A DNA stretch of 64,000 nt, taken from IMG/VR virus record IMGVR_UViG_3300033475_001387; one strand, 5' to 3'. Numbering within the stretch: position 1 is the first letter of the stretch; every line of letters begins with the position of its first letter. Positions 1 through 64,000 of the stretch are shown here, piece by piece. The DNA is from a virus. A program made the translations under genes and the position numbers. The notes beneath the pieces were generated by a model. It ran no database searches, had not been told where the DNA came from, and worked only from the letters and a program-made list of their open reading frames with translations.

Positions 1-804
1 GCCGTCACGCACCTGGCCACCTTCACCGAGCAGCAGCTCGACGAGGCCGAAGCCGAGCGCACCCGGCGCATGAGCCTCGAGGACGGGTTCCAGGTCCTGC
101 GCTGGCTGATCACGGCGCCGCGCAGCGAGCGCGTCACCGAGGTCGACACCGTTCTGCACACCGAGAAGGGTGACCTCGACCCCGACCAGATCAACGACTA
201 CATCGGGCACCTGCTGCGCGGCGCGACCTCGCTGCAGGCACGGCACGCGATGGTCAAGGACCGCCGGCACCCGGACATCGAGCGGGTGCGGCTGGTCGGG
301 ACCAGATTGCGGGGCTTCGCGGACAGCCAGTGGGGTCAGGCGCGGCAGGCTTCGCCGGCGCGCACGGCCGCCGCGTTGCCGCCCGCGGTGCCGAGCACGG
401 CGCCCGCCACGGCCGAGCCGCTGCCGCAGCGGCTGGTGCCGGCCGCGCCGGCGGAGAGCCCGTCCGAGACGACCGGGCAGATGATCGACCGGCACCGGGG
501 CCTCGGCGTCGCGGTCACCGCCGAGCAGGAAGCGGCGATGCGCAAGGACCACCGGACCGGCCCGGACATGGGCCCGGCGGCCGACCCGCGGTTCGCGGCC
601 TCCGCGATCCCGGCCGCGCGCGGCATGGGCGACACCATGCCGATGCGTGCCGACGAGGTCCTGGCCGAGCTCGCGGCCGACGACGCGCAGCAGGACGGCC
701 CCGAGGCCGACGGTGACGCGCCGGCGCCGCGCCCTTTCCCCGGAGCGGACACCGCGCAGCAGCCCAACGGCGTAAGCGGAAGGGGCGACGGCGATGACGA
801 CTGA
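1..804 (+). CDS. Hypothetical protein, 5'-truncated by window
   Basis: Frame open from base 1; Ala/Pro-rich C-terminus; overlaps next gene. Confidence 0.6.
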   Translation, partial: AVTHLATFTEQQLDEAEAERTRRMSLEDGFQVLRWLITAPRSERVTEVDTVLHTEKGDLDPDQINDYIGHLLRGATSLQARHAMVKDRRHPDIERVRLVGTRLRGFADSQWGQARQASPARTAAALPPAVPSTAPATAEPLPQRLVPAAPAESPSETTGQMIDRHRGLGVAVTAEQEAAMRKDHRTGPDMGPAADPRFAASAIPAARGMGDTMPMRADEVLAELAADDAQQDGPEADGDAPAPRPFPGADTAQQPNGVSGRGDGDDD

Positions 805-1162
805 CCCGATGGCCCTGGCCGTGTGGCACGCGCTCGACGTGTGCTGCGCGCTCGCGGCCGCGCACGTCGGCGCCCCCGTCGCGGTCTCCGACATTCGCGC
901 GACCGTGCGTCACCCGCGGCGCCCGATCTACGCGGGCGACGCCCTGGTCGACCTGGTGGTCCTGTCCGACGGCGTGATGGTGGTGTCCGAGGTCCGCGGC
1001 CGCGAGGCCCTCGGCGCGGTGCACGTGCCCTATCCGACGGTCGGCGGAACCTCCGTACCCGACCCGGTCGCAGTGTTCTCCCGCAGTTGGTACGAGGCGC
1101 TGGACAGCGTCCTGTCCACTGCGCTCGCCCGGCTGCCCGAGCAGGGTGCGGCGGTGGCGTGA
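794..1162 (+). CDS. Hypothetical protein
   Basis: 122 aa; TGATG coupling to next gene. Confidence 0.6.
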   Translation: MTTDPMALAVWHALDVCCALAAAHVGAPVAVSDIRATVRHPRRPIYAGDALVDLVVLSDGVMVVSEVRGREALGAVHVPYPTVGGTSVPDPVAVFSRSWYEALDSVLSTALARLPEQGAAVA

Positions 1163-1626
1163 TGGACACGAACGCTGCTGCTTTCGAGGTCGAAGGCCTG
1201 TTCGAGATCGACCCGTCCCAGGTTCGCATGCCCGAGCCGGACCCCTACGCGGGGTTGTCCGCCGACCGGCGGCGCACACTCCGGCAGGCCGAGACGATCG
1301 CGGCTGGCCGGCATCCGCTGACAGGCGAGCCGCTGCACGAGGAGGCCGCCCCGGCGGACGACCGCAAGGCCCCGGGGCGCCGGTGCGGCAACTGCTGGCA
1401 TCGCACGCCGGCGCTCTGGCACCAGCGCACGCACATCAAGTGCGGGTTCACCGGCGAGATGGGCGCGGACGAGGTAGCGGCCACCGCGCCGCCGCGGGTG
1501 ACGCACGGCGCTGCGACCGACCTGCGCGACTGGTGGCCGGCCTGTCCCGAGCACGAATACGGCGATACACAGTTGTCGCCGGACGCCGCCCGATGCGTGC
1601 CTGAGGCGGTGGCCGCAGATGTCTGA
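1162..1626 (+). CDS. Cys/His-rich hypothetical phage protein
   Basis: Starts MDTNAAAF at TGATG overlap; CGNC..H..KC..WWPAC..H pattern. Confidence 0.65.
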   Translation: MDTNAAAFEVEGLFEIDPSQVRMPEPDPYAGLSADRRRTLRQAETIAAGRHPLTGEPLHEEAAPADDRKAPGRRCGNCWHRTPALWHQRTHIKCGFTGEMGADEVAATAPPRVTHGAATDLRDWWPACPEHEYGDTQLSPDAARCVPEAVAADV

Positions 1627-2080
1627 CGCGACCCATCTGATCGCGCGCACCAGCGAGTCGATCGACGCTCCGCGACCCGGAACACCCATCACCCTCGTAT
1701 TCGCCCCCGGCTACTCGCCGTCCGCCACGAAGAACTTCTTCCAGTGCGGCGCGAACATGCGCACCAACCGCTGGGGGAAAGCCGCGATCACCAAGCAGAT
1801 CCGCGCCGACGTCGTGCTCCTCGCCCGCTCGCAGCACCTGCCGCGCATCACCGGGCGCGTGGACGTCCTCGGCGTGCAGCACCCGGCCACAGGCCGGCGC
1901 GCACACGACTCCGAGAACATCGCGCCGCTCGTAAAGGCCGCGATCGACGGACTTCGGGACGCGGGCGTGCTCGTCAACGACTCGCCGAAGTACGTGCGCA
2001 CCGTCTCGCTGACCACGGGCTACCGCGTCCCGGGCGGTCAGCTCGTCTTGCACATCACGATCTTGGAGGGTGGGGAATGA
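1619..2080 (+). CDS. rusA: RusA-like Holliday junction resolvase
   Basis: RRAHDSENIAPLVKAAIDGLRDAGVLVND matches RusA D-x-x-N...K...D...D catalytic pattern. Confidence 0.75.
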   Translation: MSDATHLIARTSESIDAPRPGTPITLVFAPGYSPSATKNFFQCGANMRTNRWGKAAITKQIRADVVLLARSQHLPRITGRVDVLGVQHPATGRRAHDSENIAPLVKAAIDGLRDAGVLVNDSPKYVRTVSLTTGYRVPGGQLVLHITILEGGE

Positions 2081-3930
2081 CCGCGCTACTGACGCACGGA
2101 GCCAGCCGCGACGACGACGAGCTGACCGTGTTCGATGAGTTCACCGGCTTCGGCGGTTCGCTCCAAGGCATCCTCAAGGTTCCCGGGACGCGCGGGTCGT
2201 TCGCTGCGAACCACGACCCGTACGTGATCGACGTCTCCCGGCACAACTACCCGGACATCGACCACTTCGAGGGTGACGTGCAGCGGCACGACATCACCAA
2301 GTTCCGGCCCTGCCACCTGTTCTCCGCCTCGCCGGCATGCCCGAAGTGGACCAGCGCCCGCGGCGTGGTGCGCGACTTCGACCAGTCGAACCAGGAGTTC
2401 ATCCCCGGCCTCGAGGGCGGCCCTGACGAGGCCACGCTGCGCTCCAGGCTGCTGATGGACGAGGTGCACCGCTACCTGGCCGCGATGTGGCTGTCCGGTC
2501 AGCCGGTGCTCGCCGGGATGGTCGAGAACGTCGTCGAGTGCCGGAAGTGGGACCAGTGGAAGCGCTGGCTCGGCGAGTTCCACAAGCTCGGCTACAAGAC
2601 CCGCGTGATCGCGTTCAACTCCATGCACGCCGAACCGGTCCGGGCGCTGCGCGCCCCGCAGTCCAGGGACCGCCTGTACGTGGCCTACTGGCTCGAGGCG
2701 CTCGGGCGTGACCCGGACTGGAACAAGTGGCTCCGGCCCTCGGCGTGGTGCCCGCGCTGCGAGGAGACCGTCCGCGCCGTCCAAGTGTTCAAGGACCCGC
2801 GCACCGACATGGGCCGTTACAAGGCGCAGTACGTGTACCGGTGCCCGCAGGCAACCTGCCGTGGCCAGATCGTGGAGCCCGAGGTGCTCGGCGCGTACGC
2901 GGCGATCGACTGGTCGCTGCCCTCGACGGCGATCGGGGAGCGCAACGAGCCGCTGGCCGCCAAGACGATGGCGCGCATCGGCACGGGCGTGCTGAAGTTC
3001 GCCGTCCCGCACCTGGCCCCGGCCGGCGGCACGTGGCGTACGGCGCCGACCCCGGTGAGCGAGCCGATGCCCACGCGCACCACGCGCGAGTCCGACGGCG
3101 TAGCGCTGCCTCCCCTGCTTGTGCCGGTCGAGGGTCGTCCGGGCAAGGAGGCGCGGCCGGTCTCGGAGCCGGGTCGCACGCAGACCTGCCGCAACGAGAC
3201 CGGCGTGGCCGTGCCGCCGTTCGTGGCCACGCTGCGCGGCGGGGGCAGCATGAAGAGCCCCGCCACCGTCGCCCAGCCACTGACCACGGTCACCGCATCC
3301 GGCAATCACCACGGACTCGCGGGCGCCGACGCCTTCTACGTCAAGAACTACGGCGGCGCCGCGCGGCCCGTGGACATGGTGCGCCCGGTCACGACGCCGC
3401 TGGGCGCGGTCACCACCGCCGACCACCACTCGCTGGCGACAATGGCGCCGACCGAGATGCTCGTGTCCTACTACGGCAACGGCAGCGCCAGCCCGGCCGC
3501 CCAGCCCGTCGGCACCCTGACGACCCGAGACCGGTACGGCAGGGCAAGCACCCCGGCCGCCGACATCGACGCCGCACGCGTGGCACAGCAGGTCGCCGAG
3601 ATCGACCGGATCAGCGCGGCGATCGAGAAGCTGCCGAAGCGGCCCAAGGGCGCACCGGCGTCACCGGAGCGCATCGCACTCGAGGCGAAGGCGGCACAGG
3701 CCGCCGAGCGGATGGTCGACGCCGGCCTCGGGTCGGTGTCGTTCCGGATGCTCGAGCCGAACGAGATCCGGCGCGCGATGGCGTTCGGCGACGACCACTC
3801 GGTGCCCTACGGCACGAAGCGGGCGATCGTGCGCGGCTACGGCAACGCCGTGACCGCACCCGTGGCCGAAGTCGTGTTCTCGGCGCTGACCGAGGCCGTG
3901 CTCGGTATCGAGCTGGAGCGGTCGCTGTGA
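2077..3930 (+). CDS. DNA cytosine-5 methyltransferase
   Basis: Motif I FTGFGG, motif IV SPAC, motif VI ENV, motif VIII PQSRDRLY, C-terminal GNAV; ATGA overlap start. Confidence 0.9.
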   Translation: MTALLTHGASRDDDELTVFDEFTGFGGSLQGILKVPGTRGSFAANHDPYVIDVSRHNYPDIDHFEGDVQRHDITKFRPCHLFSASPACPKWTSARGVVRDFDQSNQEFIPGLEGGPDEATLRSRLLMDEVHRYLAAMWLSGQPVLAGMVENVVECRKWDQWKRWLGEFHKLGYKTRVIAFNSMHAEPVRALRAPQSRDRLYVAYWLEALGRDPDWNKWLRPSAWCPRCEETVRAVQVFKDPRTDMGRYKAQYVYRCPQATCRGQIVEPEVLGAYAAIDWSLPSTAIGERNEPLAAKTMARIGTGVLKFAVPHLAPAGGTWRTAPTPVSEPMPTRTTRESDGVALPPLLVPVEGRPGKEARPVSEPGRTQTCRNETGVAVPPFVATLRGGGSMKSPATVAQPLTTVTASGNHHGLAGADAFYVKNYGGAARPVDMVRPVTTPLGAVTTADHHSLATMAPTEMLVSYYGNGSASPAAQPVGTLTTRDRYGRASTPAADIDAARVAQQVAEIDRISAAIEKLPKRPKGAPASPERIALEAKAAQAAERMVDAGLGSVSFRMLEPNEIRRAMAFGDDHSVPYGTKRAIVRGYGNAVTAPVAEVVFSALTEAVLGIELERSL

Positions 3931-4376
3931 ACACCCGCCAGACCGCTGCTGCCGAGAGGGCCCGCGAGCACGAGCGGGCCGTGCACCTCGTGGACGTTGT
4001 CGCCGTCCGCGAGGCGCTGCTCGGCAACGAGGTCGCACTGACCGAACTCGAACGCGACGCCGTCATCTCGCTCGCCAGCGGCGCTGGCATGGACCGCGAT
4101 GTCGTCCGCCGAGGCCTCGGTGTGTGCCGCTCCACCCTCGACACGTCGATCAAGGCGCAGCGCACCGCCCGGCCGCGGGTCGAGCGGCAGGCGCTCGCCA
4201 CCGCGCTGGTCGAACCCGCGCTCGACCTCATCGCCGCGGTCCGAGACCGGGACGCCGAGGCCGTCGCCGAGCTGCTCGGCCAGTTCGCCGGCATCAACCT
4301 CACCGGCTGGCACGCGTTCGCAATCGTCCTGGCCGACCTGGCCGGTCGCGAGGAAGGGGACGACGATGCCCGCTGA
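3927..4376 (+). CDS. Hypothetical protein, possible HTH
   Basis: GTGA overlap start; MDRDVVRRGLGVCRSTL resembles an HTH. Confidence 0.55.
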   Translation: MNTRQTAAAERAREHERAVHLVDVVAVREALLGNEVALTELERDAVISLASGAGMDRDVVRRGLGVCRSTLDTSIKAQRTARPRVERQALATALVEPALDLIAAVRDRDAEAVAELLGQFAGINLTGWHAFAIVLADLAGREEGDDDAR

Positions 4377-4692
4377 CCTCGAGCAGACCGAGCGGCTGCC
4401 GCAGTTCGCCGCGGTGGAGACGCAGCTCGCGAACCTGACGCGCGGCACCCAGGCGCTCACCCGGCAGCGGGACGAAGCGAACGACCGGGCCAGCGCGGCC
4501 CTCGACCGGGTCGCCGAGCTCGAGCGCGAGCTGGTGGAAGAGCCTGCGGCCCGCCGCGGCGCCGAGGCCCGCGCAGTGCGCGCTGAGGAGTCCGCGCGGC
4601 TGCTGCGCCTCGCCCCGACCCGCGAGATCCCGGCCTGCGTCGAGCCTGACCGGTCCCGTCGGCTCGGCCGGCGAGGAAGGAGCGGACGCTGA
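4366..4692 (+). CDS. Coiled-coil hypothetical protein
   Basis: RBS GGAAGG before ATG 4366; heptad-like helix. Confidence 0.55.
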   Translation: MPADLEQTERLPQFAAVETQLANLTRGTQALTRQRDEANDRASAALDRVAELERELVEEPAARRGAEARAVRAEESARLLRLAPTREIPACVEPDRSRRLGRRGRSGR

Positions 4693-5042
4693 TGCCGACC
4701 ACCGTGATCCGCCTCAACGGGCACCGCGACGAGTACGGGCCCGACCTCAGCCTGCGCTCCGACATCCGCTACATCGGCCGCAAGATGACCATGGGCGGCT
4801 GGAACCTGCGCAGCACCGAGTGGGCCAATCAGTTCACGATCAAGGAATACGGAGACGCCGAAACCGCCGTCGACGAGTACGAACGCTGGTTCTATGCCCC
4901 GAAGCAGGCCGACCTGCGGGCGCGGATCGGCGAGCTACGCGGCCACACACTCGGCTGCTGGTGCCTCGAGGGCCGGCCGTGCCACGGCCTCGTGCTCGCC
5001 CGCTTCGCCGACTACGGCATCCCCGCGGCGGTGCTGCCGTGA
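4692..5042 (+). CDS. DUF4326 family protein
   Basis: YIGR...WANQF...ELRGHTLGCWC...PCHGLVL signature. Confidence 0.8.
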   Translation: MPTTVIRLNGHRDEYGPDLSLRSDIRYIGRKMTMGGWNLRSTEWANQFTIKEYGDAETAVDEYERWFYAPKQADLRARIGELRGHTLGCWCLEGRPCHGLVLARFADYGIPAAVLP

Positions 5043-5380
5043 CTGCCGCCAACCCCTTCGCGCAGGAGCCGCTGTTCACCGGCGAGGACGTGCCCGCTCC
5101 CGCGCCGTTCGTGCCCGACTGGGGTGTGCGCGTCCAGGAAACACGGATCTTCGCCACGCGCCTCGGCGTGGACTGGTGGCTGCTCTACAGCTCCCGCTTC
5201 GAAGGCACACCCCGGATGACGTGTCTCGGGCACCTCCCGCAGGGCGCTGACTGGCACGTCGCCTGCGACTCGAAGGAAGACGCGCAGTGGCTTGCTGAGC
5301 ACATGGTCTCGCACGGCGGCATCCCAAAGGCCGCCGTCGAGGTCAAGCAGCTCAAGGACTGCAGGCGGTGGTCGTCATGA
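5039..5380 (+). CDS. Hypothetical protein
   Basis: GTGA overlap start, ATGA overlap end. Confidence 0.55.
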   Translation: MTAANPFAQEPLFTGEDVPAPAPFVPDWGVRVQETRIFATRLGVDWWLLYSSRFEGTPRMTCLGHLPQGADWHVACDSKEDAQWLAEHMVSHGGIPKAAVEVKQLKDCRRWSS

Positions 5381-5589
5381 CCGCCGAGAAGTGCCGGGAC
5401 TGCCACCGGCCGCTGCGCGCCCCCGAATCACAGGAGCGGGAGCGCGGATCGAAGTGCTGGCGCGCGCACCGCGCAACGTTCAACCCCCAGTCGGCGGCGC
5501 TCGGCAACCGCCGGCGAACCTGGGTGCCCGATATGCCCGGCCAGGAGACGCTCGAAGACGAGCAGCCGGGCGGCGGGTCCGATGCCTGA
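5377..5589 (+). CDS. Small zinc-finger protein (DUF6011-like)
   Basis: CRDCHRPL...S...G..C pattern. Confidence 0.55.
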   Translation: MTAEKCRDCHRPLRAPESQERERGSKCWRAHRATFNPQSAALGNRRRTWVPDMPGQETLEDEQPGGGSDA

Positions 5590-5770
5590 CCTGCTGCCCG
5601 CCCCGCCCGACAGGTGCCCACGGTGTGTCGGGCACGTGGTCGCGCCGTTCGACCAGAAGGTCAACGGCGGCGACCTCGTGTCCGGATACGCCTGCCCCGG
5701 CTGCGGGCACCGCTGGATCGCCCGCCGGACGCTGGAGTGGGTCGGCTGCCCGGCGGGCGGTGCGGCGTGA
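5582..5770 (+). CDS. Small zinc-ribbon protein
   Basis: CPRC...CPGCGHRW. Confidence 0.55.
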   Translation: MPDLLPAPPDRCPRCVGHVVAPFDQKVNGGDLVSGYACPGCGHRWIARRTLEWVGCPAGGAA

Positions 5771-5775
5771 CAGGG

Positions 5776-5976
5776 CTACTCGGAGAGGGCGGCCTTCTCG
5801 CGGGCGATCCGGCGCTCCTCGCGCTCGAACTCGGCGATCTCCCGCTTGATGCTCTGCCGGATGGCGTCGGCGCGGCTGATGCCGCGGGCGTCGCAGACGC
5901 GCGCGTAGGCGTCCCAGGTCTCGTCGTCGATGCGGACGACGCGGTTGGGTGTCTTGCCGTCTGCGCGTGCTGCCAT
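5776..5976 (-). CDS. Ribbon-helix-helix (CopG-like) DNA-binding protein
   Basis: TPNRVVRIDDETWDAYARVCDARGISRADAIRQSI: beta strand plus two helices. Confidence 0.75.
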   Translation of the reverse strand: MAARADGKTPNRVVRIDDETWDAYARVCDARGISRADAIRQSIKREIAEFEREERRIAREKAALSE

Positions 5977-5992
5977 GGCACCACCATAGCTA

Positions 5993-6132
5993 GTGCATAT
6001 GCCCTCGGTCCATCGTCCGGCGGGGGTGACGGGGGGCATGTCGGGGGCGGCGGGGCGGATCACTCGGCGATTCTGCATAGGCACAAGGCTACCCCAGGCG
6101 CGAAGAAGGGTGGTAGCGTTGTGCATATGCAC
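5993..6132. promoter_or_regulatory. Candidate operators GTGCATATGCAC in divergent intergenic region
   Basis: Perfect palindrome 6121-6132, near-copy GTGCATATGCC 5993-6003, degenerate TGCATAGGCAC near 6074. Confidence 0.55.
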
Positions 6133-6144
6133 TACACCACCCCC

Positions 6145-6609
6145 ATGATGCGGCCGTTCGACCCCCATTCGTCGTCCGGCACCTGGACCCCCGCCGCGTT
6201 CGGCATCGCCACGGTGCCCGTGTTCGAGGCCGCGCCAGTTGGCAACGGCCGAAGCATTGTGACCGCGTCTTTCCTCTACCGCTTCTACGACGCAGCGCAG
6301 GAGCTCCTGTATGTCGGAGTAACCACCGACCCGCGCAGCCGGTGGAACAGCCACCGGCACTCGGGCTGGTGGCAGCTGGCGCGCTTCGTCTCCCTCGCGC
6401 CCGTGCCGCCGGCCGAGCGCCTCGAGCGAGAGCGGGTAGCAATCGACGTCGAAGAGCCGAAGTTCAACTGGCTGCGTCCTAAGCGGCCGATCAGCATCCG
6501 TGTACGCCTGGCCGAGGGCCCGGCTGCCGTGGTCGCCGACCTCAAGCGCCGTCTGCCGACCGACGACTTCCATGCGCTGGCGGACGCATTCCGAGGAGCG
6601 GCGCAATGA
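6145..6609 (+). CDS. GIY-YIG nuclease family protein
   Basis: LYRFYD...LLYVGVT...R...H...ERVAIDVEEPKFN; start uncertain (6145 or 6259). Confidence 0.8.
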   Translation: MMRPFDPHSSSGTWTPAAFGIATVPVFEAAPVGNGRSIVTASFLYRFYDAAQELLYVGVTTDPRSRWNSHRHSGWWQLARFVSLAPVPPAERLERERVAIDVEEPKFNWLRPKRPISIRVRLAEGPAAVVADLKRRLPTDDFHALADAFRGAAQ

Positions 6610-7697
6610 CCACGCAAACGATCGCGGCTGCCGACGTAGCGGTCCCCAGTCAGGGCGAGATCGAGCGTGAGCACGTTGACACAATCACGATGCCGGCTGC
6701 GCCGATCTGGGAGCACGCTGGCGCGGCCAGCATCGGCAAGCCGTACTACAGGGACGAGCAGGTCACTCTGCTGCTCGGCAAATCCCTCGATGTGCTGCGC
6801 ACGTTGCCCGAAGCCTCCGTCGACTGCTGTGTGACCTCGCCGCCGTACTTCGGGCTTCGCGACTACGGCATCGAGGGCCAGTACGGGCTCGAGGACACCC
6901 CTGCGGAATACGTCGAGATCATGCGCGCCGTGTTTGCCGAGGTGCGAAGGATCCTGACCGTGGACGGCACGCTCTGGCTCAACATCGCAGACACCTACAA
7001 CAATCGCACCCGTGGCGCCTGGCGAGGCTCCTCCGACGGAGTAACCGGGCGTGCCGAGTCGCCTCGTTGGCAGCGCGTCACCGACGTCCCTGAGAAGTCG
7101 CTGATCGGGATCCCCTGGCGCGTTGCCTTCGCGCTCGTGGACGACGGATGGATCCTGCGCAACGAGGTCGTGTGGCACAAGACGAACCCGATGCCCGAGT
7201 CTGTCCGGGACCGGCTCGCCACCCGGCACGAGAAGGTTTTTCTGTTCACTCGCAGCGCCCGGTACGCCTTTGACCTCGACGCCATCCGCGAGATGCCCAG
7301 CCGTCCGGGCCGCGGCCGCACGTGGCCCGAGCGCCGCTCCGCCGGCGCACCCGGCCGGCACGGTCTCGCCGGCGTGGCCGGCCGCGATGGAGACTTCGTC
7401 GCCAGCGACGCCGGCCGAAATCCGGGCGACGTGTGGGTGTTCCCGACTCAGCCGTATCCCGAGGCGCACTTCGCGGTCTTCCCGGCCGAGTTGCCGATCC
7501 GATGCATCAAGGCCGGATGTAAGCCCGGCGGGGTCGTGCTCGACCCGTTCAGCGGGTCCGGGACGACCGGTGAAGTCGCGCGCAGGCTCGGCCGTAAGTA
7601 CGTCGGCATCGATCTCAACCCCGCGTACCACGACCTCGCGGTGAAGCGGTATGCGCAGGGAGTCCTCGCCCTCGAGCTTGAGGAGCCCGGCACCTGA
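6606..7697 (+). CDS. Site-specific DNA amino-methyltransferase (beta class, probably N4-C)
   Basis: TSPPY motif IV precedes VLDPFSGSGTT motif I. Confidence 0.92.
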   Translation: MTTQTIAAADVAVPSQGEIEREHVDTITMPAAPIWEHAGAASIGKPYYRDEQVTLLLGKSLDVLRTLPEASVDCCVTSPPYFGLRDYGIEGQYGLEDTPAEYVEIMRAVFAEVRRILTVDGTLWLNIADTYNNRTRGAWRGSSDGVTGRAESPRWQRVTDVPEKSLIGIPWRVAFALVDDGWILRNEVVWHKTNPMPESVRDRLATRHEKVFLFTRSARYAFDLDAIREMPSRPGRGRTWPERRSAGAPGRHGLAGVAGRDGDFVASDAGRNPGDVWVFPTQPYPEAHFAVFPAELPIRCIKAGCKPGGVVLDPFSGSGTTGEVARRLGRKYVGIDLNPAYHDLAVKRYAQGVLALELEEPGT

Positions 7698-7779
7698 TGT
7701 GCCCTCGAGATACCCGCCCCGGCGGCAGCGCCGGCTCAAGACCCCTGATCCGCCACACCAGCAGGAAAGAAGCGCCCTC

Positions 7780-8877
7780 ATGGCACGTACGTTCGGCAGG
7801 GTCTTCGGGACTATGTGGACCGACGATGACGAGTTTCTCGCCCTCGGCCCGCAGGCCAAGTACGTCTACACCTTCCTTGTCGGCCAGCCCGATCTCGGCC
7901 ATTCCGGGATCATCACGCTGCGCATCCCCCCGTGGTCCCGCCGCCTCGGCATCAGCCCCGCCCAGGTCGAAGCGGCGCTCGAGGAGTTGCACGCGCAGCG
8001 GTTCGTGGTCATGGACCCGGACGAGATGCTGCTGCTCGTTCGTGCCCTGATTCGTCGCGACTTCGTCTACCGGCAGCCGAACGTGTTCAAGTCGGCTGCG
8101 GACCAGATCTACGCAACGCCGTCTCGGCCGGTGCGCCGGGCACTGCTGGCGGAGCTTGAGCGGCTCGACGCGGCGGACATGAAGGGCGACACCGCGCAGG
8201 TTTGCAGTGAGCTGATCGCTTGGTTGCGGAAGTCTTCCGAGAACCCTTCACCTGACCCTTCCGGCAAGGGTTCCGGTAACCCTTCCGGCGAGCGCAACAG
8301 GCTAGACGCGCATTTTGAGCGCGAGGACACAGACGGCGCTGGCGAGGAGGGTTCAGCGAACCCTTCGGATAACCCTTCCGTGAACCCTCCCTCGCGCGCG
8401 CACGTGCGCGCGCTTTCCCCTACCCCTTCCCCTACCCCAACCCCTCTTGCCGCTGGCGCCCTCTTCGAAGTCGCCGACGCCGCACCCGCCAACGGCAGCG
8501 CGGGCAAGCCGCGCAAGGCCAAGGCGGCCAAGCCGCAGGATCCGGAGGTCGCGGCACGCAACAAGCTCGCGGTGGATCTGGTGAAGGAGTGGTACGAGGC
8601 GCAGTCGCCGAAACCGGCGGGCAAGTACGTCGGTTACCACCAGATCGCGGTGCGGCTGCTCGAGGCTGGCCACGAGCCGGACGTGATCGCGCAGGCGTTC
8701 AAGCGGTGCGGGATCTCGCTGACTCTCGCGTCGGTGCAGTTCCAGTTGCAGCGGATCGCGGAGACGGGCGGCAACAGCGTGGTCGCGCCGCTTCACCGTG
8801 GCCGCAACCCGTACATGGAGACCGAGGATCGCACGTACGGGTCGCTGGCCTCCGCGTTCGAGACGTCGGGGGCGTGA
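7780..8877 (+). CDS. Phage replication initiator / replisome organizer
   Basis: MARTFGRVFGTMWTDDDEFLAL...YTFLVGQPDL N-terminus typical of actinophage initiators; directly upstream of loader and DnaB; internal iterons. Confidence 0.75.
   Translation: MARTFGRVFGTMWTDDDEFLALGPQAKYVYTFLVGQPDLGHSGIITLRIPPWSRRLGISPAQVEAALEELHAQRFVVMDPDEMLLLVRALIRRDFVYRQPNVFKSAADQIYATPSRPVRRALLAELERLDAADMKGDTAQVCSELIAWLRKSSENPSPDPSGKGSGNPSGERNRLDAHFEREDTDGAGEEGSANPSDNPSVNPPSRAHVRALSPTPSPTPTPLAAGALFEVADAAPANGSAGKPRKAKAAKPQDPEVAARNKLAVDLVKEWYEAQSPKPAGKYVGYHQIAVRLLEAGHEPDVIAQAFKRCGISLTLASVQFQLQRIAETGGNSVVAPLHRGRNPYMETEDRTYGSLASAFETSGA
8242..8390. repeat. Iteron-like array (A/G)ACCCT(T/C)C, two groups of four at 12-bp period
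   Basis: Units at 8242, 8254, 8266 (inverted), 8278 and 8347 (inverted), 8359, 8371, 8383. Confidence 0.8.
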
Positions 8878-8881
8878 CGCG

Positions 8882-9556
8882 ATGTCCACTCTCAGGGAGT
8901 TGTTGGCCCGGAATCTGCCGGGCGTCGACTTGGATGCGGTGCCGCCGCCGGCGAGCGGTCCGCGGCGCCTTTCCGGTGAGGAGCAGGCCGAGCTTTGGCG
9001 TGAGCGGGCCGTGCGCCGGCACCAGCTCCGTGTTCCGGCCCCGTTCGCGGCCGCACGCCTGGACTGCGACACGCCGCGTGAGGTCCGGGCCTGGGTTCAG
9101 GCGCACATCGCCGGTACCGCGGGTGCACGGCATTCGCTGATGCTCTTCGGCCGCGTCGGGCGCGGCAAGACGTGGCTGGCTTACGCGGCACTCGCCGAGA
9201 TCGCCTACGCCGGTGTCCGTAACGCGGCGTGGGCCGGCGGCACGGTGGCCGAGGTGTTTACCAGGATGCGTCCCGGTTCCGGCGAGGACCGCGCGACCGT
9301 GTTCCGTGACCTGGCCGACGCCCCGATCCTGCTGCTCGACGACCTCGGCGCCGCCCGGTCGTCGGACTGGACGGAGGAGACGTTCCTCGACCTGATCGAC
9401 ACGCGCAGCCGCCGCAACGGGCCGGTGATCGTCACCACGAACGCGACCCCGCAGGAGTTGCGGGCCGCCATCGGCGACCGTGCCCTGTCTCGGCTGGCTG
9501 GGATGTGCGTCCAGTACGAGTTCCCCGCCGACGCGCCGGACCGGAGGCTGGCATGA
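8882..9556 (+). CDS. DnaC/IstB-like ATPase (helicase loader)
   Basis: Walker A GRVGRGKT, Walker B LLLDDLG, IVTTN. Confidence 0.88.
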   Translation: MSTLRELLARNLPGVDLDAVPPPASGPRRLSGEEQAELWRERAVRRHQLRVPAPFAAARLDCDTPREVRAWVQAHIAGTAGARHSLMLFGRVGRGKTWLAYAALAEIAYAGVRNAAWAGGTVAEVFTRMRPGSGEDRATVFRDLADAPILLLDDLGAARSSDWTEETFLDLIDTRSRRNGPVIVTTNATPQELRAAIGDRALSRLAGMCVQYEFPADAPDRRLA

Positions 9557-10923
9557 GCGAGCGGGAGATGCCGCACCACGACTTCGCGGAGGCCGCGGCG
9601 CTCGGCGGGATGCTGCTGTCGAAGACCGCGATCGCCGAGGTCATGAAGGTCGCAAAGGCACGGGACTTCTACCACCCGAAGCACGAGCAGATCTTCGACG
9701 CGATCACGACCCTGTACGCGCGCAACGAGCCGGTCGACGCCATCACCGTTTCCCGGGAGCTCGAGAAGCGCGGCGAGCTCACCCGGATCGGCGGGCCCGC
9801 GTACCTGCACACGCTGATGGAGTCCGCGCCGACCGCAGCCAACGCCGGGTACCACGCGGAGATCGTGCACGACCATGCGGTACGCCGCCGCATGATCGAG
9901 GCCGGTGTGCGGATCAGCGCGATGGGCTACGCCACTGACCAGTCCTACGACCTGCCGGAGGTCATCGGCCGGGCGCAGGCCGAGGTGCACGCCCTGTCCC
10001 GTGACCTGCCGGCCGCGGAGTCGACTCCGGGCGGGGCGATGGAGCGTTTCCTCGAGTCGATCGATGAAACCACCGCCCGCGGGCCCGTCCGCTGCATCCC
10101 GACCGGGTTCGCCGACCTCGACGAGCTCACCGGCGGGGGCCTGCACCCCGGGCAGATGGTCGTGGTCGCGGGCAGGCCCGGCCTCGGCAAGTCGACGCTC
10201 GGGGACGACATCGCGCGTGAGGCCTCGATCCGGCATCGCATCCCGGGCATCATCTTCAACTTCGAGATGGGCGAGGACGAGATCGTCCGCAGGCTGATCG
10301 CGGCCGAGGCGAAGGTGCCGCTGCACCACCTGCGCTACGGGAAGATGAGCGAGACTGACTGGAAGCGCATCGCCCAGCGCGGCTATCCCATCCTCGACGC
10401 GCCGCTGACCATCATCGACGACGTCACGCTGTCGATGCTCGACATCGCCTCGATGTGCCGTGAGGCGAAGCGGGAGCGGGACCTCGGCTACGCCGTCATC
10501 GACTACGCGCAACTGCTCAGCTCGGGTACGGGCCGACGGCACGGGACCCGTGAGCAGGAGGTCTCCGAGATCTCCCGCATGACGAAGCTCCTCGCGAAGG
10601 AGCTACAGATCGCGATCGTGTTGATCGCGCAGCTCAACCGCGGGCCGGAGCAGCGCGCAGACAAGAAGCCGCAGATCTCAGACCTGCGCGAGTCCGGTTC
10701 GCTGGAGCAGGACGCGGACACGGTCATCCTGCTGCACCGGCCCGACGCGTACGAGGCTGAGTCTCCGCGCGCCGGCGAAACCGACCTGATCGTCGCGAAG
10801 CACCGCAACGGCCCGTGCGCCACGATCACTGTCGCCGCGCAGCTGCACTACGCGCGCTTCATCGACATGGCGCGCGAGGACGACCGGGCCTGGCAGGACG
10901 CTGTTGCCGGAGGTGTCCGGTGA
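9553..10923 (+). CDS. dnaB: Replicative DNA helicase
   Basis: AGRPGLGKST Walker A, VIDYAQL, AQLNRGPEQR, DLRESGSLEQDAD, IVAKHRNG. Confidence 0.95.
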   Translation: MSEREMPHHDFAEAAALGGMLLSKTAIAEVMKVAKARDFYHPKHEQIFDAITTLYARNEPVDAITVSRELEKRGELTRIGGPAYLHTLMESAPTAANAGYHAEIVHDHAVRRRMIEAGVRISAMGYATDQSYDLPEVIGRAQAEVHALSRDLPAAESTPGGAMERFLESIDETTARGPVRCIPTGFADLDELTGGGLHPGQMVVVAGRPGLGKSTLGDDIAREASIRHRIPGIIFNFEMGEDEIVRRLIAAEAKVPLHHLRYGKMSETDWKRIAQRGYPILDAPLTIIDDVTLSMLDIASMCREAKRERDLGYAVIDYAQLLSSGTGRRHGTREQEVSEISRMTKLLAKELQIAIVLIAQLNRGPEQRADKKPQISDLRESGSLEQDADTVILLHRPDAYEAESPRAGETDLIVAKHRNGPCATITVAAQLHYARFIDMAREDDRAWQDAVAGGVR

Positions 10924-11186
10924 AGCCGCCGACGCCGTACTTCGACGAGGGCTGGCACCGCGAGCAGATCGCGGCCAGCACCGGCAACGGCCGCACCGGC
11001 GAGCCGACGCGTGTCGAGGTGCTCTGGTCCGACCGGCCGCTCGGCCAGCAGTGCGCACTCAACCCCGAGCTCGAGGACACCGACCGCGCTGCCAGCTCGT
11101 CGCTGGAGGAACGGGGCGCCGTCCTACCCGCCGCTCGCGCCAACACACGAGCCGGGCAGCCGTCGCTGTTCAGCGCCGACGGCTGA
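10920..11186 (+). CDS. Hypothetical protein
   Basis: GTGA overlap with dnaB. Confidence 0.45.
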   Translation: MKPPTPYFDEGWHREQIAASTGNGRTGEPTRVEVLWSDRPLGQQCALNPELEDTDRAASSSLEERGAVLPAARANTRAGQPSLFSADG

Positions 11187-11224
11187 CCGCATCGCACCAA
11201 CACCCTCAATTCGGAAGGAACCAC

Positions 11225-11752
11225 ATGAGCCAGAACTTTGAGCAGGAGCAGCCGAAGGAGCCGCGGCGCGGCGTGTTCGCCCGCGTGTTCGGGAAGGGCT
11301 CCGCGCCCGTGGACGGCCCCGAGCCGGAAGCCGACAGCGAGGCCGAGTCGGAGCAGGCCCCGGCGTTCGACGGCCCGCACCTCATCTGCGGACCGGACTG
11401 CCCCGGCCACCCGCTCCCGATCGGCGGCCTGTTCGCGCTGGGCCGCCCGGCTGGCCCGGCTGCCCCGTCGGCTAAGCGGGCGTGGTCGCCGGTGTTCGCG
11501 GACAAGATCGGCAAGGGTGACCTGGTCGGGATGCCGGCCGGTGCGTTCGGCGGCCGCGAGCGTGAGTTGAAGGTCTGTGAGATCCGCACGCACGAGGGCC
11601 AGGTTGAGGACCCGCTCGCGCCGTACGTGACGCTGCTGATGGTCGACACGGAGACGGGCGAGGTGTTCTCCCCGACGGTGTCCGTGAACGCGGGTTTCCG
11701 GGTGGCGCCGGCGGTGCCGGATTCGCCGGCGTTCCTCGGTGGCGGCGTGTGA
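11225..11752 (+). CDS. Hypothetical protein
   Basis: Strong RBS GAAGGA before ATG 11225. Confidence 0.6.
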   Translation: MSQNFEQEQPKEPRRGVFARVFGKGSAPVDGPEPEADSEAESEQAPAFDGPHLICGPDCPGHPLPIGGLFALGRPAGPAAPSAKRAWSPVFADKIGKGDLVGMPAGAFGGRERELKVCEIRTHEGQVEDPLAPYVTLLMVDTETGEVFSPTVSVNAGFRVAPAVPDSPAFLGGGV

Positions 11753-12015
11753 TGGCCGCGTCCGAAGGTCGCGAAGCCCTGCGGGGCGCCGTGTGGGCCG
11801 CGCGTGTCGCGCCCGGGGCGTCGGGCCGGGAGGACGGTGTGCGCCTCGCGGCGGCCCTGCTGCGTGCCGCGGCGGCGGGTTTCCGGGCTGCGGGTGTCGC
11901 GTGGACGCGACGGCGTCGGTCGGTGCCGGGCCAGTCGAGGCCGTTCGGGTTCTTCCTCGAGCGCGTGCCAGGCCGCCCGGCCACGCCCGCCCGCCCGGGG
12001 GCGAGCCATGGCTAG
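11752..12015 (+). CDS. Hypothetical protein
   Basis: TGATG coupling. Confidence 0.4.
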   Translation: MAASEGREALRGAVWAARVAPGASGREDGVRLAAALLRAAAAGFRAAGVAWTRRRRSVPGQSRPFGFFLERVPGRPATPARPGASHG

Positions 12016-12205
12016 GCCCGACGTGTCCGTGCTCTTGGACTGGCGGCAGGCCAAGGTGTACGACCCGCAGCCCTGCTTCCTGTGCGACCGCCCGGCGTTT
12101 CTGCGGCACCCGCACAGTCCGTCCACGCCATGCCACAAGGTGTGCGCCGACGCGCAGGCCAACCAGACCTCTGGCAACACCATCACGAATCGGAGTGCGC
12201 AGTGA
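12008..12205 (+). CDS. Small zinc-binding protein
   Basis: PCFLC...CHKVC. Confidence 0.55.
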   Translation: MARPDVSVLLDWRQAKVYDPQPCFLCDRPAFLRHPHSPSTPCHKVCADAQANQTSGNTITNRSAQ

Positions 12206-12726
12206 GCGTGGAGACGTTCGACCCGCACGCGGTGGACCGGCTCGCCGCGGCGGTCCTTGAGGCCGAGGCGGCGGGTGCGTCGTTCGCGACCGCGCGGACC
12301 GAGGACCTGCAGCAGTTGCTTAGCCAACTCGACTACGCGAAGGCGTCGCGGCTGACAATCGCCGACGGCGCGGCGCGCCTGCGAAGCCGCGTGGATGACG
12401 TGGTCGGCCAGCGCGACGAGGCCCGCACGATTGCGCGACGACTGTGGTCGGCGTCGGTTAGTGGCGAGGACGACCCGCTCGGCCAGCGGCTGTGCCCGGA
12501 CGCTGCGCCGCCGTGGCTGACGTCGCGCATCCCGGAGAAGCCGGCCGTGTCGGCCGTCTCCGACATCGAGGCGGCGCTCAAGCGGGCGGAGAGCCTGACG
12601 ATGTGCGGCCGCTGCAGGAACGCGGTGGCGGTGTATTCGACGCGGCAGGGCCACTTCTGTGCGATGTGCCGGGACGCGGTCTACCCGTCCGACGCGATTC
12701 CCGCCGATGTGAAGGCGGAGGCCTGA
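12202..12726 (+). CDS. Hypothetical protein with C-terminal zinc finger
   Basis: GTGA overlap; CGRC...FCAMC. Confidence 0.55.
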   Translation: MSVETFDPHAVDRLAAAVLEAEAAGASFATARTEDLQQLLSQLDYAKASRLTIADGAARLRSRVDDVVGQRDEARTIARRLWSASVSGEDDPLGQRLCPDAAPPWLTSRIPEKPAVSAVSDIEAALKRAESLTMCGRCRNAVAVYSTRQGHFCAMCRDAVYPSDAIPADVKAEA

Positions 12727-12727
12727 G

Positions 12728-13375
12728 ATGCCCGAGGCGATGACCGTCGACACGCACTCTGACGCCGCGCAGCTGCTCCGGCTGTTCGTCGCCGCGCGCA
12801 AGACCGGCGGTAGCTACGACCTCGACGTCGTTGCGGCGAATGCCGCGGCTGTCCTGGATGCCCTCGCCGACGCGGAAGGACGCGTCGCCGAACTCGAGGA
12901 CATGGGCACTGCCGCCTACGCCGAGAAGGTCTTTGAAGCGATGCGGTTGCGCTCGCTGGAGATCCGCAAGGGCAGCTTCGAGATGGACCTGGCCGAGGCC
13001 GAGGAGATCTTGACCTCGTTCGTCGCGGCCGCGCGCACGATGCTCGGTGACGCCCCGAACTACGCGGAGTCGGCGATGGGGTTCGACGGCAACAAGGTGA
13101 GCTTCGAGGTGAAGCTCGCCGGGTCACTGGAGAACTGGTTCGTCCTCACGGTCCAGCGGCACCACGGTTCGACACCGCACGACCTGCGGCAGCGGGCGGA
13201 GACGGAGCGAGACGCTGCGCTCGCGCGCGTCACCGAGCTCGAAGCCGAACTGAAGCGGCGTGAGGAGACGCGGCCCTGTGGGATCCCGCTGCCTCACCGG
13301 CCGCACCAGTGGATGGCTGCGCGCCACAGCATTCAGTGCCCGGGCGTGAGCGAGACCGCGGAGAGTGTCGCGTGA
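12728..13375 (+). CDS. Hypothetical phage protein
   Basis: 215 aa, high GC3, in operon. Confidence 0.6.
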   Translation: MPEAMTVDTHSDAAQLLRLFVAARKTGGSYDLDVVAANAAAVLDALADAEGRVAELEDMGTAAYAEKVFEAMRLRSLEIRKGSFEMDLAEAEEILTSFVAAARTMLGDAPNYAESAMGFDGNKVSFEVKLAGSLENWFVLTVQRHHGSTPHDLRQRAETERDAALARVTELEAELKRREETRPCGIPLPHRPHQWMAARHSIQCPGVSETAESVA

Positions 13376-13469
13376 CCCGCCTACGCATATACCGGCCGCT
13401 GGTCCTCGGCCTGGCATGGTTCGCCGTGGTCGCCCTCGCGGCGGCCGCGGTACTGGTGGAGGCGGTCCG

Positions 13470-13865
13470 GTGACGCCCGCCTCGCTCGGCTGCGCACGCT
13501 GCGGCACCTGCTGCCAGTCGATCCCCATGCAGGGCCTTGACCGGCTCGTGAAGGACCGGGCCGAGGGCAGGTACGCCGACAATCCGCGGCACTGCGAGGA
13601 CGTTGATTTCATGGCCGAGCACTGGACGCCGGTGCCCGGCCAGCCCGGCCGGTACTCGTGCGATCAGTACGACAGTGAAGCCCGCGCGTGCCGAGCGCAG
13701 GAATCGAAGCCGCCGGTGTGCCGCGACTACCCGTGGTACCTCGAGGGTCCGAGCGCGTTGCGCGCTGGCGCGCTGGACCCGCAGTGCTCGTACCTGCTCG
13801 ACGTGCCGCCGGCCGCCCGGCCCGCGGGTGCGCGCCCGCTGATCCCTATTGAGGTGATCCGGTGA
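13470..13865 (+). CDS. YkgJ-family cysteine-cluster protein
   Basis: CARCGTCC and C...C......PPVCRDYPW motifs. Confidence 0.8.
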   Translation: MTPASLGCARCGTCCQSIPMQGLDRLVKDRAEGRYADNPRHCEDVDFMAEHWTPVPGQPGRYSCDQYDSEARACRAQESKPPVCRDYPWYLEGPSALRAGALDPQCSYLLDVPPAARPAGARPLIPIEVIR

Positions 13866-14121
13866 GCGGCCGCGGCATGCCGCCCGGCTGGGAGTTCGGT
13901 GCAGCGATGGCCGGCGCCATGGTCCTGGTCGTGCTGGTTGCCGTGGTCTCGTGCTTGGCCGGGGGGGGGCGGTGATCCAGTGACACGGCGGCGCGACGAC
14001 TCCGTGAGGCTGAACACGATCCGGTTCCTGGTCCTGTCGGTGGTCGTGCTCTGCCTGATCGCCGTGATCGGCACATGCGCGGACTTTGTCGCCGCCCACT
14101 GTTTCGGGCGGTGACGTGGTG

Positions 14122-14349
14122 TCAGGACTGTGCGCGGCGCTTCTCCTCTGCGGTAATGATCTTGGCTACCCACTCGCGGGTGAAGCCGGTGGCGCGGGCG
14201 ATTTCGGAGGGACCGGCGTCTTCCTCCTTGGCGTCGAAGATCAGCGAGTTGAGGTTGGTGCGGGCGGTTTCGTAGGCGGCCTTCCGCTTCTGGAAGGCGG
14301 CGGCGGCGTTCTTGAGGGCGTTCTCGAGATCGGGCTCCATGGCGGTCAT
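14122..14349 (-). CDS. Small HTH regulator
   Basis: GPSEIARATGFTREWVAKI helix-turn-helix; divergent from a consensus promoter. Confidence 0.75.
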   Translation of the reverse strand: MTAMEPDLENALKNAAAAFQKRKAAYETARTNLNSLIFDAKEEDAGPSEIARATGFTREWVAKIITAEEKRRAQS

Positions 14350-14415
14350 GATCTCACCTCCCGTTCGCGCATGCTAGTAGCGACCGCTACATGCGAACAG
14401 CATACGCGAACAGTA

Positions 14416-14444
14416 TTGACAGGAATAGGGGTCGCGAATAGTGT
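14416..14444 (+). promoter_or_regulatory. Sigma70/HrdB-type promoter
   Basis: TTGACA (14416-21), 17 bp spacer, TAGTGT (14439-44); GCGAA(C/T)AG repeats at 14393, 14406, 14434. Confidence 0.75.
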
Positions 14445-14481
14445 TCTCACCAGAGAACGCCGCCGACCCAAGGAGCACCCC

Positions 14482-14865
14482 GTGGCCATCAGCCGAATCG
14501 CCCGCCGAATCGCCGCCAAGACCGCGGCCCGCGCTCGCAAAATCGGCCGCCACAACAGCGTCGCCAGACTCCACACGAACCTCACCGCGACCGCCGACCG
14601 GAACAACGCCGGCACCATCACCGCCGGCCAGTACCTGACCGAGTTCCTCGGCGCGGACGCCGAGTTCGCGGCCACGTACGACTCCCCGTTCGGCAAGGCG
14701 ATCAAGAAGGCGTACATGGCGCTGCACAACGAGGAGCCGCCGAAGCTGCGGCTGGTCGCTGTCGGCCACCGGCTGCACCGCAAGGTCGGCTACCTGCTCG
14801 GCGAGCCCGCCCTCGCAGCCGCCGCCCAGATCTACCCGCGCACCGCCGCACTGATCGGAGCCTGA
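14482..14865 (+). CDS. Basic hypothetical protein
   Basis: AGGAG RBS, GTG start, first gene after promoter. Confidence 0.65.
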   Translation: MAISRIARRIAAKTAARARKIGRHNSVARLHTNLTATADRNNAGTITAGQYLTEFLGADAEFAATYDSPFGKAIKKAYMALHNEEPPKLRLVAVGHRLHRKVGYLLGEPALAAAAQIYPRTAALIGA

Positions 14866-14866
14866 G

Positions 14867-15430
14867 ATGCCCGCGCGCAAGGAAATCGTCGAGGACCACG
14901 CCGCCGAGGCCAAGCGGATCCTGCACGAGGACCGCGTGTCCCCGAACGTTGTGCGCATCGAGAAGCGGCTGCTGAACGGCAAGTTGTGGGCCCTGTACTA
15001 CGCGAACGATCGCGACCGCGGCCTGCTGAACCTGTTGGAGGGCATGCGCCTGCTGCGCGACCTCGAGCAGGAGGAGAAGGACGCCGAGAACCACAAGGCG
15101 ATGCTGCGCGCTTTCGGACCCGCCGAGACGCCGCGCGAGAAGGGCTACGCCAGGCTTTGCCGTGCCGCCGCGGACGCCCTGCCGGCGAGTTTTCGCAAGG
15201 CCGTCGAGGCCCTGGAGAAGGTGCGCACCGACGAGGAGCTCGACGCGGCCCAGACGCCCTCCCTCCTCGACGTGCACGCCTGGCGGCACGGCGGCTCGGC
15301 CGAGGACGCGCTCGCCCTCGCTCGGGTCCGCAAGCTGACTTCGGACATGTGGCGCCGCAAGACGATTCCGATGCAGGCGCTGCTCGACGCACTCAACGGG
15401 CCGGCCGCGCAGGGCGAGAAGGGGCACTGA
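14867..15430 (+). CDS. Hypothetical protein
   Basis: 187 aa, high GC3. Confidence 0.6.
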   Translation: MPARKEIVEDHAAEAKRILHEDRVSPNVVRIEKRLLNGKLWALYYANDRDRGLLNLLEGMRLLRDLEQEEKDAENHKAMLRAFGPAETPREKGYARLCRAAADALPASFRKAVEALEKVRTDEELDAAQTPSLLDVHAWRHGGSAEDALALARVRKLTSDMWRRKTIPMQALLDALNGPAAQGEKGH

Positions 15431-15432
15431 CC

Positions 15433-15855
15433 GTGGACACCCTCACCCTCAGTCCGGTCCTGTTCGCACGGCCCGCCGAGATCCCGGCCCCGCTGCTCGC
15501 GCTCGCCGAGGCCATGTGGACCGCCACCCCGTATGAGGAGCCGCGCCACTCGCTGCTCGACATTGATGACGCGGACGACCTTCTCGCCACGCTCCTCGGC
15601 CTGGACACGACCGAGGACGCCTACCACGACGAGCTGACCCGCTGCCAGGCCGAGGGCTGTGGCGCCTGGTTCTGGGCGGATGACGGCGCGACCGTCTCGT
15701 ACGAGTCCGGCAGGGACCTGACGATGTGCGACGAGCATGCGGTCGCGGACGACCCGGGTGCGCGCGTCTATCCCGGGCCGCGGATCGAGGCCTTGTGGCG
15801 CGACCGGGACGCCGCGGAGACCTCGGCCCGGATCCGCGCGACCGGGTGCGCCTGA
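15433..15855 (+). CDS. Hypothetical protein with Cys pairs
   Basis: CQAEGC...MCDEH. Confidence 0.55.
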   Translation: MDTLTLSPVLFARPAEIPAPLLALAEAMWTATPYEEPRHSLLDIDDADDLLATLLGLDTTEDAYHDELTRCQAEGCGAWFWADDGATVSYESGRDLTMCDEHAVADDPGARVYPGPRIEALWRDRDAAETSARIRATGCA

Positions 15856-15944
15856 TGACTCGCTGAACGGCGGGTGCGCGGAGCGCATCGCTCTCCGCGC
15901 ACCCGCTCCCCCACTGTCCCAGACCACACCGAAGGAGGCCCACC

Positions 15945-16223
15945 GTGGCCACGAGCATTGAGCACTACGAGGCCGCCGAAAGGCTGCTCGCCGAGTCCGA
16001 ACGCCAGGACGCCCCGGAGTGGGCCCAGTCCTACGCGATGCAGGCGCAGGTCCACGCGACGCTGGCCCTGGCCGCTGCTACGGCACTCGGCATCGGGCAC
16101 CCGGAGATCACCGTCACGGGGCACGACTGGGAGCACTGGAACTACGCCGCCGAGGTCACCAGCCGGGCGCGCGTTGGCACGCTGGCTGGCGATGACGCCG
16201 ACGGCGCCGAGGGCGGTGTCTGA
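15945..16223 (+). CDS. Hypothetical protein
   Basis: AAGGAGG RBS. Confidence 0.65.
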   Translation: MATSIEHYEAAERLLAESERQDAPEWAQSYAMQAQVHATLALAAATALGIGHPEITVTGHDWEHWNYAAEVTSRARVGTLAGDDADGAEGGV

Positions 16224-16570
16224 TGTCTGGGCCCATGACGCCCGAACGGCTCGCCGAAATCGACATCGCCATCGCGGCGTTCAGGGACGCCTACCCCGGC
16301 AGCTTCGGCGGGATGATCGCCGAACTGCGCGCCGAGGTGGTCCGTCTGACGCCGCGCCAGATCACGACCGTGGAGGAGATCGAGGCGCTGCCGATGTACG
16401 CGGTTGTCACCGATCCGGACGGCGACGCGTGGCAGAAGCGCTACGACGACGACCAGCCGTGGGTGATGGCTGGTCTCGCATCTGAGCCTGAGGCGGATCA
16501 GACCCTGCTGACGTACGCCCCGCTGCTGCTGGTCCACACGCCGCAGGCGCAGGCCGAGAACACCGCCTGA
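16223..16570 (+). CDS. Hypothetical phage protein
   Basis: TGATG coupling; VVTDPDGDAWQK. Confidence 0.6.
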   Translation: MSGPMTPERLAEIDIAIAAFRDAYPGSFGGMIAELRAEVVRLTPRQITTVEEIEALPMYAVVTDPDGDAWQKRYDDDQPWVMAGLASEPEADQTLLTYAPLLLVHTPQAQAENTA

Positions 16571-16614
16571 CGCCCCCTTGGCTGCCGCAGCCGACTCTTC
16601 CCCGGCTGCGGCGG
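16564..16614 (+). repeat. Intergenic element copy 1: CGCCTGACGCC + 12-bp stem with ACTCTT loop
   Basis: Stem CTGCCGCAGCCG/CGGCTGCGGCGG; same layout as 17004-17055. Confidence 0.6.
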
Positions 16615-16650
16615 CCCACCCCCGAACCTGCAGACCGAAGGAGGCCCACC

Positions 16651-17010
16651 GTGACCGAGAACACCACCCCCAAGCGCCCCGTCCCGCCGCCGCTGGCATT
16701 CGTCCCACCGAACTGCTCCATCTGCGGCGAGGAGACCAGGGTCGAAGACGGCTACTACTGCGACAACTGCGAAGCGACCTGGGACTACGACGGCGCCCCC
16801 GACGGCGCATGGATCGAGCTGGACGCCGAGCAGTGCCCGTCAATCCACAAGCCGTACCCGAACGACACGAACGAGCGCCTGGCCGCGATCGAGTACCGGT
16901 GCCTCCTGGAGGCCGACCACGCCAACCGCGGCGTCGACACGCATCAGCACCCGCAGTCCTGGGACGGCTGGAAGGACCCTGAGCCGTCCGTCGCCGACGC
17001 GTCCGCCTGA
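16651..17010 (+). CDS. Zinc-finger hypothetical protein
   Basis: AAGGAGG RBS; CSIC..CDNC..CPS..C...H. Confidence 0.65.
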   Translation: MTENTTPKRPVPPPLAFVPPNCSICGEETRVEDGYYCDNCEATWDYDGAPDGAWIELDAEQCPSIHKPYPNDTNERLAAIEYRCLLEADHANRGVDTHQHPQSWDGWKDPEPSVADASA

Positions 17011-17055
17011 CGCCTTCTGGCCGCCGCTCTCGACTCTCCTCCGGGAGCGGCGGCC
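17004..17055 (+). repeat. Intergenic element copy 2: CGCCTGACGCC + 14-bp stem with ACTCTC loop
   Basis: Stem GGCCGCCGCTCTCG/CGGGAGCGGCGGCC. Confidence 0.6.
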
Positions 17056-17088
17056 CTCCATCCCTGTGACGACGAGGACTGACTGACC

Positions 17089-17646
17089 ATGACCAACACC
17101 CTGTTCCGCCCCGACTTCAAGGACAAGACCCGCTGTATCTCCGTGCACTGGTCGCTGCCCGTCCAGTGCGTGCTCTCGCCGACACACCGCGAGAACTGGC
17201 ACGAGACCTGGCACCCCAAGAGCGGCAACCGGCTGCGCTACCGGCACCCCGGCAAGCACACCGAGGAACTACGCGGCGGCGAGTGGCACGCGATTCAGGT
17301 CCCGATCGGCGCCGCGCGCATCGCGACGATCCGTTCCCTGTACCTGGGGCTGCCGGTCGTCGAGGAACTGCTCGGCGAGATCGAGCGGCTCAACGCGCAG
17401 GTCGCTGCACTTGAGGCGGCCGAGCACCTCCGCGGCTTCGACGTGCGCATCAAGGCCCCCCAGGCCGGCGGCGAAAGCACCCTCTGGCTCGGCTGCGCCC
17501 GACTGCCGTACCGCAACTTCAAGCAGCAACTGGTCTACCTCGACGACATCGTGCGGATGGCCATGGCGCACGCCGCGCGCTGCCCCGGCCACGAGCAGTC
17601 GGCCGCCGCCGGCGCCGCGCCCGCGACGGCCGGAATCGAGGCCTGA
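17089..17646 (+). CDS. Hypothetical protein
   Basis: GAGG RBS; 185 aa. Confidence 0.6.
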   Translation: MTNTLFRPDFKDKTRCISVHWSLPVQCVLSPTHRENWHETWHPKSGNRLRYRHPGKHTEELRGGEWHAIQVPIGAARIATIRSLYLGLPVVEELLGEIERLNAQVAALEAAEHLRGFDVRIKAPQAGGESTLWLGCARLPYRNFKQQLVYLDDIVRMAMAHAARCPGHEQSAAAGAAPATAGIEA

Positions 17647-17651
17647 GTCAC

Positions 17652-18131
17652 ATGGCCGACAAGACCACTCACGCCGGGATCATCCTGCGCGGCGTCGTGC
17701 CGCCGGACGAGGCCCGCGCGCAGCGCCGGAAGTACTGGGAGGGGCAGCTCACCCTCGCGCAGCGGGAACTCGCCCGCGAGGACGCCAGCATCGAAGTGAC
17801 GTACTGGCAGGGCACCCGGCGCCTGCACCCGGACTGCGAGGACCGGCCCGCCGTGACCGTGCCGACGCCGGAGGGCGCGACGCCGCTCGGCTACGACCGT
17901 GGGCTGCTGCTCGAGGCCGTCGACCTGGTGATCGAACGTCAGCATGCGTCGCCGATGTACCTGCAGCGCAGGATGCGCGTCGGTTTCGCGAAGGCGGGCC
18001 GGCTGATGCAGCTCATGGAAGAGCGGCGGGTGGTCGGCCGGTCTAACGACAACTACCACCTGTTCGAGGTGTTGGTGCCGCGCGCGGACAAGCGGCAGGC
18101 ACTCGACGCGATCAAGAGCGAGGCCGCGTGA
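17652..18131 (+). CDS. Protein with stand-alone FtsK gamma (winged-helix) domain
   Basis: LLLEAVDLVIERQHASPMYLQRRMRVGFAKAGRLMQLMEERRVVG matches the FtsK gamma pattern S.S.LQR..RIGY.RA.RL...LE..GVV. Confidence 0.8.
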   Translation: MADKTTHAGIILRGVVPPDEARAQRRKYWEGQLTLAQRELAREDASIEVTYWQGTRRLHPDCEDRPAVTVPTPEGATPLGYDRGLLLEAVDLVIERQHASPMYLQRRMRVGFAKAGRLMQLMEERRVVGRSNDNYHLFEVLVPRADKRQALDAIKSEAA

Positions 18132-18391
18132 TGGCCACCCCGTTGAACAGCTACCCGCAGCCCCCGTACCCGCACGACGCCGTGGATCTGCTGGCCCACG
18201 ACGTCACCTCGATGGGCGCGGTGCTCGGCATCCACCCCGAGATCTCGCCCGAGGCCGAGTTCCACAACCGGTGCACGGCCGTGAACAAGTCGGCCGAGCC
18301 GCGGCAGCTGTGCCTCCTCGACGCCGACCACACGAACCTGCACCGCGACATCACCGGCGACACGTGGGGCGACGACCCCCGAGACCACTAA
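18128..18391 (+). CDS. Hypothetical protein
   Basis: GTGA coupling; C......C.L...H...H. Confidence 0.5.
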   Translation: MMATPLNSYPQPPYPHDAVDLLAHDVTSMGAVLGIHPEISPEAEFHNRCTAVNKSAEPRQLCLLDADHTNLHRDITGDTWGDDPRDH

Positions 18392-18415
18392 TACAGAGCA
18401 CTACCAGGAGGAATC

Positions 18416-19027
18416 ATGCCTGACTGGAGACACCAGGCGGCCTGCCGCTACGAGGACCCGGAGCTGTTCTTCCCGATCGGGAACACTGGGCCGGCACTGC
18501 TGCAGATCGAGGACGCGAAGGCCGTGTGCCGTCGCTGCGACGTGATCGACCATTGCCTGCAGTGGGCCTTGTCGAGCAACCAGGACGCCGGCGTGTGGGG
18601 CGGCATGTCGGAAGACGAGCGGCGCACGCTCAAGCGGAAGGTCACGCGCGACGCGGTCCGCTACGGCCAGCAGATCCACGCCGCCGCCGTGAAGCGCTAC
18701 CACGAGATCCGGGGCGAGCACCTGTCCGACTGGGCGGCGTGCAAGGTTGTGGCCGACGAGTTCGGCATCTCGACGGTCCAGACGGTGCTGGCCTGGACCA
18801 CTGCGAGCAGCGGCAAGAACCGCAGGCCGGGCCGGAAGGCGGATCCGGAGTTGCGGGCGCACGCGGTGCAGTTGTTCGCGGCGCTGCGGCCGCACCACTC
18901 GTCGGAGCAGGCGGCGTATGCGGCTGTCGCGGACCGGGTTGGTGTAAGCGCGTACACGGTGGGCGGGTGGGCGCGTGAGGAGCGCGCGAAGACCCTGGCC
19001 GCCGCTGCTGCAGCGAAGGGGAAGTGA
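18416..19027 (+). CDS. whiB: WhiB-family Fe-S regulator with two C-terminal HTH repeats
   Basis: WRHQAAC...PELFFP...AKAVCRRC.V...CL.WAL...GVWGG, plus about 120 aa extension. Confidence 0.9.
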   Translation: MPDWRHQAACRYEDPELFFPIGNTGPALLQIEDAKAVCRRCDVIDHCLQWALSSNQDAGVWGGMSEDERRTLKRKVTRDAVRYGQQIHAAAVKRYHEIRGEHLSDWAACKVVADEFGISTVQTVLAWTTASSGKNRRPGRKADPELRAHAVQLFAALRPHHSSEQAAYAAVADRVGVSAYTVGGWAREERAKTLAAAAAAKGK

Positions 19028-19539
19028 CGGTGTCGTACAACAACCGCTACTCGGGCGCGATCACGATCACGCCGCCGCTGATCCGCTCTCAGATAGACGC
19101 CGCACCGGAGACGCGGGACGCGCTGCTGCGCGTGACCGAGGAGCGCAGCGAGACGCCGGGGGGCTACTCGGCGACCGTGGTCGCGGGCGCGATCGTCGGC
19201 CCGGACGAGCCGTGCTCCGGCTACCAGGTTGAGAAGGAGATCGCGGCGCTCGCCCGCTACTGCGAGAGCCTCGGCCGCACGGTCGGCGGCTACATCCAGG
19301 TGGACTGGGATCCGGGGTTCGGCGACCTGCCGTCCCGGTACTACTGGCGCGGCGGGCAGCTCGCCGAGATCAAGCCGACGATGACGTGGCCCGAGGAGGA
19401 CCCGGCCGAGAGGCCGCACACCCTCGGGGACATCATCGAGGGCTTGCGGAACTTCGAAGCCCAGCAGGCGCTCGACCGTGCCTCGGCCGAGGCTGCCGAG
19501 AACGACGTCAAGGCCGGAGCGGGCGGGGGCGATGTCTGA
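19024..19539 (+). CDS. Hypothetical protein (DUF6205-like)
   Basis: YNNRYSGAITITPPL N-terminus; family recalled, not searched. Confidence 0.55.
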   Translation: MTVSYNNRYSGAITITPPLIRSQIDAAPETRDALLRVTEERSETPGGYSATVVAGAIVGPDEPCSGYQVEKEIAALARYCESLGRTVGGYIQVDWDPGFGDLPSRYYWRGGQLAEIKPTMTWPEEDPAERPHTLGDIIEGLRNFEAQQALDRASAEAAENDVKAGAGGGDV

Positions 19540-19811
19540 TGGCCAGCAAGATGACCGCGGTCGAGCACCTCGAGCAGATCGTGGAGGAGCACCCGCATTC
19601 GCCGGGCAGTCAGCGTGTGTCGCTGACGCTCGGTGAAGTGCGCGACCTCAAGGCCCAGATCGCGATGCTGACCGACACGGTCGTCATGGCGGCCGCGCTC
19701 TACTTCGAGGAGATCACGGACGAGCGAGAGGCCGGCTACGCCTCCGAGGTGCTGCACGAGACCGCGCAGGGCCTGGTGCGGTCCACGCCGCGGCTCAAGG
19801 GTGGGCACTGA
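19539..19811 (+). CDS. Hypothetical protein
   Basis: TGATG coupling at both ends. Confidence 0.55.
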   Translation: MASKMTAVEHLEQIVEEHPHSPGSQRVSLTLGEVRDLKAQIAMLTDTVVMAAALYFEEITDEREAGYASEVLHETAQGLVRSTPRLKGGH

Positions 19812-20362
19812 TGACCGAGCAGCAGGCGCTCGACTTCGGCGATTTCGGGTTCGGCCGGTCCGCGGTGCTCTCGCCGGACGAGCGGTACCGGTATCGGCTC
19901 GACCGCCGCTGGTCCGACGGCCCGACGGTCGCGTGGGTGATGTTGAATCCGAGCACAGCCAACGGCGTGACCGATGACGCGACCCTGACCCGGATCACCC
20001 GCTTCACGCGCGGCTGGGGCTTCGGGGCGCTCACGGTCGTGAACCTCTACGCGTGGCGCGCCAGGGACCCGGAAGACCTGTGGACTGCCCCGGACCCCGT
20101 AGGGCCGGACAACGACTGGCATATCTACCAGGCGGTCGCCGGCCACGAAGTCGTGGTCGCGTGGGGTGCGCACGCCAAGGCCGAGCGGATCGCCGAGGTC
20201 GCCAGACTGATCGCCTCCTCGCCCGAGGCGGGCTTGCCGCACGCGCTCGCGTTGACGAAGACGGGGCAGCCGCGGCACCCGCTGTATCTGCGCGGCGACC
20301 TGACGCCGCGTCCGTGGACGAACCCGGCGCTGCTCGCCGAAGCGCAGCAGCCCGGTTCGTGA
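19811..20362 (+). CDS. DUF1643 family protein
   Basis: SAVLSPDERYRYRL.RRW...VMLNPSTA...DDAT...NLYA...HPLY. Confidence 0.88.
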   Translation: MTEQQALDFGDFGFGRSAVLSPDERYRYRLDRRWSDGPTVAWVMLNPSTANGVTDDATLTRITRFTRGWGFGALTVVNLYAWRARDPEDLWTAPDPVGPDNDWHIYQAVAGHEVVVAWGAHAKAERIAEVARLIASSPEAGLPHALALTKTGQPRHPLYLRGDLTPRPWTNPALLAEAQQPGS

Positions 20363-20424
20363 ACCGCACTACCCTCGCCGGCCGGGCGGGCCGGCTTCCT
20401 ATGATCCCGAAGGGACCGCAACCG

Positions 20425-21093
20425 ATGAACCGAACCCTCGCGCGGCTGCTCGCCGCTTGCTCGATCGTGCTCGCCACCGTCCTCACCCTGGCTGGCTGCG
20501 GATTGAGCAGCGGCGGCAGCGCGACCTACACGCCGGCCGCGTACTACCAGACGATCGGCGGTGTCGCCGAGTGCTACTACGTGCAGACCCCGCTCGAGGT
20601 CACCGACCTGATCCAGGCCGGGCTGTGCCCGGCGCACTCCGTGGCGGTCCGGATGCCGCTGTCGTGGGAGGAGGAGTACTGGGCGTACTACTCGAGCCCC
20701 GCGTATTACGACACGTACATGCCGACCTCGTATCGCAGCCGCTACACCAGCGTCACCGTGATCAGCTTCAGTAAGACGTACTCGAAGCAGATCAGCAGCG
20801 CGGAGACGAAGGCCACCTACAAGTCCTCGAGCGGCGGCACCGTCAAGGGCACCACGTCAAAGCTGAAGTTCGGCTCCGGCAGCGGCTCTTCGACGGTGCA
20901 CGGTGGCGGGTCCGGCCGGGGCGCGGCCGCGTGCTCGTTCGGCATGACCACGCTGCAGGACAAGTCGGGGACGTCCTCCTCCAGCCACGGCGGCGGCTCG
21001 GGCCGCTCCGGGACCTCGAGCGGGTCGAAGACCACGACGAAGACGACCACCAGGACCGGCAGCAAGACCGGCTCCGGATCGGGCGCCTGCTGA
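20425..21093 (+). CDS. Lipoprotein with Ser/Gly/Thr-rich tail
   Basis: Signal peptide with lipobox LAGC. Confidence 0.75.
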   Translation: MNRTLARLLAACSIVLATVLTLAGCGLSSGGSATYTPAAYYQTIGGVAECYYVQTPLEVTDLIQAGLCPAHSVAVRMPLSWEEEYWAYYSSPAYYDTYMPTSYRSRYTSVTVISFSKTYSKQISSAETKATYKSSSGGTVKGTTSKLKFGSGSGSSTVHGGGSGRGAAACSFGMTTLQDKSGTSSSSHGGGSGRSGTSSGSKTTTKTTTRTGSKTGSGSGAC

Positions 21094-21605
21094 TGAACAA
21101 GGCTTACACAGTGGTCGGCTGGTGGGTGGACTCGAACGAGCGGTACGTCGAGGCCTTCGACGCGCCGACCGCCCGCGACGCCGAAGAGGCGATGCTCGAG
21201 CAGGCGCGCGATGAGGCCGGCACGTTCCGGATCGCCGGCACGCTGCTCGGCCAGATCGAGGCCGCCGACACATACACGGCGTTCGTAGACCCCGACGACC
21301 CGGAGAACGAGGCGCGCGAGGACCTCGAGCCAGCGGTCGACGAACTCGGCATGACCGAGTGGACCGTGCTCGGTCTGGTCACAAGCACCCGGCATGGCGA
21401 CCACGACTGGAACGAGGAGACCGGCGGGCAGCGGCACCACACGGTGGAGATGGCGTTGAACCCGCGGATCGCTGAGGACCTGGCGCGCATGGCCGTTCGC
21501 GAGCGCGGCGCGGTCGACCTGACGGTGTGCGCAGTCGTCGCCGGCCGGGTGCACCGCTGCGAGTCGTTCCAGTTCGCCGACCATGACCAGAAGGCCGCCG
21601 CCTGA
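21093..21605 (+). CDS. Hypothetical protein with internal duplication
   Basis: YTVVGWW... and WTVLGLV... halves; TGATG coupling. Confidence 0.6.
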   Translation: MNKAYTVVGWWVDSNERYVEAFDAPTARDAEEAMLEQARDEAGTFRIAGTLLGQIEAADTYTAFVDPDDPENEAREDLEPAVDELGMTEWTVLGLVTSTRHGDHDWNEETGGQRHHTVEMALNPRIAEDLARMAVRERGAVDLTVCAVVAGRVHRCESFQFADHDQKAAA

Positions 21606-21639
21606 CGCAGAAGCTTGAAGTCCGCCCCGGTGCGTTCGC

Positions 21640-21990
21640 GTGCGCACCGGGGCGAACTGGTGGGTGGCCCGCTGCAGTCGGGCCAGGGCCGGACCCGGCG
21701 GGGGGAGACCGGGCGGCCGATCTCAGAGTAACCCCGGACGTGCGTATGCGGAGGATTTCGTGCGCATCCGCACCCGATGGGGTAAAACAGGGATCGTGGA
21801 TGTGCTCCCGCGGGACCTCGCCGACTCGCTCGCTGCCGCGTACGAAGCGAGGCGCAACATCCACTTCGACATCTGCACCGAGTACACGGCGGAGCCCGGG
21901 TTCGGTTGCACCTGCGGTGTGCCGCGGCTGCTCGAGCAACTGGTGGAGGAGCTGGGCCTCCCTGTGGCGGTGCCGGCGGGCGCGGCCTGA
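21640..21990 (+). CDS. Hypothetical protein (start uncertain)
   Basis: HFDIC...CTCG at C-terminus. Confidence 0.4.
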   Translation: MRTGANWWVARCSRARAGPGGGRPGGRSQSNPGRAYAEDFVRIRTRWGKTGIVDVLPRDLADSLAAAYEARRNIHFDICTEYTAEPGFGCTCGVPRLLEQLVEELGLPVAVPAGAA

Positions 21991-22039
21991 GCGTAAAGAA
22001 GTCGATTACCCCACCGATCGTGGGCTACGGTGTGGGTCA

Positions 22040-22110
22040 GGTTCAGGTGTGCAGGGATCGCCTACTTCTTCTGAAAAGGTTATGGCGAACCCGTTCTCGT
22101 TCTCTGGGCC
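22040..22110 (+). ncRNA. Y-RNA-like unit A (short)
   Basis: GTGTGCAGG...TACTTC 5' motif, GGGATCGCC/GGCGAACCC stem, GTTCTC 3' motif, closing stem GGTTCAGG/TCTGGGCC. Confidence 0.55.
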
Positions 22111-22118
22111 GCAGATTT

Positions 22119-22262
22119 GCCCCTGCTGGGTGTGCAGGCGTCGCTTACTTCCGCCTGTTAAGCGGCTGATATCGGTTCGAGTCCGGTCGGCGGCTTCGGC
22201 CGCTGTAGCTCAATCGGCAGAGCAGCTACGTTCGCGGCACCGACTTGTTCTCCGGCAGGGCG
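22119..22262 (+). ncRNA. YrlA-like Y RNA unit B with permuted tRNA domain
   Basis: Order: anticodon-like hairpin (CT-GTT-AA), T arm ATCGG-TTCGAGT-CCGGT, 7-bp acceptor closed by TTCG, D arm GCTC-AATCGGCA-GAGC. Confidence 0.8.
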
Positions 22263-22285
22263 AGCGTTGATAACTGAATATCGCA

Positions 22286-22387
22286 CCTCCCGGTGCGTTG
22301 GCCACGGATTCTTCGGTCGCCAGGGGTTCGCCCCACTTTCCGCGCTCTGACCGGCGCGGGTCCGTAGCCGCTTTGATCTCGGGAGGA
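22286..22387 (+). ncRNA. Y-RNA-like unit C
   Basis: Closing stem CCTCCCGG/CGGGAGG, inner GGCCACGGAT/GTCCGTAGCC, 3' motif CTTTGATCTC. Confidence 0.6.
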
Positions 22388-22396
22388 GAAGCATCG

Positions 22397-22544
22397 GGTC
22401 GCGCCCGGTGCGCAGGCTACGGGTACTTCCTGGATCCAAGGGTCGCTGGTTCGAGTCCAGCCACCGCCCCTCCGTGGGTGGTGTAGCTCAGTTGGCAGAG
22501 CATTGGCACTGTTCCGTCGCCGACTTCTGATCTCGGGCGCGACC
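22397..22544 (+). ncRNA. YrlA-like Y RNA unit D with permuted tRNA domain
   Basis: Closing stem GGTCGCGCCCG/CGGGCGCGACC; T arm GCTGG-TTCGAGT-CCAGC, looped acceptor CACCGCCC/GGGTGGTG, D arm GCTC-AGTTGGCA-GAGC. Confidence 0.8.
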
Positions 22545-22577
22545 GCCGCTCCTCCCGCATTCTCGTGGGAGTAGAGC

Positions 22578-24239
22578 ATGTCGAAGTTCAACCGCAGCAC
22601 CGTCCGGCCGGCTGTCCACTCGCCGGTCACCTCCGAGACCACCCCGTCCGGGCGCACGTTCGAGGGCGGCGCCGGCTACGCGCGAGACGCGAAGTCGGAG
22701 CTGTTCTTGCTCGCGGTCACGAACATGGTCGGCGAGAAGACGTTTTACGAGTCCGCGGAGGCGCGTGACGGCCGATTAGAGGCGCTCGTGCATCGGGTCG
22801 CGGTCGAGGACCCGGACTGGTTCGGCCGGTTCGTGCCGTGGGTGCGCTCGGACGCGAACATGCGCACCGCGTCCCTCGTAGCGGCCGCTGAAGGCGTCAA
22901 GGCGCGGCTCGACGCGGCCAAGGGCAGTGAGGGCCTGGGCACGCAGATGACTGTCGGCCACCAGACCGAGGACCACGCCGCCGGTGGTCAGAACCGCAAG
23001 CTCATCGCGGCCGCGTGCCAGCGTGCGGACGAGCCGGGCGAACTGCTCGCCTACTGGGTTTCCCGGTACGGTCGGACGATCCCGAAGCCGGTCAAGCGCG
23101 GCATCGCTGACGCCGCGGCGCGCCTGTACACCGAGCGCAGCCTCCTGAAGTACGACACCGCGTCCAAGGGCTACCGGTTCGGCGACGTCATCGACCTGAC
23201 GCACCCGGCGCCTGCCGGCGACAAGGCGCTCTGGCAGGGCGAGCTGTTCCGGCACGCCCTGGACCGGCGCCACAACCGCGACAACGGCATCCCCTCGGCG
23301 CTCACGGTCCTGCAGCGCAACGCACTGCTGCGCTCCGAGGGCGAGCCGGCCGACTGGCTGAACCCTGACACGCTCGCCGCGGCCGGGATCACGTGGGAGG
23401 ACGCGCTCTCCGCGGTCGGGTCGAAGGTCGACAAGGCCGCGCTGTGGTCGGCGCTGATCCCGTCGATGGGCTACATGGCGCTGCTGCGGAACCTGCGCAA
23501 CTTCGACGAGGCCGGTGTGCCCGACGCGATCGCGCAGACCGTAGCGGCGCGCCTGGCCGACCCGGCGGAGGTCGCCCGGTCGCGGCAGCTGCCGTTCCGG
23601 TTCCTCTCCGCGTACCGGGCGGCGCCGTCGCTGCGCTGGTCCTACCCGCTCGAGCAGGCGCTCGGCCACGCGCTCGCGAACATCCCCGCGCTGCCCGGTC
23701 GCACGCTAGTCCTCGTAGACACCTCGTCGTCGATGCACGCCGGGTTCTCGAAGGACGGCACGCTCATGCGCTGGGACGCGGCCGCGCTGTTCGGGATCGC
23801 GCTCGGCCAGCGGTGCAAGGCCGCGGACGTGGTGTCGTTCTCCTCGGCGCAGTACTACCACCACGACCCGGTCGGCGCGAAGACGAAGCCGTACCCGCTG
23901 CGCGCAGGCGAGTCGCTGCTCAAGTCGCTGGAGCGGTGGACAGCCGACGGGTACTTCCTCGGCGGCGGCACGGACACGCCCGCGGCGCTGCGCACCGAGT
24001 TCCGCGGCCACGACCGCGTGGTGATTGTCACGGACGAGCAGGCATCGGCGAACAGCGGCGAGGTCACGCAGGCGGTCCCGGGCTCAGTGCCGGTCTACAC
24101 CTGGAACCTGGCCGGCTACCAGTACGGGCACGCCCCGTCCGGCTCGGGCAACCGGCACACGTTCGGCGGGCTCACAGACCAGGCGTTCCGGATGATCCCG
24201 CTGCTCGAGTCGGGTCATGACGCGGTCTGGCCGTTCTGA
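22578..24239 (+). CDS. TROVE-domain RNA-binding protein (Ro60/Rsr ortholog) with VWA domain
   Basis: [62 protein letters not shown]. Confidence 0.92.
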
Positions 24240-24252
24240 CGGCGCACCTCGC

Positions 24253-24288
24253 ACGCTGCCCCCGAGACCTGCGTCTCGGGGGCAGCGT
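24253..24288 (+). terminator. Perfect 16-bp hairpin after TROVE gene
   Basis: ACGCTGCCCCCGAGAC-ctgc-GTCTCGGGGGCAGCGT. Confidence 0.7.
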
Positions 24289-24366
24289 CGTTTGCGGCCC
24301 GATGTGGAGAATCACCCACTGCCACACTGGTCACGGCATATCGCACCTCGAAGGACAGGGCGTCTC

Positions 24367-24570
24367 ATGGCAAACGGCACGGTGAAGTGGTTCAACGCGG
24401 AGAAGGGCTACGGGTTCATCGCCACCCAGTCCGGCCCGGATGTCTTCGTGCACTACAGCGCGATCCAGACCGACGGCTACAGGGAGCTGACCCAGGGCCA
24501 GCAGGTCGAGTACGAGATCGAGCAGGGTCACAGGGGCCCGCAGGCGGCGAACGTCAGGATCCTGAGCTAG
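24367..24570 (+). CDS. cspA: Cold-shock domain protein
   Basis: [15 protein letters not shown]...DVFVHYSAI...GPQAANV. Confidence 0.95.
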
Positions 24571-24787
24571 ACCTCTTCCGCTCCTTGTTGCCGTGCGGCG
24601 GCTTCGGCTGGTGCACGGCAACCTGGTCCGGGACGGTATCAAGGGCAGCGGCTATGGCGTACATGGCCGCTGCCGGGAGCCGTTCGAGCCCGGTCATGGT
24701 CATGTCGAGGCGCTGGAGCGCTGTAGCGAGGCGCGCGAGCGCGTCGCTGTACTGCTTCTCCTGGGTCCGCCGTTGTGGGCCGGTCAC
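24554..24787 (-). CDS. Small hypothetical protein
   Basis: 77 aa; overlaps cspA end, weak support. Confidence 0.35.
24587..24622. terminator. Hairpin at convergence of + and - blocks
   Basis: GTTGCCGTGC/GCACGGCAAC with inner TTCG loop. Confidence 0.45.
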
Positions 24788-24902
24788 GCCGCCTGCTCGG
24801 CGTCGAGGTGTCGCATGGTCTCGTCGAGCGCAAAGGCTCCCGGATCGTCACTGGTCATTGCTTCCAAGTTCCCTGTTCTCAGCCTGCGTATGCCAGGGCC
24901 GG

Positions 24903-25361
24903 TCAGGCGTTTACTCGCTCGAGCACGGCGGCTGGGTCGTCGAGGCGACCGCACACGCACCTGGATGGGCGCGCCTCCTGCGGGCAGACGGCGAGCGACG
25001 CCCACACGCACTTGCCGGTGTTGGTGGGGTCGGTGTCCCAGTCCTCGGCGAGCGCCTCGACGATGGCCAGCCCGCGGCCGCCCTCCGCGTCGGCGGCGGC
25101 GATCTCGGGCCGCGGCAGCGCCACGGCCGCGTCGTGCACCTCGATGAACAGCAGCCCGGAGTCCTCGTACACGACCATGCGGGCGGGCGCGACCCCGTGC
25201 AGGAGCGCGTTGGTGACCAGTTCGGAGCCGAGGAGTTCCGCCGTCTCGGTCAGGTGCTCGAGCCCTGCCTTGGTGAGGGCGGACTTGATGGCGGCGCGGG
25301 CGCGGCCGGCTACGGCCGGTGTGAGCGGTTCGAGCCGCATCTGCAGGAGCGGCGCGGTCAC
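24903..25361 (-). CDS. Anti-sigma-factor-type ATP-binding protein (HATPase_c, RsbW-like)
   Basis: SELVTNALLHG N-box, EVHD, EGGRGLAIVEAL, GKCVWA. Confidence 0.88.
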   Translation of the reverse strand: MTAPLLQMRLEPLTPAVAGRARAAIKSALTKAGLEHLTETAELLGSELVTNALLHGVAPARMVVYEDSGLLFIEVHDAAVALPRPEIAAADAEGGRGLAIVEALAEDWDTDPTNTGKCVWASLAVCPQEARPSRCVCGRLDDPAAVLERVNA

Positions 25362-25753
25362 CGGGCTGTCCCGATCTCGATGTGCCGGATCGGCAGGACC
25401 GCGGTGATGGTGTTGCCGCCGGCGCCGTGCAGTTGGACGTCCCACAGGCTCGCGTAGGGGTCGATGCGGGCGCCGAGGTCGCCGACGTCCGTCAGGGCAG
25501 GCCCGGAGTCAGTGACGGCGAGGGTTATCACGGCGTCCGCGGAGACGGTGATCGTGGCCGGCGGGTGGACGAGCGCCCAGGCCGCGAGCGCCTCGGCGAC
25601 GAGCCCGGCGGCGGCGATGGCGGGCTTGGGCAGGTGCCGGTCGAGCTCCGCGAGGGCTCCGCGCGTCCAGTCGGCGGCGCGGGCCGGCTTGGCGGCGTGG
25701 TCGAAGGTCTCTGTGGCGGTGGGGATCGCCGGACGCGTCAGCGCACTGATCAT
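25358..25753 (-). CDS. Degenerate HATPase_c-like protein
   Basis: Same topology (AR.W.R..L, LAVTDSG) but N-box and GRG box absent. Confidence 0.5.
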   Translation of the reverse strand: MISALTRPAIPTATETFDHAAKPARAADWTRGALAELDRHLPKPAIAAAGLVAEALAAWALVHPPATITVSADAVITLAVTDSGPALTDVGDLGARIDPYASLWDVQLHGAGGNTITAVLPIRHIEIGTAR

Positions 25754-25859
25754 CAGTCGGCCTCGGGTCGACGGTGACCTTATGTCACCTGGTAGCGCTC
25801 ACGGTAGGACCGTGCGGCACCCGAAATATGCGCCCATCGCATATGCGCATGATGCACTG

Positions 25860-27068
25860 TCAGGCGACCTGCAGGCGCGTGGCCATCCGGTGCATCCGGC
25901 CCCTGATCGAACGCCTCTCGGCGCGCAGCAGCCCGCGCATCACCGCCTGCGCCATGGGGTGGTTGCGCACCAGTTCCGGGGCGAGCGAGTCGGCGCGCTC
26001 GAGCGCAGCAAGCGACCTCTCCGGGTCGCCGATCCACGCGAACCCGCGGCTGGTGTCGAGGTAGTGGTGCGCCAGGCGCGAGGGCGGGATGTCCGCGGGC
26101 ACGATCAGGCCGCGGGAGCGGCGCACCGCCTCGACACCGTCTCCGATCTCCACGGCGACCGCGACACGGTGCAGCCCGACGTTCCCGGCGGAGAACCAGG
26201 TCAGGTACGGGTCGCAGGCACCGGCACCGTGGGCGGCGTCGCCGGCCTGATCGAGCCTGTGGTAGGCCTCATGCGCGTTGCCTGCGCGCGCCGCGGTGAT
26301 CGCGGCGCGCAGGTGCAGCGCCCCGGTGAGGCTGAGCGCGCCGACGCCGGACGGGTCGGGCGCCTGCTCGACGATGGCGAGCGCCCGGTCGATCAGCGCC
26401 ATGGCGTCGGCCCAGTCGGCGGTGGTCCAGGCGTCGCGGGCGGCGAGGTAGTCGGCCATCGCGAGCATGCGCGGGTCATCGCAGTGTTCGGCGGCCCAGC
26501 GCACCCGCCAGGCGGCGAGGACGACGAGGTCGGGGTAGCCGAGTCCGTGACCGAGCGAGTGGATCTCTTTGCAGGTGTGGGCGAGCAGCCGGAACGCGGC
26601 CTCGCGACGGGCCTGGCCCGGGTCGGTGGTGGCCGCGTGCAGTTCAGTGACGAGATCCACGGCCTGGATCCCCAGCTGCACGTACTTGGCCTGGCCGCGC
26701 AGGCGCGTGAGCGCGGCGAGCTCCTCGGCGAGCTGCTCGAGCGGCCGGTGCTCGGAGCGTTCCGGGGCGAGGTCGAGGCGGCGCAGGTGCCGCAGCAGGT
26801 CTGTGGCGGCGTCGTGGCCGCGGCGCGCCGGTGCGGCCGGGTCATGCAGGGGCCGGCCGGTCAGTTCGTTCGGGTGCGCGCGCAGGGCTCGGGCGAGTTC
26901 GTTGAGCTGGGAGACGGAGTCGAGTTCGTACTCGCCTTTCTCGATCCGCGAGATCCAGGACTGGTCGCGTCCTACGAGATTGCCGAGTTCGGCCTGTGTC
27001 ATGCCGGCGCGCTTGCGGAGCATGCGGACGCGCTCGCCCGGGGTCTCGTGGATGGGCACTTCGCTCAC
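25860..27068 (-). CDS. XRE-family HTH regulator with large helical C-terminal domain
   Basis: RVRMLRKRAGMTQAELGNLVGRDQSWISRIEKG. Confidence 0.9.
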   Translation of the reverse strand: MSEVPIHETPGERVRMLRKRAGMTQAELGNLVGRDQSWISRIEKGEYELDSVSQLNELARALRAHPNELTGRPLHDPAAPARRGHDAATDLLRHLRRLDLAPERSEHRPLEQLAEELAALTRLRGQAKYVQLGIQAVDLVTELHAATTDPGQARREAAFRLLAHTCKEIHSLGHGLGYPDLVVLAAWRVRWAAEHCDDPRMLAMADYLAARDAWTTADWADAMALIDRALAIVEQAPDPSGVGALSLTGALHLRAAITAARAGNAHEAYHRLDQAGDAAHGAGACDPYLTWFSAGNVGLHRVAVAVEIGDGVEAVRRSRGLIVPADIPPSRLAHHYLDTSRGFAWIGDPERSLAALERADSLAPELVRNHPMAQAVMRGLLRAERRSIRGRMHRMATRLQVA

Positions 27069-27106
27069 ACTGGCATGATGGCACGTCAGCAGCGCCCAAG
27101 TAGACG

Positions 27107-27685
27107 ATGGAGCGGATTGTGACTGATCAGCCTCGACCGGTGGTGTACGTGGTGGGGTGCGGTGCGCGGGCGGCGGCCGAGCTGGGCCGGGCGGTGTCGC
27201 TGGCGCAGGCGGCCGGCTTCACGGCGTGCGTGGTGCTCACGCCTGCCGCGATGGAGTTCGCCGGCGATCTCGGGGCGCTGCGCGAGTTGACCGGGCATCC
27301 GGTGCGCTCGACGTACAAGCGGCCGGAGGAACCGGACGCGCTGCCGTTGCCGGATGCGTTCCTCGTCTCGCCGCTGACGTTCAACTCGCTGAACAAGTGG
27401 GCGGCCGGGATCAGTGACACGCTCGCGATGGGCCTGTTGAACGAGTCGCTGGGGATGGGCGTGCCGATCACGGCGGTGCCGTGGCTCAACGCCCAGTTGG
27501 CGGCGCACCCGGCGGTGGCGCCGTCGATCGCCCGGCTCGAGGCCGCCGGGGTCCGGTTCACCTCGGGCCTGGGGCATCCCTCGACGCGCATTCCCGGCCC
27601 GGACGGGAAGACGGGTACGCCGGTCTACCCATGGTTGGAGATCGAGCAGGCGCTCGTGGAGATGGCGGCCGCGGCCCGGGCGTAG
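27107..27685 (+). CDS. HFCD-family flavoprotein
   Basis: VVLTPAA, DAFLVSPLTFNSLNKWAAGISD, P.LN...AHP. Confidence 0.85.
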   Translation: MERIVTDQPRPVVYVVGCGARAAAELGRAVSLAQAAGFTACVVLTPAAMEFAGDLGALRELTGHPVRSTYKRPEEPDALPLPDAFLVSPLTFNSLNKWAAGISDTLAMGLLNESLGMGVPITAVPWLNAQLAAHPAVAPSIARLEAAGVRFTSGLGHPSTRIPGPDGKTGTPVYPWLEIEQALVEMAAAARA

Positions 27686-27737
27686 CGACGTGTGGATCCG
27701 GCCTGCAGGGTCGGGTGGATGCGCTTAGCCTGGGGGT

Positions 27738-28616
27738 ATGCCGACGTCGGCGTGGACGGGTTCGATCAGCTTTGGCCTGGTCAACGTGCCCGTGCAGCTG
27801 TACAAAGCGACAGAGACGCACAGCGGGCCGGACTTCCACCAGGTCCATGTCCCCGACGGCGGGCGGATCCGACTCAAGCGGTTCTGTGAGCTGGAGGACG
27901 TCGAGGTGCCGCTGCATGAGATCAGTCGCGGTCTCACGGTCGGCCGGCGCGAAGTGGTGCTGACCTCGGCGGACATGGACACCCTGCCGCTGCCCTCGCG
28001 GTTCGTGATCGACGTGCAGGCGTTCGTGGACGCCGGCACGTTCGACGCCGTCCAGTTCGACCAGGCCTACTACGTGGGCCTGCCGCGGCGCACCCCCGGG
28101 AAGCCGTATGCGCTGCTGCGGGAGGCGATGCGGGAACGCGGCCAGGTCGCGGTCGCGAAGGTCACGCTCACCACCCGGGAGTCGCTCGCGGTGCTGCGCG
28201 TGGTCGGCGACATGCTCGTGCTGCACACGATGCTGTGGCCCGACGAGGTCCGCTCACCGCAGGGCGTGCCGACGGCGGACGACGAGATCCACTCGAACGA
28301 GCTCAAGATGACGATCTCGCTGATGCATGCCATGTCGCGGGACTTCCGCTTCGAGGACCTGCACGACGAGTATCGGCACGCCCTCGAGGAACTGGTCGAC
28401 GCGAAGCTGCACGGCGAGCAGCCCGCGGAGATCCGGCGGCCGCGGCGCGCGGTCGTCGACATCACGAAGGTGCTCGCGGAGTCGCTCGCAGCCGCGGAGG
28501 CGGCACATCCCGCCCACGAGCCGGAACCGGCGCCGAGGAAGCAGGCGGCGAAGAAGCCAGCGCCGGCGGCCAAGAAGGCGCCCGCGAAGAAGACCACGCC
28601 GCGGCGGACAGGCTGA
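27738..28616 (+). CDS. ku: Ku DNA end-binding protein
   Basis: WTGSISFGLVNVPVQLY, KPYALLREAM, Lys/Ala-rich tail. Confidence 0.95.
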   Translation: MPTSAWTGSISFGLVNVPVQLYKATETHSGPDFHQVHVPDGGRIRLKRFCELEDVEVPLHEISRGLTVGRREVVLTSADMDTLPLPSRFVIDVQAFVDAGTFDAVQFDQAYYVGLPRRTPGKPYALLREAMRERGQVAVAKVTLTTRESLAVLRVVGDMLVLHTMLWPDEVRSPQGVPTADDEIHSNELKMTISLMHAMSRDFRFEDLHDEYRHALEELVDAKLHGEQPAEIRRPRRAVVDITKVLAESLAAAEAAHPAHEPEPAPRKQAAKKPAPAAKKAPAKKTTPRRTG

Positions 28617-28620
28617 CCGA

Positions 28621-29094
28621 ATGGACGAACGCCGCGGCCACTTCACCGAGCCGCCGATCCTGCCTGAGGTGCCGGCGCCGCCGCCGGACCGGATCCTGGT
28701 GCGCGGGGCGCGGCTGGCGCGCATCTACGGCGAGCGGCAGATCCCGGACGTGCGGGGCCGTGAACGGCGCGGCGGCGGACGCGACGCCGTGATTTTGGCG
28801 TGGGCGAGAAGGCGGGACGGCTGGGCCGTGCTCTTGGCTTGGACGTCCTACTACATGTATGAGGACCCTCCGAAGCAGACCGAGGCCGCGCGCTGGGGCT
28901 GGTACGTGCTCGACGAGCAGCGGGTCAAGCCGATGCGGGCGCCACGGGCCTCGTACGAAGGTGCGGCGTGGCACGGATGGCATCAGGATTCGGAGCTGAA
29001 CGTCGCGATCGAACGCGCGGCGCTGCTACTGCCGGCCGAGGTACGCGAGCGAGCCAAGACGCCGATGCCGGACGCTCCCGCGGACTCGGACTGA
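28621..29094 (+). CDS. Hypothetical Trp-rich protein
   Basis: Starts MDERRG 5 nt after ku stop. Confidence 0.55.
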   Translation: MDERRGHFTEPPILPEVPAPPPDRILVRGARLARIYGERQIPDVRGRERRGGGRDAVILAWARRRDGWAVLLAWTSYYMYEDPPKQTEAARWGWYVLDEQRVKPMRAPRASYEGAAWHGWHQDSELNVAIERAALLLPAEVRERAKTPMPDAPADSD

Positions 29095-29113
29095 GCGCCG
29101 ACGGCGGGGCTGG

Positions 29114-29536
29114 TTACGCGAGCCGGTAGCGGCAGCCGCACGGCTGGAACTCGACCTCGGCCGCGTAGCCCGGTTCCCACGCCTCGCCGTACTGGTCGTG
29201 AATGTAGGTCGGCGGCGGCTCGACGCTGATGGAGACGTCGGTGGGTAGCCAGCGCCAGCCGTGGATGAACGAGCAGTGCCGCCGGTACCGCGTGCCGTGC
29301 CCATTCGGGCAGGCTGCGTTGCCGCAGCGCAGGCCGATCTGGGCGCGCAGCAGATCGAGCGGGTGCAGCAGCGGCGGGAACGGAAACAGCCCGGGCGTCC
29401 ACCACGTGCACTCGCCGTCGTGCCCGCACAGTTGCCCGCACTGGTAGCCGGTCTCGCCGTCCGGTCCGGTGGTCACGCGGCAGCAGCCGTGTTCCCCGAA
29501 CTGGTCGTGAAAAATGAGCGCCGGGGCCAGCGTCAT
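29114..29536 (-). CDS. Cys/His-rich hypothetical protein
   Basis: Multiple Cys pairs; ATGA coupling. Confidence 0.55.
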   Translation of the reverse strand: MTLAPALIFHDQFGEHGCCRVTTGPDGETGYQCGQLCGHDGECTWWTPGLFPFPPLLHPLDLLRAQIGLRCGNAACPNGHGTRYRRHCSFIHGWRWLPTDVSISVEPPPTYIHDQYGEAWEPGYAAEVEFQPCGCRYRLA

Positions 29537-29973
29537 CGGGCGTCCCGGTTCCGGCAGCAGGAGCCGTCGGCGTGGTGCTGGTGCTCGGTGACGAGCCGGT
29601 AGCAGTCGCGCGGCTCGCTCGAGGGCGGCCACGTGCCGGTGCGGCACAGTAGCCGGCCGGCGATGCGGGCGCTCGAGGCGGTGGGTCGGCCGCAGTGCCC
29701 GCACACGCCCTGCTCGACCACAGCAGCCGGGGCAATCAGCTGCAGGGCCTGGATCCGGCGTGCCTCGGCGCGCTGCCGGACGCTGGCGCGGCGCAGCAGG
29801 TGCTCGCGGGCGAATGCGAGCCCGAACACCCCGGCGACCGCACCGACGAGCAGCAGCAAGGCCGCCCACCACGGCAGATGCAGCGCGCGGGCCAGAACCT
29901 CGACGAGCCGCACGAGGTCGCGGCCTAGTTCCTCGCGCTGCTCCTCGGTGAGACGGACTGTGGCCGCGGCCAT
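29533..29973 (-). CDS. Membrane protein with C-terminal zinc finger
   Basis: One hydrophobic helix, CGHC...C...C. Confidence 0.55.
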   Translation of the reverse strand: MAAATVRLTEEQREELGRDLVRLVEVLARALHLPWWAALLLLVGAVAGVFGLAFAREHLLRRASVRQRAEARRIQALQLIAPAAVVEQGVCGHCGRPTASSARIAGRLLCRTGTWPPSSEPRDCYRLVTEHQHHADGSCCRNRDAR

Positions 29974-29975
29974 CG

Positions 29976-30185
29976 CTACCGCCGCTTCTCGTCGTGCCGC
30001 TCGGCCCACGTGAAGGCCCACAGCATGCCGAGGATCCCGCCGCCCACAACGCCGCCGAGGCCGAGCAGCGCGCCGGCGGTCTCGTCGTTCGGGTCGGGCC
30101 AGTTCGCCGCAACGAGCACGGCAAGCCCGCCACCGGCAAGCATGGGACCGAAGAACCGGACCGCGGCACCGAGGTAGAAGCGCAT
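29976..30185 (-). CDS. Small two-TM membrane protein
   Basis: Two hydrophobic segments. Confidence 0.55.
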   Translation of the reverse strand: MRFYLGAAVRFFGPMLAGGGLAVLVAANWPDPNDETAGALLGLGGVVGGGILGMLWAFTWAERHDEKRR

Positions 30186-30481
30186 CAGTTCCTGATCTCC
30201 TTCCGCACGATCTTGCCGTCCACGGTCGGTGACGTCTGCTCGTTGATCAGGAACCTGGCTTCGCTCACACCGTCGGCGCCGACTTGGACGCGGATCCACA
30301 CACCCAGGCTCTTCCACTCCCAGGAGAGCGAGCCGTCCTCGGTGGCCTCGTGCTGCGGGTCGGTATGGAGGATGACCCAGCGGACATGCTCTTGCAGGCG
30401 CGCGGGAACGGAGACGCCTACCAGTAGCGCGGCGCCGACGGGCGTGGAGGCGGTCGCGTCGCCGCTGATCGCAGTACTCAC
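30185..30481 (-). CDS. Hypothetical protein
   Basis: TGATG coupling. Confidence 0.5.
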   Translation of the reverse strand: MSTAISGDATASTPVGAALLVGVSVPARLQEHVRWVILHTDPQHEATEDGSLSWEWKSLGVWIRVQVGADGVSEARFLINEQTSPTVDGKIVRKEIRN

Positions 30482-31084
30482 TCGTTGCCCACCCCGATCC
30501 CTCGGACTGTGGCTACCCACGTGCCGTCGGGCAACTGCGTCACGGTGTGTTTCTCCATGAAGCGCTCCTGGAAGCGGCGCTGGGCGCGACGCCGCGACTC
30601 GAACCAGCGACGCGGCACGATGAGCCAGTCCATCGCGGGGAGATCCTGGTGCCCGGTCCTGCCGCCTTGATCCCGAGCGCCTTCGCGATCGCCAACACCG
30701 TGCTCGGCTGACTTGCTCATGTCGTTGAGTCTGGCAGTGGGAGAATCTCCACTTACCTGTGTCCGCGCGGGCCCGATCCGTGCAATGGCACCGCCTTACC
30801 CGACGGGCACGGCCTCGGCAGCTGCCGAGCGGGCGATCGACCAGGCCCCGGAAACGCTGCCGCCGAGACTACGCGAGGCTGCTATGCGACCGGCGCCGGA
30901 TCCGCCCAGGTGTTCTCGAACGCTGGGCAGCCACGGTGCCGGCCTCGGTATTCGGCGGCGGGCGTCGACTTGGGCTGCTTGTCGAGCCAGAGTTCGAACC
31001 GGCCAGGCACGTGGACGCGGTCGGGTGCGTCAATCGCGGTGGCGTGAGTAGGCATCCGAGCATTTTGGCGGACCGCGCTGACAA

Positions 31085-31450
31085 TCATGCGCCGGCGAGC
31101 GTCGCCTGGTACCGCTCGAGTGCGACCCGGTTCAGCTCTTTCTCGGCCTTGTGCCGGTCGGGCTGTTGTTGCTTCCACGGGTGCCGAAAGATCTCGAGCG
31201 TGATGCGTTGGACCTTGTCGCGTGCCTCGTTGAGTCGGGCCATCTGTTCGGCGGTGGGCAGCAGGATGTCGTGGGGTTGCTCCCCAGCGTGCCGTGGGTT
31301 GATTGTGACGGTCCGGCTCTGCCGGTCGGCTTCATCGTCCTCGTTGATCGGGGCGGCCGGTTCGTTGGCGATCTGGTCGGCGAGGGCGCGAGCCGCGTAC
31401 CAGTCGGCCTTGAGTTGGATCAGGTCGGCGGGCGGGGTGATCTCGGCCAT
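31085..31450 (-). CDS. Hypothetical protein
   Basis: MAEITPPADLIQLKADWYAA, helical. Confidence 0.55.
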   Translation of the reverse strand: MAEITPPADLIQLKADWYAARALADQIANEPAAPINEDDEADRQSRTVTINPRHAGEQPHDILLPTAEQMARLNEARDKVQRITLEIFRHPWKQQQPDRHKAEKELNRVALERYQATLAGA

Positions 31451-31509
31451 ACTGCTCCAGACGTGCGCTCGGTAGGGTCGGTTCATTCTGCCCGACCCCA
31501 CTGACAAGA

Positions 31510-32139
31510 TCACGCAGGCGTGGGAGCACCGACCTCGCGCGCGGCCGCCGCGATCGTCGCCGAGACGCGGGCGCTATTCACCGTCTTGATGATCTGCCAG
31601 TTCGCAGGACGCCCCACGATGCCGCCACCCGAGTCTCGGCCTCCGACGTTGCAGCCGTAGTGCGCGATCGCGAGGTTGTCGGGGTCGTCGGTGCCGCCGA
31701 CGCATACGGGCAGGAGATGCTCGACGGTCGGGTGGTCGTGGTTGCGCTCCGGCTCGCCTGTCCGCTGCCACTGGTGGTTCGGGTCGACCGGTTTCGAGCA
31801 GATCTGGCAGATCCACCCGTCGCGCTCTCCGATCCGGGCGCGCAGTGCTCGGGAGACTCCGCCGCGGCGGTCGGGCACGGGCCGGTCGAGCCAGCGCTCC
31901 GGGTCGGTGATGCCTGCGGCGGTGAGAATCTCGACGGCGTGGATGCGGGCGACGAGCGCGATCGCGTCGAGTTCGGCCGGGGTGCGCTCGCCGTACGCGC
32001 GAGCCGTGTGGGCGGCCCGTCCGGCGTCCGCTGTGTCGCTGAGGTCGGTGCTGACGCCGGCGCGGGCGAACTTGCGGAGGTGATCCGGCACTCGTCGCAC
32101 GGCTTCGCGCACACCGGACCGACGCGCATCAGGCGACAC
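31510..32139 (-). CDS. HNH endonuclease
   Basis: RDGWICQIC...TVEHLLP...GGTDDPDNLAIAH.GCN. Confidence 0.9.
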   Translation of the reverse strand: MSPDARRSGVREAVRRVPDHLRKFARAGVSTDLSDTADAGRAAHTARAYGERTPAELDAIALVARIHAVEILTAAGITDPERWLDRPVPDRRGGVSRALRARIGERDGWICQICSKPVDPNHQWQRTGEPERNHDHPTVEHLLPVCVGGTDDPDNLAIAHYGCNVGGRDSGGGIVGRPANWQIIKTVNSARVSATIAAAAREVGAPTPA

Positions 32140-32151
32140 CAGGTGATCAGT

Positions 32152-32493
32152 TCAGCCATGCTCGCCTTCGCTCTGCTGCTCGCCGAGGGCTGCGGCACGG
32201 CGCGCCAGGATGTCTTGCCGCGGCTGCCCGGCTGGCACGAGCCGGATGCCGACCTCGTACCCGCACGCCCACAGCCACGCCGCCAGGTCGCCAATGGTGG
32301 CGGCACCGGGACGCTTGCGGAGCCGGCGGGCGGCGCGCCGGGATAGGCCGCTGGAGCGCCCAACTTCCCGTTCATCGAGGCCACCGGAGCCCATGTAGAC
32401 GAGCGTGGCAACGCGCCTCCGTAGGCGCGCGGCGGCCAGTCCGCGCTCGCCTTCCGGGGTGGCCGCGATGCGCTCGTAGAGGCTAGTCAACAC
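32152..32493 (-). CDS. HTH-like protein
   Basis: REVGRSSGLS...ATIGDLAAWLWACG resembles Cro/HigA-type HTH. Confidence 0.55.
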   Translation of the reverse strand: MLTSLYERIAATPEGERGLAAARLRRRVATLVYMGSGGLDEREVGRSSGLSRRAARRLRKRPGAATIGDLAAWLWACGYEVGIRLVPAGQPRQDILARRAAALGEQQSEGEHG

Positions 32494-33755
32494 GCCACCT
32501 CGTCCTCATCGTCGAGAGCCGTACCGGCTGTCATCGCCTTGAGGCACCCGATCACGGCGAGGCAGTCGCCGTGCGCGCGGTGGGCGCCGCCGAGCCGCTG
32601 CCAGCGGTAGTTGCCGTGCCGCTCTGACCATTCGCCGTACCAGGCGGAGTACGGCTCCATAGCGTCCTCCCAGGTATGCCGGGCCATCCACGCCGCCGCT
32701 GGGTCCGTGCCGTCGAGGTGGAGTTCGAGCTCGTGTCGGATCCGCGCGGTGTCGTACGCCCGGTTGTAGATCAGGACGCGCTTGCCGGCGAGCGCGTTCT
32801 CCAGGTCGGGCAGGGTCTTAGCGAACGTGGGCGCGGCGGCGACCATGGCGTCGGTGATGCCGTGGATGTCGGTGGACTCGGCCGGGATCGGCACGCCCGG
32901 GTTCACGAGCGTGTTCAGCAGGGTCTCGCCGGCCGCGGTGACGACGGCGATGTCGACGATCCTGGCGGTGTCGTGCAGGCCCGTGGTCTCGGTGTCGAGG
33001 ATGACCGTGTTCGGGTCGGCAAGCGCGTCCACCGCCCACTGTCTGAGTTCGGCGAGCTCGTCCCGACGCGCGGCCTCGGCGGCTTGCTCGCGGGCGCGCT
33101 CCTCGGCACGCGCCTGAATCATCTCGGCTTCGCGCCGCTGCTCGCATCCCGCGCAGAACCTGACCGGGAAGTACGTGTTCCCGGCCCGCAGATGACGCAG
33201 CACCTCCTGCTTCGAGGCGTGCCGCACGGTGCAGCCGTACCGGTCACGGCCCGCACACCACTGCGCCCGCTCCACGCGCCGGGCGCGCTCGGCGGCCTTC
33301 TCAGCCCGCTGCTCGCGCAGGCACGGGGCGCACAGTAGGCGCTTGAGCCGCTGCGGGCGGAGGGAACTGCAGCGGCGGCACGTGCGGTTGTAGACGGCGG
33401 TCTGGCGGGCGTCGTCCTTGCGGTAGCAGTCGCCGCACTGCTTTCCGTGAATAACGTAGCCCTTGACCTCGCTGCAGCGCGGGCAGGTGTGGCTGATGCG
33501 GTACGCCCATGCGTCTCCGATACGCCGCGGGGGAAGCGCCTCGGCTCTGGCGGGGTCGTAGAGGGCGGCGAGAGTCTTGTAATAGCGGACCCTGATGTAC
33601 GCGGCGGGCTGTTGTCCGGGTGCCGGGCGCAGCCGACGTACCTCGAGGGCGCTGCGGGTGAGCAGGTGGGCGGGGGCGGTGCCGTTGGCGTACAGCGGGA
33701 TCTCGGATATCCGGCCGATTGGCTCGGCGGTGGCGGTGGCGGTGCCGGCGGCCAT
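32487..33755 (-). CDS. DEDDh 3'-5' exonuclease fused to N-terminal zinc-binding region
   Basis: VILDTETTGL, IHGIT, YN..YD, HRAHGDC; N-terminus with four or more Cys pairs. Confidence 0.85.
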   Translation of the reverse strand: MAAGTATATAEPIGRISEIPLYANGTAPAHLLTRSALEVRRLRPAPGQQPAAYIRVRYYKTLAALYDPARAEALPPRRIGDAWAYRISHTCPRCSEVKGYVIHGKQCGDCYRKDDARQTAVYNRTCRRCSSLRPQRLKRLLCAPCLREQRAEKAAERARRVERAQWCAGRDRYGCTVRHASKQEVLRHLRAGNTYFPVRFCAGCEQRREAEMIQARAEERAREQAAEAARRDELAELRQWAVDALADPNTVILDTETTGLHDTARIVDIAVVTAAGETLLNTLVNPGVPIPAESTDIHGITDAMVAAAPTFAKTLPDLENALAGKRVLIYNRAYDTARIRHELELHLDGTDPAAAWMARHTWEDAMEPYSAWYGEWSERHGNYRWQRLGGAHRAHGDCLAVIGCLKAMTAGTALDDEDEVAC

Positions 33756-34061
33756 GCGAATCCTCCAGAGATGATCAGGTATCTGATGGTCTATACGGGA
33801 TTCTGGCACCTTCCTGTGACATTTTCGTGTGCTGCAATTGCCGCCGCACATGCAGCAGGGCCCATACGATGGGAGACGTCGGGCACGTCGCGGGTGGGCT
33901 GCTGGTGCCTGGCGATCACGCTGGCCGCGTGGAAACGGCTGGCAGGCCCGGTTCGCTGGTGGGACTCGAACCGGGCCATCGCCTTTTCTCGACCTTCCCC
34001 TCCCCTGCATGAGCCTGGTCCGCTAACGTGGCGCGATCAGACGTCTGCAAGGGGGATCATC

Positions 34062-34598
34062 GTGAACGCACAGCAGCCCGCCGTGCTCACGGCCAAGGGC
34101 CAGGGCACCACCGTCACATTCGACGGGGCCACCGTCACCATCACCCGCGGAGTCATGGCGCCCGGCGGCAAGGGCGAGGCAGCGTTCCCGCTACGCCTGC
34201 TGACGGGCGTGGACCTCGTGATGCCGGGCCTCACAGCGATGGCCGGCCGGTTCTCGCTGATCGGCGCGGGCGGGAGCGCGCAGCGGCATACGAAGCGCGA
34301 TCCGATGTCGGTGACCTTCACTTACACGCACCGGCGGGAATTCGAGGCGCTGGCGAACGCCGTGCGCGAGGCGCTGACCCAGGTGCAGGGGCAGGCCTAC
34401 GCACAGCCCTCGTTTGCCCAGCAGGCGCCGGCGGCCGCTCCTACCCCCAGCGCGGGCCAGGGCCTGGACGCGCAACTGGCGAACCTCGCGGCGTTGCGCG
34501 CGTCCGGCGCGTTGACCGAGCAGGAGTTCGCCGCAGCGAAGGCCCACCTGCTCGGCGGCGCGGCCGGCCCGCAAAACTCTGCTCCGCAGCAGTGGTAG
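34062..34598 (+). CDS. DUF4429-like + SHOCT domain protein
   Basis: AKGQGTTVTFDGATVTI; C-terminal LAALRASGALTEQEFAAAKAHLL. Confidence 0.8.
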   Translation: MNAQQPAVLTAKGQGTTVTFDGATVTITRGVMAPGGKGEAAFPLRLLTGVDLVMPGLTAMAGRFSLIGAGGSAQRHTKRDPMSVTFTYTHRREFEALANAVREALTQVQGQAYAQPSFAQQAPAAAPTPSAGQGLDAQLANLAALRASGALTEQEFAAAKAHLLGGAAGPQNSAPQQW

Positions 34599-34651
34599 AC
34601 GACGATGCTGACACAATGCGCGCGGGTAGCAGGAGGAAGCATCTGAGGTGA

Positions 34652-35632
34652 CTAGATCTCCGTGAGAGCCCAGCGGTCGATATCGACGAGGGTGCGACGG
34701 CCATGTTCCAGGGCATCCTGGGCGTCGCGTACGTCCTGAAGGGTTACCACGTCTTTGAGCTCGATGCGCAGCGGTAGCTGGAGCCGGTGGCCGACCTGTT
34801 CGAGCGCGGCGTTAAGGCAGTCAAGGATTGATTGCCTGATCTTGATCTTAAAGATGAGGCATTGGAGGTTGCGGTACACGAGGTATGGGTTGAGCTGGCG
34901 CTTGGAAAGCGGGTTCACCCCTCCGTTCCACCCGATTGGTGCGGTTGCTGCGGTAAGACTGGCAGTCTGTTCCCGCCGCGGGGGGCGCTCCGGAGAGCCG
35001 GCGGCCGTGCCGTCTGCAGCCATGTCGGACAGGATCGTCGGAGAGGCGAGGGCCGTCATCGCCGTCCTCAGCTTCGCCTCGAGAGCTGTATCGAGGTGGA
35101 AACGCGCGAGTTGAGTCTCGCCAAGCTTCACGTACCCAACGCCGCGCAGCGTGTGATGGTCAGCCAGGGTGCGCGGCACGAACTGAACCGGACGGCCGCG
35201 GTAGGTTCCGATACTCCCGCGCAGGACGGGACACAGCCGGAACGCCACCGGCAGCGCGTCTGGGGTTCCCGACTCGTGCGCGTAGACGATCTCGAAGTAT
35301 GCGTCCGGCCGACATAGGAGTTCGAGCGCCGTCGCGTTGAAGAACTCACGAAGAGCGCGGGCGAGCGGCTGTGGTCTGCCGTCCAGCGCTAGCGCGTCGG
35401 CGATCAGTCCTTCTGCCCTGGCCGAATCTGCACTGACGATCACGGGGGTGAAGTCGCGGCGAGCGCCAAAACCGTCGCCAAGAACGTGGCTGCAGTGCTC
35501 GAGCATGTAGTGAGTCAGCAGCCCGGCAGGATATGCGCCGCGCCGAAGGATGGCGCCCAGCTTTCGATCCTGCTGTGGCGAGAAGTCGTAGGTGGTGCTG
35601 CGCCGCTCGGCGAAAACGACCCCCTCAGGCAT
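34652..35632 (-). CDS. Hypothetical protein (lower-GC island)
   Basis: 326 aa; overlaps upstream large gene by 8 nt. Confidence 0.7.
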   Translation of the reverse strand: MPEGVVFAERRSTTYDFSPQQDRKLGAILRRGAYPAGLLTHYMLEHCSHVLGDGFGARRDFTPVIVSADSARAEGLIADALALDGRPQPLARALREFFNATALELLCRPDAYFEIVYAHESGTPDALPVAFRLCPVLRGSIGTYRGRPVQFVPRTLADHHTLRGVGYVKLGETQLARFHLDTALEAKLRTAMTALASPTILSDMAADGTAAGSPERPPRREQTASLTAATAPIGWNGGVNPLSKRQLNPYLVYRNLQCLIFKIKIRQSILDCLNAALEQVGHRLQLPLRIELKDVVTLQDVRDAQDALEHGRRTLVDIDRWALTEI

Positions 35633-38156
35633 TATCGCTCACCTCCGCATCCGGCTTCTGGGATCGTCTGGCTCGTATGATCCGCTTTCGCAGTAGCTCG
35701 GCGCTCGGCCCTGGCTGCTGATCCGCTCCACCTGGTCGTGCGGCGAGGTACTCAAAGCGGAACAGGTCAGCCATCAGGTATGTGGTCATCGGTCCTTCTG
35801 CAACAACTGCACGTACCAGCGGGTTGAGCTTTTTACGGGTGCTACGCGGACTTGGGATGGCTCCACCTATCCCGGAGCTAAGACCATGCTCCTCGAGCCA
35901 TCTGGCGAACTTCTGCTGCCAACCCATGCGACTTGCGTCGCCGGCCACGAAGTGATGGCGAGCTTCGAGCGCGGCTACGAGCGTGCGGGCGTTGTCGGGT
36001 TTGGTTGTGACCGCATCCCAGTACGCCTGGACCTGCGGCCAGATGCCGGAGCCGTCGAATGCGTTGAAGAACAACGCGTATCCGCTGATCAGCATCATGT
36101 CGATCAGGGGCGCGACCGCTCGGATGAGATGGTTAATCTGCGGTTGCTCGCTGACGTCCTCGGAGGCGCGCTCATGTGCGTCCTGCGCGAGTTGCATTGC
36201 TGCGGGAAACAGCGCGGACGCGGTCGTATCCTCGCCATCGAGGATGGCGTCGAATAATGCCTGCGAGACCACGCTGTAGGAGCGGCCGAGTAGATCGGGC
36301 TCGTCGCCAGAGTACCGGCGTGCGGGCAGCTTGGTTGCCGCGCCTCCGAGGGCACCGAGAAGTTTGGATCGGCGCTCGGCAAGCGACTGCCGGTCCGGCT
36401 TCCACACAGGCCAGGCGTCGTAGCTGTGTGTCTCGGGTTCCAGTTGCGCCAATGCCCGTCCAGCAGTCTCCACGTCGTCGACGGCGAGTTCTGCGCGTCC
36501 AAGTGCCTCCAGTCCGATCAACAGCATCGTCACGAGGACCTCAGGATCGGGTGCGTTCTGTACAGCGGCGTGCCGGGCTGCGAGATATGCGTGTAGATCG
36601 GCGAGGAGTTCGTCGGCGGTGGAGAAGAGGGCGCGCGCCAGGGTGTGCGCTGTCAGGTGGCGCAGCCACCAGGCAGGGCTGATCTCATGACCCTCCGCCT
36701 CCCGCTCGAGCGCCAGACCGAGTGCCATCGCGTCGAGCATGGCGCGAAGGTTTCTGGGGACCGGCACCAGCGCCATGATCTCCGGGTCGTTGGGCGCATG
36801 GGCTGCGCCTTCGAGGTGGTCGCCCATATCTGGGCTGGCAGCGTGGCGTGCAGCGATCGACAGCCCGTGCCACATTCGGCTTCGTACGACCGACCCGGCT
36901 TGCACCGCCGCATTTCGAAACCGTCGACGCTGCATATGGTCTGGCGCAAGATCGCTCTGCGCTGTCGGCGTGTCCGCCACGTGGTCGACCACGGCGCTCG
37001 CCGCTCGGCACAGCAGCAGAGCCTCGTCGATGTTCAAGTTCGCGACAAGTCCACCGGCCACCAGCGAGGTCACATCGATCGCGTCCATCGCCGCTTCCCA
37101 ACCCTCGCCGCGCACCAGCGGCCGCAGAATGCTGGTGTACTGCTCAGCCAACTCCCGCTCGATCCACATGCTGTCTGGCGCTACGTTTACGCGAACAGGC
37201 TCCTGCGTTACTGGATCCCTCAGCTCGAAGGGGTTCACCGCCAGCCAGTTCGTCGCCTGCACCTGACGTCTGAACCAGGCGCTATTGGAGGGAATTGTCG
37301 CCTTGAGCTGCGCGTAGACGTTCCACATGCGCATCGTCTCGCTCAGCACCGCCGGCGCGACCTCCACCAGCCCGTCTCGCTGCGCGATCATCGCAAGCAC
37401 CTGGCGCCTCAGGCGCAGAGCGCGTTCAGCGACTTCGTACGCCTCGGTCTGTTTCGTCTCATCCGGCCGGGTTCCGCTCGCTGGCACTGCCGCCTTCACG
37501 ACCGCAGCGATGAACAGGTCAGGCAACGGCTCGGCCAGCGTGACGAGATCGAAGAATCCAAATAGCCCCACGCCGAGCGCCGCCGAGCCTAGCACTGACA
37601 AGAGCGATAGCACGGCGAACAAAAGTACAGTCAGTGCGTACGGGTGATAACCCACGATATGGGCGGCGAGCAAGAGAATTCCCGCCATCAGCGCCCGAAC
37701 CACCGTGGCGACATACACGGCGTTTTGCCGCCCACGGAGAAATGCGGCGCGCACCTCGCCGGGTACGTTCGCGTACGCCGTAGCGGCGACCACCCCTAAC
37801 GTCGTGAAAAACAACGCCAGGAACGCAGCTAGCGAGCCGACCATCGCGGCCACGAACGCCTCGAAGTTATCCGGCGTCACTCGGTGGTCTAGGCCCCAGC
37901 CCGGTCCGGCGATGTGGAACCAGCGCGCCAACCTCGACACTGCCTCGGTACACACCACCAACCCGAGCGCCGTCACCACCGAGCCTCCCGTCTGCCAGAC
38001 CCACTCGACCGCCACGTGCCGCGCGCGCCATCTCGGCCACGCGGAGGGCCCTACGGCCGCCTCCAAGCGGCGGGCGATGCGGTGTGCTGGCGCTGCCAGC
38101 CGCTGCGCGGTGCGACGCAACGTGGAGCGACCGCACCTCGGAACCAATGACCGCAT
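35625..38156 (-). CDS. Large protein with N-terminal multi-TM region (DUF2254-like) and helical body
   Basis: 843 aa ORF; about four hydrophobic helices in first 200 aa; start uncertain. Confidence 0.7.
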   Translation of the reverse strand: MRSLVPRCGRSTLRRTAQRLAAPAHRIARRLEAAVGPSAWPRWRARHVAVEWVWQTGGSVVTALGLVVCTEAVSRLARWFHIAGPGWGLDHRVTPDNFEAFVAAMVGSLAAFLALFFTTLGVVAATAYANVPGEVRAAFLRGRQNAVYVATVVRALMAGILLLAAHIVGYHPYALTVLLFAVLSLLSVLGSAALGVGLFGFFDLVTLAEPLPDLFIAAVVKAAVPASGTRPDETKQTEAYEVAERALRLRRQVLAMIAQRDGLVEVAPAVLSETMRMWNVYAQLKATIPSNSAWFRRQVQATNWLAVNPFELRDPVTQEPVRVNVAPDSMWIERELAEQYTSILRPLVRGEGWEAAMDAIDVTSLVAGGLVANLNIDEALLLCRAASAVVDHVADTPTAQSDLAPDHMQRRRFRNAAVQAGSVVRSRMWHGLSIAARHAASPDMGDHLEGAAHAPNDPEIMALVPVPRNLRAMLDAMALGLALEREAEGHEISPAWWLRHLTAHTLARALFSTADELLADLHAYLAARHAAVQNAPDPEVLVTMLLIGLEALGRAELAVDDVETAGRALAQLEPETHSYDAWPVWKPDRQSLAERRSKLLGALGGAATKLPARRYSGDEPDLLGRSYSVVSQALFDAILDGEDTTASALFPAAMQLAQDAHERASEDVSEQPQINHLIRAVAPLIDMMLISGYALFFNAFDGSGIWPQVQAYWDAVTTKPDNARTLVAALEARHHFVAGDASRMGWQQKFARWLEEHGLSSGIGGAIPSPRSTRKKLNPLVRAVVAEGPMTTYLMADLFRFEYLAARPGGADQQPGPSAELLRKRIIRARRSQKPDAEVSDNA

Positions 38157-38316
38157 CGAACTCCCCTATCCACGATCGTCGCCATCGGCCTGGACGGCCA
38201 GCGAATCGGACTGAAGGACACCCATGTCCCGGAATCCGCCGCTAGTGGTAAATGTGCCAGTTGACAGGGCGATCCGGAGCCCTGCTCCGAATCACGGAAC
38301 CTGTTATCCCGCCGCT

Positions 38317-39645
38317 TCAGCTCGGCGCCATGTCGACGAATCTTGCATAATGGCCTTGAAATGCCACGGTCATGGTCGCGGCTGGCCCGCTGCGATGCTT
38401 CGCGACAATGAAGTCGGCCTCGCCAGCCCGCGGGGATTCGGGCTCGTAGGCTGCTTCGCGGTGCAGCAGGAGCACGACGTCTGCGTTGTCCTCGAGCGTT
38501 CCAGCGTCGCGCAGGTCGGCCATCATCGGCCTCCGGTCGGTGCGCTGCTCGGCGCCGCGGTTGAGCTGGGATACTGCGACGATGGGGATCTCAAGCTCTT
38601 TCGCGAGCTGCTTGAAGCACCGGGCGATCTCGGAGATTTCCAGGTAGCGAGTGTCAAACGGCCTCGTGCCATAGGTCATCATGTTGACGGTGTCGACGAT
38701 GGCCAGGCGTAGGTCGTGGCGGTCGCGTAGGCGGCGAGCCCGCGCCCGGATCTCGGTGAAGGTGAGGTCCGCCGTGTCGTCGATGAATAGCGGGGCTGCA
38801 GAAACCTCACCCATCCGATGGGCCAGCCGGCTCCATTCCTCGTCGGTCATCGTGCCTGAACGGATGTGGTGCAGTGCGACGCGCGACTCCGCGGCAAGAA
38901 GCCGCGTGGTGATCTCGTTGCGCCCCATCTCTAGAGAAAAGATGACCGAAGTCATCCCGTGCTTGATGGAGCACGATCGGGCCAGGTTGAGGGCGAGCAT
39001 GCTCTTTCCCATGGCCGGACGTCCAGCGATGATCACGAGCTGGCCCGGGTGCAGGCCCTGGGTAAGCAAGTCGAGATCGGCGAAGCCGGTGGGCACTCCG
39101 GTCATCTGGCCGGAGCGGTTAGAGATCGACTCGATTTCGTCGAGCGTGCCCTCCATGATGTCCGCCAGAGGCGCATATCCCGTTGGCTCCCGCGCTACGT
39201 CGGTGAGCAGCCGTGTTGCCGCCGCGTAGGTGTCCTCGGACTCGATGGAGCCTGCTGCCCTGGCTTCCGCAGCGATCTGAGCTCCCGCCTGTTCGAGCCG
39301 TCGGAGCAAGCCGCCTCCGCGAACCAGGTCGGCGAGCGACTCGATTTCGCTCGGGGCGCCGACCTTGCGAAGCAGTTCCTGCAGGTATTCCTTACCGCCG
39401 ACCTGAAGGAGCAGGCTGGCGCGATCGAGCCACTCGGCCACGGTGTCGAGGTCAACGGGCCCTCGGGCGAGGTAGACCTCGCAGATGGCGTGGAAGATAT
39501 CGGCATGCGCCGGGGACCGGAAATCTCGCTCCTCGAGCGCTGCGATGGCGTCTGCGATGGCATCCTTCGAGGTCAGCATCGCTCCCAGGAGACCCTGTTC
39601 CGAAGCCTCATCAGGCGAGCCACCTGGGGTCTCGGAATTGGCCAT
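38317..39645 (-). CDS. dnaB: Second replicative DNA helicase
   Basis: IAGRPAMGKS, SQLNRGAEQR, DLRDAGTLEDNAD, IVAKHRSG. Confidence 0.92.
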   Translation of the reverse strand: MANSETPGGSPDEASEQGLLGAMLTSKDAIADAIAALEERDFRSPAHADIFHAICEVYLARGPVDLDTVAEWLDRASLLLQVGGKEYLQELLRKVGAPSEIESLADLVRGGGLLRRLEQAGAQIAAEARAAGSIESEDTYAAATRLLTDVAREPTGYAPLADIMEGTLDEIESISNRSGQMTGVPTGFADLDLLTQGLHPGQLVIIAGRPAMGKSMLALNLARSCSIKHGMTSVIFSLEMGRNEITTRLLAAESRVALHHIRSGTMTDEEWSRLAHRMGEVSAAPLFIDDTADLTFTEIRARARRLRDRHDLRLAIVDTVNMMTYGTRPFDTRYLEISEIARCFKQLAKELEIPIVAVSQLNRGAEQRTDRRPMMADLRDAGTLEDNADVVLLLHREAAYEPESPRAGEADFIVAKHRSGPAATMTVAFQGHYARFVDMAPS

Positions 39646-39783
39646 GTCGTCCGTCTCTATCGAGGATTGGTTGCCGCTGTGCGTGCCCGAGGGGAGCCGC
39701 CGCCGACGCCCAGCCGAGGTTAGCGCAACGCCTCGCGGTGCGCAGGCGATTCGGGCCCATCCACGGGCAGCGCTTCTCCCTCG

Positions 39784-40242
39784 TCAGGCGAAGAGCGCCT
39801 TCGGATCCCAGCCGGGCACAACGGTTACGGGGATGCCGGCGCGCTGCCAGACCTCGACGACCTCGGGTCGGTCATCGTAGGCGTGCACGACCTGGAAGCT
39901 CGGTCGGATCTTCCTGAGGATCTCGGCCTTCACCACGTGGTCCGGGCGCGAGTCGTTCGTCGCGCGCATCCACATCGCCTCGGACGGGACGTCGTGCAGT
40001 GCGAGCCACCAGGCGGTGATATTCCGGTAGCGGGCCTGCCGCGCGGTCACGATCAACACGGCGCGACCTGCCGCGTGCTCGGCGCGGGCGGCCTGCACAA
40101 CCCAGTCGTTCGCGGGTGCGTCGATGCTGGCGCGGTGGAACGCGTCGAACCGGCCGGGCCCGTCGAGCAGGTGGCGCAGGCCTCGCACGTCGGCGAGGGT
40201 GCCGTCCATGTCGAACACCACGGCCTCGGGCAGATCAGGCAA
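39784..40242 (-). CDS. HAD phosphatase, Pnkp 3'-phosphatase-like
   Basis: FDMDGTLAD, IVTAR, MRATNDSRPDHVVK, YDDRPEVV; TTG start overlapping upstream stop. Confidence 0.85.
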   Translation of the reverse strand: MPDLPEAVVFDMDGTLADVRGLRHLLDGPGRFDAFHRASIDAPANDWVVQAARAEHAAGRAVLIVTARQARYRNITAWWLALHDVPSEAMWMRATNDSRPDHVVKAEILRKIRPSFQVVHAYDDRPEVVEVWQRAGIPVTVVPGWDPKALFA

Positions 40243-40960
40243 CGGGCACCTCCTCGCGCGGCTGGATGTAGTGGGCGGCGCGGACCCGGTTGAGCCAGGC
40301 CTGCACGACGCCGGTGCGCGGCTCGTCCGGCAGCACGGTGCGCGCGCTGGCGAACCGCTCCTCCGCGGCCGCCATGAACGGCACCGCGGTCTGCGGGTCG
40401 GCGGCGACCTGCTCGCCGAAGTCCAGGTAGCGCTGCGGGTCCTCGAGCCGGATGCGCAGCCGGCCGGTGGTGTAGAGCTCATAGCCCTGATCCACCAAGC
40501 GCATCAGGTGCCGGGCATGCTTGGCGGTGCGCCGGTCGGGGATGTCGCTGCCGAACCTGCCGCGGTCGAGCAGCCTGCGGAACTGCTGGGTCGCGTACCC
40601 GAGATACGCGTCGTGGGTGCGCTTGGCGGACAGAAACGCTTCGCGGATCGCGATCAGGTCGGCGCCGAGGGGCGTGCGGATCTCGTACTCGTCGAGGTGC
40701 ATCAGCTCCATGACCGTCGGATTGCCGCGGAGCGCGAGCCGCGCGTACTTCGCTGCCTCGTGCAGGGTCACGTCCGGGTCGTGGGTGACCCACGAGTCCT
40801 TCGGCTCGTCAAGGTCGAACAGGCGCCGCGTCGGCCACGCGAACACGCCAAGCCTGTCCACGTCGGAGTCGGGGCCGGCCAGCCCGTAGGCGGTGGACCC
40901 GACGATGCCCTGCAGCAGGATGTGCACGGTTCCTCCCCGGGCGTTGGCGATGTCATCCAT
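40235..40960 (-). CDS. Pol-beta superfamily nucleotidyltransferase (RlaP/YcgL type)
   Basis: GIVGSTAYGLAGPDSDVDRLGVF, GNPTVMEL, KHARHLMRL. Confidence 0.88.
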   Translation of the reverse strand: MDDIANARGGTVHILLQGIVGSTAYGLAGPDSDVDRLGVFAWPTRRLFDLDEPKDSWVTHDPDVTLHEAAKYARLALRGNPTVMELMHLDEYEIRTPLGADLIAIREAFLSAKRTHDAYLGYATQQFRRLLDRGRFGSDIPDRRTAKHARHLMRLVDQGYELYTTGRLRIRLEDPQRYLDFGEQVAADPQTAVPFMAAAEERFASARTVLPDEPRTGVVQAWLNRVRAAHYIQPREEVPVA

Positions 40961-41009
40961 GGTGCCTCGATTTTCGAGGGGCGCAGCACCGTTTCTGCGG
41001 CCGTGTCGG

Positions 41010-41615
41010 CTACGAGAGGCCGAGCGCGCTCTCGGCGGTCATCCAGTTCGCGGCGATGGCCTGCTGCGCCGCGGCGACCTGGACCTTGCCGGAGCATACG
41101 GCCTTGTGAAGGTCGTTTTCGACCTTGTCCTTGGGGTTGGGCAGCTTCCCGACCTCCGGCCAGAGGTTGGCGACGTCGTTGGCTCCCCCAAGTTCGAGAG
41201 GGACATCGTGGTCGAGCTCTGAGACGGTGCCATTCGGGATGCTGTATGCGACGTACATCTTCGCCTTGAGCTTGTTGGTCGCGCTCGAGGACGGGCGGAC
41301 CTTCGCCGTGTAGCCGGAGGCGCAAATCGTGCTGCCGATGTTCGCCTGGGTGACCGCGGGGTCGATCGCGCCGGGCGTGCAGGCCGGGTCCGGCCGCGGG
41401 CCGGACAGGACATGGCAGGACGCGGGCACGGTCCCGGTCACCTTGCCGGGATCGTGGACCTGTAGGAGCGCGCCGGCGCGGGCCTGGCTGCCTGCCGAGG
41501 CCGCGCCGGCGGTCGCCGTGCCCGCCGCTGTGCCGGACCCCTGGACCTTGCATCCGGCGACGCAGCAGGCTGCGATAGCGAAGGTCGCGGCCAGGGCACG
41601 GAAGTTTCGTGTCAT
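41010..41615 (-). CDS. Secreted lipoprotein with HNH-like motif
   Basis: Signal with VAGC; PD...TPGA, ELDHDVPLELGG.N...NLWPE. Confidence 0.75.
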   Translation of the reverse strand: MTRNFRALAATFAIAACCVAGCKVQGSGTAAGTATAGAASAGSQARAGALLQVHDPGKVTGTVPASCHVLSGPRPDPACTPGAIDPAVTQANIGSTICASGYTAKVRPSSSATNKLKAKMYVAYSIPNGTVSELDHDVPLELGGANDVANLWPEVGKLPNPKDKVENDLHKAVCSGKVQVAAAQQAIAANWMTAESALGLS

Positions 41616-41692
41616 GCCTCGATTGTCGCGCCTCAGCCCGAGCTCCGCGGCCATTCAGCCCCGTGTGGCCGCCAGAGCTCAGGCGATGGGCG

Positions 41693-42439
41693 TCAGTACC
41701 TCCACGGCACCCGGGCGAGCACCAGGCCGGTCACCGACGCGGCACCGTGCTCCTTGAGCAGCCGCGCTACCGTGTCGAGCTGCGCTCCGGTGGTGAGCAC
41801 GTCGTCGTACACGAGGATCCGCGCGTCCAGCACCGACTCGAGGCCGTTGGGGAACTCCAGTGCCGCGGCGTGCGCTTCAGCGGCCTGGATCTTCGGCGCG
41901 AAGCTGGTGCTCTTCGACTTCGTCGTCTCGCTCGTCTTGATCATGACCGGCTCGTCCGGATGGACGATGTTGAAGTCATCCCACGCATCCTCACGCCAGG
42001 CGTGCCTGAGCACGGCCTCGGTGTGCCCGATGTCGCCTTCACGCCGGAACGTCGGATTCGGGATGATCAGATCGAAGTCCAGGGGGCTGCGGTTGCGGCG
42101 CAGCCACCCGAACACCAAGCGCCCGAATATCAGACCCCAGTGCGAGGACGGATTCTCCTTCAGCCTGAAGATCAGGCCGCGCAGCGGGTCGGTGTACACC
42201 GCCACCGCCGCCACCGACTCGATCGCCCGGTTCGGGTCGTTGCAGATCCGGTTCGTGCACTTACCCGACGCGCCGAGAGCCTGGCTGCACACCTCGCAGT
42301 GGTCGTCAGCGATCGGGGTGAGGGTCTTGGCCGCGCAGCGGGTGCACACCCGCACCGGGCCGTTGACGAGGAACGCGCAGGACAGGCAGTTCGGGAACCC
42401 CTTGGGCTCCGGAAGGCCGAGGCCGGCGCGATCCGTCAC
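41693..42439 (-). CDS. ComF-like phosphoribosyltransferase with N-terminal double zinc ribbon
   Basis: CLSC..CTRC..CEVC..C....C; ILVYDDVLTTGAQ PRPP loop. Confidence 0.88.
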   Translation of the reverse strand: MTDRAGLGLPEPKGFPNCLSCAFLVNGPVRVCTRCAAKTLTPIADDHCEVCSQALGASGKCTNRICNDPNRAIESVAAVAVYTDPLRGLIFRLKENPSSHWGLIFGRLVFGWLRRNRSPLDFDLIIPNPTFRREGDIGHTEAVLRHAWREDAWDDFNIVHPDEPVMIKTSETTKSKSTSFAPKIQAAEAHAAALEFPNGLESVLDARILVYDDVLTTGAQLDTVARLLKEHGAASVTGLVLARVPWRY

Positions 42440-43398
42440 TCTTCCTCCGCGAAAAGGTCGATGGCGAGCTGCTGGCGCGACTCTGCGACCGCGCTGATTC
42501 GGTCGGGTTCGGCCAGGTGCTTGAGAATCGTATCGCTGTCATCGACCTCTGTGGCTTTTCGGTCGGCGAGCATTTTCGCGGCCCAAGGCTGGGACTGTAC
42601 GAGCGAGCGAATCAGGAACACGCGCTTGCCGTGCTCGTAGGCGTATCTGGCCTGGAGTTTCGCACCGGACGTGGACCCGGCTTCGATTACGCAGGTGGCT
42701 TGGGAGAGCCCGGACATGGTGACGTTGCGCCGAGGGAACGTCCACTTCGCTGCCGATGACGATGGCCAGAACTGAGAGATCACGGCACCGTGCTCGGCGA
42801 TCCGGTCGGCGAGAGCCCGGTTCTCGGCGGGATAGCACTTCGTGATGCCGGTGCCGACAACGGCGAGGGTGCGGCCGCCCGCATCGAGGGTGGCCGTGTG
42901 CGCCGCGGTGTCGATACCGCGAGCGAGCCCGGAACAAATCCGCACTCCGTGGTCGCTGAGCTCCCGCGCCATGCGCGCGGCACGCCTGAGACCGTCGTCT
43001 GTGGCCTGACGGGTGCCGACCACGGCGATGGAGTAGGCGTCGTCTGGTTCGAGGGTGCCTTGGTAGAACAGGAACGGCGGCAGGTTCGGCACCAGGCGCA
43101 GGTTCGCTGGGTAGTCCTTGTCGAGCACGGTGGTCAGCCGCGCTCCGAAGCGTTCGGCGATCTCGAGTTCGCGTGTCACGCGCTCTTCAGCGGCCGAGAG
43201 GTCATGTTCCAGACCTGCGGCAAGGACGGTCTCGGATTTACGGGCGGCGCGGGAGTCTTCGGGGATGTGGCCGCGGTAGAGCTGGTCCAGGCCTCCGGCG
43301 AGTTGCGCTGTGCGCGCGAGGACGTACCAGTCAATGGTCGCGTCGCCGTGTCGTATGGCGGCGAGCACCAGCAGCCTGCGCTGGTCTGAAGTCGTCAC
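42436..43398 (-). CDS. dprA: DprA/Smf-family protein
   Basis: IAVVGTR, SGLARGIDTAAH, FPRRN, IEAGSTSGA; no C-terminal winged helix; start uncertain. Confidence 0.9.
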   Translation of the reverse strand: MTTSDQRRLLVLAAIRHGDATIDWYVLARTAQLAGGLDQLYRGHIPEDSRAARKSETVLAAGLEHDLSAAEERVTRELEIAERFGARLTTVLDKDYPANLRLVPNLPPFLFYQGTLEPDDAYSIAVVGTRQATDDGLRRAARMARELSDHGVRICSGLARGIDTAAHTATLDAGGRTLAVVGTGITKCYPAENRALADRIAEHGAVISQFWPSSSAAKWTFPRRNVTMSGLSQATCVIEAGSTSGAKLQARYAYEHGKRVFLIRSLVQSQPWAAKMLADRKATEVDDSDTILKHLAEPDRISAVAESRQQLAIDLFAEEE

Positions 43399-43628
43399 GG
43401 TGTGCCCTTCTACTGGGTTGCTCATGTTCGAAGGTGCGCGGTGTACCCGACGTATCAGTGGTACGTCGGGTACGCCGCACATCATGCCGTCTGCCTCTGA
43501 CATCGCATAGTGCTGGGTGTGTGTCGCGCTACACATTCGCCTGAGTGGGTGAGCTGTCGGTGACGTGCGGTGATCTTATGTCGGGTGGTGCGAGATGGCG
43601 TGTCGCGAAATGGAGTGATGTGCGCGCG

Positions 43629-44153
43629 CTAGCGCGGTCCATGGCAGGAGGCGCACAGGCCGAGGTCGGCCATGGTCGCCGCCACCACGTTCGGCGGAAA
43701 CGCGAGCACCGGCTCGCGCTCGTCCACGTCGTCGAGACGGGCGTGGAACCGCAGCGACGTGTCGACGGCGCGGACCGGCCGGCCGGGCGTCTCAGTGAAG
43801 AACGCGACCGGGAAGTCGGTGAGCACGGCCAGGCGCAGCATCTCGTCCCACGTCGGGTAGAGGATCCCGGCCTCCCACATGTCCACCGACGGGTCCTCGA
43901 CGCCGAGGTCTACGTCGACCTGGGGCCCGTGCAGTTCGCGGATGTCGAGCGCCGTCGTGATGCGCCACGGGACGACGAGGCCGTCGTGCCAGCGGCGGTG
44001 CGCGGCAGCGGCACCGGGTGCCCGGCCGGCGCGCACGACCTCGAGCGAGACGACCGGCTCGGGCTCGGGAATCGCGAGCTGCACCTGCTGCGGCACCCGG
44101 ACCTTCCGCGGCACCGTGCGGCGCCGCGGTGCGGGCGGGGCATCGCGGGTCAC
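43629..44153 (-). CDS. XRE-like HTH protein
   Basis: VDVDLGVEDPSVDMWEAGILYPTWDEMLRLAVLTDFPVAFF. Confidence 0.65.
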   Translation of the reverse strand: MTRDAPPAPRRRTVPRKVRVPQQVQLAIPEPEPVVSLEVVRAGRAPGAAAAHRRWHDGLVVPWRITTALDIRELHGPQVDVDLGVEDPSVDMWEAGILYPTWDEMLRLAVLTDFPVAFFTETPGRPVRAVDTSLRFHARLDDVDEREPVLAFPPNVVAATMADLGLCASCHGPR

Positions 44154-44956
44154 AGCGCGTCCCCGACGATCAGCCGCAGGCGCGGCTTCTTCGGCACCAA
44201 CTGCGCGGCCTCCGGCGTGGTGGGCCAGTCGTCCGCGCACAGCCCGTACACCGGCGCCTCCCAGCCCCGAGCCATGCTCGAGTACATCCGCTGCCACGGC
44301 GCCTTGAAGTAGCACGGCAGCAGCCCGCCGACGTTCGGCACCGGCACCGGCGGCTCGCCGGCGGCCTCGACCTGCGCGCGCACCCGCGCGGCCTGGTCCT
44401 TGTGCCTCGTGCAGAACCAGTGGTCCACCTGCCAGCCCGTGCGCAGGTCCCGCTCGACCACGTGCAACTCCGGGTTCGGGCGGGCCCCGCACACCGCGCC
44501 GACCGGCGCCGGCTTCCACACGACCGCGCCTTCGGCGGGGCCGATCCGCTTAACCGGCCGGCACTGGCCGAGGTGCGGGTGATGCGGGTACGCGCAGCGG
44601 ATCGTGGTCGTCGCACGCCGCGGCTCCTGCACCCGCACCCGCGGCGCCTCGCAGGCCGCGGTGGGCCACGTGTTCGCCGGCTCGTAGCGCGGGGCGTCGG
44701 CGGCGACCGCGTCCTTGTACCGGGCCCGACCGCGCTCGTTGACACCCATCAGGCCACTGACGGCCTGCCACAGGAGCCTGCCGCGGTCCTTCCGGCTCAG
44801 GTCCGGGCCGGCCGCGGGCGCGTGCTCGAGCACGTACGCAAGGGCGAGCAACAGCTCCCGCACGAGCGGGCTAGCGCGCTTCTCGAACCACAGGCGCGTG
44901 GTGAACTCGTCGTACGAGCGCAGCCGCGCCACGTCGTCAGTCGTCTGAGCGGTCAC
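44150..44956 (-). CDS. Hypothetical protein with Cys/His motifs
   Basis: GTGA coupling; WFCTRH. Confidence 0.6.
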   Translation of the reverse strand: MTAQTTDDVARLRSYDEFTTRLWFEKRASPLVRELLLALAYVLEHAPAAGPDLSRKDRGRLLWQAVSGLMGVNERGRARYKDAVAADAPRYEPANTWPTAACEAPRVRVQEPRRATTTIRCAYPHHPHLGQCRPVKRIGPAEGAVVWKPAPVGAVCGARPNPELHVVERDLRTGWQVDHWFCTRHKDQAARVRAQVEAAGEPPVPVPNVGGLLPCYFKAPWQRMYSSMARGWEAPVYGLCADDWPTTPEAAQLVPKKPRLRLIVGDAL

Positions 44957-45624
44957 CGTGCACCCCCGTCCCCGGCAGCGGCGGGCGCGGCAGCCTCGGC
45001 CTCCCACCGCCGGCGCAGCGGCCCAAGGAACCGCTCCACATCCGTACTCAAGTGATCGACGTACGCGACCGCCTGCGTGACGGTCACCCACAGTGCCTGC
45101 AGTTCCTCCGGCACCAGCGTGTCCTCGACGCCGGCAAGCACCGCTTGCACCAGCCCGCCGTGCTCGCACAGGAGCCGGTCGAAGCGCCGGGCGGTCGCGT
45201 CCTTCGCTTCCAGGCGTATCCGCTCGCAGCCGTCCCCGCCAAGCGCCTGGCGCACGAACGGCGGGAGCGCAGCCCAGAACTCGGGAAGGGTGAACGGCTT
45301 GTCCCAGCCGGGCAGTGCCGGGTTGTCCCAGGGGATGCCGTACTGCGCGCACCACTCGGGCGGGGTGCGCTGAATCAGCTGGCCCGACTCCTGGGGTTCG
45401 GGCTGCACGGCGGCCAGCACGGCGTCGGCGAGAGTCTCAGCCTCGCCGCGGCACAGCGCGCACGTGGCGTCGTAGCGATGCGCGTCGTGCCTCCTCCACG
45501 CCACCATGTCGGGGTCGGCGAAGGTTTCCGGGACGTCGCGGACGAACGCGGCCGGTGCGGTGTTCAACGCCTCGAGGATCCGGGCGCGCAGGCCTTCGGG
45601 GACGTCGGGGATGGTTTCGGACAT
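44953..45624 (-). CDS. Hypothetical protein
   Basis: GGAGG RBS before MSETIPD. Confidence 0.6.
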   Translation of the reverse strand: MSETIPDVPEGLRARILEALNTAPAAFVRDVPETFADPDMVAWRRHDAHRYDATCALCRGEAETLADAVLAAVQPEPQESGQLIQRTPPEWCAQYGIPWDNPALPGWDKPFTLPEFWAALPPFVRQALGGDGCERIRLEAKDATARRFDRLLCEHGGLVQAVLAGVEDTLVPEELQALWVTVTQAVAYVDHLSTDVERFLGPLRRRWEAEAAAPAAAGDGGAR

Positions 45625-45647
45625 GGTTGCCTCCCTGCTGTTGATTG

Positions 45648-46694
45648 TCATGCCGCGACTGTTGATCGCTGGCCAAGGTGTGCCTGCAGCGCGTGCCACA
45701 ACGTCTCCCGGTTGAACGCGTCCAGGTCGTACGAGAGCCCGCGGCGGGTGGCGTGCGCCAGGGCCCCGCGGTGCAGATCGGGGAAGTTCGCGGCGAGGTT
45801 GGCCAGGCTCTGCTCGAGCGTGGCCGGGTCCATCGCTGCGATGCGCCGCCGCTGCGCCTCGATGCCGCCTACGGCCGCAACCGGCGTCGGATCGTCGTTC
45901 TCGTCGATGCCGTCCAGATCTGGCTCTGACGGCCGTAGGCCGTCCCCCGCCGGGAGGCCGCTGGGACCGCGGCGTTGCTCGGAGGCGCGAGCGCAGGGTT
46001 GGTTACTTCCTTTGGGTTTACTTCCTTTGGGTTTAAAGGGGGGGTGTTTTTCACCCCCCTCTAGGGTGGTGTTTTTCGGACCCTCCAGGGTCGGTGCGTC
46101 CTGATCCCCTTCCGGGGCGCCACTCACATTCCCGCTGGTCAGAGGGTTTTGCGCCGAGGGCGGCCCGAAGGGTTCCCGATACCCTTCCGGTACCCCTTCG
46201 CCAACCCCTTCCCGCCTACCCTCCCCAGGGTCGGTATCGCCGTCGGGCTCGTTGCCGCCGGTGCAGGTCGCGCCGCACGCCGTACAGCGATGCGCCGACG
46301 TGCTCTTCCGTTCACCGGACCACCACGCCGGCGTGTGCCCCCGAGGCCGGCCGCCCTGGCCCGGCCCCTTGAAGTTGATCCGCTTGGCGAACGCGACCTC
46401 GAGCGGCGGCAGCTCATCGAACACCCCGCGGACACAGCCGAGGAAGTAGCCCGGCGACGCGTCCGCCCCCGACGGTGTCTGCCAGGGCACGAGGACCAGG
46501 TCCCCGTTCTTCACCGCCCGGTTCTGGTGGTCGCGGATGGTGCTTTCCTTGAGGCCGGTGACTTTCGCGAGCGTCTTGCGGCTGGCCCAGGTGGCCATGT
46601 ACTGGTTCGCAGTGTCGCTCATCGCGGTCAGGACGGCCTTGTACCCGGCGTTGCCCTGGCGCGACTTCGCCCAGCCGATGGCGCGGTTGCTCAT
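45648..46694 (-). CDS. Winged-helix (HTH_36-type) replication-initiator-like protein
   Basis: MSNRAIGWAK...KAVLTAMSDTA...WASRKTLAKVTGLKESTI pattern of phage O-like initiators; central low-complexity repeat region. Confidence 0.65.
   Translation of the reverse strand: MSNRAIGWAKSRQGNAGYKAVLTAMSDTANQYMATWASRKTLAKVTGLKESTIRDHQNRAVKNGDLVLVPWQTPSGADASPGYFLGCVRGVFDELPPLEVAFAKRINFKGPGQGGRPRGHTPAWWSGERKSTSAHRCTACGATCTGGNEPDGDTDPGEGRREGVGEGVPEGYREPFGPPSAQNPLTSGNVSGAPEGDQDAPTLEGPKNTTLEGGEKHPPFKPKGSKPKGSNQPCARASEQRRGPSGLPAGDGLRPSEPDLDGIDENDDPTPVAAVGGIEAQRRRIAAMDPATLEQSLANLAANFPDLHRGALAHATRRGLSYDLDAFNRETLWHALQAHLGQRSTVAA
46003..46224. repeat. AT-rich 15-bp tandem repeat plus ACCC(C)TTC array
   Basis: TTACTTCCTTTGGGT x2 (46003, 46018); units near 46168 (inverted), 46180, 46192, 46204, 46217. 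Confidence 0.65.
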
Positions 46695-47281
46695 CGGCCG
46701 GCCCGCTTATTCAGGCGCGGGAACCGCTCGGCGAGCAGGCGCTCCTCGAGTTGGTAGGCGGCCTCGCGGTCCGAGCAGAGGTAGGCCTGCCAGGTGGAGA
46801 ACTGCTTGCCGGCTCGGCTGTGCTGCTTCAGCCGCGTCCGTAGGTTGCCTGTGCTGCCGACGTAGCAGGGTTCGTTGGTCGCATCGAAGAGTATGTAGAC
46901 GACTGCCGTACCGCCGATCGGAGCGGCGTCGTCCACAGCGATCGGCCATACGCCGACCCACGTCCCCTCGGGGCCGTTCGGCTTCCAGCGGCGCTCCTGG
47001 TCGATGCGCTGCCACTTGATGGCGATGTGCTCGTTCCAGCGCTTCGAGCGGCCGGGGATCTCCAGTGCGCGGTAGGCGTCGAAGGCGGCGAACAGTTGCT
47101 CATTGCTGATCCGGCCGGCCTGGTGCCCAATCCCAAGCCGGTGGAGCATCTGCTCCTCGGCCTGCTCGCGCACCGCGGCCAGCGCGGCCTCACGCTCCCT
47201 AAGCTTCCGGATCTGCTGGAGCGTCGCAAGCGTCGATGGGTCGATACCGCTGTCAGCGTCATCGGCTACCGTGGCAGACAA
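46691..47281 (-). CDS. GIY-YIG nuclease family protein
   Basis: VVYILFD...CYVGST..LRTRLKQH...EERLL...PRLN; probable TTG start with AAAGG RBS. Confidence 0.75.
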   Translation of the reverse strand: MSATVADDADSGIDPSTLATLQQIRKLREREAALAAVREQAEEQMLHRLGIGHQAGRISNEQLFAAFDAYRALEIPGRSKRWNEHIAIKWQRIDQERRWKPNGPEGTWVGVWPIAVDDAAPIGGTAVVYILFDATNEPCYVGSTGNLRTRLKQHSRAGKQFSTWQAYLCSDREAAYQLEERLLAERFPRLNKRAGR

Positions 47282-47498
47282 GCGCGTGCCTTTCGTCGTC
47301 GGGGCGTTGGGTGTGCTGGTCTGCGAGGTGCGATCTCGCTGACCATCTGCTCGGGCCGGCCCTTCGGGGCTGGCCCGCTGCGTTGTGGTGGCTGTCGCCG
47401 CAGGGTTCGCCAGGGCGCGGATCACCGCGTCGCGCTGACAAGCCCGACTGGCCGCGGGTACGGTGAGCAGTGAGCCGATTCGTGGAGGGACCTGCTCG

Positions 47499-47780
47499 AT
47501 GACTGCAGCGCACGCACACGCGTTCCATGGCGCCCGGCCGGCGCAACTGCCGAACACGGTCGAAGCGATCCGCAAGGCGCTGCCGCCCGCGCAGCGCGAG
47601 CAGTTCCTCACCGAGCTGGGGCCGGCGGTTGACCGCGGCGACTTGGCCGAGGTGGATGAGATCAAGGGCAAGTGGTGGGCGCATGCGATGTGGCACCACG
47701 ACCCGAGCATCCAGGCCGACTTTGAGGCCTCGGCCCGGGGCGAGCTTGAGTTCTTCGCTTCGCCGTTCGCCAACCGGTGA
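47499..47780 (+). CDS. DUF6247-like protein, putative antitoxin
   Basis: TVEAIRKALPPAQREQFL.EL...WW; GGAGG RBS. Confidence 0.65.
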   Translation: MTAAHAHAFHGARPAQLPNTVEAIRKALPPAQREQFLTELGPAVDRGDLAEVDEIKGKWWAHAMWHHDPSIQADFEASARGELEFFASPFANR

Positions 47781-48031
47781 GCCGCGCGGAGGACATTTGG
47801 ACGAAGCTCGCCCTCGAGGCGGCAGCGTCGCTGCCGCTCGCCGAGCGCGACCAGCTCGAGGCACTGGTCGGCGAGATCTGCCGGGATCCGTTCGGGCGCG
47901 GCATCGAGGACCCAGCGCTGCCTGACCCGCTGGGCCGTGCCCGGGTCGCCACGGCGAGGCGAGCGGTTGTGTTCTACGAGGTCGTGGACGAGGACATCGT
48001 CCGGATCACCCGCGTGTTCTGGCGCTCGTAG
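47777..48031 (+). CDS. RelE/ParE-like putative toxin
   Basis: 84 aa; RAVVFYEVVDEDIVRITRV C-terminal strands; GTGA coupling. Confidence 0.55.
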   Translation: MSRAEDIWTKLALEAAASLPLAERDQLEALVGEICRDPFGRGIEDPALPDPLGRARVATARRAVVFYEVVDEDIVRITRVFWRS

Positions 48032-48139
48032 CGGGACGCCCTGTCCCGTCAGCCAGTGCAGATGCGGCATGCCGCTTGACCTGCTTGTTAGCGGCTCCGG
48101 TTCGCCAACAGTACCGCCCTTCGCGTACAGTTGTAAGGC

Positions 48140-48646
48140 GTGGAGTGGACTAGTAGTTCGGTGCCGTACATCGCCCCGCCGAAGCCGGGCGAATCCGATG
48201 CGTGGACGAAGGCCGGAGGCAAGCAACGTCTCCTCGGCGTGAGCCTCGTCGAGGCCTCCAGCGAGGTGCGCACGGCCCTGCAACTGACCGAGGGCGCGCG
48301 CGTTGTCCGGCGTTCCCGTCTGATCATCGATGCCGACGGTCCGATGGAAGTCGCCACGTCGTACTGGCCTGCTGAGTGGGCCGAAGGCACACCGTTGGCT
48401 GAGCCAAAGCCCGCCAAGGGCGGGACGGTGCGCGTCCTTGCAGATATGGGCCGAGTCACCGCGACTTCGGTCGAGGACAACACAGCCGAGATCGCCGACG
48501 ACGTGAACTGCCCGGAAGCTCCGCGCGGCGCTCCGCTGCTCGTCATCAAGCGGACCATGCTCGATACGGAGAAGCAGCCCTTCGAGTACATCGTCATGCA
48601 CCGCTGGAACGGCGAGCCCCAGCGCTACGTCCTGAAGGCGGGGTAG
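48140..48646 (+). CDS. UTRA-domain-only protein
   Basis: VVRRSR...ATSYWPAEWAEGTPLA...LLVIKRT; no HTH. Confidence 0.7.
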   Translation: MEWTSSSVPYIAPPKPGESDAWTKAGGKQRLLGVSLVEASSEVRTALQLTEGARVVRRSRLIIDADGPMEVATSYWPAEWAEGTPLAEPKPAKGGTVRVLADMGRVTATSVEDNTAEIADDVNCPEAPRGAPLLVIKRTMLDTEKQPFEYIVMHRWNGEPQRYVLKAG

Positions 48647-48652
48647 ATACCT

Positions 48653-49375
48653 GTGCGCACTTGGGAAGACACCCGGCCGCCGTACCTGAAGTACGCGGCG
48701 CAGATCCGCAGGCAGATCATGTCCGGCGACTTCGATTCCGGGGAGTCCGATAACCAACTGCCGTCGATCAAGTACCTCATGGAGGTGCTCAACACGAAGT
48801 CGACGAGCGTCGTTCAGCGCGCCCTCGAGGTGCTCGAAGCTGAAGGACTGGTGGAGCGGCAGCACGGCAAGGGCAACTTTGCGCGCCGCTGGAGAGTCGT
48901 TGCGATCGACGCCGTCCGTGATCCGATGGCGGCGAACATGAAGTACAAGCTCCGAAGGGTCGAAGAGGTCGTGCCGGCCGCCGACGTGCGCGCTGAACTC
49001 GGTATCGGGCCGTCGGACACCGCGATCCTGCGTGAGCAGGTCGGCCGTCGTGACGGCGAGCCCGTCGAGCTCGTGAGCAACTACTACAGGCACGACGTGG
49101 CCGACGGCACTCGACTCGCGGAGTCGGGACCGCTCGGTGGCGGCTCGAAGGCCTACCTCGAATCGATGGGGTACGTCGAGGCCGAGATGATCGACCTGGA
49201 GACGTTCCGCGCGCCGGAAGAGCACGAAGTCGTCGCCCTGGAGCTGCCCGAGGGCGTGCCTATTGTCTCGGTCCTCAGGGTCATCCGTAACGAGCACGGT
49301 GTGCCAGTCGAGGTGTCCGTGATAGTCAAGGGCGGCCATCGGTACGCACTTCGGCATCGAACTTTGCTGCGCTGA
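48653..49375 (+). CDS. GntR-family regulator (HTH+UTRA), KorSA-like
   Basis: PPYLKYAAQIRRQI...LPS...VQRALEVLEAEGLVERQHGKGNF. Confidence 0.88.
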   Translation: MRTWEDTRPPYLKYAAQIRRQIMSGDFDSGESDNQLPSIKYLMEVLNTKSTSVVQRALEVLEAEGLVERQHGKGNFARRWRVVAIDAVRDPMAANMKYKLRRVEEVVPAADVRAELGIGPSDTAILREQVGRRDGEPVELVSNYYRHDVADGTRLAESGPLGGGSKAYLESMGYVEAEMIDLETFRAPEEHEVVALELPEGVPIVSVLRVIRNEHGVPVEVSVIVKGGHRYALRHRTLLR

Positions 49376-49397
49376 CAGCTGACTCACCCCTTCCCAT

Positions 49398-49424
49398 GCC
49401 CCCGGTTCCGACCGGGGGCTTTTT
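49398..49424 (+). terminator. Rho-independent terminator
   Basis: GCCCCCGGT-tccg-ACCGGGGGC-TTTTT. Confidence 0.85.
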
Positions 49425-49454
49425 CGTGCTCCGAGGTGTGTTCAACCTCGCCTC

Positions 49455-49482
49455 TTGCACTGTACCGAATCTGCGGTACTCT
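49455..49482 (+). promoter_or_regulatory. Promoter overlapped by palindromic operator
   Basis: TTGCAC, 16 bp spacer, TACTCT; GTACCG-N6-CGGTAC within it. Confidence 0.6.
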
Positions 49483-49487
49483 GGGCA

Positions 49488-49760
49488 ATGTCAGCACGAA
49501 ACGAAGCGCCCGAAGCGGACGCCAAGAACGCAAGGGAGGAAGCCATGGAGGCGGAGCGCGACGAGGTATCCGTCAGCGAAGCCGCGCGCCGCTTCGGCGT
49601 CAGCACCCGCACGGTTCTCAACATGATCTACCGCGGCGTCATCAAGGCCCGCCGTCCCACCGGCGCTAAGCGCGGGATGTACCGCATCCCCACGGCCGAG
49701 ATCGACCGGCACCTCGCTGAGACCGAAGTCAGCCGGTTTCCCGAGCCGGTAACCGCCTGA
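49488..49760 (+). CDS. Excisionase-like HTH protein
   Basis: SVSEAARRFGVSTRTVLNMIYRGVIKA...YRIP; alternative start 49545. Confidence 0.75.
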   Translation: MSARNEAPEADAKNAREEAMEAERDEVSVSEAARRFGVSTRTVLNMIYRGVIKARRPTGAKRGMYRIPTAEIDRHLAETEVSRFPEPVTA

Positions 49761-49806
49761 TCGTCTGTCCGACCGGTTCGAACTGGACGGTCGGACTTGA
49801 AGGGAA

Positions 49807-49847
49807 GCGGCCCCGCCCGCCGGACTCCAAACAGCGGGCGGGGCCGC
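49807..49847 (+). repeat. Intergenic hairpin with GACTCCAA loop, copy 1
   Basis: GCGGCCCCGCCCGC/GCGGGCGGGGCCGC; similar to 55169-55205. Confidence 0.6.
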
Positions 49848-49908
49848 AACCGAAGCACCAACGTCGAGGCCGTAGCCCGCCCGCCCGAATCCCAGAAGGA
49901 GGCCCCCG

Positions 49909-50073
49909 ATGACGATCAACTGGAGTGACCCGACCAAGAACACGCAGGCGGACCTGGACGCCTACCGCCAGTGGATCGACGACACCAACCTGTCCAAGAA
50001 CCACAGCGACCTGTACCGGCCGGTCGTGAAGCGGGACGGCGACAAGCCGGCCGCCACTCCGGCCGCCGCGTAA
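49909..50073 (+). CDS. Small hypothetical protein (54 aa, not in ORF track)
   Basis: AAGGAGG RBS; MTINWSDPTK...TAA. Confidence 0.6.
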   Translation: MTINWSDPTKNTQADLDAYRQWIDDTNLSKNHSDLYRPVVKRDGDKPAATPAAA

Positions 50074-50303
50074 CCCAACTAGCCCCTCGGGGCCGCGAAG
50101 GCGGCCCTCAAGCCCCTGACCTCGGAGGTCCCGGGACTGCTGCCGCACCAGCAGTTACCTGGGGAGCCGGTTCGACACCGGCCTGTGGGCACGCACGATC
50201 CAAGCCCTCGTCTGGGTCGGACCGCTGGCCTCCCCCACCAGCGCGCGAGTTCGAGACTCGCGGAGGGCACTCGGCACCACCCGTTCGAGCAAGGAGCCTC
50301 CAA

Positions 50304-50927
50304 GTGGAGTACGAGCGCCGCACGATCACCCAGACCATCAAGGTCCCGACGAACACCGGCCGCACCGTGGACGAGCACACGCAGGCGTACCTGAACCGGG
50401 CGATGGACGTCATGGACTCGATGGGCATCGGCATGTGGCCCGCGGCAGTGACCAACCCGGACGCGGCAGGAGCAACCGAGGACGAGAAGCCGGAGGCGAT
50501 CCGCCTGACCGCGGACGTGGTGCTGTTCGGCGAGTTCGACGGCGTCGCGCACGTCCTGCTGATCGAGCGCGGCGACGAGCCGTTCAAGGGCCTGTCGGCA
50601 TGGCCGGGCGGCCACGCCGACGAGGGCGAGGACGTCAAGGCCGCCGCCTACCGCGAGTTGGCCGAGGAGACCGGAATCCACATCGGCCCGCAGCTCAAGC
50701 TGGTCGGCGCCTACCAGACCCCGGGCCGGGACCCTCGCGGCCGCTACGTCACCTTCGCCTACACCGGCCGACTCGGCCACCGCGTCGAGCCGACCGCCGG
50801 GGACGACGCGGCGAAGGCCGAGTGGGTGCGCCTGGACCGGGTGATGTCGGGCGACATTCTGCTCGCGTTCGACCACGCGGAGATCCTGCGGGACGCGCTG
50901 AAGGTGCAGCCGCTGTACGGCGCGTGA
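50304..50927 (+). CDS. Nudix hydrolase (pSAM2 Pif-like position)
   Basis: Nudix box GGHADEGEDVKAAAYRELAEETG; DPRGRYVT; LAFDHAEI. Confidence 0.9.
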   Translation: MEYERRTITQTIKVPTNTGRTVDEHTQAYLNRAMDVMDSMGIGMWPAAVTNPDAAGATEDEKPEAIRLTADVVLFGEFDGVAHVLLIERGDEPFKGLSAWPGGHADEGEDVKAAAYRELAEETGIHIGPQLKLVGAYQTPGRDPRGRYVTFAYTGRLGHRVEPTAGDDAAKAEWVRLDRVMSGDILLAFDHAEILRDALKVQPLYGA

Positions 50928-51223
50928 TGTACGACCCGGCTTCGGCCGGCAAGCCCTCTAGCTCGCTGGTCGAGCGTCGCGCCCTCCCTCCTCGGGGCAC
51001 GAAGGACAGGTTCGACACCTGTGAGGGCACGCGGACCGGAACCTAGGCCGGTCGGCAGAAGGCGGATCGACGGATCCGCTGGGGCTGTGGTGTCGGGAGC
51101 ACGCCCTCCATGGAGGGAAGCGCCGGTTCAAGTCCGGCCAGCCCACGTCAAAAGGCCCAGCCGCTGGTGACGCAGCGGCCGGGCCAGGTCGAACCACTCC
51201 CGACCGGAAGAAGGCCCAACATC

Positions 51224-51463
51224 ATGCAGGGTACCGCCACCACCAGACCGCGCTCGGCCGAGTACGACTACCAGGCCATGGGCGAGATGCTCGCCGTGCT
51301 CGAGCGCGCCGCCACCGACTCGGCGTTCTTCGACGGGCTGCTGACCGCGCACCGCATCGCCGGCCGCCCCGACATCGCCGACTCCGCCGCGGCCGCGGTC
51401 GCCTCGATCCAGCGGCAGAACACCATCGTCCGGCCCGAGACCATCCTGGACGGCCCGCGATGA
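51224..51463 (+). CDS. Hypothetical protein
   Basis: ATGA coupling. Confidence 0.5.
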   Translation: MQGTATTRPRSAEYDYQAMGEMLAVLERAATDSAFFDGLLTAHRIAGRPDIADSAAAAVASIQRQNTIVRPETILDGPR

Positions 51464-51663
51464 GCCGCCGCCACGAAGAACTGCTCGGCTACGCCGAGAA
51501 GCGCGACCGTGACGCCGCCGCCGCGCGCGATGCCCGCGACAACGCGCAGTACGGCAGTTGGGAGCGCGGCGTCTACGCCCAGGCGTATGAGGACGCGAAG
51601 GCCGACGCGAAGAGCTTGCGCTTCCAGGTTGCGGACGAGAAGTGGAGGGAAAGCCGCCGATGA
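51460..51663 (+). CDS. Hypothetical protein
   Basis: ATGA coupling at both ends. Confidence 0.55.
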   Translation: MSRRHEELLGYAEKRDRDAAAARDARDNAQYGSWERGVYAQAYEDAKADAKSLRFQVADEKWRESRR

Positions 51664-52154
51664 CCTCCCCCTACGGCCCCTACTTCGCGCGCGTGGACGC
51701 CACGGCCGACCTCGGCCCGGGCGACCGGGCCGGGCGGCTCGCCGCCCTCACCTCCGCCCTCACCGGCGCTGGCGTCGCCCTCGGCGACTTCGACCAGGAC
51801 GTCGCCGCCTGGCTCGCCGGTTCGGACCCCGCCACCATCCAGGCCGTCATCGGCTGGATCACCCGCGCCGACAGCCGGCCCGCGCCCGTCTCCCCCGCCG
51901 GCACCTGGGCCATCTACCGGCCCACCCCCGCCGACAGGGAAGTGCTCGAGGCCACCGGCATCCACGGCACCTGGAGCGGATACGCCGAGCCCGACACTCT
52001 CGCCGGCAACGTCCTCGAGACCTACGCCGACGCCAACCCCGACTGGGTCGTGAACGTCTACGGCCCCGACGCGCTGCTCGTCGCCTGGGCCGAGTGGGAC
52101 GGCGGCAAGGTCGCCGTGCACCGCGCGGCCGCGAAGGTGGTGCAGCCGCGATGA
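51660..52154 (+). CDS. Hypothetical protein
   Basis: ATGA coupling. Confidence 0.55.
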   Translation: MTSPYGPYFARVDATADLGPGDRAGRLAALTSALTGAGVALGDFDQDVAAWLAGSDPATIQAVIGWITRADSRPAPVSPAGTWAIYRPTPADREVLEATGIHGTWSGYAEPDTLAGNVLETYADANPDWVVNVYGPDALLVAWAEWDGGKVAVHRAAAKVVQPR

Positions 52155-52540
52155 CCACTGCCACCGCCGCCCGCCGCCGCGCGCACCTGACGCCGGTCAC
52201 CGACGGCTACGTGCCCCCGGCGCCCGCCGACGACCTGACCGCCAAGGCCGACGCCGAGGGCGCTAACCGCCTCGAGCAGTTCGCAGAGGACCACGACGAC
52301 GCGTGCGTCGCGGCGCTCGTCCCCGAAGTCGTCGAGCAGCAGCGCGCCCTGATCGCCAAGGCCATGGCCGCGGTCGCCACCCCGGGCGCGGACCTCCACG
52401 CGATCCTCCTCGACTACGGCCACGCCATGTTCGTCGTCGGACACACCGAGCGCGCCCTGAGCGACCGTGAGCTCCCCGGCCCGTCCGAGACCGAAGTCGG
52501 CACGCTCGCCGCGATCCTCCGGCTGGAGGCCCGCCGATGA
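52151..52540 (+). CDS. Hypothetical protein
   Basis: ATGA coupling. Confidence 0.55.
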   Translation: MTTATAARRRAHLTPVTDGYVPPAPADDLTAKADAEGANRLEQFAEDHDDACVAALVPEVVEQQRALIAKAMAAVATPGADLHAILLDYGHAMFVVGHTERALSDRELPGPSETEVGTLAAILRLEARR

Positions 52541-52737
52541 GCGTCTCGATCGTCGCCACCGAGAACGGGCGCACCATCACCGCCCCCGACTCCCCCACCC
52601 TCGCCCGCTGGGCCTACGAAACCCACTGCGAGACCTGCGCCACCTGCCGCCGCGGCGAGACCTGGTGCAACCACGGCCGCGCCCTGCTCGCCGCCACCGC
52701 CCCCACCAACGACCTCCCGGGATTCCCGGCTATCTAA
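52537..52737 (+). CDS. Small zinc-binding protein
   Basis: HCETCATC...WCNHG. Confidence 0.55.
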   Translation: MSVSIVATENGRTITAPDSPTLARWAYETHCETCATCRRGETWCNHGRALLAATAPTNDLPGFPAI

Positions 52738-52747
52738 GGAGGCTGTC

Positions 52748-52951
52748 GTGCTCTACTTCTACTTCATGGCCGCGCTCGGGTGGGGCAACACCCCAATCGA
52801 ACTCGCCGGCACCGTTATCCCGGCGCCCGGCGCCACCCGGCACGACCTCTACCGCCAGCTCGCAGAGAAGGCTCGCGAGACCCTCGGCTGCGAGCGGAAG
52901 CAGCTCATCGTCACCCAGTTCAGCCTCGAGCCGAACGAACTGGGGACCTGA
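52748..52951 (+). CDS. Hypothetical protein
   Basis: AAGGAGG RBS; FSLEPNEL C-terminus. Confidence 0.6.
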   Translation: MLYFYFMAALGWGNTPIELAGTVIPAPGATRHDLYRQLAEKARETLGCERKQLIVTQFSLEPNELGT

Positions 52952-52952
52952 C

Positions 52953-53156
52953 ATGCCGTCCAACCACACCCCGCGCGGCCTGACCGTCGCGCTCACCACC
53001 GGCTCCACGCTCATCGTCGCGCTCGCCGTCGCCGAGCGCGCGCTCCCAGCCGAGAAGTGGCCGCTGCGCATCGCCGCCCTCGCTGTGCTCGTGATCCTCA
53101 CCGTCATCGCCGCCGCCCACAATGGCCGGCCCGAACAGCCCCGACCGGAGCAGTGA
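52953..53156 (+). CDS. Small two-TM membrane protein
   Basis: Two hydrophobic helices. Confidence 0.55.
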   Translation: MPSNHTPRGLTVALTTGSTLIVALAVAERALPAEKWPLRIAALAVLVILTVIAAAHNGRPEQPRPEQ

Positions 53157-53158
53157 CC

Positions 53159-53644
53159 ATGAGCCCCCGCCGCATCCTGATCAATGCCGCGATCGCCCTG
53201 GTCACTGCCGCGATCGCCGTCCACATCGTCTCCGGTCAGCCGTTCACCCCTACGTGGATCGCCCTCGCCCTGGCGTGGGCCACCGGAGTCATCTCCATGT
53301 GGACCATCGAGCGGCGGATCACGGCCGCGCGGCGGCAAGAGGACCGCCAGGCCCAGCGTCCGCTGATCGAGCAGTTCCCCGAGTTCCAGCCGACCACCAT
53401 CGTCGTAGTCGACGAGGTCGCGGAATTGATGGGCAAGCCGCACGCCGAAGCCACCCTCCGCGGCGAGCGGGTCGCGATGGAACCGTGCCCCGACGGCGAG
53501 CACTACTTCCCGTTCCCGGAGGAACTCGGCTGCGACCCCGAATCCTTTCCCGGCGGCCCGGACTCCCGCGGCAGCTGCGCCTGCGGCACCGCCTACTCAC
53601 CCTGGCTAGCCAACCTGATGGCCAACAAGGACACCGACCAGTGA
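53159..53644 (+). CDS. Membrane protein with C-terminal Cys motif
   Basis: Two TM helices, then CPDGEH...CAC. Confidence 0.55.
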   Translation: MSPRRILINAAIALVTAAIAVHIVSGQPFTPTWIALALAWATGVISMWTIERRITAARRQEDRQAQRPLIEQFPEFQPTTIVVVDEVAELMGKPHAEATLRGERVAMEPCPDGEHYFPFPEELGCDPESFPGGPDSRGSCACGTAYSPWLANLMANKDTDQ

Positions 53645-54045
53645 ACACCGCGACCATGCTCCTGCTCGCCGTGATGCTCCACTTCGTCGGGGACTACGTC
53701 ACCCAGTCCCACTGGATGGCCACCGAGAAGACCAACCGCCACCTGCCCGCGATCATCCACGGACTCGTCTACGCGCTGCCCTTCCTCATCCTCACCCGCT
53801 CGCTGGCCGCGCCCGCCGTCATCGCCGGCACGCACATCATCATCGACCGCTACCGGCTCGCCCGGCACCTGGTGTGGGCGAAGAACCTGCTCGCCCCGCG
53901 CCGCGCGCGCCGGTCGTGGGCGGAGTGCTCGGCCACCGGCTACCCACCGGAGACTCCGGCGTGGCTCGCCGTCGGCCTCATGATCGCCGCGGACAACACG
54001 GCACACATCCTGATCAACACTGCCGCGCTCGCGTGGCTGCACTGA
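53641..54045 (+). CDS. DUF3307 family membrane protein
   Basis: LHFVGDYVTQSHWMA.EK...HGLVY...THIIID. Confidence 0.8.
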   Translation: MNTATMLLLAVMLHFVGDYVTQSHWMATEKTNRHLPAIIHGLVYALPFLILTRSLAAPAVIAGTHIIIDRYRLARHLVWAKNLLAPRRARRSWAECSATGYPPETPAWLAVGLMIAADNTAHILINTAALAWLH

Positions 54046-54087
54046 CCGCAAGCAACCCCCCGACTGACCGCGAAGGAGACCACGCAC

Positions 54088-54342
54088 ATGGCCACCGCCC
54101 CCATCCCCGTCCACGAGGCCGACGACGAGATCGAGGACCTGTACATCCCCGACTTCAAACTCGTCAAGGAGCTCGCCCAGCGCGTCACCGACAACCACGG
54201 CAAGTCCGCGCGGCTGCCCCAGGTCGCCGGCATGCTCGACACCTGGGACGAGACCAAGAACCTCGACCTCGGCCAGCAGGAAATCCTCGCCGACGAGATC
54301 GTCGACGTTCTCGCCTCCCGCGACAACGGCCGACGGCGGTAA
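54088..54342 (+). CDS. Hypothetical protein
   Basis: AAGGAG RBS. Confidence 0.6.
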   Translation: MATAPIPVHEADDEIEDLYIPDFKLVKELAQRVTDNHGKSARLPQVAGMLDTWDETKNLDLGQQEILADEIVDVLASRDNGRRR

Positions 54343-54364
54343 CGAACCCTGACTCGTGGAGGCT

Positions 54365-54688
54365 CTAGCTGGCCGACCCACTATCCGACGCCCGACCTTC
54401 ACCGGTCGGGCGTTCGGCGTCTGTCGACTTGTGCGCAGATCTACCGCCGACATAACCGGTCGCGATCTGCTGGGCGCGGGCCCGGGTAATGCCGAGCTCG
54501 TCTCCGATGACCGTGTAGCTGCGGTCCTCGTGCATGGCGTTGACGGCTTCCCGCCGTGCCTCGCGCAGCCACGTCTGGAGCGCCGGCACGGCGTCGATCG
54601 CCTGCATGAGCGCCTTGGCGCGTGCAGTGGGATCGGGCTCGTCGGCCAGGCTACCGAGCACCTCGAACGGGGGCGGGGGCGCGTCCAT
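54365..54688 (-). CDS. Small HTH regulator
   Basis: RSYTVIGDELGITRARAQQIATG. Confidence 0.75.
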   Translation of the reverse strand: MDAPPPPFEVLGSLADEPDPTARAKALMQAIDAVPALQTWLREARREAVNAMHEDRSYTVIGDELGITRARAQQIATGYVGGRSAHKSTDAERPTGEGRASDSGSAS

Positions 54689-54696
54689 GGGGACAG

Positions 54697-54739
54697 TGTA
54701 TCGGGCCCCCTTGACGCTGACTAGGGGACCCTATACATT
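54697..54739 (+). promoter_or_regulatory. Promoter flanked by 15-bp inverted repeat
   Basis: TTGACG, 17 bp spacer, TACATT; TGTATCGGGCCCCCT / AGGGGACCCTATACA (13 of 15 complementary). Confidence 0.7.
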
Positions 54740-54778
54740 AAAGATGCCAGCACGGACCGCCGAACGAGGAGCCGAACA

Positions 54779-55069
54779 ATGCTCGCCCTAGCCTCGATCC
54801 TGATCCTCATCGCCATCGGCGCCCTGCTCGCGGCCGCCGGCACCGCAGGGTTCGTCCTCGTCTGGCAGCAGGCCTCATCGGCCGCCGACCTCGGTCACGC
54901 CCGTGTGACCGCTACGGCCGGCCGCTGGATGTCCGCGATCGGCCTGACCCTGTTCACCCTCCACCACACCGCCGCCGGCCCCGGTCTCGCTGCGCTCCTG
55001 TGCGTCGCAGCCCTCGCCGTCGCCACGCTCCTCACGAAATCCACCAGGCGCCTCGTTCACGCGCCCTGA
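54779..55069 (+). CDS. Small three-TM membrane protein (Spd-like)
   Basis: Three hydrophobic helices upstream of transfer genes. Confidence 0.6.
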   Translation: MLALASILILIAIGALLAAAGTAGFVLVWQQASSAADLGHARVTATAGRWMSAIGLTLFTLHHTAAGPGLAALLCVAALAVATLLTKSTRRLVHAP

Positions 55070-55168
55070 TATCGCTCGAATCGAAAAGCCCGAGGAACTT
55101 TGCCAGCTGAACCAGCCGGGAATTCCCCACCCCGCCCGGCGTAACGTAGAACCCGCACACATAAGGAC

Positions 55169-55205
55169 GGCCCCAAACCCGCTGACTCCAACAGCGGGCG
55201 GGGCC
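55169..55205 (+). repeat. Intergenic hairpin with GACTCCAA loop, copy 2
   Basis: GGCCCC..CCCGCTG-ACTCCAA-CAGCGGG.GGGGCC. Confidence 0.6.
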
Positions 55206-55239
55206 TAAACACCTCCGACGCTGAACTGGAGCGCCGCAA

Positions 55240-56211
55240 ATGCCTGCAGAGAAGGATAGCCGCACCGCGCCGCCGCCGAAACGCCGCGCGGCCCGACACG
55301 AGCCCACCCCACCCGTGCGCACCCCCAAGTCAGTGCGCATCGTCGCAGCCATCGGCATCCCGATCTCCCTCGCAGCCTCCGCCGCCGTCTCGTTCCAGGG
55401 CCTGTCCGGCCTGGGTGCGCTCATCGGCATCGCGCACCCGTGGCTGCTGCCGATCTCGATCGACGTCTACGCGATCACCGCCACCCTCATCGCGATGTTC
55501 CTGCCCGAGGGGCACCGGGCCCGGACCGCCGCCGAGTGGAACGCCCGGCTGGGCCTGGCCATGTCCATGGGCGGCAACGCCGCGGAGCGCGCGATCCACC
55601 TCGGCTCGTACACCGCCTCCGACGGCATCCTCACCTTCATCGGTGCGTGGCCGTCACTGATCGTCGAGCGACTGCTGCACCTGCAGGGCCGGCTCGCCGA
55701 CAGCGTGAAGACCACCGACACCGTCACCGACACCGAGGCGCCCGCGCCGACCGTCACCCGGCCGCGCAAGACCGACACTCCCGCGCGCGTCACCGTCACC
55801 GACACTCCCGCTCTGCCGCCGTCACCGACACCCGTCACCGACACTCTGGCCGACACTGCGCCCGTCACCGACACCGCGCCGTCGCCCGACACCGTCACCG
55901 CCCGCCCGACACTCGCGCCCGTCACCGTCGTCCGCGCGGCCGTCACCGACACCGACACCGACAGCGAACACGCCGAGCGCAGCCTCCCGTGGTGGGCCGA
56001 GAAGGCCGCACCCCTCTACCGGCAGTGGATGCGCGACCACAACGGCACCACCCCCGCCGCCCCCATGCTCGCCGATCTTCTGCGCAAGGCAGGCCACGAC
56101 GTCCCGGCCGGTGAGGTCCAGCGCCGCAAGATTCGGCGCGAGACCGAGACGTACATCAATGCGCACCCTGAGCCCGAGCCGGAGCCCGAGCAGGTCGGAG
56201 CCACGTCATGA
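55240..56211 (+). CDS. DUF2637/Spd-like membrane protein
   Basis: AAAVSFQGL..L...PWLLPISID...AMSMGGNA; TM N-terminus, Thr/Pro linker, C-terminal helical domain; coupled to FtsK-type gene. Confidence 0.75.
   Translation: MPAEKDSRTAPPPKRRAARHEPTPPVRTPKSVRIVAAIGIPISLAASAAVSFQGLSGLGALIGIAHPWLLPISIDVYAITATLIAMFLPEGHRARTAAEWNARLGLAMSMGGNAAERAIHLGSYTASDGILTFIGAWPSLIVERLLHLQGRLADSVKTTDTVTDTEAPAPTVTRPRKTDTPARVTVTDTPALPPSPTPVTDTLADTAPVTDTAPSPDTVTARPTLAPVTVVRAAVTDTDTDSEHAERSLPWWAEKAAPLYRQWMRDHNGTTPAAPMLADLLRKAGHDVPAGEVQRRKIRRETETYINAHPEPEPEPEQVGATS
55714..55964 (+). repeat. Co-oriented CCGACAC repeat array (candidate clt)
   Basis: 12 copies of CCGACAC, six within GTCACCGACAC, in more than one reading frame. 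Confidence 0.7.
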
Positions 56212-58517
56212 GCCTCATCAACCGCCACGCTTCAAGGGCCGCGGAGGCCGAGAACCTCGACGCAATCGGGGATCTCGACGCGGCCGGGGCCGAGCTCGTC
56301 GTGCGTGGCGTAGCGGAGCGCCGCATCGACCCGTACCGCACGACCAGCGGCAACACGATCATTCCGCGCCAGGGATACGCTCCAGGGCCCGCCATGGTGG
56401 CCCACGCCTACTCGCCGTTCTCCGGCGAGCTCCCGGCCCACGTGGCGGATCAGATGACCCCCGGCCGGGCCGACCGGACCGCGTGGGCGTTCTTCCAGTG
56501 GCTCCAGGACCGGCACCTGCTGCCCTCCGCCGCGGTCCTCGCCGGCCTCGTGTGCGGCTGGGGCACCGCCCTGACCGAACCCGACCACGTGCCCCTGGGC
56601 GCGGTCACCACGGCCTTCGGTCTGGTCGGCGCCCTCGGCTACGGCGGGCTGCACGTCATCCGGTCGATCAACTCCGACAGTGAGCCGATGCACCGCTCGC
56701 AGCACGCTGTCGGTCTGCTCGGGCTCGTCGCCACCGCGTTCGGTGTCGTCTGCATCACCGGACCGTCGTTCTACGGTGTCGGTGTCACCCTGCTCGAACT
56801 CGGTGTCGCCTACTGGGCGTACTTCGAGCACCGACACTCCAGGCTGTCGGATCAGCGGGAGTTCACTGTCGCCTACCACGCCGCCGTCACTCAGCAGATC
56901 GTGGCAGTGTCGGGCGACAGTGGCGCCGCGATGCAGCCGCTGCCGCTCGACGGCCAGGTCCTCTCCCACGAGGAGACGATGGTCCGCAACGCGTTCGACG
57001 GCATCGGGATCGGCCTGTCCGACATCTACGGCTTCTCGCGGATCAACGAGTCGTCGTTCGCCGTCACCGTCGTGCTGGCGCCGGCGAAGGGCATCAGCCC
57101 CGACGCGATCATCCGGCGCCGCGAGGAGATCAAGAGCGCGCTGCAGGCGAACCAGGTCCTGATCACGAAGACGCGCCGCGGCCACGAGGTGCGGATCACC
57201 GCGCGCTACGGGGAGATCGACGAGCTCGCCGAGACGATAGAGGCACCGGGCATCACCGTCCGCTCGATCAAGGAGCCGATCCCGCTCGGGCCGGCCGCTA
57301 CCGGTGAGATGTCGCTGCTGCACCTGCTCGGCAACCACACCGTCATCGGCGGCACGACGAACAACGGAAAGTCCGGTCTGGTCAACAACATCGTCACGCA
57401 GGTCGTGCCGATGAAAGACGCGCGCCTGGTTCTCCTGGACTGCAAGCCCGGCCAATTGGAGCTCGGGATTTACGAGGACGTCGCGTACGCGTCGGCGGAT
57501 TCATTCGAGCGCGCAGCGTTGATTCTGAAGGCTCTGGTCGCGGTGATGAATATCCGCGGCGCGAAGCTCAAGAAGCTGCGCCTGGAGTCCGGCAAGCCCG
57601 CGCGACAGTGGGACACCGAGGACGGGCCTGCCCTCGTCGTGGTGATCGACGAGCTCGCGGAGCTGTTCCGCGACCTCAAGCAGACCGAACTCAAGAAGAT
57701 CAAGAATGATGTGCTGCGCGACGCGATCGAGCACATGAACGCGAACTTCGTGCGTCTGTGCCAGGTCGCCCGCGCCTACGCCATCTCCCTGGTCATTGCG
57801 ACACAGAAGCCGGACGCGCTCGCGGCCGGCGGTGTGAAGTCCGGTGTCGACCAGGCGCAGAACCGGCTGTGCGTCGCGACCACGAGCTCGCGCCTGACGA
57901 ACATCGTGCTGCGTGAGGGCGCACACGGCGAGGGCTTCAAGGCGACCGAGCTCGACGTGGCCGGCAAATTCCTGATGATCACACTGAAGGAGGCGCTGAA
58001 GGTCGAGCGCAAGTCCTTCTGGTGGACCGACGAGCGCATCGCCGAGGTCGTCGAGCAGAACGGCGAGGACCTCGCCCCACTGGCGGACGATGAGGATGAT
58101 GCGTTCAAGGCGATCCTCGCCGGCCGCAAGCCCGACTTCGAGATCCCCTCCCCGTTCGACGACCCCGACGGCACGGAGGACGAGTGGGACGAGGAGGAGT
58201 TCGACGACACGCCCGCCGCCGACCCGCGCCACGGACTGCGGCTCGTGCCGGAGTACCCGGACGGCAGCGTGATCGAGACCAAATACCTGGCGTGCTGGGA
58301 GATGCTCGCCACCTTCGGCGACCGCGGCGCGACCGTCGCAGACCTCTCCGTCGCCGCCAAGCGCGCCGGGCACGAGAACAGCTCGCTCGCGTGGGTGCGC
58401 AACCTGTGCGCGGAGTGGCGCGCCGCCGGTTACGTCGTGGTCGAGCAGCAGGGCCGGGACTTCCGGTACTGGCGCGACGACGCCGCCGTGCGCCAGCAGT
58501 TGCGGATGGAGGCGTAG
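56208..58517 (+). CDS. FtsK/SpoIIIE-family conjugative DNA translocase (TraB/TraSA-like)
   Basis: N-terminal TM helices, Walker A GGTTNNGKS, LLDCKPG, Walker B VVIDELAE, ATQKP, C-terminal winged helix. Confidence 0.9.
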   Translation: MSLINRHASRAAEAENLDAIGDLDAAGAELVVRGVAERRIDPYRTTSGNTIIPRQGYAPGPAMVAHAYSPFSGELPAHVADQMTPGRADRTAWAFFQWLQDRHLLPSAAVLAGLVCGWGTALTEPDHVPLGAVTTAFGLVGALGYGGLHVIRSINSDSEPMHRSQHAVGLLGLVATAFGVVCITGPSFYGVGVTLLELGVAYWAYFEHRHSRLSDQREFTVAYHAAVTQQIVAVSGDSGAAMQPLPLDGQVLSHEETMVRNAFDGIGIGLSDIYGFSRINESSFAVTVVLAPAKGISPDAIIRRREEIKSALQANQVLITKTRRGHEVRITARYGEIDELAETIEAPGITVRSIKEPIPLGPAATGEMSLLHLLGNHTVIGGTTNNGKSGLVNNIVTQVVPMKDARLVLLDCKPGQLELGIYEDVAYASADSFERAALILKALVAVMNIRGAKLKKLRLESGKPARQWDTEDGPALVVVIDELAELFRDLKQTELKKIKNDVLRDAIEHMNANFVRLCQVARAYAISLVIATQKPDALAAGGVKSGVDQAQNRLCVATTSSRLTNIVLREGAHGEGFKATELDVAGKFLMITLKEALKVERKSFWWTDERIAEVVEQNGEDLAPLADDEDDAFKAILAGRKPDFEIPSPFDDPDGTEDEWDEEEFDDTPAADPRHGLRLVPEYPDGSVIETKYLACWEMLATFGDRGATVADLSVAAKRAGHENSSLAWVRNLCAEWRAAGYVVVEQQGRDFRYWRDDAAVRQQLRMEA

Positions 58518-58520
58518 CCG

Positions 58521-59984
58521 ATGGCCGGCAAGCCCCGGCGCCGCAAGCCGCCGGCAACGGCCGTGGACCGGGCGGTGCGCTCAGCGAAGCGCACCGCCCG
58601 GTCCATGACCCCGGACCGAGTGGTCGCCCGGTTCCTGAGCGGCGGGCGACACCAGACGATCGGCGCGATCGCAAGAGCGCCGTTCAAGGAGCACACGGTC
58701 GCCACCCCGAAGTCGGGCAAGCGCCGCTACCAGCAGATCGTGGCGAAGGAGCGCAAGGCCCAGGCGAAGAAGGCCGCTGAGACGAAGCGGGCGCAGGCCG
58801 CGGCACAGAGAGCTGTCCGCGCCCAGACGCGGGGCCAGAAGCCGCGCGCGCCGAGGCCGCAGCGGCAGCCGATCGCCGTGAACCCGCGCACCGGCAAGGC
58901 GATCACCTGGGGCCAGGCGCAGGCCGGTGTGCGGGCCGCGCAACGCGAGGTCGACCGGATCGAGCGGGAACTCGCCGGCGCCCCGGCGCCGCGCCCGCGC
59001 GCACCTCGGCCGAAGCCGGAGCAGGCGCCCGCCTCGAAGTCGCCGCTGCAGGCCGCCATCGCCGAGGTCAAGGCCAAGCAGAAGCCGCCGGACCGGACAC
59101 CGGCCAAGCCGAAGCCCCGGAAGAAAGCCGCCGCCAAGCCGCGCCGCCCGCTGGCGAAGAAGAACAGCGGCATCGAGACCGTCGCCGACCTGATCCCGGG
59201 CCGCGCGATCCTCGCCCCCACCACGCCGCAGCGCGCCACCCCCGGCGCGCCGACGGCGCCGTATGCCATCCCGCTGAGCCCGCGCTCTCGTGCCGCCCGC
59301 AAGGGCGGCAAGGGCGTGTACGGCGCCGTCCTGCGACGCACCTGCGAATGCGGCGGCACTGGCCGCATCCCCACCTACGACCCGAAGACCGCGGCACTCA
59401 CCGGCTCCGCCTCCTGCCCGGTGCACGGACGCCGCGCCCGCGGCACCCGCCGCCACTTCACCCGCACCGCCGCCCGCGACGCCGGCCTGCCCGGGCTCGC
59501 CGGGTACCTCGAGAAGAAGCGCCGCAACGGATCGAAGCGGCTCGACAAGCAGCAGGAACGCGTACAGCACCGCGCCGCCACCGACCTACGGCGCATGGGC
59601 CCGACCGTGCCGTGCCCGCAGACCGCGCACTGCGACAACGGAATCTGGGACCGCAAGGACAAGGACCGCGAGCGCGAGGCGTTCATCGCCGCGCACGTCG
59701 CCGCCGCCCGCGCCGAGGACCAGCCCGTCCCGTCGAACCGGAGACTGCGGAAGCTGGCCGCACAGGCACTGCCGTATGAGCACTGCGACACCTGCGGCGG
59801 CCTCGGCCGCGTGCCGACCTCGACCGAGGTCACCCAGGACGGTCAGATCCCGGTGTGGGAGTGGCGTACCGGCGCGGGCCTGCGCTACGGACACCAGCCC
59901 ACGGCGCGCGAGCGCTCGACCGGCCGACGGCAGACCGAACACGCCGAGCGCGTCGAGCGCCGCCGCAAACTCCCCCGCCTGTAG
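58521..59984 (+). CDS. Basic protein with DnaJ-type zinc-finger motifs
   Basis: CECGGTGR and CDTCGGLGR; Arg/Lys/Ala-rich. Confidence 0.65.
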   Translation: MAGKPRRRKPPATAVDRAVRSAKRTARSMTPDRVVARFLSGGRHQTIGAIARAPFKEHTVATPKSGKRRYQQIVAKERKAQAKKAAETKRAQAAAQRAVRAQTRGQKPRAPRPQRQPIAVNPRTGKAITWGQAQAGVRAAQREVDRIERELAGAPAPRPRAPRPKPEQAPASKSPLQAAIAEVKAKQKPPDRTPAKPKPRKKAAAKPRRPLAKKNSGIETVADLIPGRAILAPTTPQRATPGAPTAPYAIPLSPRSRAARKGGKGVYGAVLRRTCECGGTGRIPTYDPKTAALTGSASCPVHGRRARGTRRHFTRTAARDAGLPGLAGYLEKKRRNGSKRLDKQQERVQHRAATDLRRMGPTVPCPQTAHCDNGIWDRKDKDREREAFIAAHVAAARAEDQPVPSNRRLRKLAAQALPYEHCDTCGGLGRVPTSTEVTQDGQIPVWEWRTGAGLRYGHQPTARERSTGRRQTEHAERVERRRKLPRL

Positions 59985-60146
59985 GCCCACCGAACCGTCG
60001 GTAGCTGACCACCTGATTAGGAAACAGGAAACACCTTCCCGCCCCCTTGCTGCAGCGGGAGAATCAGAACTAGAAGACGGGCCGCCACCGAGGCAACGGC
60101 GACGGCCCAGCCCCCTCCGTAGTACCGACGAAGGAGACACCACATC

Positions 60147-60608
60147 ATGGACCACTCCAGTCCGGGATCCAAGCCCCGGGTTTTGATCACCACGTACGGC
60201 AGCCTCCACGGCGCGCCGCCGAGGTCCGCGCCGTTCGCCGTGCTCGCACTCGACCTGCGCCACTCGCTGCGCAACCCGTTCGACGACCCGGCGATGCGCG
60301 AGTTGACCGGCCTCGACCCCGTCGTGCGCGACCACGTCCTGAACACCGACGGTGCCGACGCGATCCTCGCCGACACCACCGGGCGCCTGATGGCGCTGCT
60401 CGACTGGTCCGACCGGAAGAACGCGCAGACCGACCGCGACGACCAGGTCACCTTGCACGTGTTCTGCAAGGGCGGCCGGCACCGTTCGGTCGCCGTAGCC
60501 GAGGAGATCGCCGCGACGCTCCGCTCCGCCGAAATCAGCGTCGGCGTCGAGCACCGCGACGTCACCAAGCCCGTGATCCAGCCGACTTCCGCGACCCAGG
60601 AGGCGTGA
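60147..60608 (+). CDS. RapZ C-terminal-domain-like protein
   Basis: ITTYG..HG...DLR..LRNPF.DP.MRELTG.D..V...V...C.GGRHRSVA. Confidence 0.8.
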   Translation: MDHSSPGSKPRVLITTYGSLHGAPPRSAPFAVLALDLRHSLRNPFDDPAMRELTGLDPVVRDHVLNTDGADAILADTTGRLMALLDWSDRKNAQTDRDDQVTLHVFCKGGRHRSVAVAEEIAATLRSAEISVGVEHRDVTKPVIQPTSATQEA

Positions 60609-60610
60609 CC

Positions 60611-60808
60611 ATGGCGAAGAAGATGCCGACCCACGGCATGGACGACGACACGCGCCAGATGTGGGCCGAAGGCAAGCTCGAAACGTTCTCCTACGTCGCG
60701 AAGAAGGCACGTCAGGACGGCAACCTCGCCGAACAGCAGTGGGCCAACGACGGCATGAACGAGATGCTCGACCACCTCGAGGACATCAAGAACCGCCGGC
60801 GCGGATAG
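60611..60808 (+). CDS. Hypothetical protein
   Basis: GGAGG RBS; 65 aa. Confidence 0.55.
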   Translation: MAKKMPTHGMDDDTRQMWAEGKLETFSYVAKKARQDGNLAEQQWANDGMNEMLDHLEDIKNRRRG

Positions 60809-61015
60809 CTTCCGTCGCACGCCCCGGTTGCCCTGGTTGGGCGGCCGGGGCGTTGCCGTTCCCCAGCTGTACCCGCGTCCTGACGGATCCGGCTTGCGTT
60901 GCGTGCACGCGACACGCACAATCACATCAACGATCACGGCCGCCCCGGGCACCAACCGGAGCGGCCACAAGACGGATCGGACGACACCCCAACCGTACCG
61001 TCCCGGGAGTTGTCC

Positions 61016-61849
61016 ATGCCTCTACCAGCGCGCCCCTACTGGGTCCACTCCGACCCGGCCACTCCCGAACCCGCCGCCCCGGTGCCGCCCGCACCGAGCG
61101 CCGGCCCGTGCCCGCACCGCTGCAACCGCGACTGGCGCAAGGCGGTGGAGGACTACGACAAGGCCGTCGCCGCGTGGGCCGCCGCCGGGTACCGCGGCCA
61201 AGAGCCCGCCCCCGTCGAGATCGAGCCGTGGCCCGGCGAGCCGATCCTGTGCCGCCGCTGCACCGCCACCGTCCGTGCCGCCCTACGCGAACTGCCGCGC
61301 GCGTACGACGCGCTCGCCGCCGTACCGTTCCTCACCCGGTCCGCGTCCGCGGGCGAAGAGCGCCGCGGCCGCTCCGACGTGCCCGCCTCGCCCAGCCCGG
61401 GCGCCGACCACCAGGACGAGATCCTGCGCCTGGCCCGCGAGTGGGAGGACGCGGTCCGCAAGCACCTGGGCCACGCTGCGGCGACCGACGCATTCGGCCG
61501 CCCGACCGCGACCCTCGCGGCCGCGGTCGAGTATCTGAACGCGAACTACACCGCGCTGCTCGAGTGGGAGCGTGACCCGGTCGAGGAGTTCGCCCGCGAC
61601 ATCGAACGCGCCTTCTCCACCGCGGTGGCGATGGTCAAGAACAAGCCCGTGCGCAAGCACCTACCCGTGCCCTGCCCGACCTGCGACACCCTCAGCCTGA
61701 TCCAGGAGGAGGGCATCGCGGGCAAACCCTGGTACGTCGAATGCGTCGAGCGGGCCGGCGGGTGCGGCCGGCTGTTCACCGAGTCCGAATACTCGTGGCT
61801 CACGCAGCTCATCACCGATGGCCACGTACCGACAGCGGCCGCCGCATGA
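61016..61849 (+). CDS. Zinc-finger phage protein in late-regulator position
   Basis: LCRRC..V...L.ELP..Y and C-terminal CPTC...C.....GC; precedes HTH and tRNAs as in actinophages. Confidence 0.65.
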   Translation: MPLPARPYWVHSDPATPEPAAPVPPAPSAGPCPHRCNRDWRKAVEDYDKAVAAWAAAGYRGQEPAPVEIEPWPGEPILCRRCTATVRAALRELPRAYDALAAVPFLTRSASAGEERRGRSDVPASPSPGADHQDEILRLAREWEDAVRKHLGHAAATDAFGRPTATLAAAVEYLNANYTALLEWERDPVEEFARDIERAFSTAVAMVKNKPVRKHLPVPCPTCDTLSLIQEEGIAGKPWYVECVERAGGCGRLFTESEYSWLTQLITDGHVPTAAAA

Positions 61850-62097
61850 ACGGGCCGACGCACTACCTGACGGTCGCCGAGGCCGCGCTCTTCACCGGCC
61901 GCTCCGAGCGCACGATCCGCCGATGGATGAACAACCAACTCCTGGCGATCTACCGGCGCGGAGACGGGATCCTCGTGCTCGACGTCAAGGAGCTCGCGCG
62001 CATCGAACGCCAGCAGCGCAACGCCAACCCGACGGCCCGGAGCAAGAAGCGCGCCGCGACGTTTGCACTGGTCCGCCCTGTTGACCTATCCTCCTGA
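61846..62097 (+). CDS. HTH DNA-binding protein
   Basis: LTVAEAALFTGRSERTIRRW. Confidence 0.8.
   Translation: MNGPTHYLTVAEAALFTGRSERTIRRWMNNQLLAIYRRGDGILVLDVKELARIERQQRNANPTARSKKRAATFALVRPVDLSS
62063..62092 (+). promoter_or_regulatory. Candidate late promoter
   Basis: TTGCAC, 18 bp spacer, TATCCT upstream of tRNA cluster. Confidence 0.45.
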
Positions 62098-62219
62098 GTA
62101 ATGAGGCGCAGAGCGCCCGCAGCAGACTTCGAGGACCCTGGCTCATGTCGGGGTCCTCTGTCGTTCCCGACCCGAAATCCGGGTGCGATCACCCCAGGCC
62201 GCCGCGTACCGTCGAGCCA

Positions 62220-62293
62220 AGCAGGGTAGCGCAGCCGGTTAGCGCGTCGGTTTCATACGTCGAAGGTCGCGGGTTCGAGTCCCGTCCCTGCCC
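62220..62293 (+). tRNA. tRNA-Met(CAT) with A1:C72 mismatch
   Basis: D arm GCGC, loop TT-CAT-AC, T arm GCGGG-TTCGAGT-CCCGT; no encoded CCA. Confidence 0.8.
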
Positions 62294-62295
62294 CC

Positions 62296-62368
62296 GGGGT
62301 TGACGCTGAGGTAGCGGGCCTGTCCTGCAAACAGGCTGCAGTCGGTTCGATTCCGACCTACTCCACCA
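62296..62368 (+). tRNA. Atypical tRNA, Ala(TGC)-like or Cys(GCA)-like
   Basis: G3:U70, A73, CCA; stem CCTGT/ACAGG centres TGC with C33; short D loop. Confidence 0.65.
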
Positions 62369-62395
62369 CTCGGACGACGGAACCGCCCGGGCGCT

Positions 62396-62476
62396 GGCGC
62401 GGCTGCTGGGACAGAACGGGGTCTGTAAAGCCCTGGCCTCCGGGCTCGCTAGGTTCGATTCCTAGACGCGCCACCA
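62396..62476 (+). tRNA. tRNA-Tyr(GTA), long variable arm
   Basis: CT-GTA-AA loop, T arm CTAGG/CCTAG, ACCA end; D arm degenerate. Confidence 0.75.
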
Positions 62477-62500
62477 CGTAGATTCCGCTTCTCCAGCCGC

Positions 62501-62572
62501 GCCGTGTTAGCTCAGTGGGTAGAGCGTCGCTCTCGTAAAGCGGAGGCCAGGGTTCGAACCCCTGACGCGGCT
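62501..62572 (+). tRNA. tRNA-Thr(CGT)
   Basis: Canonical cloverleaf; CT-CGT-AA loop. Confidence 0.88.
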
Positions 62573-62583
62573 CGCCCCGTCGA

Positions 62584-62660
62584 AGCCCGGGGCTTCACCT
62601 CGACGGTCGGGGACGCGCCTGCAAAGCGCGCAGCAGTCGGTTCGACTCCGATCCGGGCAT
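62584..62660 (+). tRNA. tRNA-Cys(GCA)-like, atypical D region
   Basis: CGCGC-CTGCAAA-GCGCG, T arm GTCGG-TTCGACT-CCGAT, 6-bp acceptor GCCCGG/CCGGGC. Confidence 0.6.
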
Positions 62661-62814
62661 CTCATCGTCCCGTGCACGGCTGTGGGGAAGCCGCCGTGCA
62701 CGGGATTCGACTCCCGCGGCGGTGTCGAGGGTCGCCGTCGCGGGAACGGCCCCGGCCGGCCCGAGCGCTCCACCGCCACGGCCGGGGCCCCCTCAGATCC
62801 GCCGGGAGGTCGCC

Positions 62815-63108
62815 GTGACGGTCACCGGCCACGACCCGCACGCGGACGGCGACACGTTCCTCGACGATAGTCACGCCTACCGTTTCTGGTACCGCACCGA
62901 CTCACCACGCCCGGCCGGGCTGATCGAGTCGCACCGGCTCCCCGACGGCCGCTGGTGCTCCGGATCGGTCGCGTTCAAGGGCAGCGGCGACGGCGCACCC
63001 GAATGGACCGTCATCCTCGAAGACCCGCTCACCCTCAGCTCCTCGATCCTGTGCCGGAGTTGCGGCAGCCACGGCTACATCGAGGGCGGCCGGTGGCGCC
63101 CCGCGTGA
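62815..63108 (+). CDS. DUF6527-like protein
   Basis: PLTLSSSILCRSCGSHGYIEGGRW. Confidence 0.65.
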   Translation: MTVTGHDPHADGDTFLDDSHAYRFWYRTDSPRPAGLIESHRLPDGRWCSGSVAFKGSGDGAPEWTVILEDPLTLSSSILCRSCGSHGYIEGGRWRPA

Positions 63109-63350
63109 CTACCGCACCTGCCAAGCCACTGCCGCGCGTCGAGCGTGACTCGGACGACAACCACCCCGTGTTCTTCCACGCCTGCACCGGACTCCACGCC
63201 GGCTGGGAAGACATCGGCGGCAAACTCCCGCTCGGCGCCGACGGCTGGCAATGGCGGCCCGACGGATCTCTCACCCCGTCGATCCGCTGCCTCGAGTGCG
63301 GCACGCACGGGTTCTGGGACGGCCCCGCCAAGGGCTGGCGCGAAGTCTGA
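63105..63350 (+). CDS. DUF6527-like protein (paralog)
   Basis: SLTPSIRCLECGTHGFWDG; GTGA coupling. Confidence 0.65.
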   Translation: MTTAPAKPLPRVERDSDDNHPVFFHACTGLHAGWEDIGGKLPLGADGWQWRPDGSLTPSIRCLECGTHGFWDGPAKGWREV

Positions 63351-63470
63351 CCGCCTGTCATGCCGAGCCGCCCTCGTTTCACCCTCTAGACCTCACCGGA
63401 GCACCAGATCAGCACCGCCCTGCTCGAGCGCACCCACCGCGCGCAGTCCGCAACCATCCGGGACGAGACC

Positions 63471-63668
63471 GTGACCCGCTACCGGCTCCCGCGCCCCGGT
63501 GACCTGCTCACCGTCCGCTCATCCGACCCGCACCTCGACGAGGTCAGCGTCCAGATCCACACCGTCGCAGACAACGGCGGCTACCTCTTCCTCGCCGGCA
63601 CATGGGGCGAACACGACCTCGAAGTCGTGCTGCGCCGCACCGGCGGCCCGAACCCTCCGGAGGCATGA
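63471..63668 (+). CDS. Hypothetical protein
   Basis: 65 aa, coupled to next gene. Confidence 0.5.
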   Translation: MTRYRLPRPGDLLTVRSSDPHLDEVSVQIHTVADNGGYLFLAGTWGEHDLEVVLRRTGGPNPPEA

Positions 63669-63669
63669 C

Positions 63670-64000
63670 ATGTCCCTGCTCACCCCCGCACTCGACGAAC
63701 TGCACACCCTCATCTCCCACCTCGAGGAGCAGGAGCACGCGCTCGCCGAGAAGTTCCGCGCCGCCTTCGACAAGCTGAAGGCGGCCGCGCCCGAGGTCGA
63801 GCACTCCGCCGCCGCGGACGCCGCGAACATCGTCGGCGACGCCGAGGCCGCGGCCGCCCCGGTGGTCGCCGAGGCCGAGAAGGACGCCGGCGAGGTCGCC
63901 GAGCAGGCCAAGACCGACGCCGAGCAGGTCACCGGCGCCCCGGCCACGCCGACCGAGGCGCCAGCCAGCGAGGCGCTGGCGGCCGACACCTCCAAGGGCG
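63670..64000 (+). CDS. Ala/Glu-rich protein, 3'-truncated by window
   Basis: GGAGG RBS, MSLLTPALDELH, frame open to window end. Confidence 0.6.
   Translation, partial: MSLLTPALDELHTLISHLEEQEHALAEKFRAAFDKLKAAAPEVEHSAAADAANIVGDAEAAAAPVVAEAEKDAGEVAEQAKTDAEQVTGAPATPTEAPASEALAADTSKG

What the first reader, a model, noticed from the sequence alone, without database searches (positions are those of the whole stretch)
48140..59984. pSAM2/AICE-like conjugation module nested between phage replication and late-control genes
Seen in order: GntR (KorSA-like), Xis-like HTH, Nudix (Pif-like), small membrane genes, DUF2637/Spd-like gene, TraB-type FtsK ATPase, DnaJ-type Zn-finger protein; then phage-type late regulator, HTH and tRNAs. 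Established: Streptomyces plasmids and AICEs move dsDNA with a single TraB plus Spd proteins; plasmid-phages such as pZL12 are precedent. No RepSA/RepAM or integrase is in the window. Inference: a phage that can also spread hypha-to-hypha by conjugation, or an AICE remnant captured by a prophage.
Basis: partly seen in the sequence, partly recalled or inferred. Interest (0 to 1): 0.8.

Follow-up and report, generated by a model that had tools for sequence, protein, structure and literature searches.

The report
Plasmid-type DNA pump module in actinophage
A large uncultured phage of Streptomyces-like bacteria carries, as an old and conserved part of its genome, the kind of DNA-pumping gene set that Streptomyces plasmids use to push double-stranded DNA between hyphae, so it may spread without virus particles, an idea with published precedent (pZL12) and still untested here.

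Summary
One label is wrong: the 'late regulator' at 60147-60608 is a RapZ C-terminal-domain protein.

The block is not an inserted AICE. I found no integrase, Rep or att-like repeats. The core (GntR, DUF2637-like, TraB-like, Zn-finger protein, often a RapZ_C-like gene) recurs in the same order in at least nine related contigs. Three of these are complete IMG/VR phage genomes of 60.5, 74.6 and 116 kb with terminase or portal and head genes. The window is collinear with 12-91 kb of the 116-kb phage, so it is probably the non-structural arm of such a phage. Its own structural genes are not in the assembled DNA.

The translocase has the pSVH1 TraB architecture: membrane helices, FtsK motor, C-terminal winged helix. 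It is only distantly related by sequence, and the nearest non-phage relative I sampled sits in an AICE-like element.

Spread of phage DNA through hyphae is the best reading but is inferred. Precedents are pZL12/pFP4, SpdB2 homologues in phiC31/VWB and FtsK-like genes in many actinophages. This scan has already noted such modules on other DNA (94 notes, at least 85 genomes). I rate it a new member of a known kind.

The parts
47499..48031 (+). Two small genes (DUF6247 protein, then an 84-aa ORF) that open the + strand block, diverging from the - strand GIY-YIG gene
   Evidence: Gene calls and Pfam listed (offset 46207); sequence
48161..48646 (+). UTRA-only (effector-domain) paralogue of the GntR regulator
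   Evidence: Pfam UTRA 7.9e-14; conserved in L026
48653..49375 (+). GntR/HutC-type regulator (wHTH plus UTRA), a Kor/TraR-like candidate repressor
   Evidence: Pfam GntR 3.7e-10, UTRA 7.9e-12; homologues near TraB in G001-G003, L025, L026, L042; 29-31% identity between the G001-G003 GntR proteins and the GntR beside the Tra gene of an AICE-like element
49398..49425 (+). Terminator-like GC hairpin plus T run after the GntR gene
49545..49760 (+). HTH_17 (excisionase/MerR-like) small DNA-binding protein
   Evidence: Pfam 7.8e-11; conserved position in L025, L026, L042
50304..50927 (+). Nudix hydrolase (Pif-like by domain only)
   Evidence: Pfam NUDIX 1.8e-22; 73-75% nt identity to Nudix genes on Streptomyces plasmids; present in L026 and L037 but not in G001-G003
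51167..54342 (+). Run of 10 small ORFs, mostly without known family; 52953-53156, 53153-53644 and 53641-54045 (DUF3307, phrog_6676) are predicted membrane proteins
54365..54688 (-). Small antisense gene with an HTH-like segment, conserved in L025
54779..55069 (+). 96-aa membrane protein (2-3 TM), first gene of the TraB sub-operon; a promoter-like site lies at 54711-54739
   Evidence: homologue in G002
55240..56211 (+). DUF2637-like polytopic membrane protein with a low-complexity linker and a conserved C-terminal domain; overlaps the TraB start by 4 nt
55715..55958 (+). Cluster of 12 co-oriented CCGACAC repeats inside the linker of the DUF2637-like gene (candidate clt; ambiguous)
56208..58517 (+). 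TraB-type FtsK/SpoIIIE dsDNA translocase, 769 aa
   Evidence: Pfam 4.7e-14; Walker A GGTTNNGKS and Walker B VVVIDE; AF2 model with membrane helices, motor and C-terminal wHTH; Foldseek top hits FtsK motor and TcpA
58521..59984 (+). Basic (110 K+R), Cys-rich Zn-finger-like protein, invariably downstream of TraB
60147..60608 (+). RapZ C-terminal-domain protein (not a late regulator)
   Evidence: Pfam PF22740 9.3e-24; NCBIfam RapZ 7e-19; same neighbour in L038 and L042
61082..62097 (+). 255-aa Cys-rich protein (phrog_1467/1568 'DNA binding protein') and an HTH_17 protein
   Evidence: homologous pair in L025
62220..62573 (+). tRNA-Met, Ala, Tyr, Thr cluster

Best explanation
The block is an integral, vertically conserved part of the non-structural arm of a large tailed actinophage; it was not inserted as a separate element. 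It is a plasmid-type dsDNA-translocation module.

Its core is a small membrane protein, a DUF2637-like polytopic membrane protein, a TraB-type FtsK translocase and a basic Zn-finger protein, translationally coupled or nearly so. A GntR/UTRA (Kor/TraR-like) regulator lies upstream. Variable accessories are HTH_17, Nudix and RapZ_C-like genes.

Most likely mechanism (inferred): after infection or derepression of the GntR-controlled genes, TraB hexamers anchored in the hyphal membrane beside the DUF2637 protein bind phage dsDNA through the C-terminal winged helix. The binding site may be the repeat array in the DUF2637 gene. The hexamers then pump the replicating phage genome across septal cross-walls or hyphal contacts, so infection (or a carrier state) spreads without virions.

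Shown: gene content, domain architecture, conservation and the phage context of relatives.
Inferred: that the window itself is phage, that the proteins act together, and the direction and substrate of pumping.

I put about 0.85 on 'phage-borne conserved TraB-type module' and about 0.4-0.45 on the DNA-spreading function.
For: Domains.

TraB architecture equals pSVH1 TraB. pSVH1 TraB is 772 aa, and PMC4447253 assigns clt recognition to its C terminus and uses a TraB 699-772 fragment. Our protein is 769 aa, with helices 105-227, an FtsK-like motor at 254-640 and a wHTH at 691-768. Foldseek matches the FtsK motor at E 8e-13 and the conjugation coupling protein TcpA.

The core is conserved in order in G001, G002, G003, L004, L025, L026, L037, L038 and L042.

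The relatives are phages. IMG/VR records G001 and G002 with direct terminal repeats and G001-G003 at CheckV 100%. G002 has terminase, portal, scaffold, major head and tail genes; G001 has portal and terminase; G003 has portal, protease and major head. L042 has a portal 9 kb downstream.

Nineteen window genes are collinear with G002 12-91 kb. Several block genes fall in PHROG families.

DUF2637 genes lie beside conjugative transfer ATPases on Streptomyces plasmids in 2 of 2 cases sampled. The one non-phage relative sampled is in an AICE-like element with an integrase.

Literature: the pZL12 plasmid-phage needs a major tra gene plus two adjacent genes for transfer (PMC3583192). [quoted passage not shown]
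Against: No structural phage gene lies in the window or in its 65.9-kb contig, as far as it is held, so phage identity of this DNA rests on relatives.

Sequence similarity to curated plasmid TraB is weak (NF041214: 35 bits against a cut-off of 800), and the pSLE1/pZL12-type translocase is not detectably homologous.

The candidate clt may simply be 'DT' peptide repeats. It is absent from L025, whose TraB recognition helix is identical.

G001 and G003 have no integrase or ParB. A plasmid-like donor state is therefore not evident, and a lytic phage may have little time to conjugate.

No experiment links any phage FtsK-like gene to DNA spreading.
Confidence: 0.45

Rival explanations
1. Segregation role. 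The TraB-like pump works like FtsK/SpoIIIE/SffA for the phage's own genome. It clears or moves phage (or carrier-state/pseudolysogen) DNA across closing vegetative or sporulation septa, so that compartments and spores inherit it. It does not transfer DNA to new hyphae.
For: The motor is structurally FtsK-like. The same window also encodes a stand-alone FtsK gamma-domain protein (17652-18131) and a WhiB, which are developmental-type host functions. G001 and G003 lack partition genes, so another inheritance device would be useful.
Against: The conserved partners (DUF2637 membrane protein, GntR regulator, KilB family in L004) are those of plasmid transfer and spread loci, not of chromosome segregation. 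The nearest non-phage relative sampled sits in an AICE-like element.
Confidence: 0.2
2. Exclusion or host-takeover role. The module acts against other DNA. It would give surface or entry exclusion and immunity against conjugative plasmids, AICEs or superinfecting phages (a Pif-like role for the Nudix protein), or it would export or damage host DNA.
For: PHROGs files phage FtsK-like proteins under 'moron, auxiliary metabolic gene and host takeover'. Nudix Pif of pSAM2 is a conjugal-immunity factor (PMC3218068). The surrounding window is rich in defence-like accessory genes.
Against: Nudix is not conserved with TraB in G001-G003. Exclusion does not need a full-length motor with a sequence-reading wHTH and a translationally coupled three-gene core.
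Confidence: 0.15
3. The window is not phage at all. It is part of a large conjugative plasmid or ICE that shares many genes with phages.
For: There are no virion genes in 64 kb. The window holds many plasmid-like genes (Ku, DnaB x2, methylases, Nudix with plasmid relatives). DUF2637 is common on Streptomyces plasmids.
Against: Nineteen genes are collinear with a complete 116-kb phage whose virion genes lie just beyond the aligned part. Every related contig long enough shows packaging or lysis genes. No ParAB, Rep or relaxase was found. There is no near-identical DNA in PLSDB.
Confidence: 0.08
4. An AICE remnant captured by a (pro)phage and carried as a decaying passenger.
For: The GntR, HTH_17, Nudix and FtsK set recalls pSAM2-type AICEs (PMC3218068). 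An AICE-like element has the nearest non-phage homologue.
Against: All ORFs are intact with high GC3. The core is conserved at 37-80% identity in at least nine phage-type contigs. There is no integrase, Rep or att repeat. The translocase is the long plasmid type.
Confidence: 0.04

Closest known systems
TraB / Spd transfer-and-spread locus of Streptomyces plasmid pSVH1 (also pSG5, pIJ101, pSN22): GntR-type TraR/KorA, Spd membrane proteins, TraB, clt
   Same: One FtsK-like translocase of the same size and domain order: about 770 aa, membrane part, motor, C-terminal winged helix (PMC4447253). A GntR regulator lies nearby. There is a four-TM membrane partner and translational coupling, and a short-repeat array lies next to traB.
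   Different: Sequence similarity is limited to the motor (NF041214: 35 bits). The membrane partner is DUF2637-like, not demonstrably SpdB2. The conserved basic Zn-finger and RapZ_C-like genes have no described plasmid counterpart. There is no plasmid Rep. The replicon is (by relatives) a 60-116-kb tailed phage.
Streptomyces plasmid-phages pZL12/phiZL12 (Zhong et al. 2010, J Bacteriol 192:3747), its relative pSLE1 (NZ_LN831788) and pFP4 (Chen et al. 2012, Plasmid 68:170)
   Same: [quoted passage not shown]
   Different: The pSLE1 ATPase is annotated as T4CP family and shows no tblastn similarity to the window's TraB. pSLE1 has ParA/ParB and integrases, whereas none were found here or in G001/G003. 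Only four window proteins have pSLE1 homologues.
Streptomyces phage Gilgamesh gp10 'FtsK-like DNA translocase' (MN234216) and the ~130-kb circular Streptomyces 'plasmids' related to it (e.g. NZ_CP108441)
   Same: An isolated phage with a full-length homologue (28% identity over 87% of the query, E 5e-46), so such pumps are carried by real virions. The related 131-kb plasmid encodes a terminase 78% identical to Gilgamesh's.
   Different: This is a different clade (about 28% identity). No GntR, DUF2637 or Zn-finger genes are adjacent; in Gilgamesh the DUF2637 gene is elsewhere.
FtsK-like and SpdB2-like genes annotated in many actinophages (phiC31, VWB; BE/BK-cluster phages; Geonosis, Mandalore, Naboo)
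   Same: Phage-borne FtsK-family ATPases of unknown role. Thoma et al. 2015 suggested that phage Spd homologues spread phage DNA.
   Different: Those are mostly motor-only matches (24-25% identity over 44% of the query). Here the full plasmid-type architecture and a conserved multi-gene core are present.
pSAM2-type AICEs (KorSA, Pra, RepSA, Xis, Int, TraSA, Spd, Pif)
   Same: GntR regulator, HTH_17, Nudix and an FtsK-family Tra protein occur together. An AICE-like element holds the nearest non-phage homologue sampled.
   Different: There is no integrase, Rep or att. The translocase is much longer, with membrane and wHTH domains. The block is conserved inside phage genomes.

Membership tests
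Streptomyces plasmid TraB (pSVH1-type conjugative dsDNA translocase) | FtsK/SpoIIIE motor with Walker A and B | tested here: met
   PF01580 4.7e-14; GGTTNNGKS and VVVIDE; Foldseek FtsK motor E 8e-13
Streptomyces plasmid TraB (pSVH1-type conjugative dsDNA translocase) | N-terminal membrane association and overall size of about 770 aa | tested here: met
   Hydrophobic segments at 104-122 and 167-185; four long helices at 105-227 in the model; pSVH1 TraB is 772 aa (PMC4447253)
Streptomyces plasmid TraB (pSVH1-type conjugative dsDNA translocase) | C-terminal winged helix that reads clt | tested here: met
   Predicted H-H-H-beta-beta-H fold at 691-768, pLDDT about 72-84. This is a fold prediction only; DNA binding was not tested.
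Streptomyces plasmid TraB (pSVH1-type conjugative dsDNA translocase) | cis-acting clt made of several 8-bp TRS repeats near traB | tested here: inconclusive
   12 CCGACAC in 244 nt, the densest 7-mer cluster of the window. Two copies are out of frame and use the rare ACA codon. The motif is conserved in L037 and L038 but absent in L025, which has the same recognition helix. The repeats coincide with 'DT' peptide repeats.
Streptomyces plasmid TraB (pSVH1-type conjugative dsDNA translocase) | Reaches NCBIfam NF041214 plasmid_TraB equivalog cut-off | tested here: not met
   35.1 bits against a cut-off of 800, motor region only
Streptomyces plasmid TraB (pSVH1-type conjugative dsDNA translocase) | GntR-type Kor/TraR regulator in the locus | tested here: met
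   Regulation itself was not tested.
Streptomyces plasmid TraB (pSVH1-type conjugative dsDNA translocase) | Mediates conjugal transfer and pock formation | not testable with these tools
   Needs mating or spread assays
AICE (pSAM2 / pMEA type) | Tyrosine or serine integrase and att sites bounding the element | tested here: not met
   No PF00589 or PF07508 hit in any large ORF. No long direct repeats bound the block.
AICE (pSAM2 / pMEA type) | RepSA, RepAM or Prim-pol replication gene | tested here: not met
   None found by Pfam in the scanned ORFs. Replication genes present are phage- or chromosome-type DnaB and DnaC-like. RepSA has no Pfam model, so a RepSA-type protein was not specifically searched for; the 348-aa HTH_36 protein at 45648-46694 is unassigned.
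AICE (pSAM2 / pMEA type) | FtsK-family Tra protein, often with Nudix (Pif-like) | tested here: met
   The immunity function of the Nudix protein was not tested.
Streptomyces plasmid-phage (pZL12 / pSLE1 / pFP4) | Virion genes on the same replicon | tested here: inconclusive
   None in the window. They are present in relatives G001-G003 and L042. The rest of this contig is not available.
Streptomyces plasmid-phage (pZL12 / pSLE1 / pFP4) | Plasmid maintenance genes (ParA/ParB, RepA) | tested here: not met
   None in the window's scanned ORFs. There is no ParB_N in G001-G003. pSLE1 has ParA/ParB.
Streptomyces plasmid-phage (pZL12 / pSLE1 / pFP4) | Homologous transfer ATPase | tested here: not met
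   No tblastn hit of the window TraB on pSLE1 at E 1e-4
DUF2637 (PF10935) | Reaches the Pfam gathering score | tested here: inconclusive
   The window protein scores 16.9 bits against 22.8. The homologous upstream genes carry PF10935 hits: L004 (unmarked), L025 and L037 (weak), and G002 at 19.9 bits, below the cut-off. The Atlas gives 0.90 with 195 shared features and a structure TM of 0.53.

The most novel reading that the evidence does not exclude
A clade of large (60-116 kb) tailed phages of mycelial actinomycetes, some with no integrase or partition genes, uses a GntR-gated DUF2637-TraB-Zn-finger machine to pump replicating phage dsDNA through hyphal cross-walls or between touching hyphae. 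This would be a virion-independent cell-to-cell route of infection in a multicellular bacterium. The repeat array inside the DUF2637 gene would be the docking site, and the basic Zn-finger protein would be a new DNA-handling subunit absent from plasmids.
Probability: 0.3. Interest if true: 0.8.

Novelty: new member of a known kind. Interest (0 to 1): 0.45.

Why it matters
Mycelial bacteria are divided into many compartments, and a virion infects only one of them. A phage that can push its genome sideways as naked dsDNA would change how infection, plaque growth, defence and gene flow are understood in Streptomyces. It would also blur the line between phage and conjugative plasmid.

The idea already exists (pZL12/pFP4; a remark in Thoma et al. 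2015), and FtsK-like genes are routinely annotated in actinophages without a role. This locus adds a well-defined, conserved four-gene core in complete phage genomes, including two without a recognised integrase or ParB. That gives concrete genes, a candidate DNA site and testable predictions. It does not add a new principle.

Tried and rejected
- Whole genome of the window: none is held. The JGI copy of the contig could not be read because the sample file is too large.
- Near-identity DNA searches of the block and of 1-24 kb in the phage and plasmid collections gave only short hits on DUF3307, Nudix, WhiB and TROVE.
- The search for related loci with the window TraB found nothing in viral contigs and only an irrelevant weak hit in genome contigs. 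The search succeeded only with the 56% homologue.
- The genome search on assembly loci L004-L006: those records are not held.
- Walking 10 kb downstream in the 72% relative (L027) gave small ORFs, a 740-aa protein and a cut 522-aa protein, with no recognisable virion gene yet. I did not pursue it further.
- tblastn of the window's DUF2637-like protein against plasmids found no match. The L004 homologue did match.
- Complex prediction of TraB 96-769 with the DUF2637-like protein returned no verdict (score 0.00, controls not run). This is no evidence either way.
- ESM Atlas on the Zn-finger domain gave nothing above chance.
- Sequencing runs: none was listed for 55240-59984 and no RNA holder was listed, so virion or RNA evidence could not be sought.
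- The pZL12 paper (PMC2897331) is not held. Statements about it come from citing papers and from my own knowledge.
- Rejected: the 'Xis' role for HTH_17, since there is no integrase partner.
- Rejected: the 'late regulator' label for 60147-60608.
- Rejected: my first call of a 459-aa ORF at 46691-48070. It is better split into a 244-aa GIY-YIG gene on the - strand and two small + strand genes.


Full report
**Approach.** The window is about 70% G+C, so I called genes by third-position GC (98 genes). I scanned about 70 of them against Pfam, NCBIfam and PHROGs.

**The observation.** On the + strand from about 47.5 kb to the window end there is one almost uninterrupted gene array. In order it contains:
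- a DUF6247 gene and an 84-aa ORF (47499-48031; gene calls);
- a UTRA-only gene (48161-48646);
- a GntR+UTRA regulator (48653-49375), followed by a strong terminator-like hairpin (49398-49419);
- an HTH_17 protein (49545-49760);
- a Nudix hydrolase (50304-50927);
- ten small ORFs (51167-54342), three with predicted TM segments, including a DUF3307 protein that matches phrog_6676 at 4e-53;
- a small antisense gene (54365-54688);
- a promoter-like site (54711-54739);
- a 96-aa membrane protein (54779-55069);
- a 323-aa DUF2637-like membrane protein (55240-56211), overlapping by ATGA the next gene;
- a 769-aa FtsK/SpoIIIE protein (56208-58517);
- three bases later, a 487-aa very basic, Cys-rich protein (58521-59984);
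- a RapZ C-terminal-domain protein (60147-60608);
- a 255-aa phrog_1467/1568 protein and a second HTH_17 protein (61082-62097);
- four tRNAs (62220-62573).

**The translocase.** The protein has Walker A (GGTTNNGKS) and Walker B (VVVIDE) motifs. An AlphaFold2 model built on 15 homologues (mean pLDDT 65.6) shows:
- a disordered N terminus;
- four long hydrophobic helices (105-227);
- an alpha/beta domain plus RecA-like motor (254-640);
- an acidic disordered linker;
- a C-terminal helix-helix-helix-hairpin-helix winged helix (691-768).

Foldseek places the motor with FtsK (2iut, 6t8o; E about 1e-12) and with the conjugation coupling protein TcpA of pCW3.

According to Thoma et al. 2015 (PMC4447253), pSVH1 TraB is 772 aa, its C terminus recognises clt (the paper uses a TraB 699-772 fragment), and it works with four-TM SpdB2 and a GntR-type TraR. 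The architecture therefore matches.

By sequence the protein is distant. The NCBIfam plasmid_TraB model gives 35 bits against a cut-off of 800. I therefore say it works like, and is built like, TraB, but I do not file it as an equivalog.

**Relatives and context.** The 5.8-billion-protein search found 25 homologues, all metagenomic. Contexts:
- A 56% homologue lies on a 74.6-kb contig assembled independently by JGI and ENA. It carries GntR+UTRA, a 279-aa upstream partner, the TraB-like gene and, 9 kb downstream, Phage_gp49_66 and a Terminase_6N protein.
- That contig and two others are in IMG/VR: G001 (74,596 nt) and G002 (115,995 nt), both with direct terminal repeats, and G003 (60,543 nt). 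All three are rated 100% complete by CheckV.
- PHROGs identifies terminase, portal, scaffold, major head, Dit, minor tail and tail-spike proteins in G002. It finds a portal in G001, and portal, maturation protease and major head protein in G003.
- A more distant member (L042, 73-kb contig) shows GntR+UTRA, HTH_17, small ORFs, a 351-aa partner, TraB, a PapZ_C gene and then a Phage_portal gene.
- A 99-kb contig (L004) has DUF2637, TraB, a KilB-family protein and a GH25 endolysin.
- Closer relatives (65-80% identity: L025, L026, L037, L038) repeat the same order, with Nudix and PapZ_C genes coming and going.

Nineteen window proteins have homologues in G002, in the same order from G002 12 kb to 91 kb. 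They include DnaB, WhiB, exonuclease, PNKP-type phosphatase, RlaP, GntR, TraB and the Zn-finger protein. G002's virion genes occupy 93.6-116 kb.

The simplest reading is that the window is the non-structural two thirds of a G002-like phage. This is an inference, because the assembled contig (65,893 nt) ends before any virion gene.

**Not an inserted AICE.** No integrase or recognised Rep family was found. No long direct repeats bound the block. GC and GC3 do not change across it. The core is conserved at 37-80% identity throughout the clade.

A profile search of 1.84 billion representatives found about 25 full-length clusters. Below them is a second tier of 550-680-aa proteins that match the motor and the C terminus. 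The one second-tier member I looked up sits between SSB and a tyrosine integrase, next to a chromosomal G6PD gene, which is an AICE-like setting. The phage clade is thus related to AICE/plasmid Tra proteins, but it has long been resident in phages.

**The partners.**
- DUF2637-like protein: N-terminal TM domain, a fast-evolving low-complexity linker and a conserved C-terminal domain.
- DUF2637 genes occur on 349 plasmid records (328 from Streptomyces). In both plasmids I opened, they lie next to a conjugative transfer ATPase and other transfer genes.
- Downstream protein: a conserved N-terminal motif, a lysine/arginine/proline-rich linker, and a domain with invariant C275, C277, C299, H302 and C365, C371, C422, C425. 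No family or structure match was found.
- A complex prediction for TraB with the DUF2637-like protein gave no verdict.

**Candidate clt.** CCGACAC occurs 12 times on one strand in 55715-55958. This is the densest 7-mer cluster in the window. Ten copies encode x-Asp-Thr. Two are in another frame and use ACA, which makes up 6% of Thr codons in the window.

Six of seven relatives scanned also have a short-repeat cluster in the same linker, each with a different word and in mixed frames. The CGACAC word is kept in the 80% and 65% relatives. It is missing in the 72% relative, whose recognition helix is identical. I regard the clt reading as open.

**Comparison with the known.**
- Its relative pSLE1 has a very similar local layout: GIY-YIG, GntR, small ORFs, a 774-aa transfer ATPase, terminase. 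That ATPase is not detectably homologous to ours, and pSLE1 has ParAB and integrases.
- Phage Gilgamesh carries a 28%-identical full-length homologue, and a 131-kb circular Streptomyces 'plasmid' is a Gilgamesh relative.
- FtsK-like genes are noted without function in many actinophages.
- This scan has 94 earlier notes of such modules in at least 85 genomes. These are AI notes, not independent evidence.

**Verdict.** The 'phage that may also conjugate' reading is the best available but is untested, and the 'AICE remnant' reading is rejected. This is a new clade-level member of an already recognised kind of phage-plasmid hybrid function.

Noticed in passing
window 17652-18131 (+): A stand-alone 159-aa protein carries an FtsK gamma domain (PF09397, 3.6e-15) in the same element as the TraB-like pump. 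It may read KOPS-like words or interact with host XerCD or FtsK.
   Followed up: no
window 50304-50927 and 60147-60608; L040 7051-7876: Nudix and RapZ_C-like genes are directly adjacent on a Streptomyces virginiae linear plasmid, and both recur (apart) near TraB in the window and its relatives (L037, L038, L042). They may form a functional pair unrelated to Pif-type immunity.
   Followed up: partly
L002 / NZ_CP108441.1 (131,209 nt, circular) and four other 129.7-132.6-kb Streptomyces 'plasmids': NZ_CP108441.1 encodes a terminase 78% identical to that of Streptomyces phage Gilgamesh, plus a homologous FtsK-like gene. By size and the shared FtsK-like gene, the others probably belong to the same group: Gilgamesh-like phages living as circular plasmids, typed 'non-mobilizable' in PLSDB.
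   Followed up: partly
window 47499-48031 (+): A DUF6247 gene is followed, with a 4-nt overlap, by an 84-aa ORF at the divergent junction with the - strand GIY-YIG gene. The arrangement looks like a toxin-antitoxin pair.
   Followed up: no
window 48161-48646 (+): A UTRA-only protein (effector-binding domain without the DNA-binding head) lies immediately before the full GntR/UTRA regulator. The pair is conserved in L026. It may be an anti-repressor or decoy.
   Followed up: no
window 9553-10923 (+) and 38317-39579 (-): There are two DnaB-family helicase genes in one element. The second lies at the edge of the lower-GC accessory region, and both match the single DnaB of G002.
   Followed up: no
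G003 52660-52810; G002 21733-22000: Tight arrays of 8-mers (TGAGCCGT x6; GAAGCAAA x4) lie away from TraB in the related phage genomes. They are possible replication-origin iterons.
   Followed up: no
window 54365-54688 (-): This is the only antisense gene inside the + strand block. It encodes a 107-aa protein with an HTH-like segment and is conserved (42% identity) at the same place in L025, just upstream of the promoter-like site of the TraB sub-operon. It is a candidate local regulator.
   Followed up: no
window 22119-22195: The 'tRNA-Asn' called by ARAGORN lies inside the Y-RNA array described by another note of this scan (e1-5355725). It is probably not a true tRNA and should not be used as an att candidate.
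   Followed up: no

What the first reader, a model, noticed from the sequence alone, without database searches (positions are those of the whole stretch)
55714..55964. Candidate clt: 12 co-oriented CCGACAC repeats hidden in the Spd-like coding sequence
Seen: CCGACAC at about 55715, 55727, 55772, 55799, 55825, 55838, 55850, 55868, 55886, 55906, 55946 and 55952, all on one strand, about 250 bp before the traB-like start. Most encode TDT, but some are in another frame (CCG TCA CCG ACA = PSPT; CCG ACA CTC = PTL), which points to DNA-level selection. Established: TraB winged-helix domains bind arrays of 8-bp direct repeats (TRS) in clt. Inference: this is the transfer origin, with an 8-mer like CCGACAC(C/T).
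Basis: partly seen in the sequence, partly recalled or inferred. Interest (0 to 1): 0.75.

Follow-up and report, generated by a model that had tools for sequence, protein, structure and literature searches.

The report
Binding-site array written into linker codons
Twelve same-strand copies of the DNA word CCGACAC sit in the floppy-linker codons of a membrane-protein gene just before a TraB-type DNA pump; five diverged relatives keep the word at nucleotide level, so it is very probably a protein docking site for DNA transfer, though probably not read by TraB as first proposed.

Summary
All 12 CCGACAC copies are at the stated positions, on one strand, and end 250 bp before the traB-like start. 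The rest of the 64-kb window has only chance numbers, and no other direct-repeat cluster exceeds 5 copies.

The array fills the predicted disordered linker (aa 158-245) of a DUF2637-like membrane protein. That gene overlaps the start of an FtsK/SpoIIIE gene that has a predicted C-terminal winged helix.

Five diverged lineages (window, L002, L004, L140, L141) carry the word C-GACAC-Y in this linker. Of 46 in-frame Asp-Thr sites, 45 are C-GAC-ACY, against 16 of 43 outside linkers. Rare ACT is enriched, ACG is nearly absent, and four copies lie in another frame. Selection therefore acts on the DNA.

The TraB reading is weakened. L003 has an identical TraB recognition helix but no such array in 33 kb. 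L004 has a diverged helix but keeps the array. The word instead tracks the membrane protein's own basic C-terminal three-helix domain.

My best reading (0.4) is a clt-like docking array read by that domain. TraB TRS/clt stands at 0.25.

This scan reported the same arrangement before on other DNA. I class it as a new variant of a known kind.

The parts
55715..55958 (+). Array of 12 exact CCGACAC words (consensus across relatives C-GACAC-Y). Spacings are 6-45 nt. Ten copies read xDT and two read in another frame.
55693..55965 (+). Extended array. Besides the 12 exact words it holds 10 CGTCACC and 2 CGACAGC one-mismatch variants, giving 24 related words in 273 bp.
   Evidence: Tandem Repeats Finder reports overlapping periods of 6-60
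55240..56211 (+). Spd-like / weak DUF2637 membrane-protein gene (P0001, 323 aa). It has an N-terminal helical membrane domain, a disordered linker and a C-terminal three-helix domain. Its stop overlaps the traB start (ATGA).
55711..55974 (+). Codons of the predicted disordered linker (aa 158-245, pLDDT < 50). This segment is hypervariable among homologues. The array fills it almost exactly.
55984..56163 (+). C-terminal three-helix domain of P0001 (aa 249-308, pLDDT 93-96). The third helix, EVQRRKIRRETETYINA (56113-56163), is basic. This is the proposed reader of the array.
   Evidence: co-occurrence with the array. There is no Pfam match.
56208..58517 (+). TraB-like FtsK/SpoIIIE translocase gene (P0002, 769 aa).
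58278..58475 (+). Predicted winged helix-turn-helix of the TraB-like protein (aa 691-756). The recognition helix alpha3, LAWVRNLCAEWRAA, spans 58386-58427. This is the rival reader.

Best explanation
The array is a true cis-acting protein-docking site made of 7-8-bp direct repeats (C-GACAC-Y). In this window there are 12 exact copies and 12 one-off copies. It is written into the codons of the disordered linker of the Spd-like membrane protein, where the peptide sequence is almost free.

Proposed mechanism:
1. The protein's own basic C-terminal three-helix domain, tethered to the membrane by that same linker, binds the repeats as many copies.
2. This holds the element's double-stranded DNA at the membrane, beside the TraB-type pump encoded by the translationally coupled next gene.
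3. [quoted passage not shown]

Shown: the array is real; selection acts on the DNA word; it sits in the linker; it co-occurs with the C-terminal domain type and not with the TraB helix type.

Inferred: binding by that domain, the membrane tether, and a role in transfer or spread.
For: 1. Codon choice. Of 46 in-frame Asp-Thr sites in the linkers of five lineages, 45 are C-GAC-ACY, against 16 of 43 Asp-Thr sites elsewhere in these elements (Fisher 1.4e-10). The preceding codon ends in C in 46 of 46 sites, across nine different residues. Thr is ACC 34, ACT 11, ACG 1, against a background of ACG 35% and ACT 5%.
2. Synonymous recoding gives far fewer words than observed: window 12 against 5.6, L002 11 against 1.6, L004 8 against 1.5, each with P < 1e-4.
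3. Four copies (two in the window, two in L004) are in another reading frame.
4. In L002, L140 and L141 the flanks and spacers are unrelated, so only the word is kept. In the adjacent conserved domain, third codon positions are only about 60% identical between most lineage pairs (up to 82% for the closest), i.e. largely diverged.
5. The array fills the predicted disordered linker, and the C-terminal domain is a confident three-helix bundle with a basic third helix.
6. The word travels with the EV[QR]RR[KV]IR-type C-terminal domain, joined to three different N-terminal domains: window, L002/P0028, L004, L140 and L141. L003 has a different third helix (SSSRARAIR) and a different word (GGCGCCC x7), although its TraB helix is identical.
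7. Other lineages carry other words in the same place: CGCCAAC x9 in L009, CGCCGACG x8-9 in L014/L015 (7-mer CGCCGAC x10-11), CGGCAGCG x7 in L010.
8. Precedent: the sps site bound by SpdA2 lies inside the spdA2 coding region of pIJ101 (PMC4170104).
Against: - No binding was measured, and the C-terminal domain matches no known DNA-binding family. Its fold could not be searched on its own, because the search of the full-length model was dominated by the membrane helices.
- The array and the C-terminal domain are adjacent (under 300 bp apart). Their co-inheritance could therefore be plain linkage, while the TraB winged helix is 2.5 kb away.
- Only about two informative recombinants (L003, L004) separate the two readers.
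- L003's contig was examined for 33 of 56 kb only.
- Within the window much of the array arose by duplication of a CCGTCACCGACAC unit, so its copies are not independent.
Confidence: 0.4

Rival explanations
1. The array is the clt of the element: an array of TraB recognition sequences (TRS) bound by the winged helix of the TraB-like translocase, which then pumps the double-stranded DNA into the recipient.
For: - The array lies 250 bp upstream of, and in the same operon as, an FtsK/SpoIIIE gene that has a predicted C-terminal winged helix.
- It is the only strong direct-repeat cluster in 64 kb.
- Known clt loci are arrays of 7-9-bp direct repeats read by TraB helix alpha3 (PMC4447253, PMC3583192).
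- The TraA-bound repeat of pWTY27 is TGACACC, which shares GACACC with this word (PMC3583192).
- L009 has a replaced TraB C-terminus and a different word.
Against: - L003's TraB has the same alpha3 and wing as the window's, but there is no CGACAC cluster in the linker or in 33 kb of its contig.
- L004's alpha3 differs at 5 of 16 positions, yet the array is kept.
- Alpha3 is nearly constant across lineages whose linker words differ.
- In L009 the upstream protein's C-terminal domain is replaced as well, so that case does not discriminate.
- The match to the curated plasmid TraB model is far below its cutoff (35 against 800 bits).
Confidence: 0.25
2. There is no DNA-level function. The linker is a slippage-prone, low-complexity Asp-Thr-rich spacer, and the repeated word is a by-product of hexamer or 13-mer duplication and concerted evolution.
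For: - Tandem Repeats Finder finds overlapping periods of 6, 12, 13, 18, 26, 43 and 60 in the window's array.
- GACACCGACACC tandems occur in every lineage.
- Every relative's linker has some over-represented 7-mer, including an Ala-Pro-coding GGCGCCC in L003.
- Triplets of CGACACC are common in unrelated viral contigs.
Against: - Duplication does not explain why only the 7-mer is kept, with unrelated flanks, in L002, L140 and L141.
- It does not explain why the base before GAC is C in 50 of 50 copies after nine different residues.
- It does not explain why rare ACT is tolerated while common ACG is excluded.
- The lineages are largely diverged at synonymous sites in the neighbouring domain.
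Confidence: 0.2
3. The array is a functional nucleic-acid site of another kind. Candidates are a centromere-like partition site, an operator array for a regulator of the transfer operon, an origin iteron set, or a signal read on the mRNA.
For: - Direct-repeat arrays of this size also serve as centromeres and iterons.
- CGACACY arrays sit inside Rep-like genes in unrelated viral contigs L106 and L075.
- All copies are on the transcribed strand, so an RNA-level reading is not excluded.
Against: - The element has separate Rep-like genes with their own repeat clusters.
- The array always travels with the transfer module, not with replication genes.
- No partition gene was looked for.
Confidence: 0.15

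Closest known systems
clt loci with TraB/TraA recognition repeats of Streptomyces conjugative plasmids (pSVH1 8-bp TRS; pJV1 9 x CCGCACA[C/G][C/G]; pWTY27 4 x TGACACC)
   Same: It is a cluster of co-oriented 7-9-bp direct repeats next to a single FtsK-like transfer gene with a C-terminal winged helix. The word shares GACACC with the TraA-bound repeat of pWTY27 (PMC3583192, PMC4447253).
   Different: - It lies inside the coding sequence of the upstream membrane-protein gene, not after or at the 3' end of tra.
- It has many more copies (12 exact, 24 related).
- The word does not co-vary with the TraB recognition helix among relatives.
- The TraB-like protein is only distantly related to curated plasmid TraB.
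sps site of SpdA2, pIJ101 (PMC4170104)
   Same: It is a binding site for a Spd-type DNA-binding protein hidden inside that protein's own coding region, next to traB.
   Different: sps is a single short palindrome, and it affects segregational stability rather than transfer. Here there is an array of direct repeats in a linker, and the protein is a larger membrane protein. Homology to SpdA2 was not tested.
Phage lambda ori iterons inside the O gene linker (textbook knowledge, not checked here)
   Same: An array of binding sites for a protein is written into the interdomain linker codons of that protein's own gene.
   Different: Lambda O is a replication initiator. P0001 has no Rep similarity, and the element has separate Rep-like genes.
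SpdB2 / DUF2637 (PF10935) spread proteins of Streptomyces plasmids
   Same: It is an integral membrane protein encoded beside traB. SpdB2 binds dsDNA and interacts with TraB (PMC4447253, PMC4170104).
   Different: The window's protein scores below the Pfam cutoff (16.9 against 22.8 bits). SpdB2 binding was reported as non-specific, and no site array in its gene is described in the papers read here.

Membership tests
clt / TRS of TraB-type conjugation | Cluster of several co-oriented 7-9-bp direct repeats on the element close to the tra gene | tested here: met
   There are 12 CCGACAC copies in 244 bp, ending 250 bp before traB. It is the strongest cluster in 64 kb.
clt / TRS of TraB-type conjugation | [quoted passage not shown] | tested here: met
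   PF01580 matches at 4.7e-14. The AlphaFold model shows three helices plus a beta-hairpin at pLDDT about 88-92. Foldseek returns winged-helix regulators with probability 1.0 but E about 5e-3.
clt / TRS of TraB-type conjugation | The repeat word changes together with the TraB recognition helix alpha3 | tested here: not met
   L003 has an identical alpha3 but no CGACAC array in 33 kb. L004 has 5 of 16 changes in alpha3 and keeps the same array.
clt / TRS of TraB-type conjugation | TraB binds the repeats, and the locus is required in cis for transfer | not testable with these tools
   This needs EMSA or footprinting and a mobilisation assay.
Curated plasmid TraB (NCBIfam NF041214) | Score above the equivalog cutoff | tested here: not met
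   The score is 35.1 bits against a cutoff of 800. The protein is TraB-like in architecture only.
Self-site inside the gene of a Spd-type DNA-binding protein (SpdA2/sps type) | The site lies within the coding region of the protein that binds it | tested here: inconclusive
   The location inside the gene is shown. Binding by the gene's own product is inferred only from co-occurrence with its C-terminal domain type.
Self-site inside the gene of a Spd-type DNA-binding protein (SpdA2/sps type) | Palindromic site | tested here: not met
   All copies are direct repeats on one strand, and there are no reverse-complement copies in the gene.
DUF2637 / SpdB2-like membrane proteins (PF10935) | Pfam match above the gathering score | tested here: not met
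   The score is 16.9 bits against 22.8 for P0001. Some relatives carry weak precomputed PF10935 hits.
Neutral coding minisatellite / low-complexity linker | Codon choice at the repeated dipeptide is no different from elsewhere, and whole units including spacers are repeated | tested here: not met
   45 of 46 sites are C-GAC-ACY, against 16 of 43 controls. Flanks are unrelated in L002, L140 and L141. The window itself does show unit duplication.
Origin iterons in an initiator gene (lambda O type) | The host gene encodes a replication initiator | tested here: not met
   P0001 has no Rep-family match. Rep-like and DnaB genes lie elsewhere in the window.

The most novel reading that the evidence does not exclude
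In a whole family of phage- or plasmid-borne single-pump DNA-transfer modules, the sequence specificity of transfer is not set by TraB. It is set by a membrane-anchored adaptor protein that reads an array of its own lineage-specific 7-8-bp words, written into the codons of its own disordered linker. This would be a self-encoded docking array that hands the element's DNA to a sequence-neutral TraB pump. Each lineage would then re-specify transfer simply by co-evolving one helix and one linker.
Probability: 0.3. Interest if true: 0.7.

Novelty: new variant of a known kind. Interest (0 to 1): 0.55.

Why it matters
If the array is a docking site, it gives a concrete 270-bp candidate for the cis-acting transfer or spread locus of an uncharacterised family of TraB-type modules. 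Several members of that family sit on contigs catalogued as viral.

It would also show that the specificity partner may be the Spd-like membrane protein rather than TraB. That would revise the simple 'one protein plus clt' picture of actinomycete conjugation.

More generally, it is a clear example of a regulatory DNA code overlaid on disordered-linker codons. Such sites can be detected purely from synonymous-site statistics, which matters for annotation and for any recoding of such genes.

Within this scan the same arrangement has already been reported on other DNA, so this window adds a well-replicated case with five lineages rather than a first sighting.

Tried and rejected
- No whole genome is held for this window, so no host-chromosome k-mer count was possible.
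- The genome-contig scan with TraB gave only an unrelated hit, L001.
- A plasmid DNA search found nothing.
- pWTY27 (GU226194) is not in the plasmid collection. The Vogelmann 2011 and Servin-Gonzalez 1996 papers are not held. The TraA/TraB helices of characterised plasmids therefore could not be compared.
- One literature search was too broad to be useful, and a search for DUF2637 gave nothing relevant.
- I searched for a repeat word shared by all relatives that could be a conserved TRS. Only GC-rich low-complexity 8-mers came up.
- The pSVH1-type word GACCCGG is not clustered in the window.
- An IMG/VR scan for three CGACACC words found more than 119 unrelated loci, none with TraB, so it was uninformative for this question.
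- Pfam at E <= 10 on the C-terminal domains gave only noise.
- Complex prediction with TraB and the P0001 C-terminal domain returned no verdict. It counts neither for nor against binding.
- L003's record could not be searched whole. I walked it with two look-ups to 33 of 56 kb.

Full report
**Observation.** The other 15 copies in the window (both strands) match the shuffle expectation. A Poisson estimate for 12 copies in 244 nt on one strand is 6e-28, or 3e-25 after correction for all windows and strands. With the array masked, the best same-strand 7-mer cluster anywhere in the 64 kb has 5 copies. Ten copies read xDT. The same 273 bp also holds 10 CGTCACC and 2 CGACAGC, which are one-mismatch variants. 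Tandem Repeats Finder reports overlapping periods of 6 to 60, so part of the window's array arose by duplication of a unit such as CCGTCACCGACAC.

**Setting.**
- The array lies in ORF 55240-56211 (P0001, 323 aa). Its stop overlaps the ATG of ORF 56208-58517 (P0002, 769 aa).
- P0002 matches FtsK_SpoIIIE (PF01580, 4.7e-14). It reaches only 35 bits against a cutoff of 800 on the curated plasmid TraB model.
- An AlphaFold model of its last 170 residues gives three helices and a beta-hairpin at pLDDT about 90. Foldseek matches winged-helix DNA-binding proteins with probability 1.0 but E about 5e-3. The recognition helix is LAWVRNLCAEWRAA.
- P0001 has a weak, sub-threshold DUF2637 match.
- Its model shows a helical membrane domain, a disordered stretch at aa 158-245 (pLDDT below 50), and a confident three-helix C-terminal domain whose third helix, EVQRRKIRRETETYINA, is basic.
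- The array (55715-55958) fills the linker codons (55711-55974) almost exactly. Among 16 homologues the two domains align and the linker is hypervariable.
- The window carries phage- or plasmid-type replication genes. Three relatives' contigs are catalogued as viral in IMG/VR.

**Relatives.** TraB homologues at 80%, 72%, 65%, 56% and 48% identity were found and their loci fetched.
- In almost every locus the strongest local same-strand k-mer cluster falls in the linker of the gene upstream of traB.
- Five lineages carry the same word: the window has 12 copies, L002 has 11, L004 has 8, L140 has 7 and L141 has 12.
- Other lineages carry other words: GGCGCCC x7 in L003, CGCCAAC x9 in L009, CGCCGACG x8-9 in L014/L015 (7-mer CGCCGAC x10-11), and CGGCAGCG x7 in L010.

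**Is the word selected as DNA?**
- Resampling synonymous codons while keeping each linker peptide gives far fewer words than observed: window 12 against 5.6, L002 11 against 1.6, L004 8 against 1.5, all with P < 1e-4.
- Of 46 in-frame Asp-Thr sites in the five linkers, 45 are C-GAC-ACY.
- The codon before Asp ends in C in 46 of 46 sites, although it encodes nine different residues (Thr, Pro, Ser, Ala, Asn, Ile, Val, Leu, Gly).
- Thr is ACC 34 times, ACT 11 times and ACG once. Pooled usage in these elements is ACG 35% and ACT 5%.
- Outside the linkers only 16 of 43 Asp-Thr sites have this form. The Fisher test gives 1.4e-10, and C at position -1 gives 2.4e-8.
- A position matrix of all 50 copies shows information only at C-GACAC-Y. 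Flanks are near random outside the window's own duplicated unit.
- In the adjacent conserved C-terminal domain, third positions of conserved four-fold residues are about 60% identical in most lineage pairs (up to 82% for window-L004), so synonymous sites between the lineages are largely diverged.
- Together with four out-of-frame copies, this argues for selection on the DNA (or RNA) word, not on an Asp-Thr peptide. It also argues against mere recent duplication in L002, L140 and L141.
- The copies are not fully independent (duplication, shared ancestry), so the nominal product of probabilities (1e-27) overstates the case. The linker-versus-control contrast does not depend on independence in that way.

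**Who reads it?** Known clt loci are arrays of 7-9-bp direct repeats read by helix alpha3 of the TraB winged helix (PMC4447253, PMC3583192). The TraA-bound repeat of pWTY27, TGACACC, resembles the word here.
- L003's alpha3 and wing are the same as the window's, but its linker has only two CGACAC. No cluster exists in 33 of the 56 kb of its contig.
- L004's helix differs at five positions (STSWVRDLCGDWRAAG), yet the array is kept.
- The helix is nearly constant across lineages that have different words.
- The word instead follows the C-terminal domain of the upstream protein. All lineages with the EV[QR]RR[KV]IR third helix have the C-GACAC-Y array or its Asp-Thr peptide trace, on three different N-terminal membrane domains.
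- L003 shares its N-terminal domain with L140 up to the start of the linker. It then has a different third helix (SSSRARAIR) and a different word.
There is precedent in the sps site inside spdA2 of pIJ101 (PMC4170104) and, from textbook knowledge, in the lambda ori iterons inside the O gene linker.
- The caveat is linkage. The array and that domain are adjacent, whereas the TraB helix is 2.5 kb away, and only two recombinants are informative.

**Mechanism proposed.** Many copies of the membrane-anchored protein dock through their C-terminal domains on the array in their own gene. This holds the element's DNA at the membrane beside the TraB pump made from the coupled downstream gene, so the locus would act like a clt with an adaptor. 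Binding, tethering and the role in transfer are all inferred.

**Odds.**

| Reading | Probability |
|---|---|
| Docking array read by the protein's own tail | 0.40 |
| TraB TRS/clt | 0.25 |
| No DNA function (slippage) | 0.20 |
| Other cis function or RNA-level signal | 0.15 |

**Comparison and novelty.** The array works like a clt, but it fails the one comparative membership test for a TraB-read clt. It also differs from sps (direct repeats rather than a palindrome) and from lambda ori (the protein is not an initiator). I found no description of such linker-coded arrays in the papers available here. This scan's earlier follow-ups on other genomes describe the same arrangement and reached a similar reading (e1-3826237, e1-3299135, e1-5355987, e1-3427509). 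Those are unchecked AI notes and not independent evidence, but this is therefore not a first sighting within the scan. I class it as a new variant of a known kind and set interest at 0.55.

Noticed in passing
window 62220-62573: Four tRNA genes lie back to back (Met-CAT, Ala-TGC, Tyr-GTA, Thr-CGT). The Met and Ala genes abut with no spacer. This is typical of phage or mobile-element tRNA clusters.
   Followed up: no
L019 5484-5650 (same contig as L003): GGGAACAG x6 and its complement CTGTTCCC x4 lie in the gap beside a DnaB gene. This looks like an iteron-type origin and resembles the pWTY27 iterons GTGGGAAC/TTCCCAC (PMC3583192).
   Followed up: no
window 55240-55710 compared with L002 4949-5540 and L003/L004/L140/L141: The Spd-like protein is modular. 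Three different N-terminal membrane domains are joined to the same linker array plus C-terminal domain, with a recombination joint at the start of the linker.
   Followed up: partly
L009 10001-12214: This TraB homologue is 71% identical over its first 69% but has a replaced C-terminal winged helix. Its upstream gene has a different C-terminal domain and a CGCCAAC x9 linker array.
   Followed up: partly
L106 about 6600-6800; L075 7720-8020 (IMG/VR contigs): CGACACY arrays lie inside Rep-like genes (GDTT and xDT peptide repeats), next to an SSB gene in L106. They are probably origin iterons written into coding sequence.
   Followed up: no
window 8243-8372: ACCCTTC x5 is the second-best direct-repeat cluster of the window. 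It lies inside the replication-initiator-like gene 7651-8877.
   Followed up: no
whole window; L013/L016, L012/L017, L010/L018: The transfer module sits in a phage-like replicon with DnaB, Rep, methyltransferases, Ku and Ro60-like genes. Three relatives' contigs are IMG/VR viral contigs of 31-116 kb. The nearest named TraB-like proteins are in Streptomyces phage Gilgamesh (27.8% identity) and in Streptomyces 'plasmids' of about 130 kb.
   Followed up: partly
window 56170-56211: The EPEPEPE...VGATS tail (GAGCCC x3.7) at the end of P0001 is conserved in relatives and overlaps the ribosome-binding region and start of traB. Its conservation may reflect translational coupling rather than a protein function.
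   Followed up: no
window 60147-60605: A small gene two genes downstream of traB (after ORF 58521-59984) matches the RapZ C-terminal domain (PF22740, 9e-24). The same gene accompanies traB in L004.
   Followed up: no
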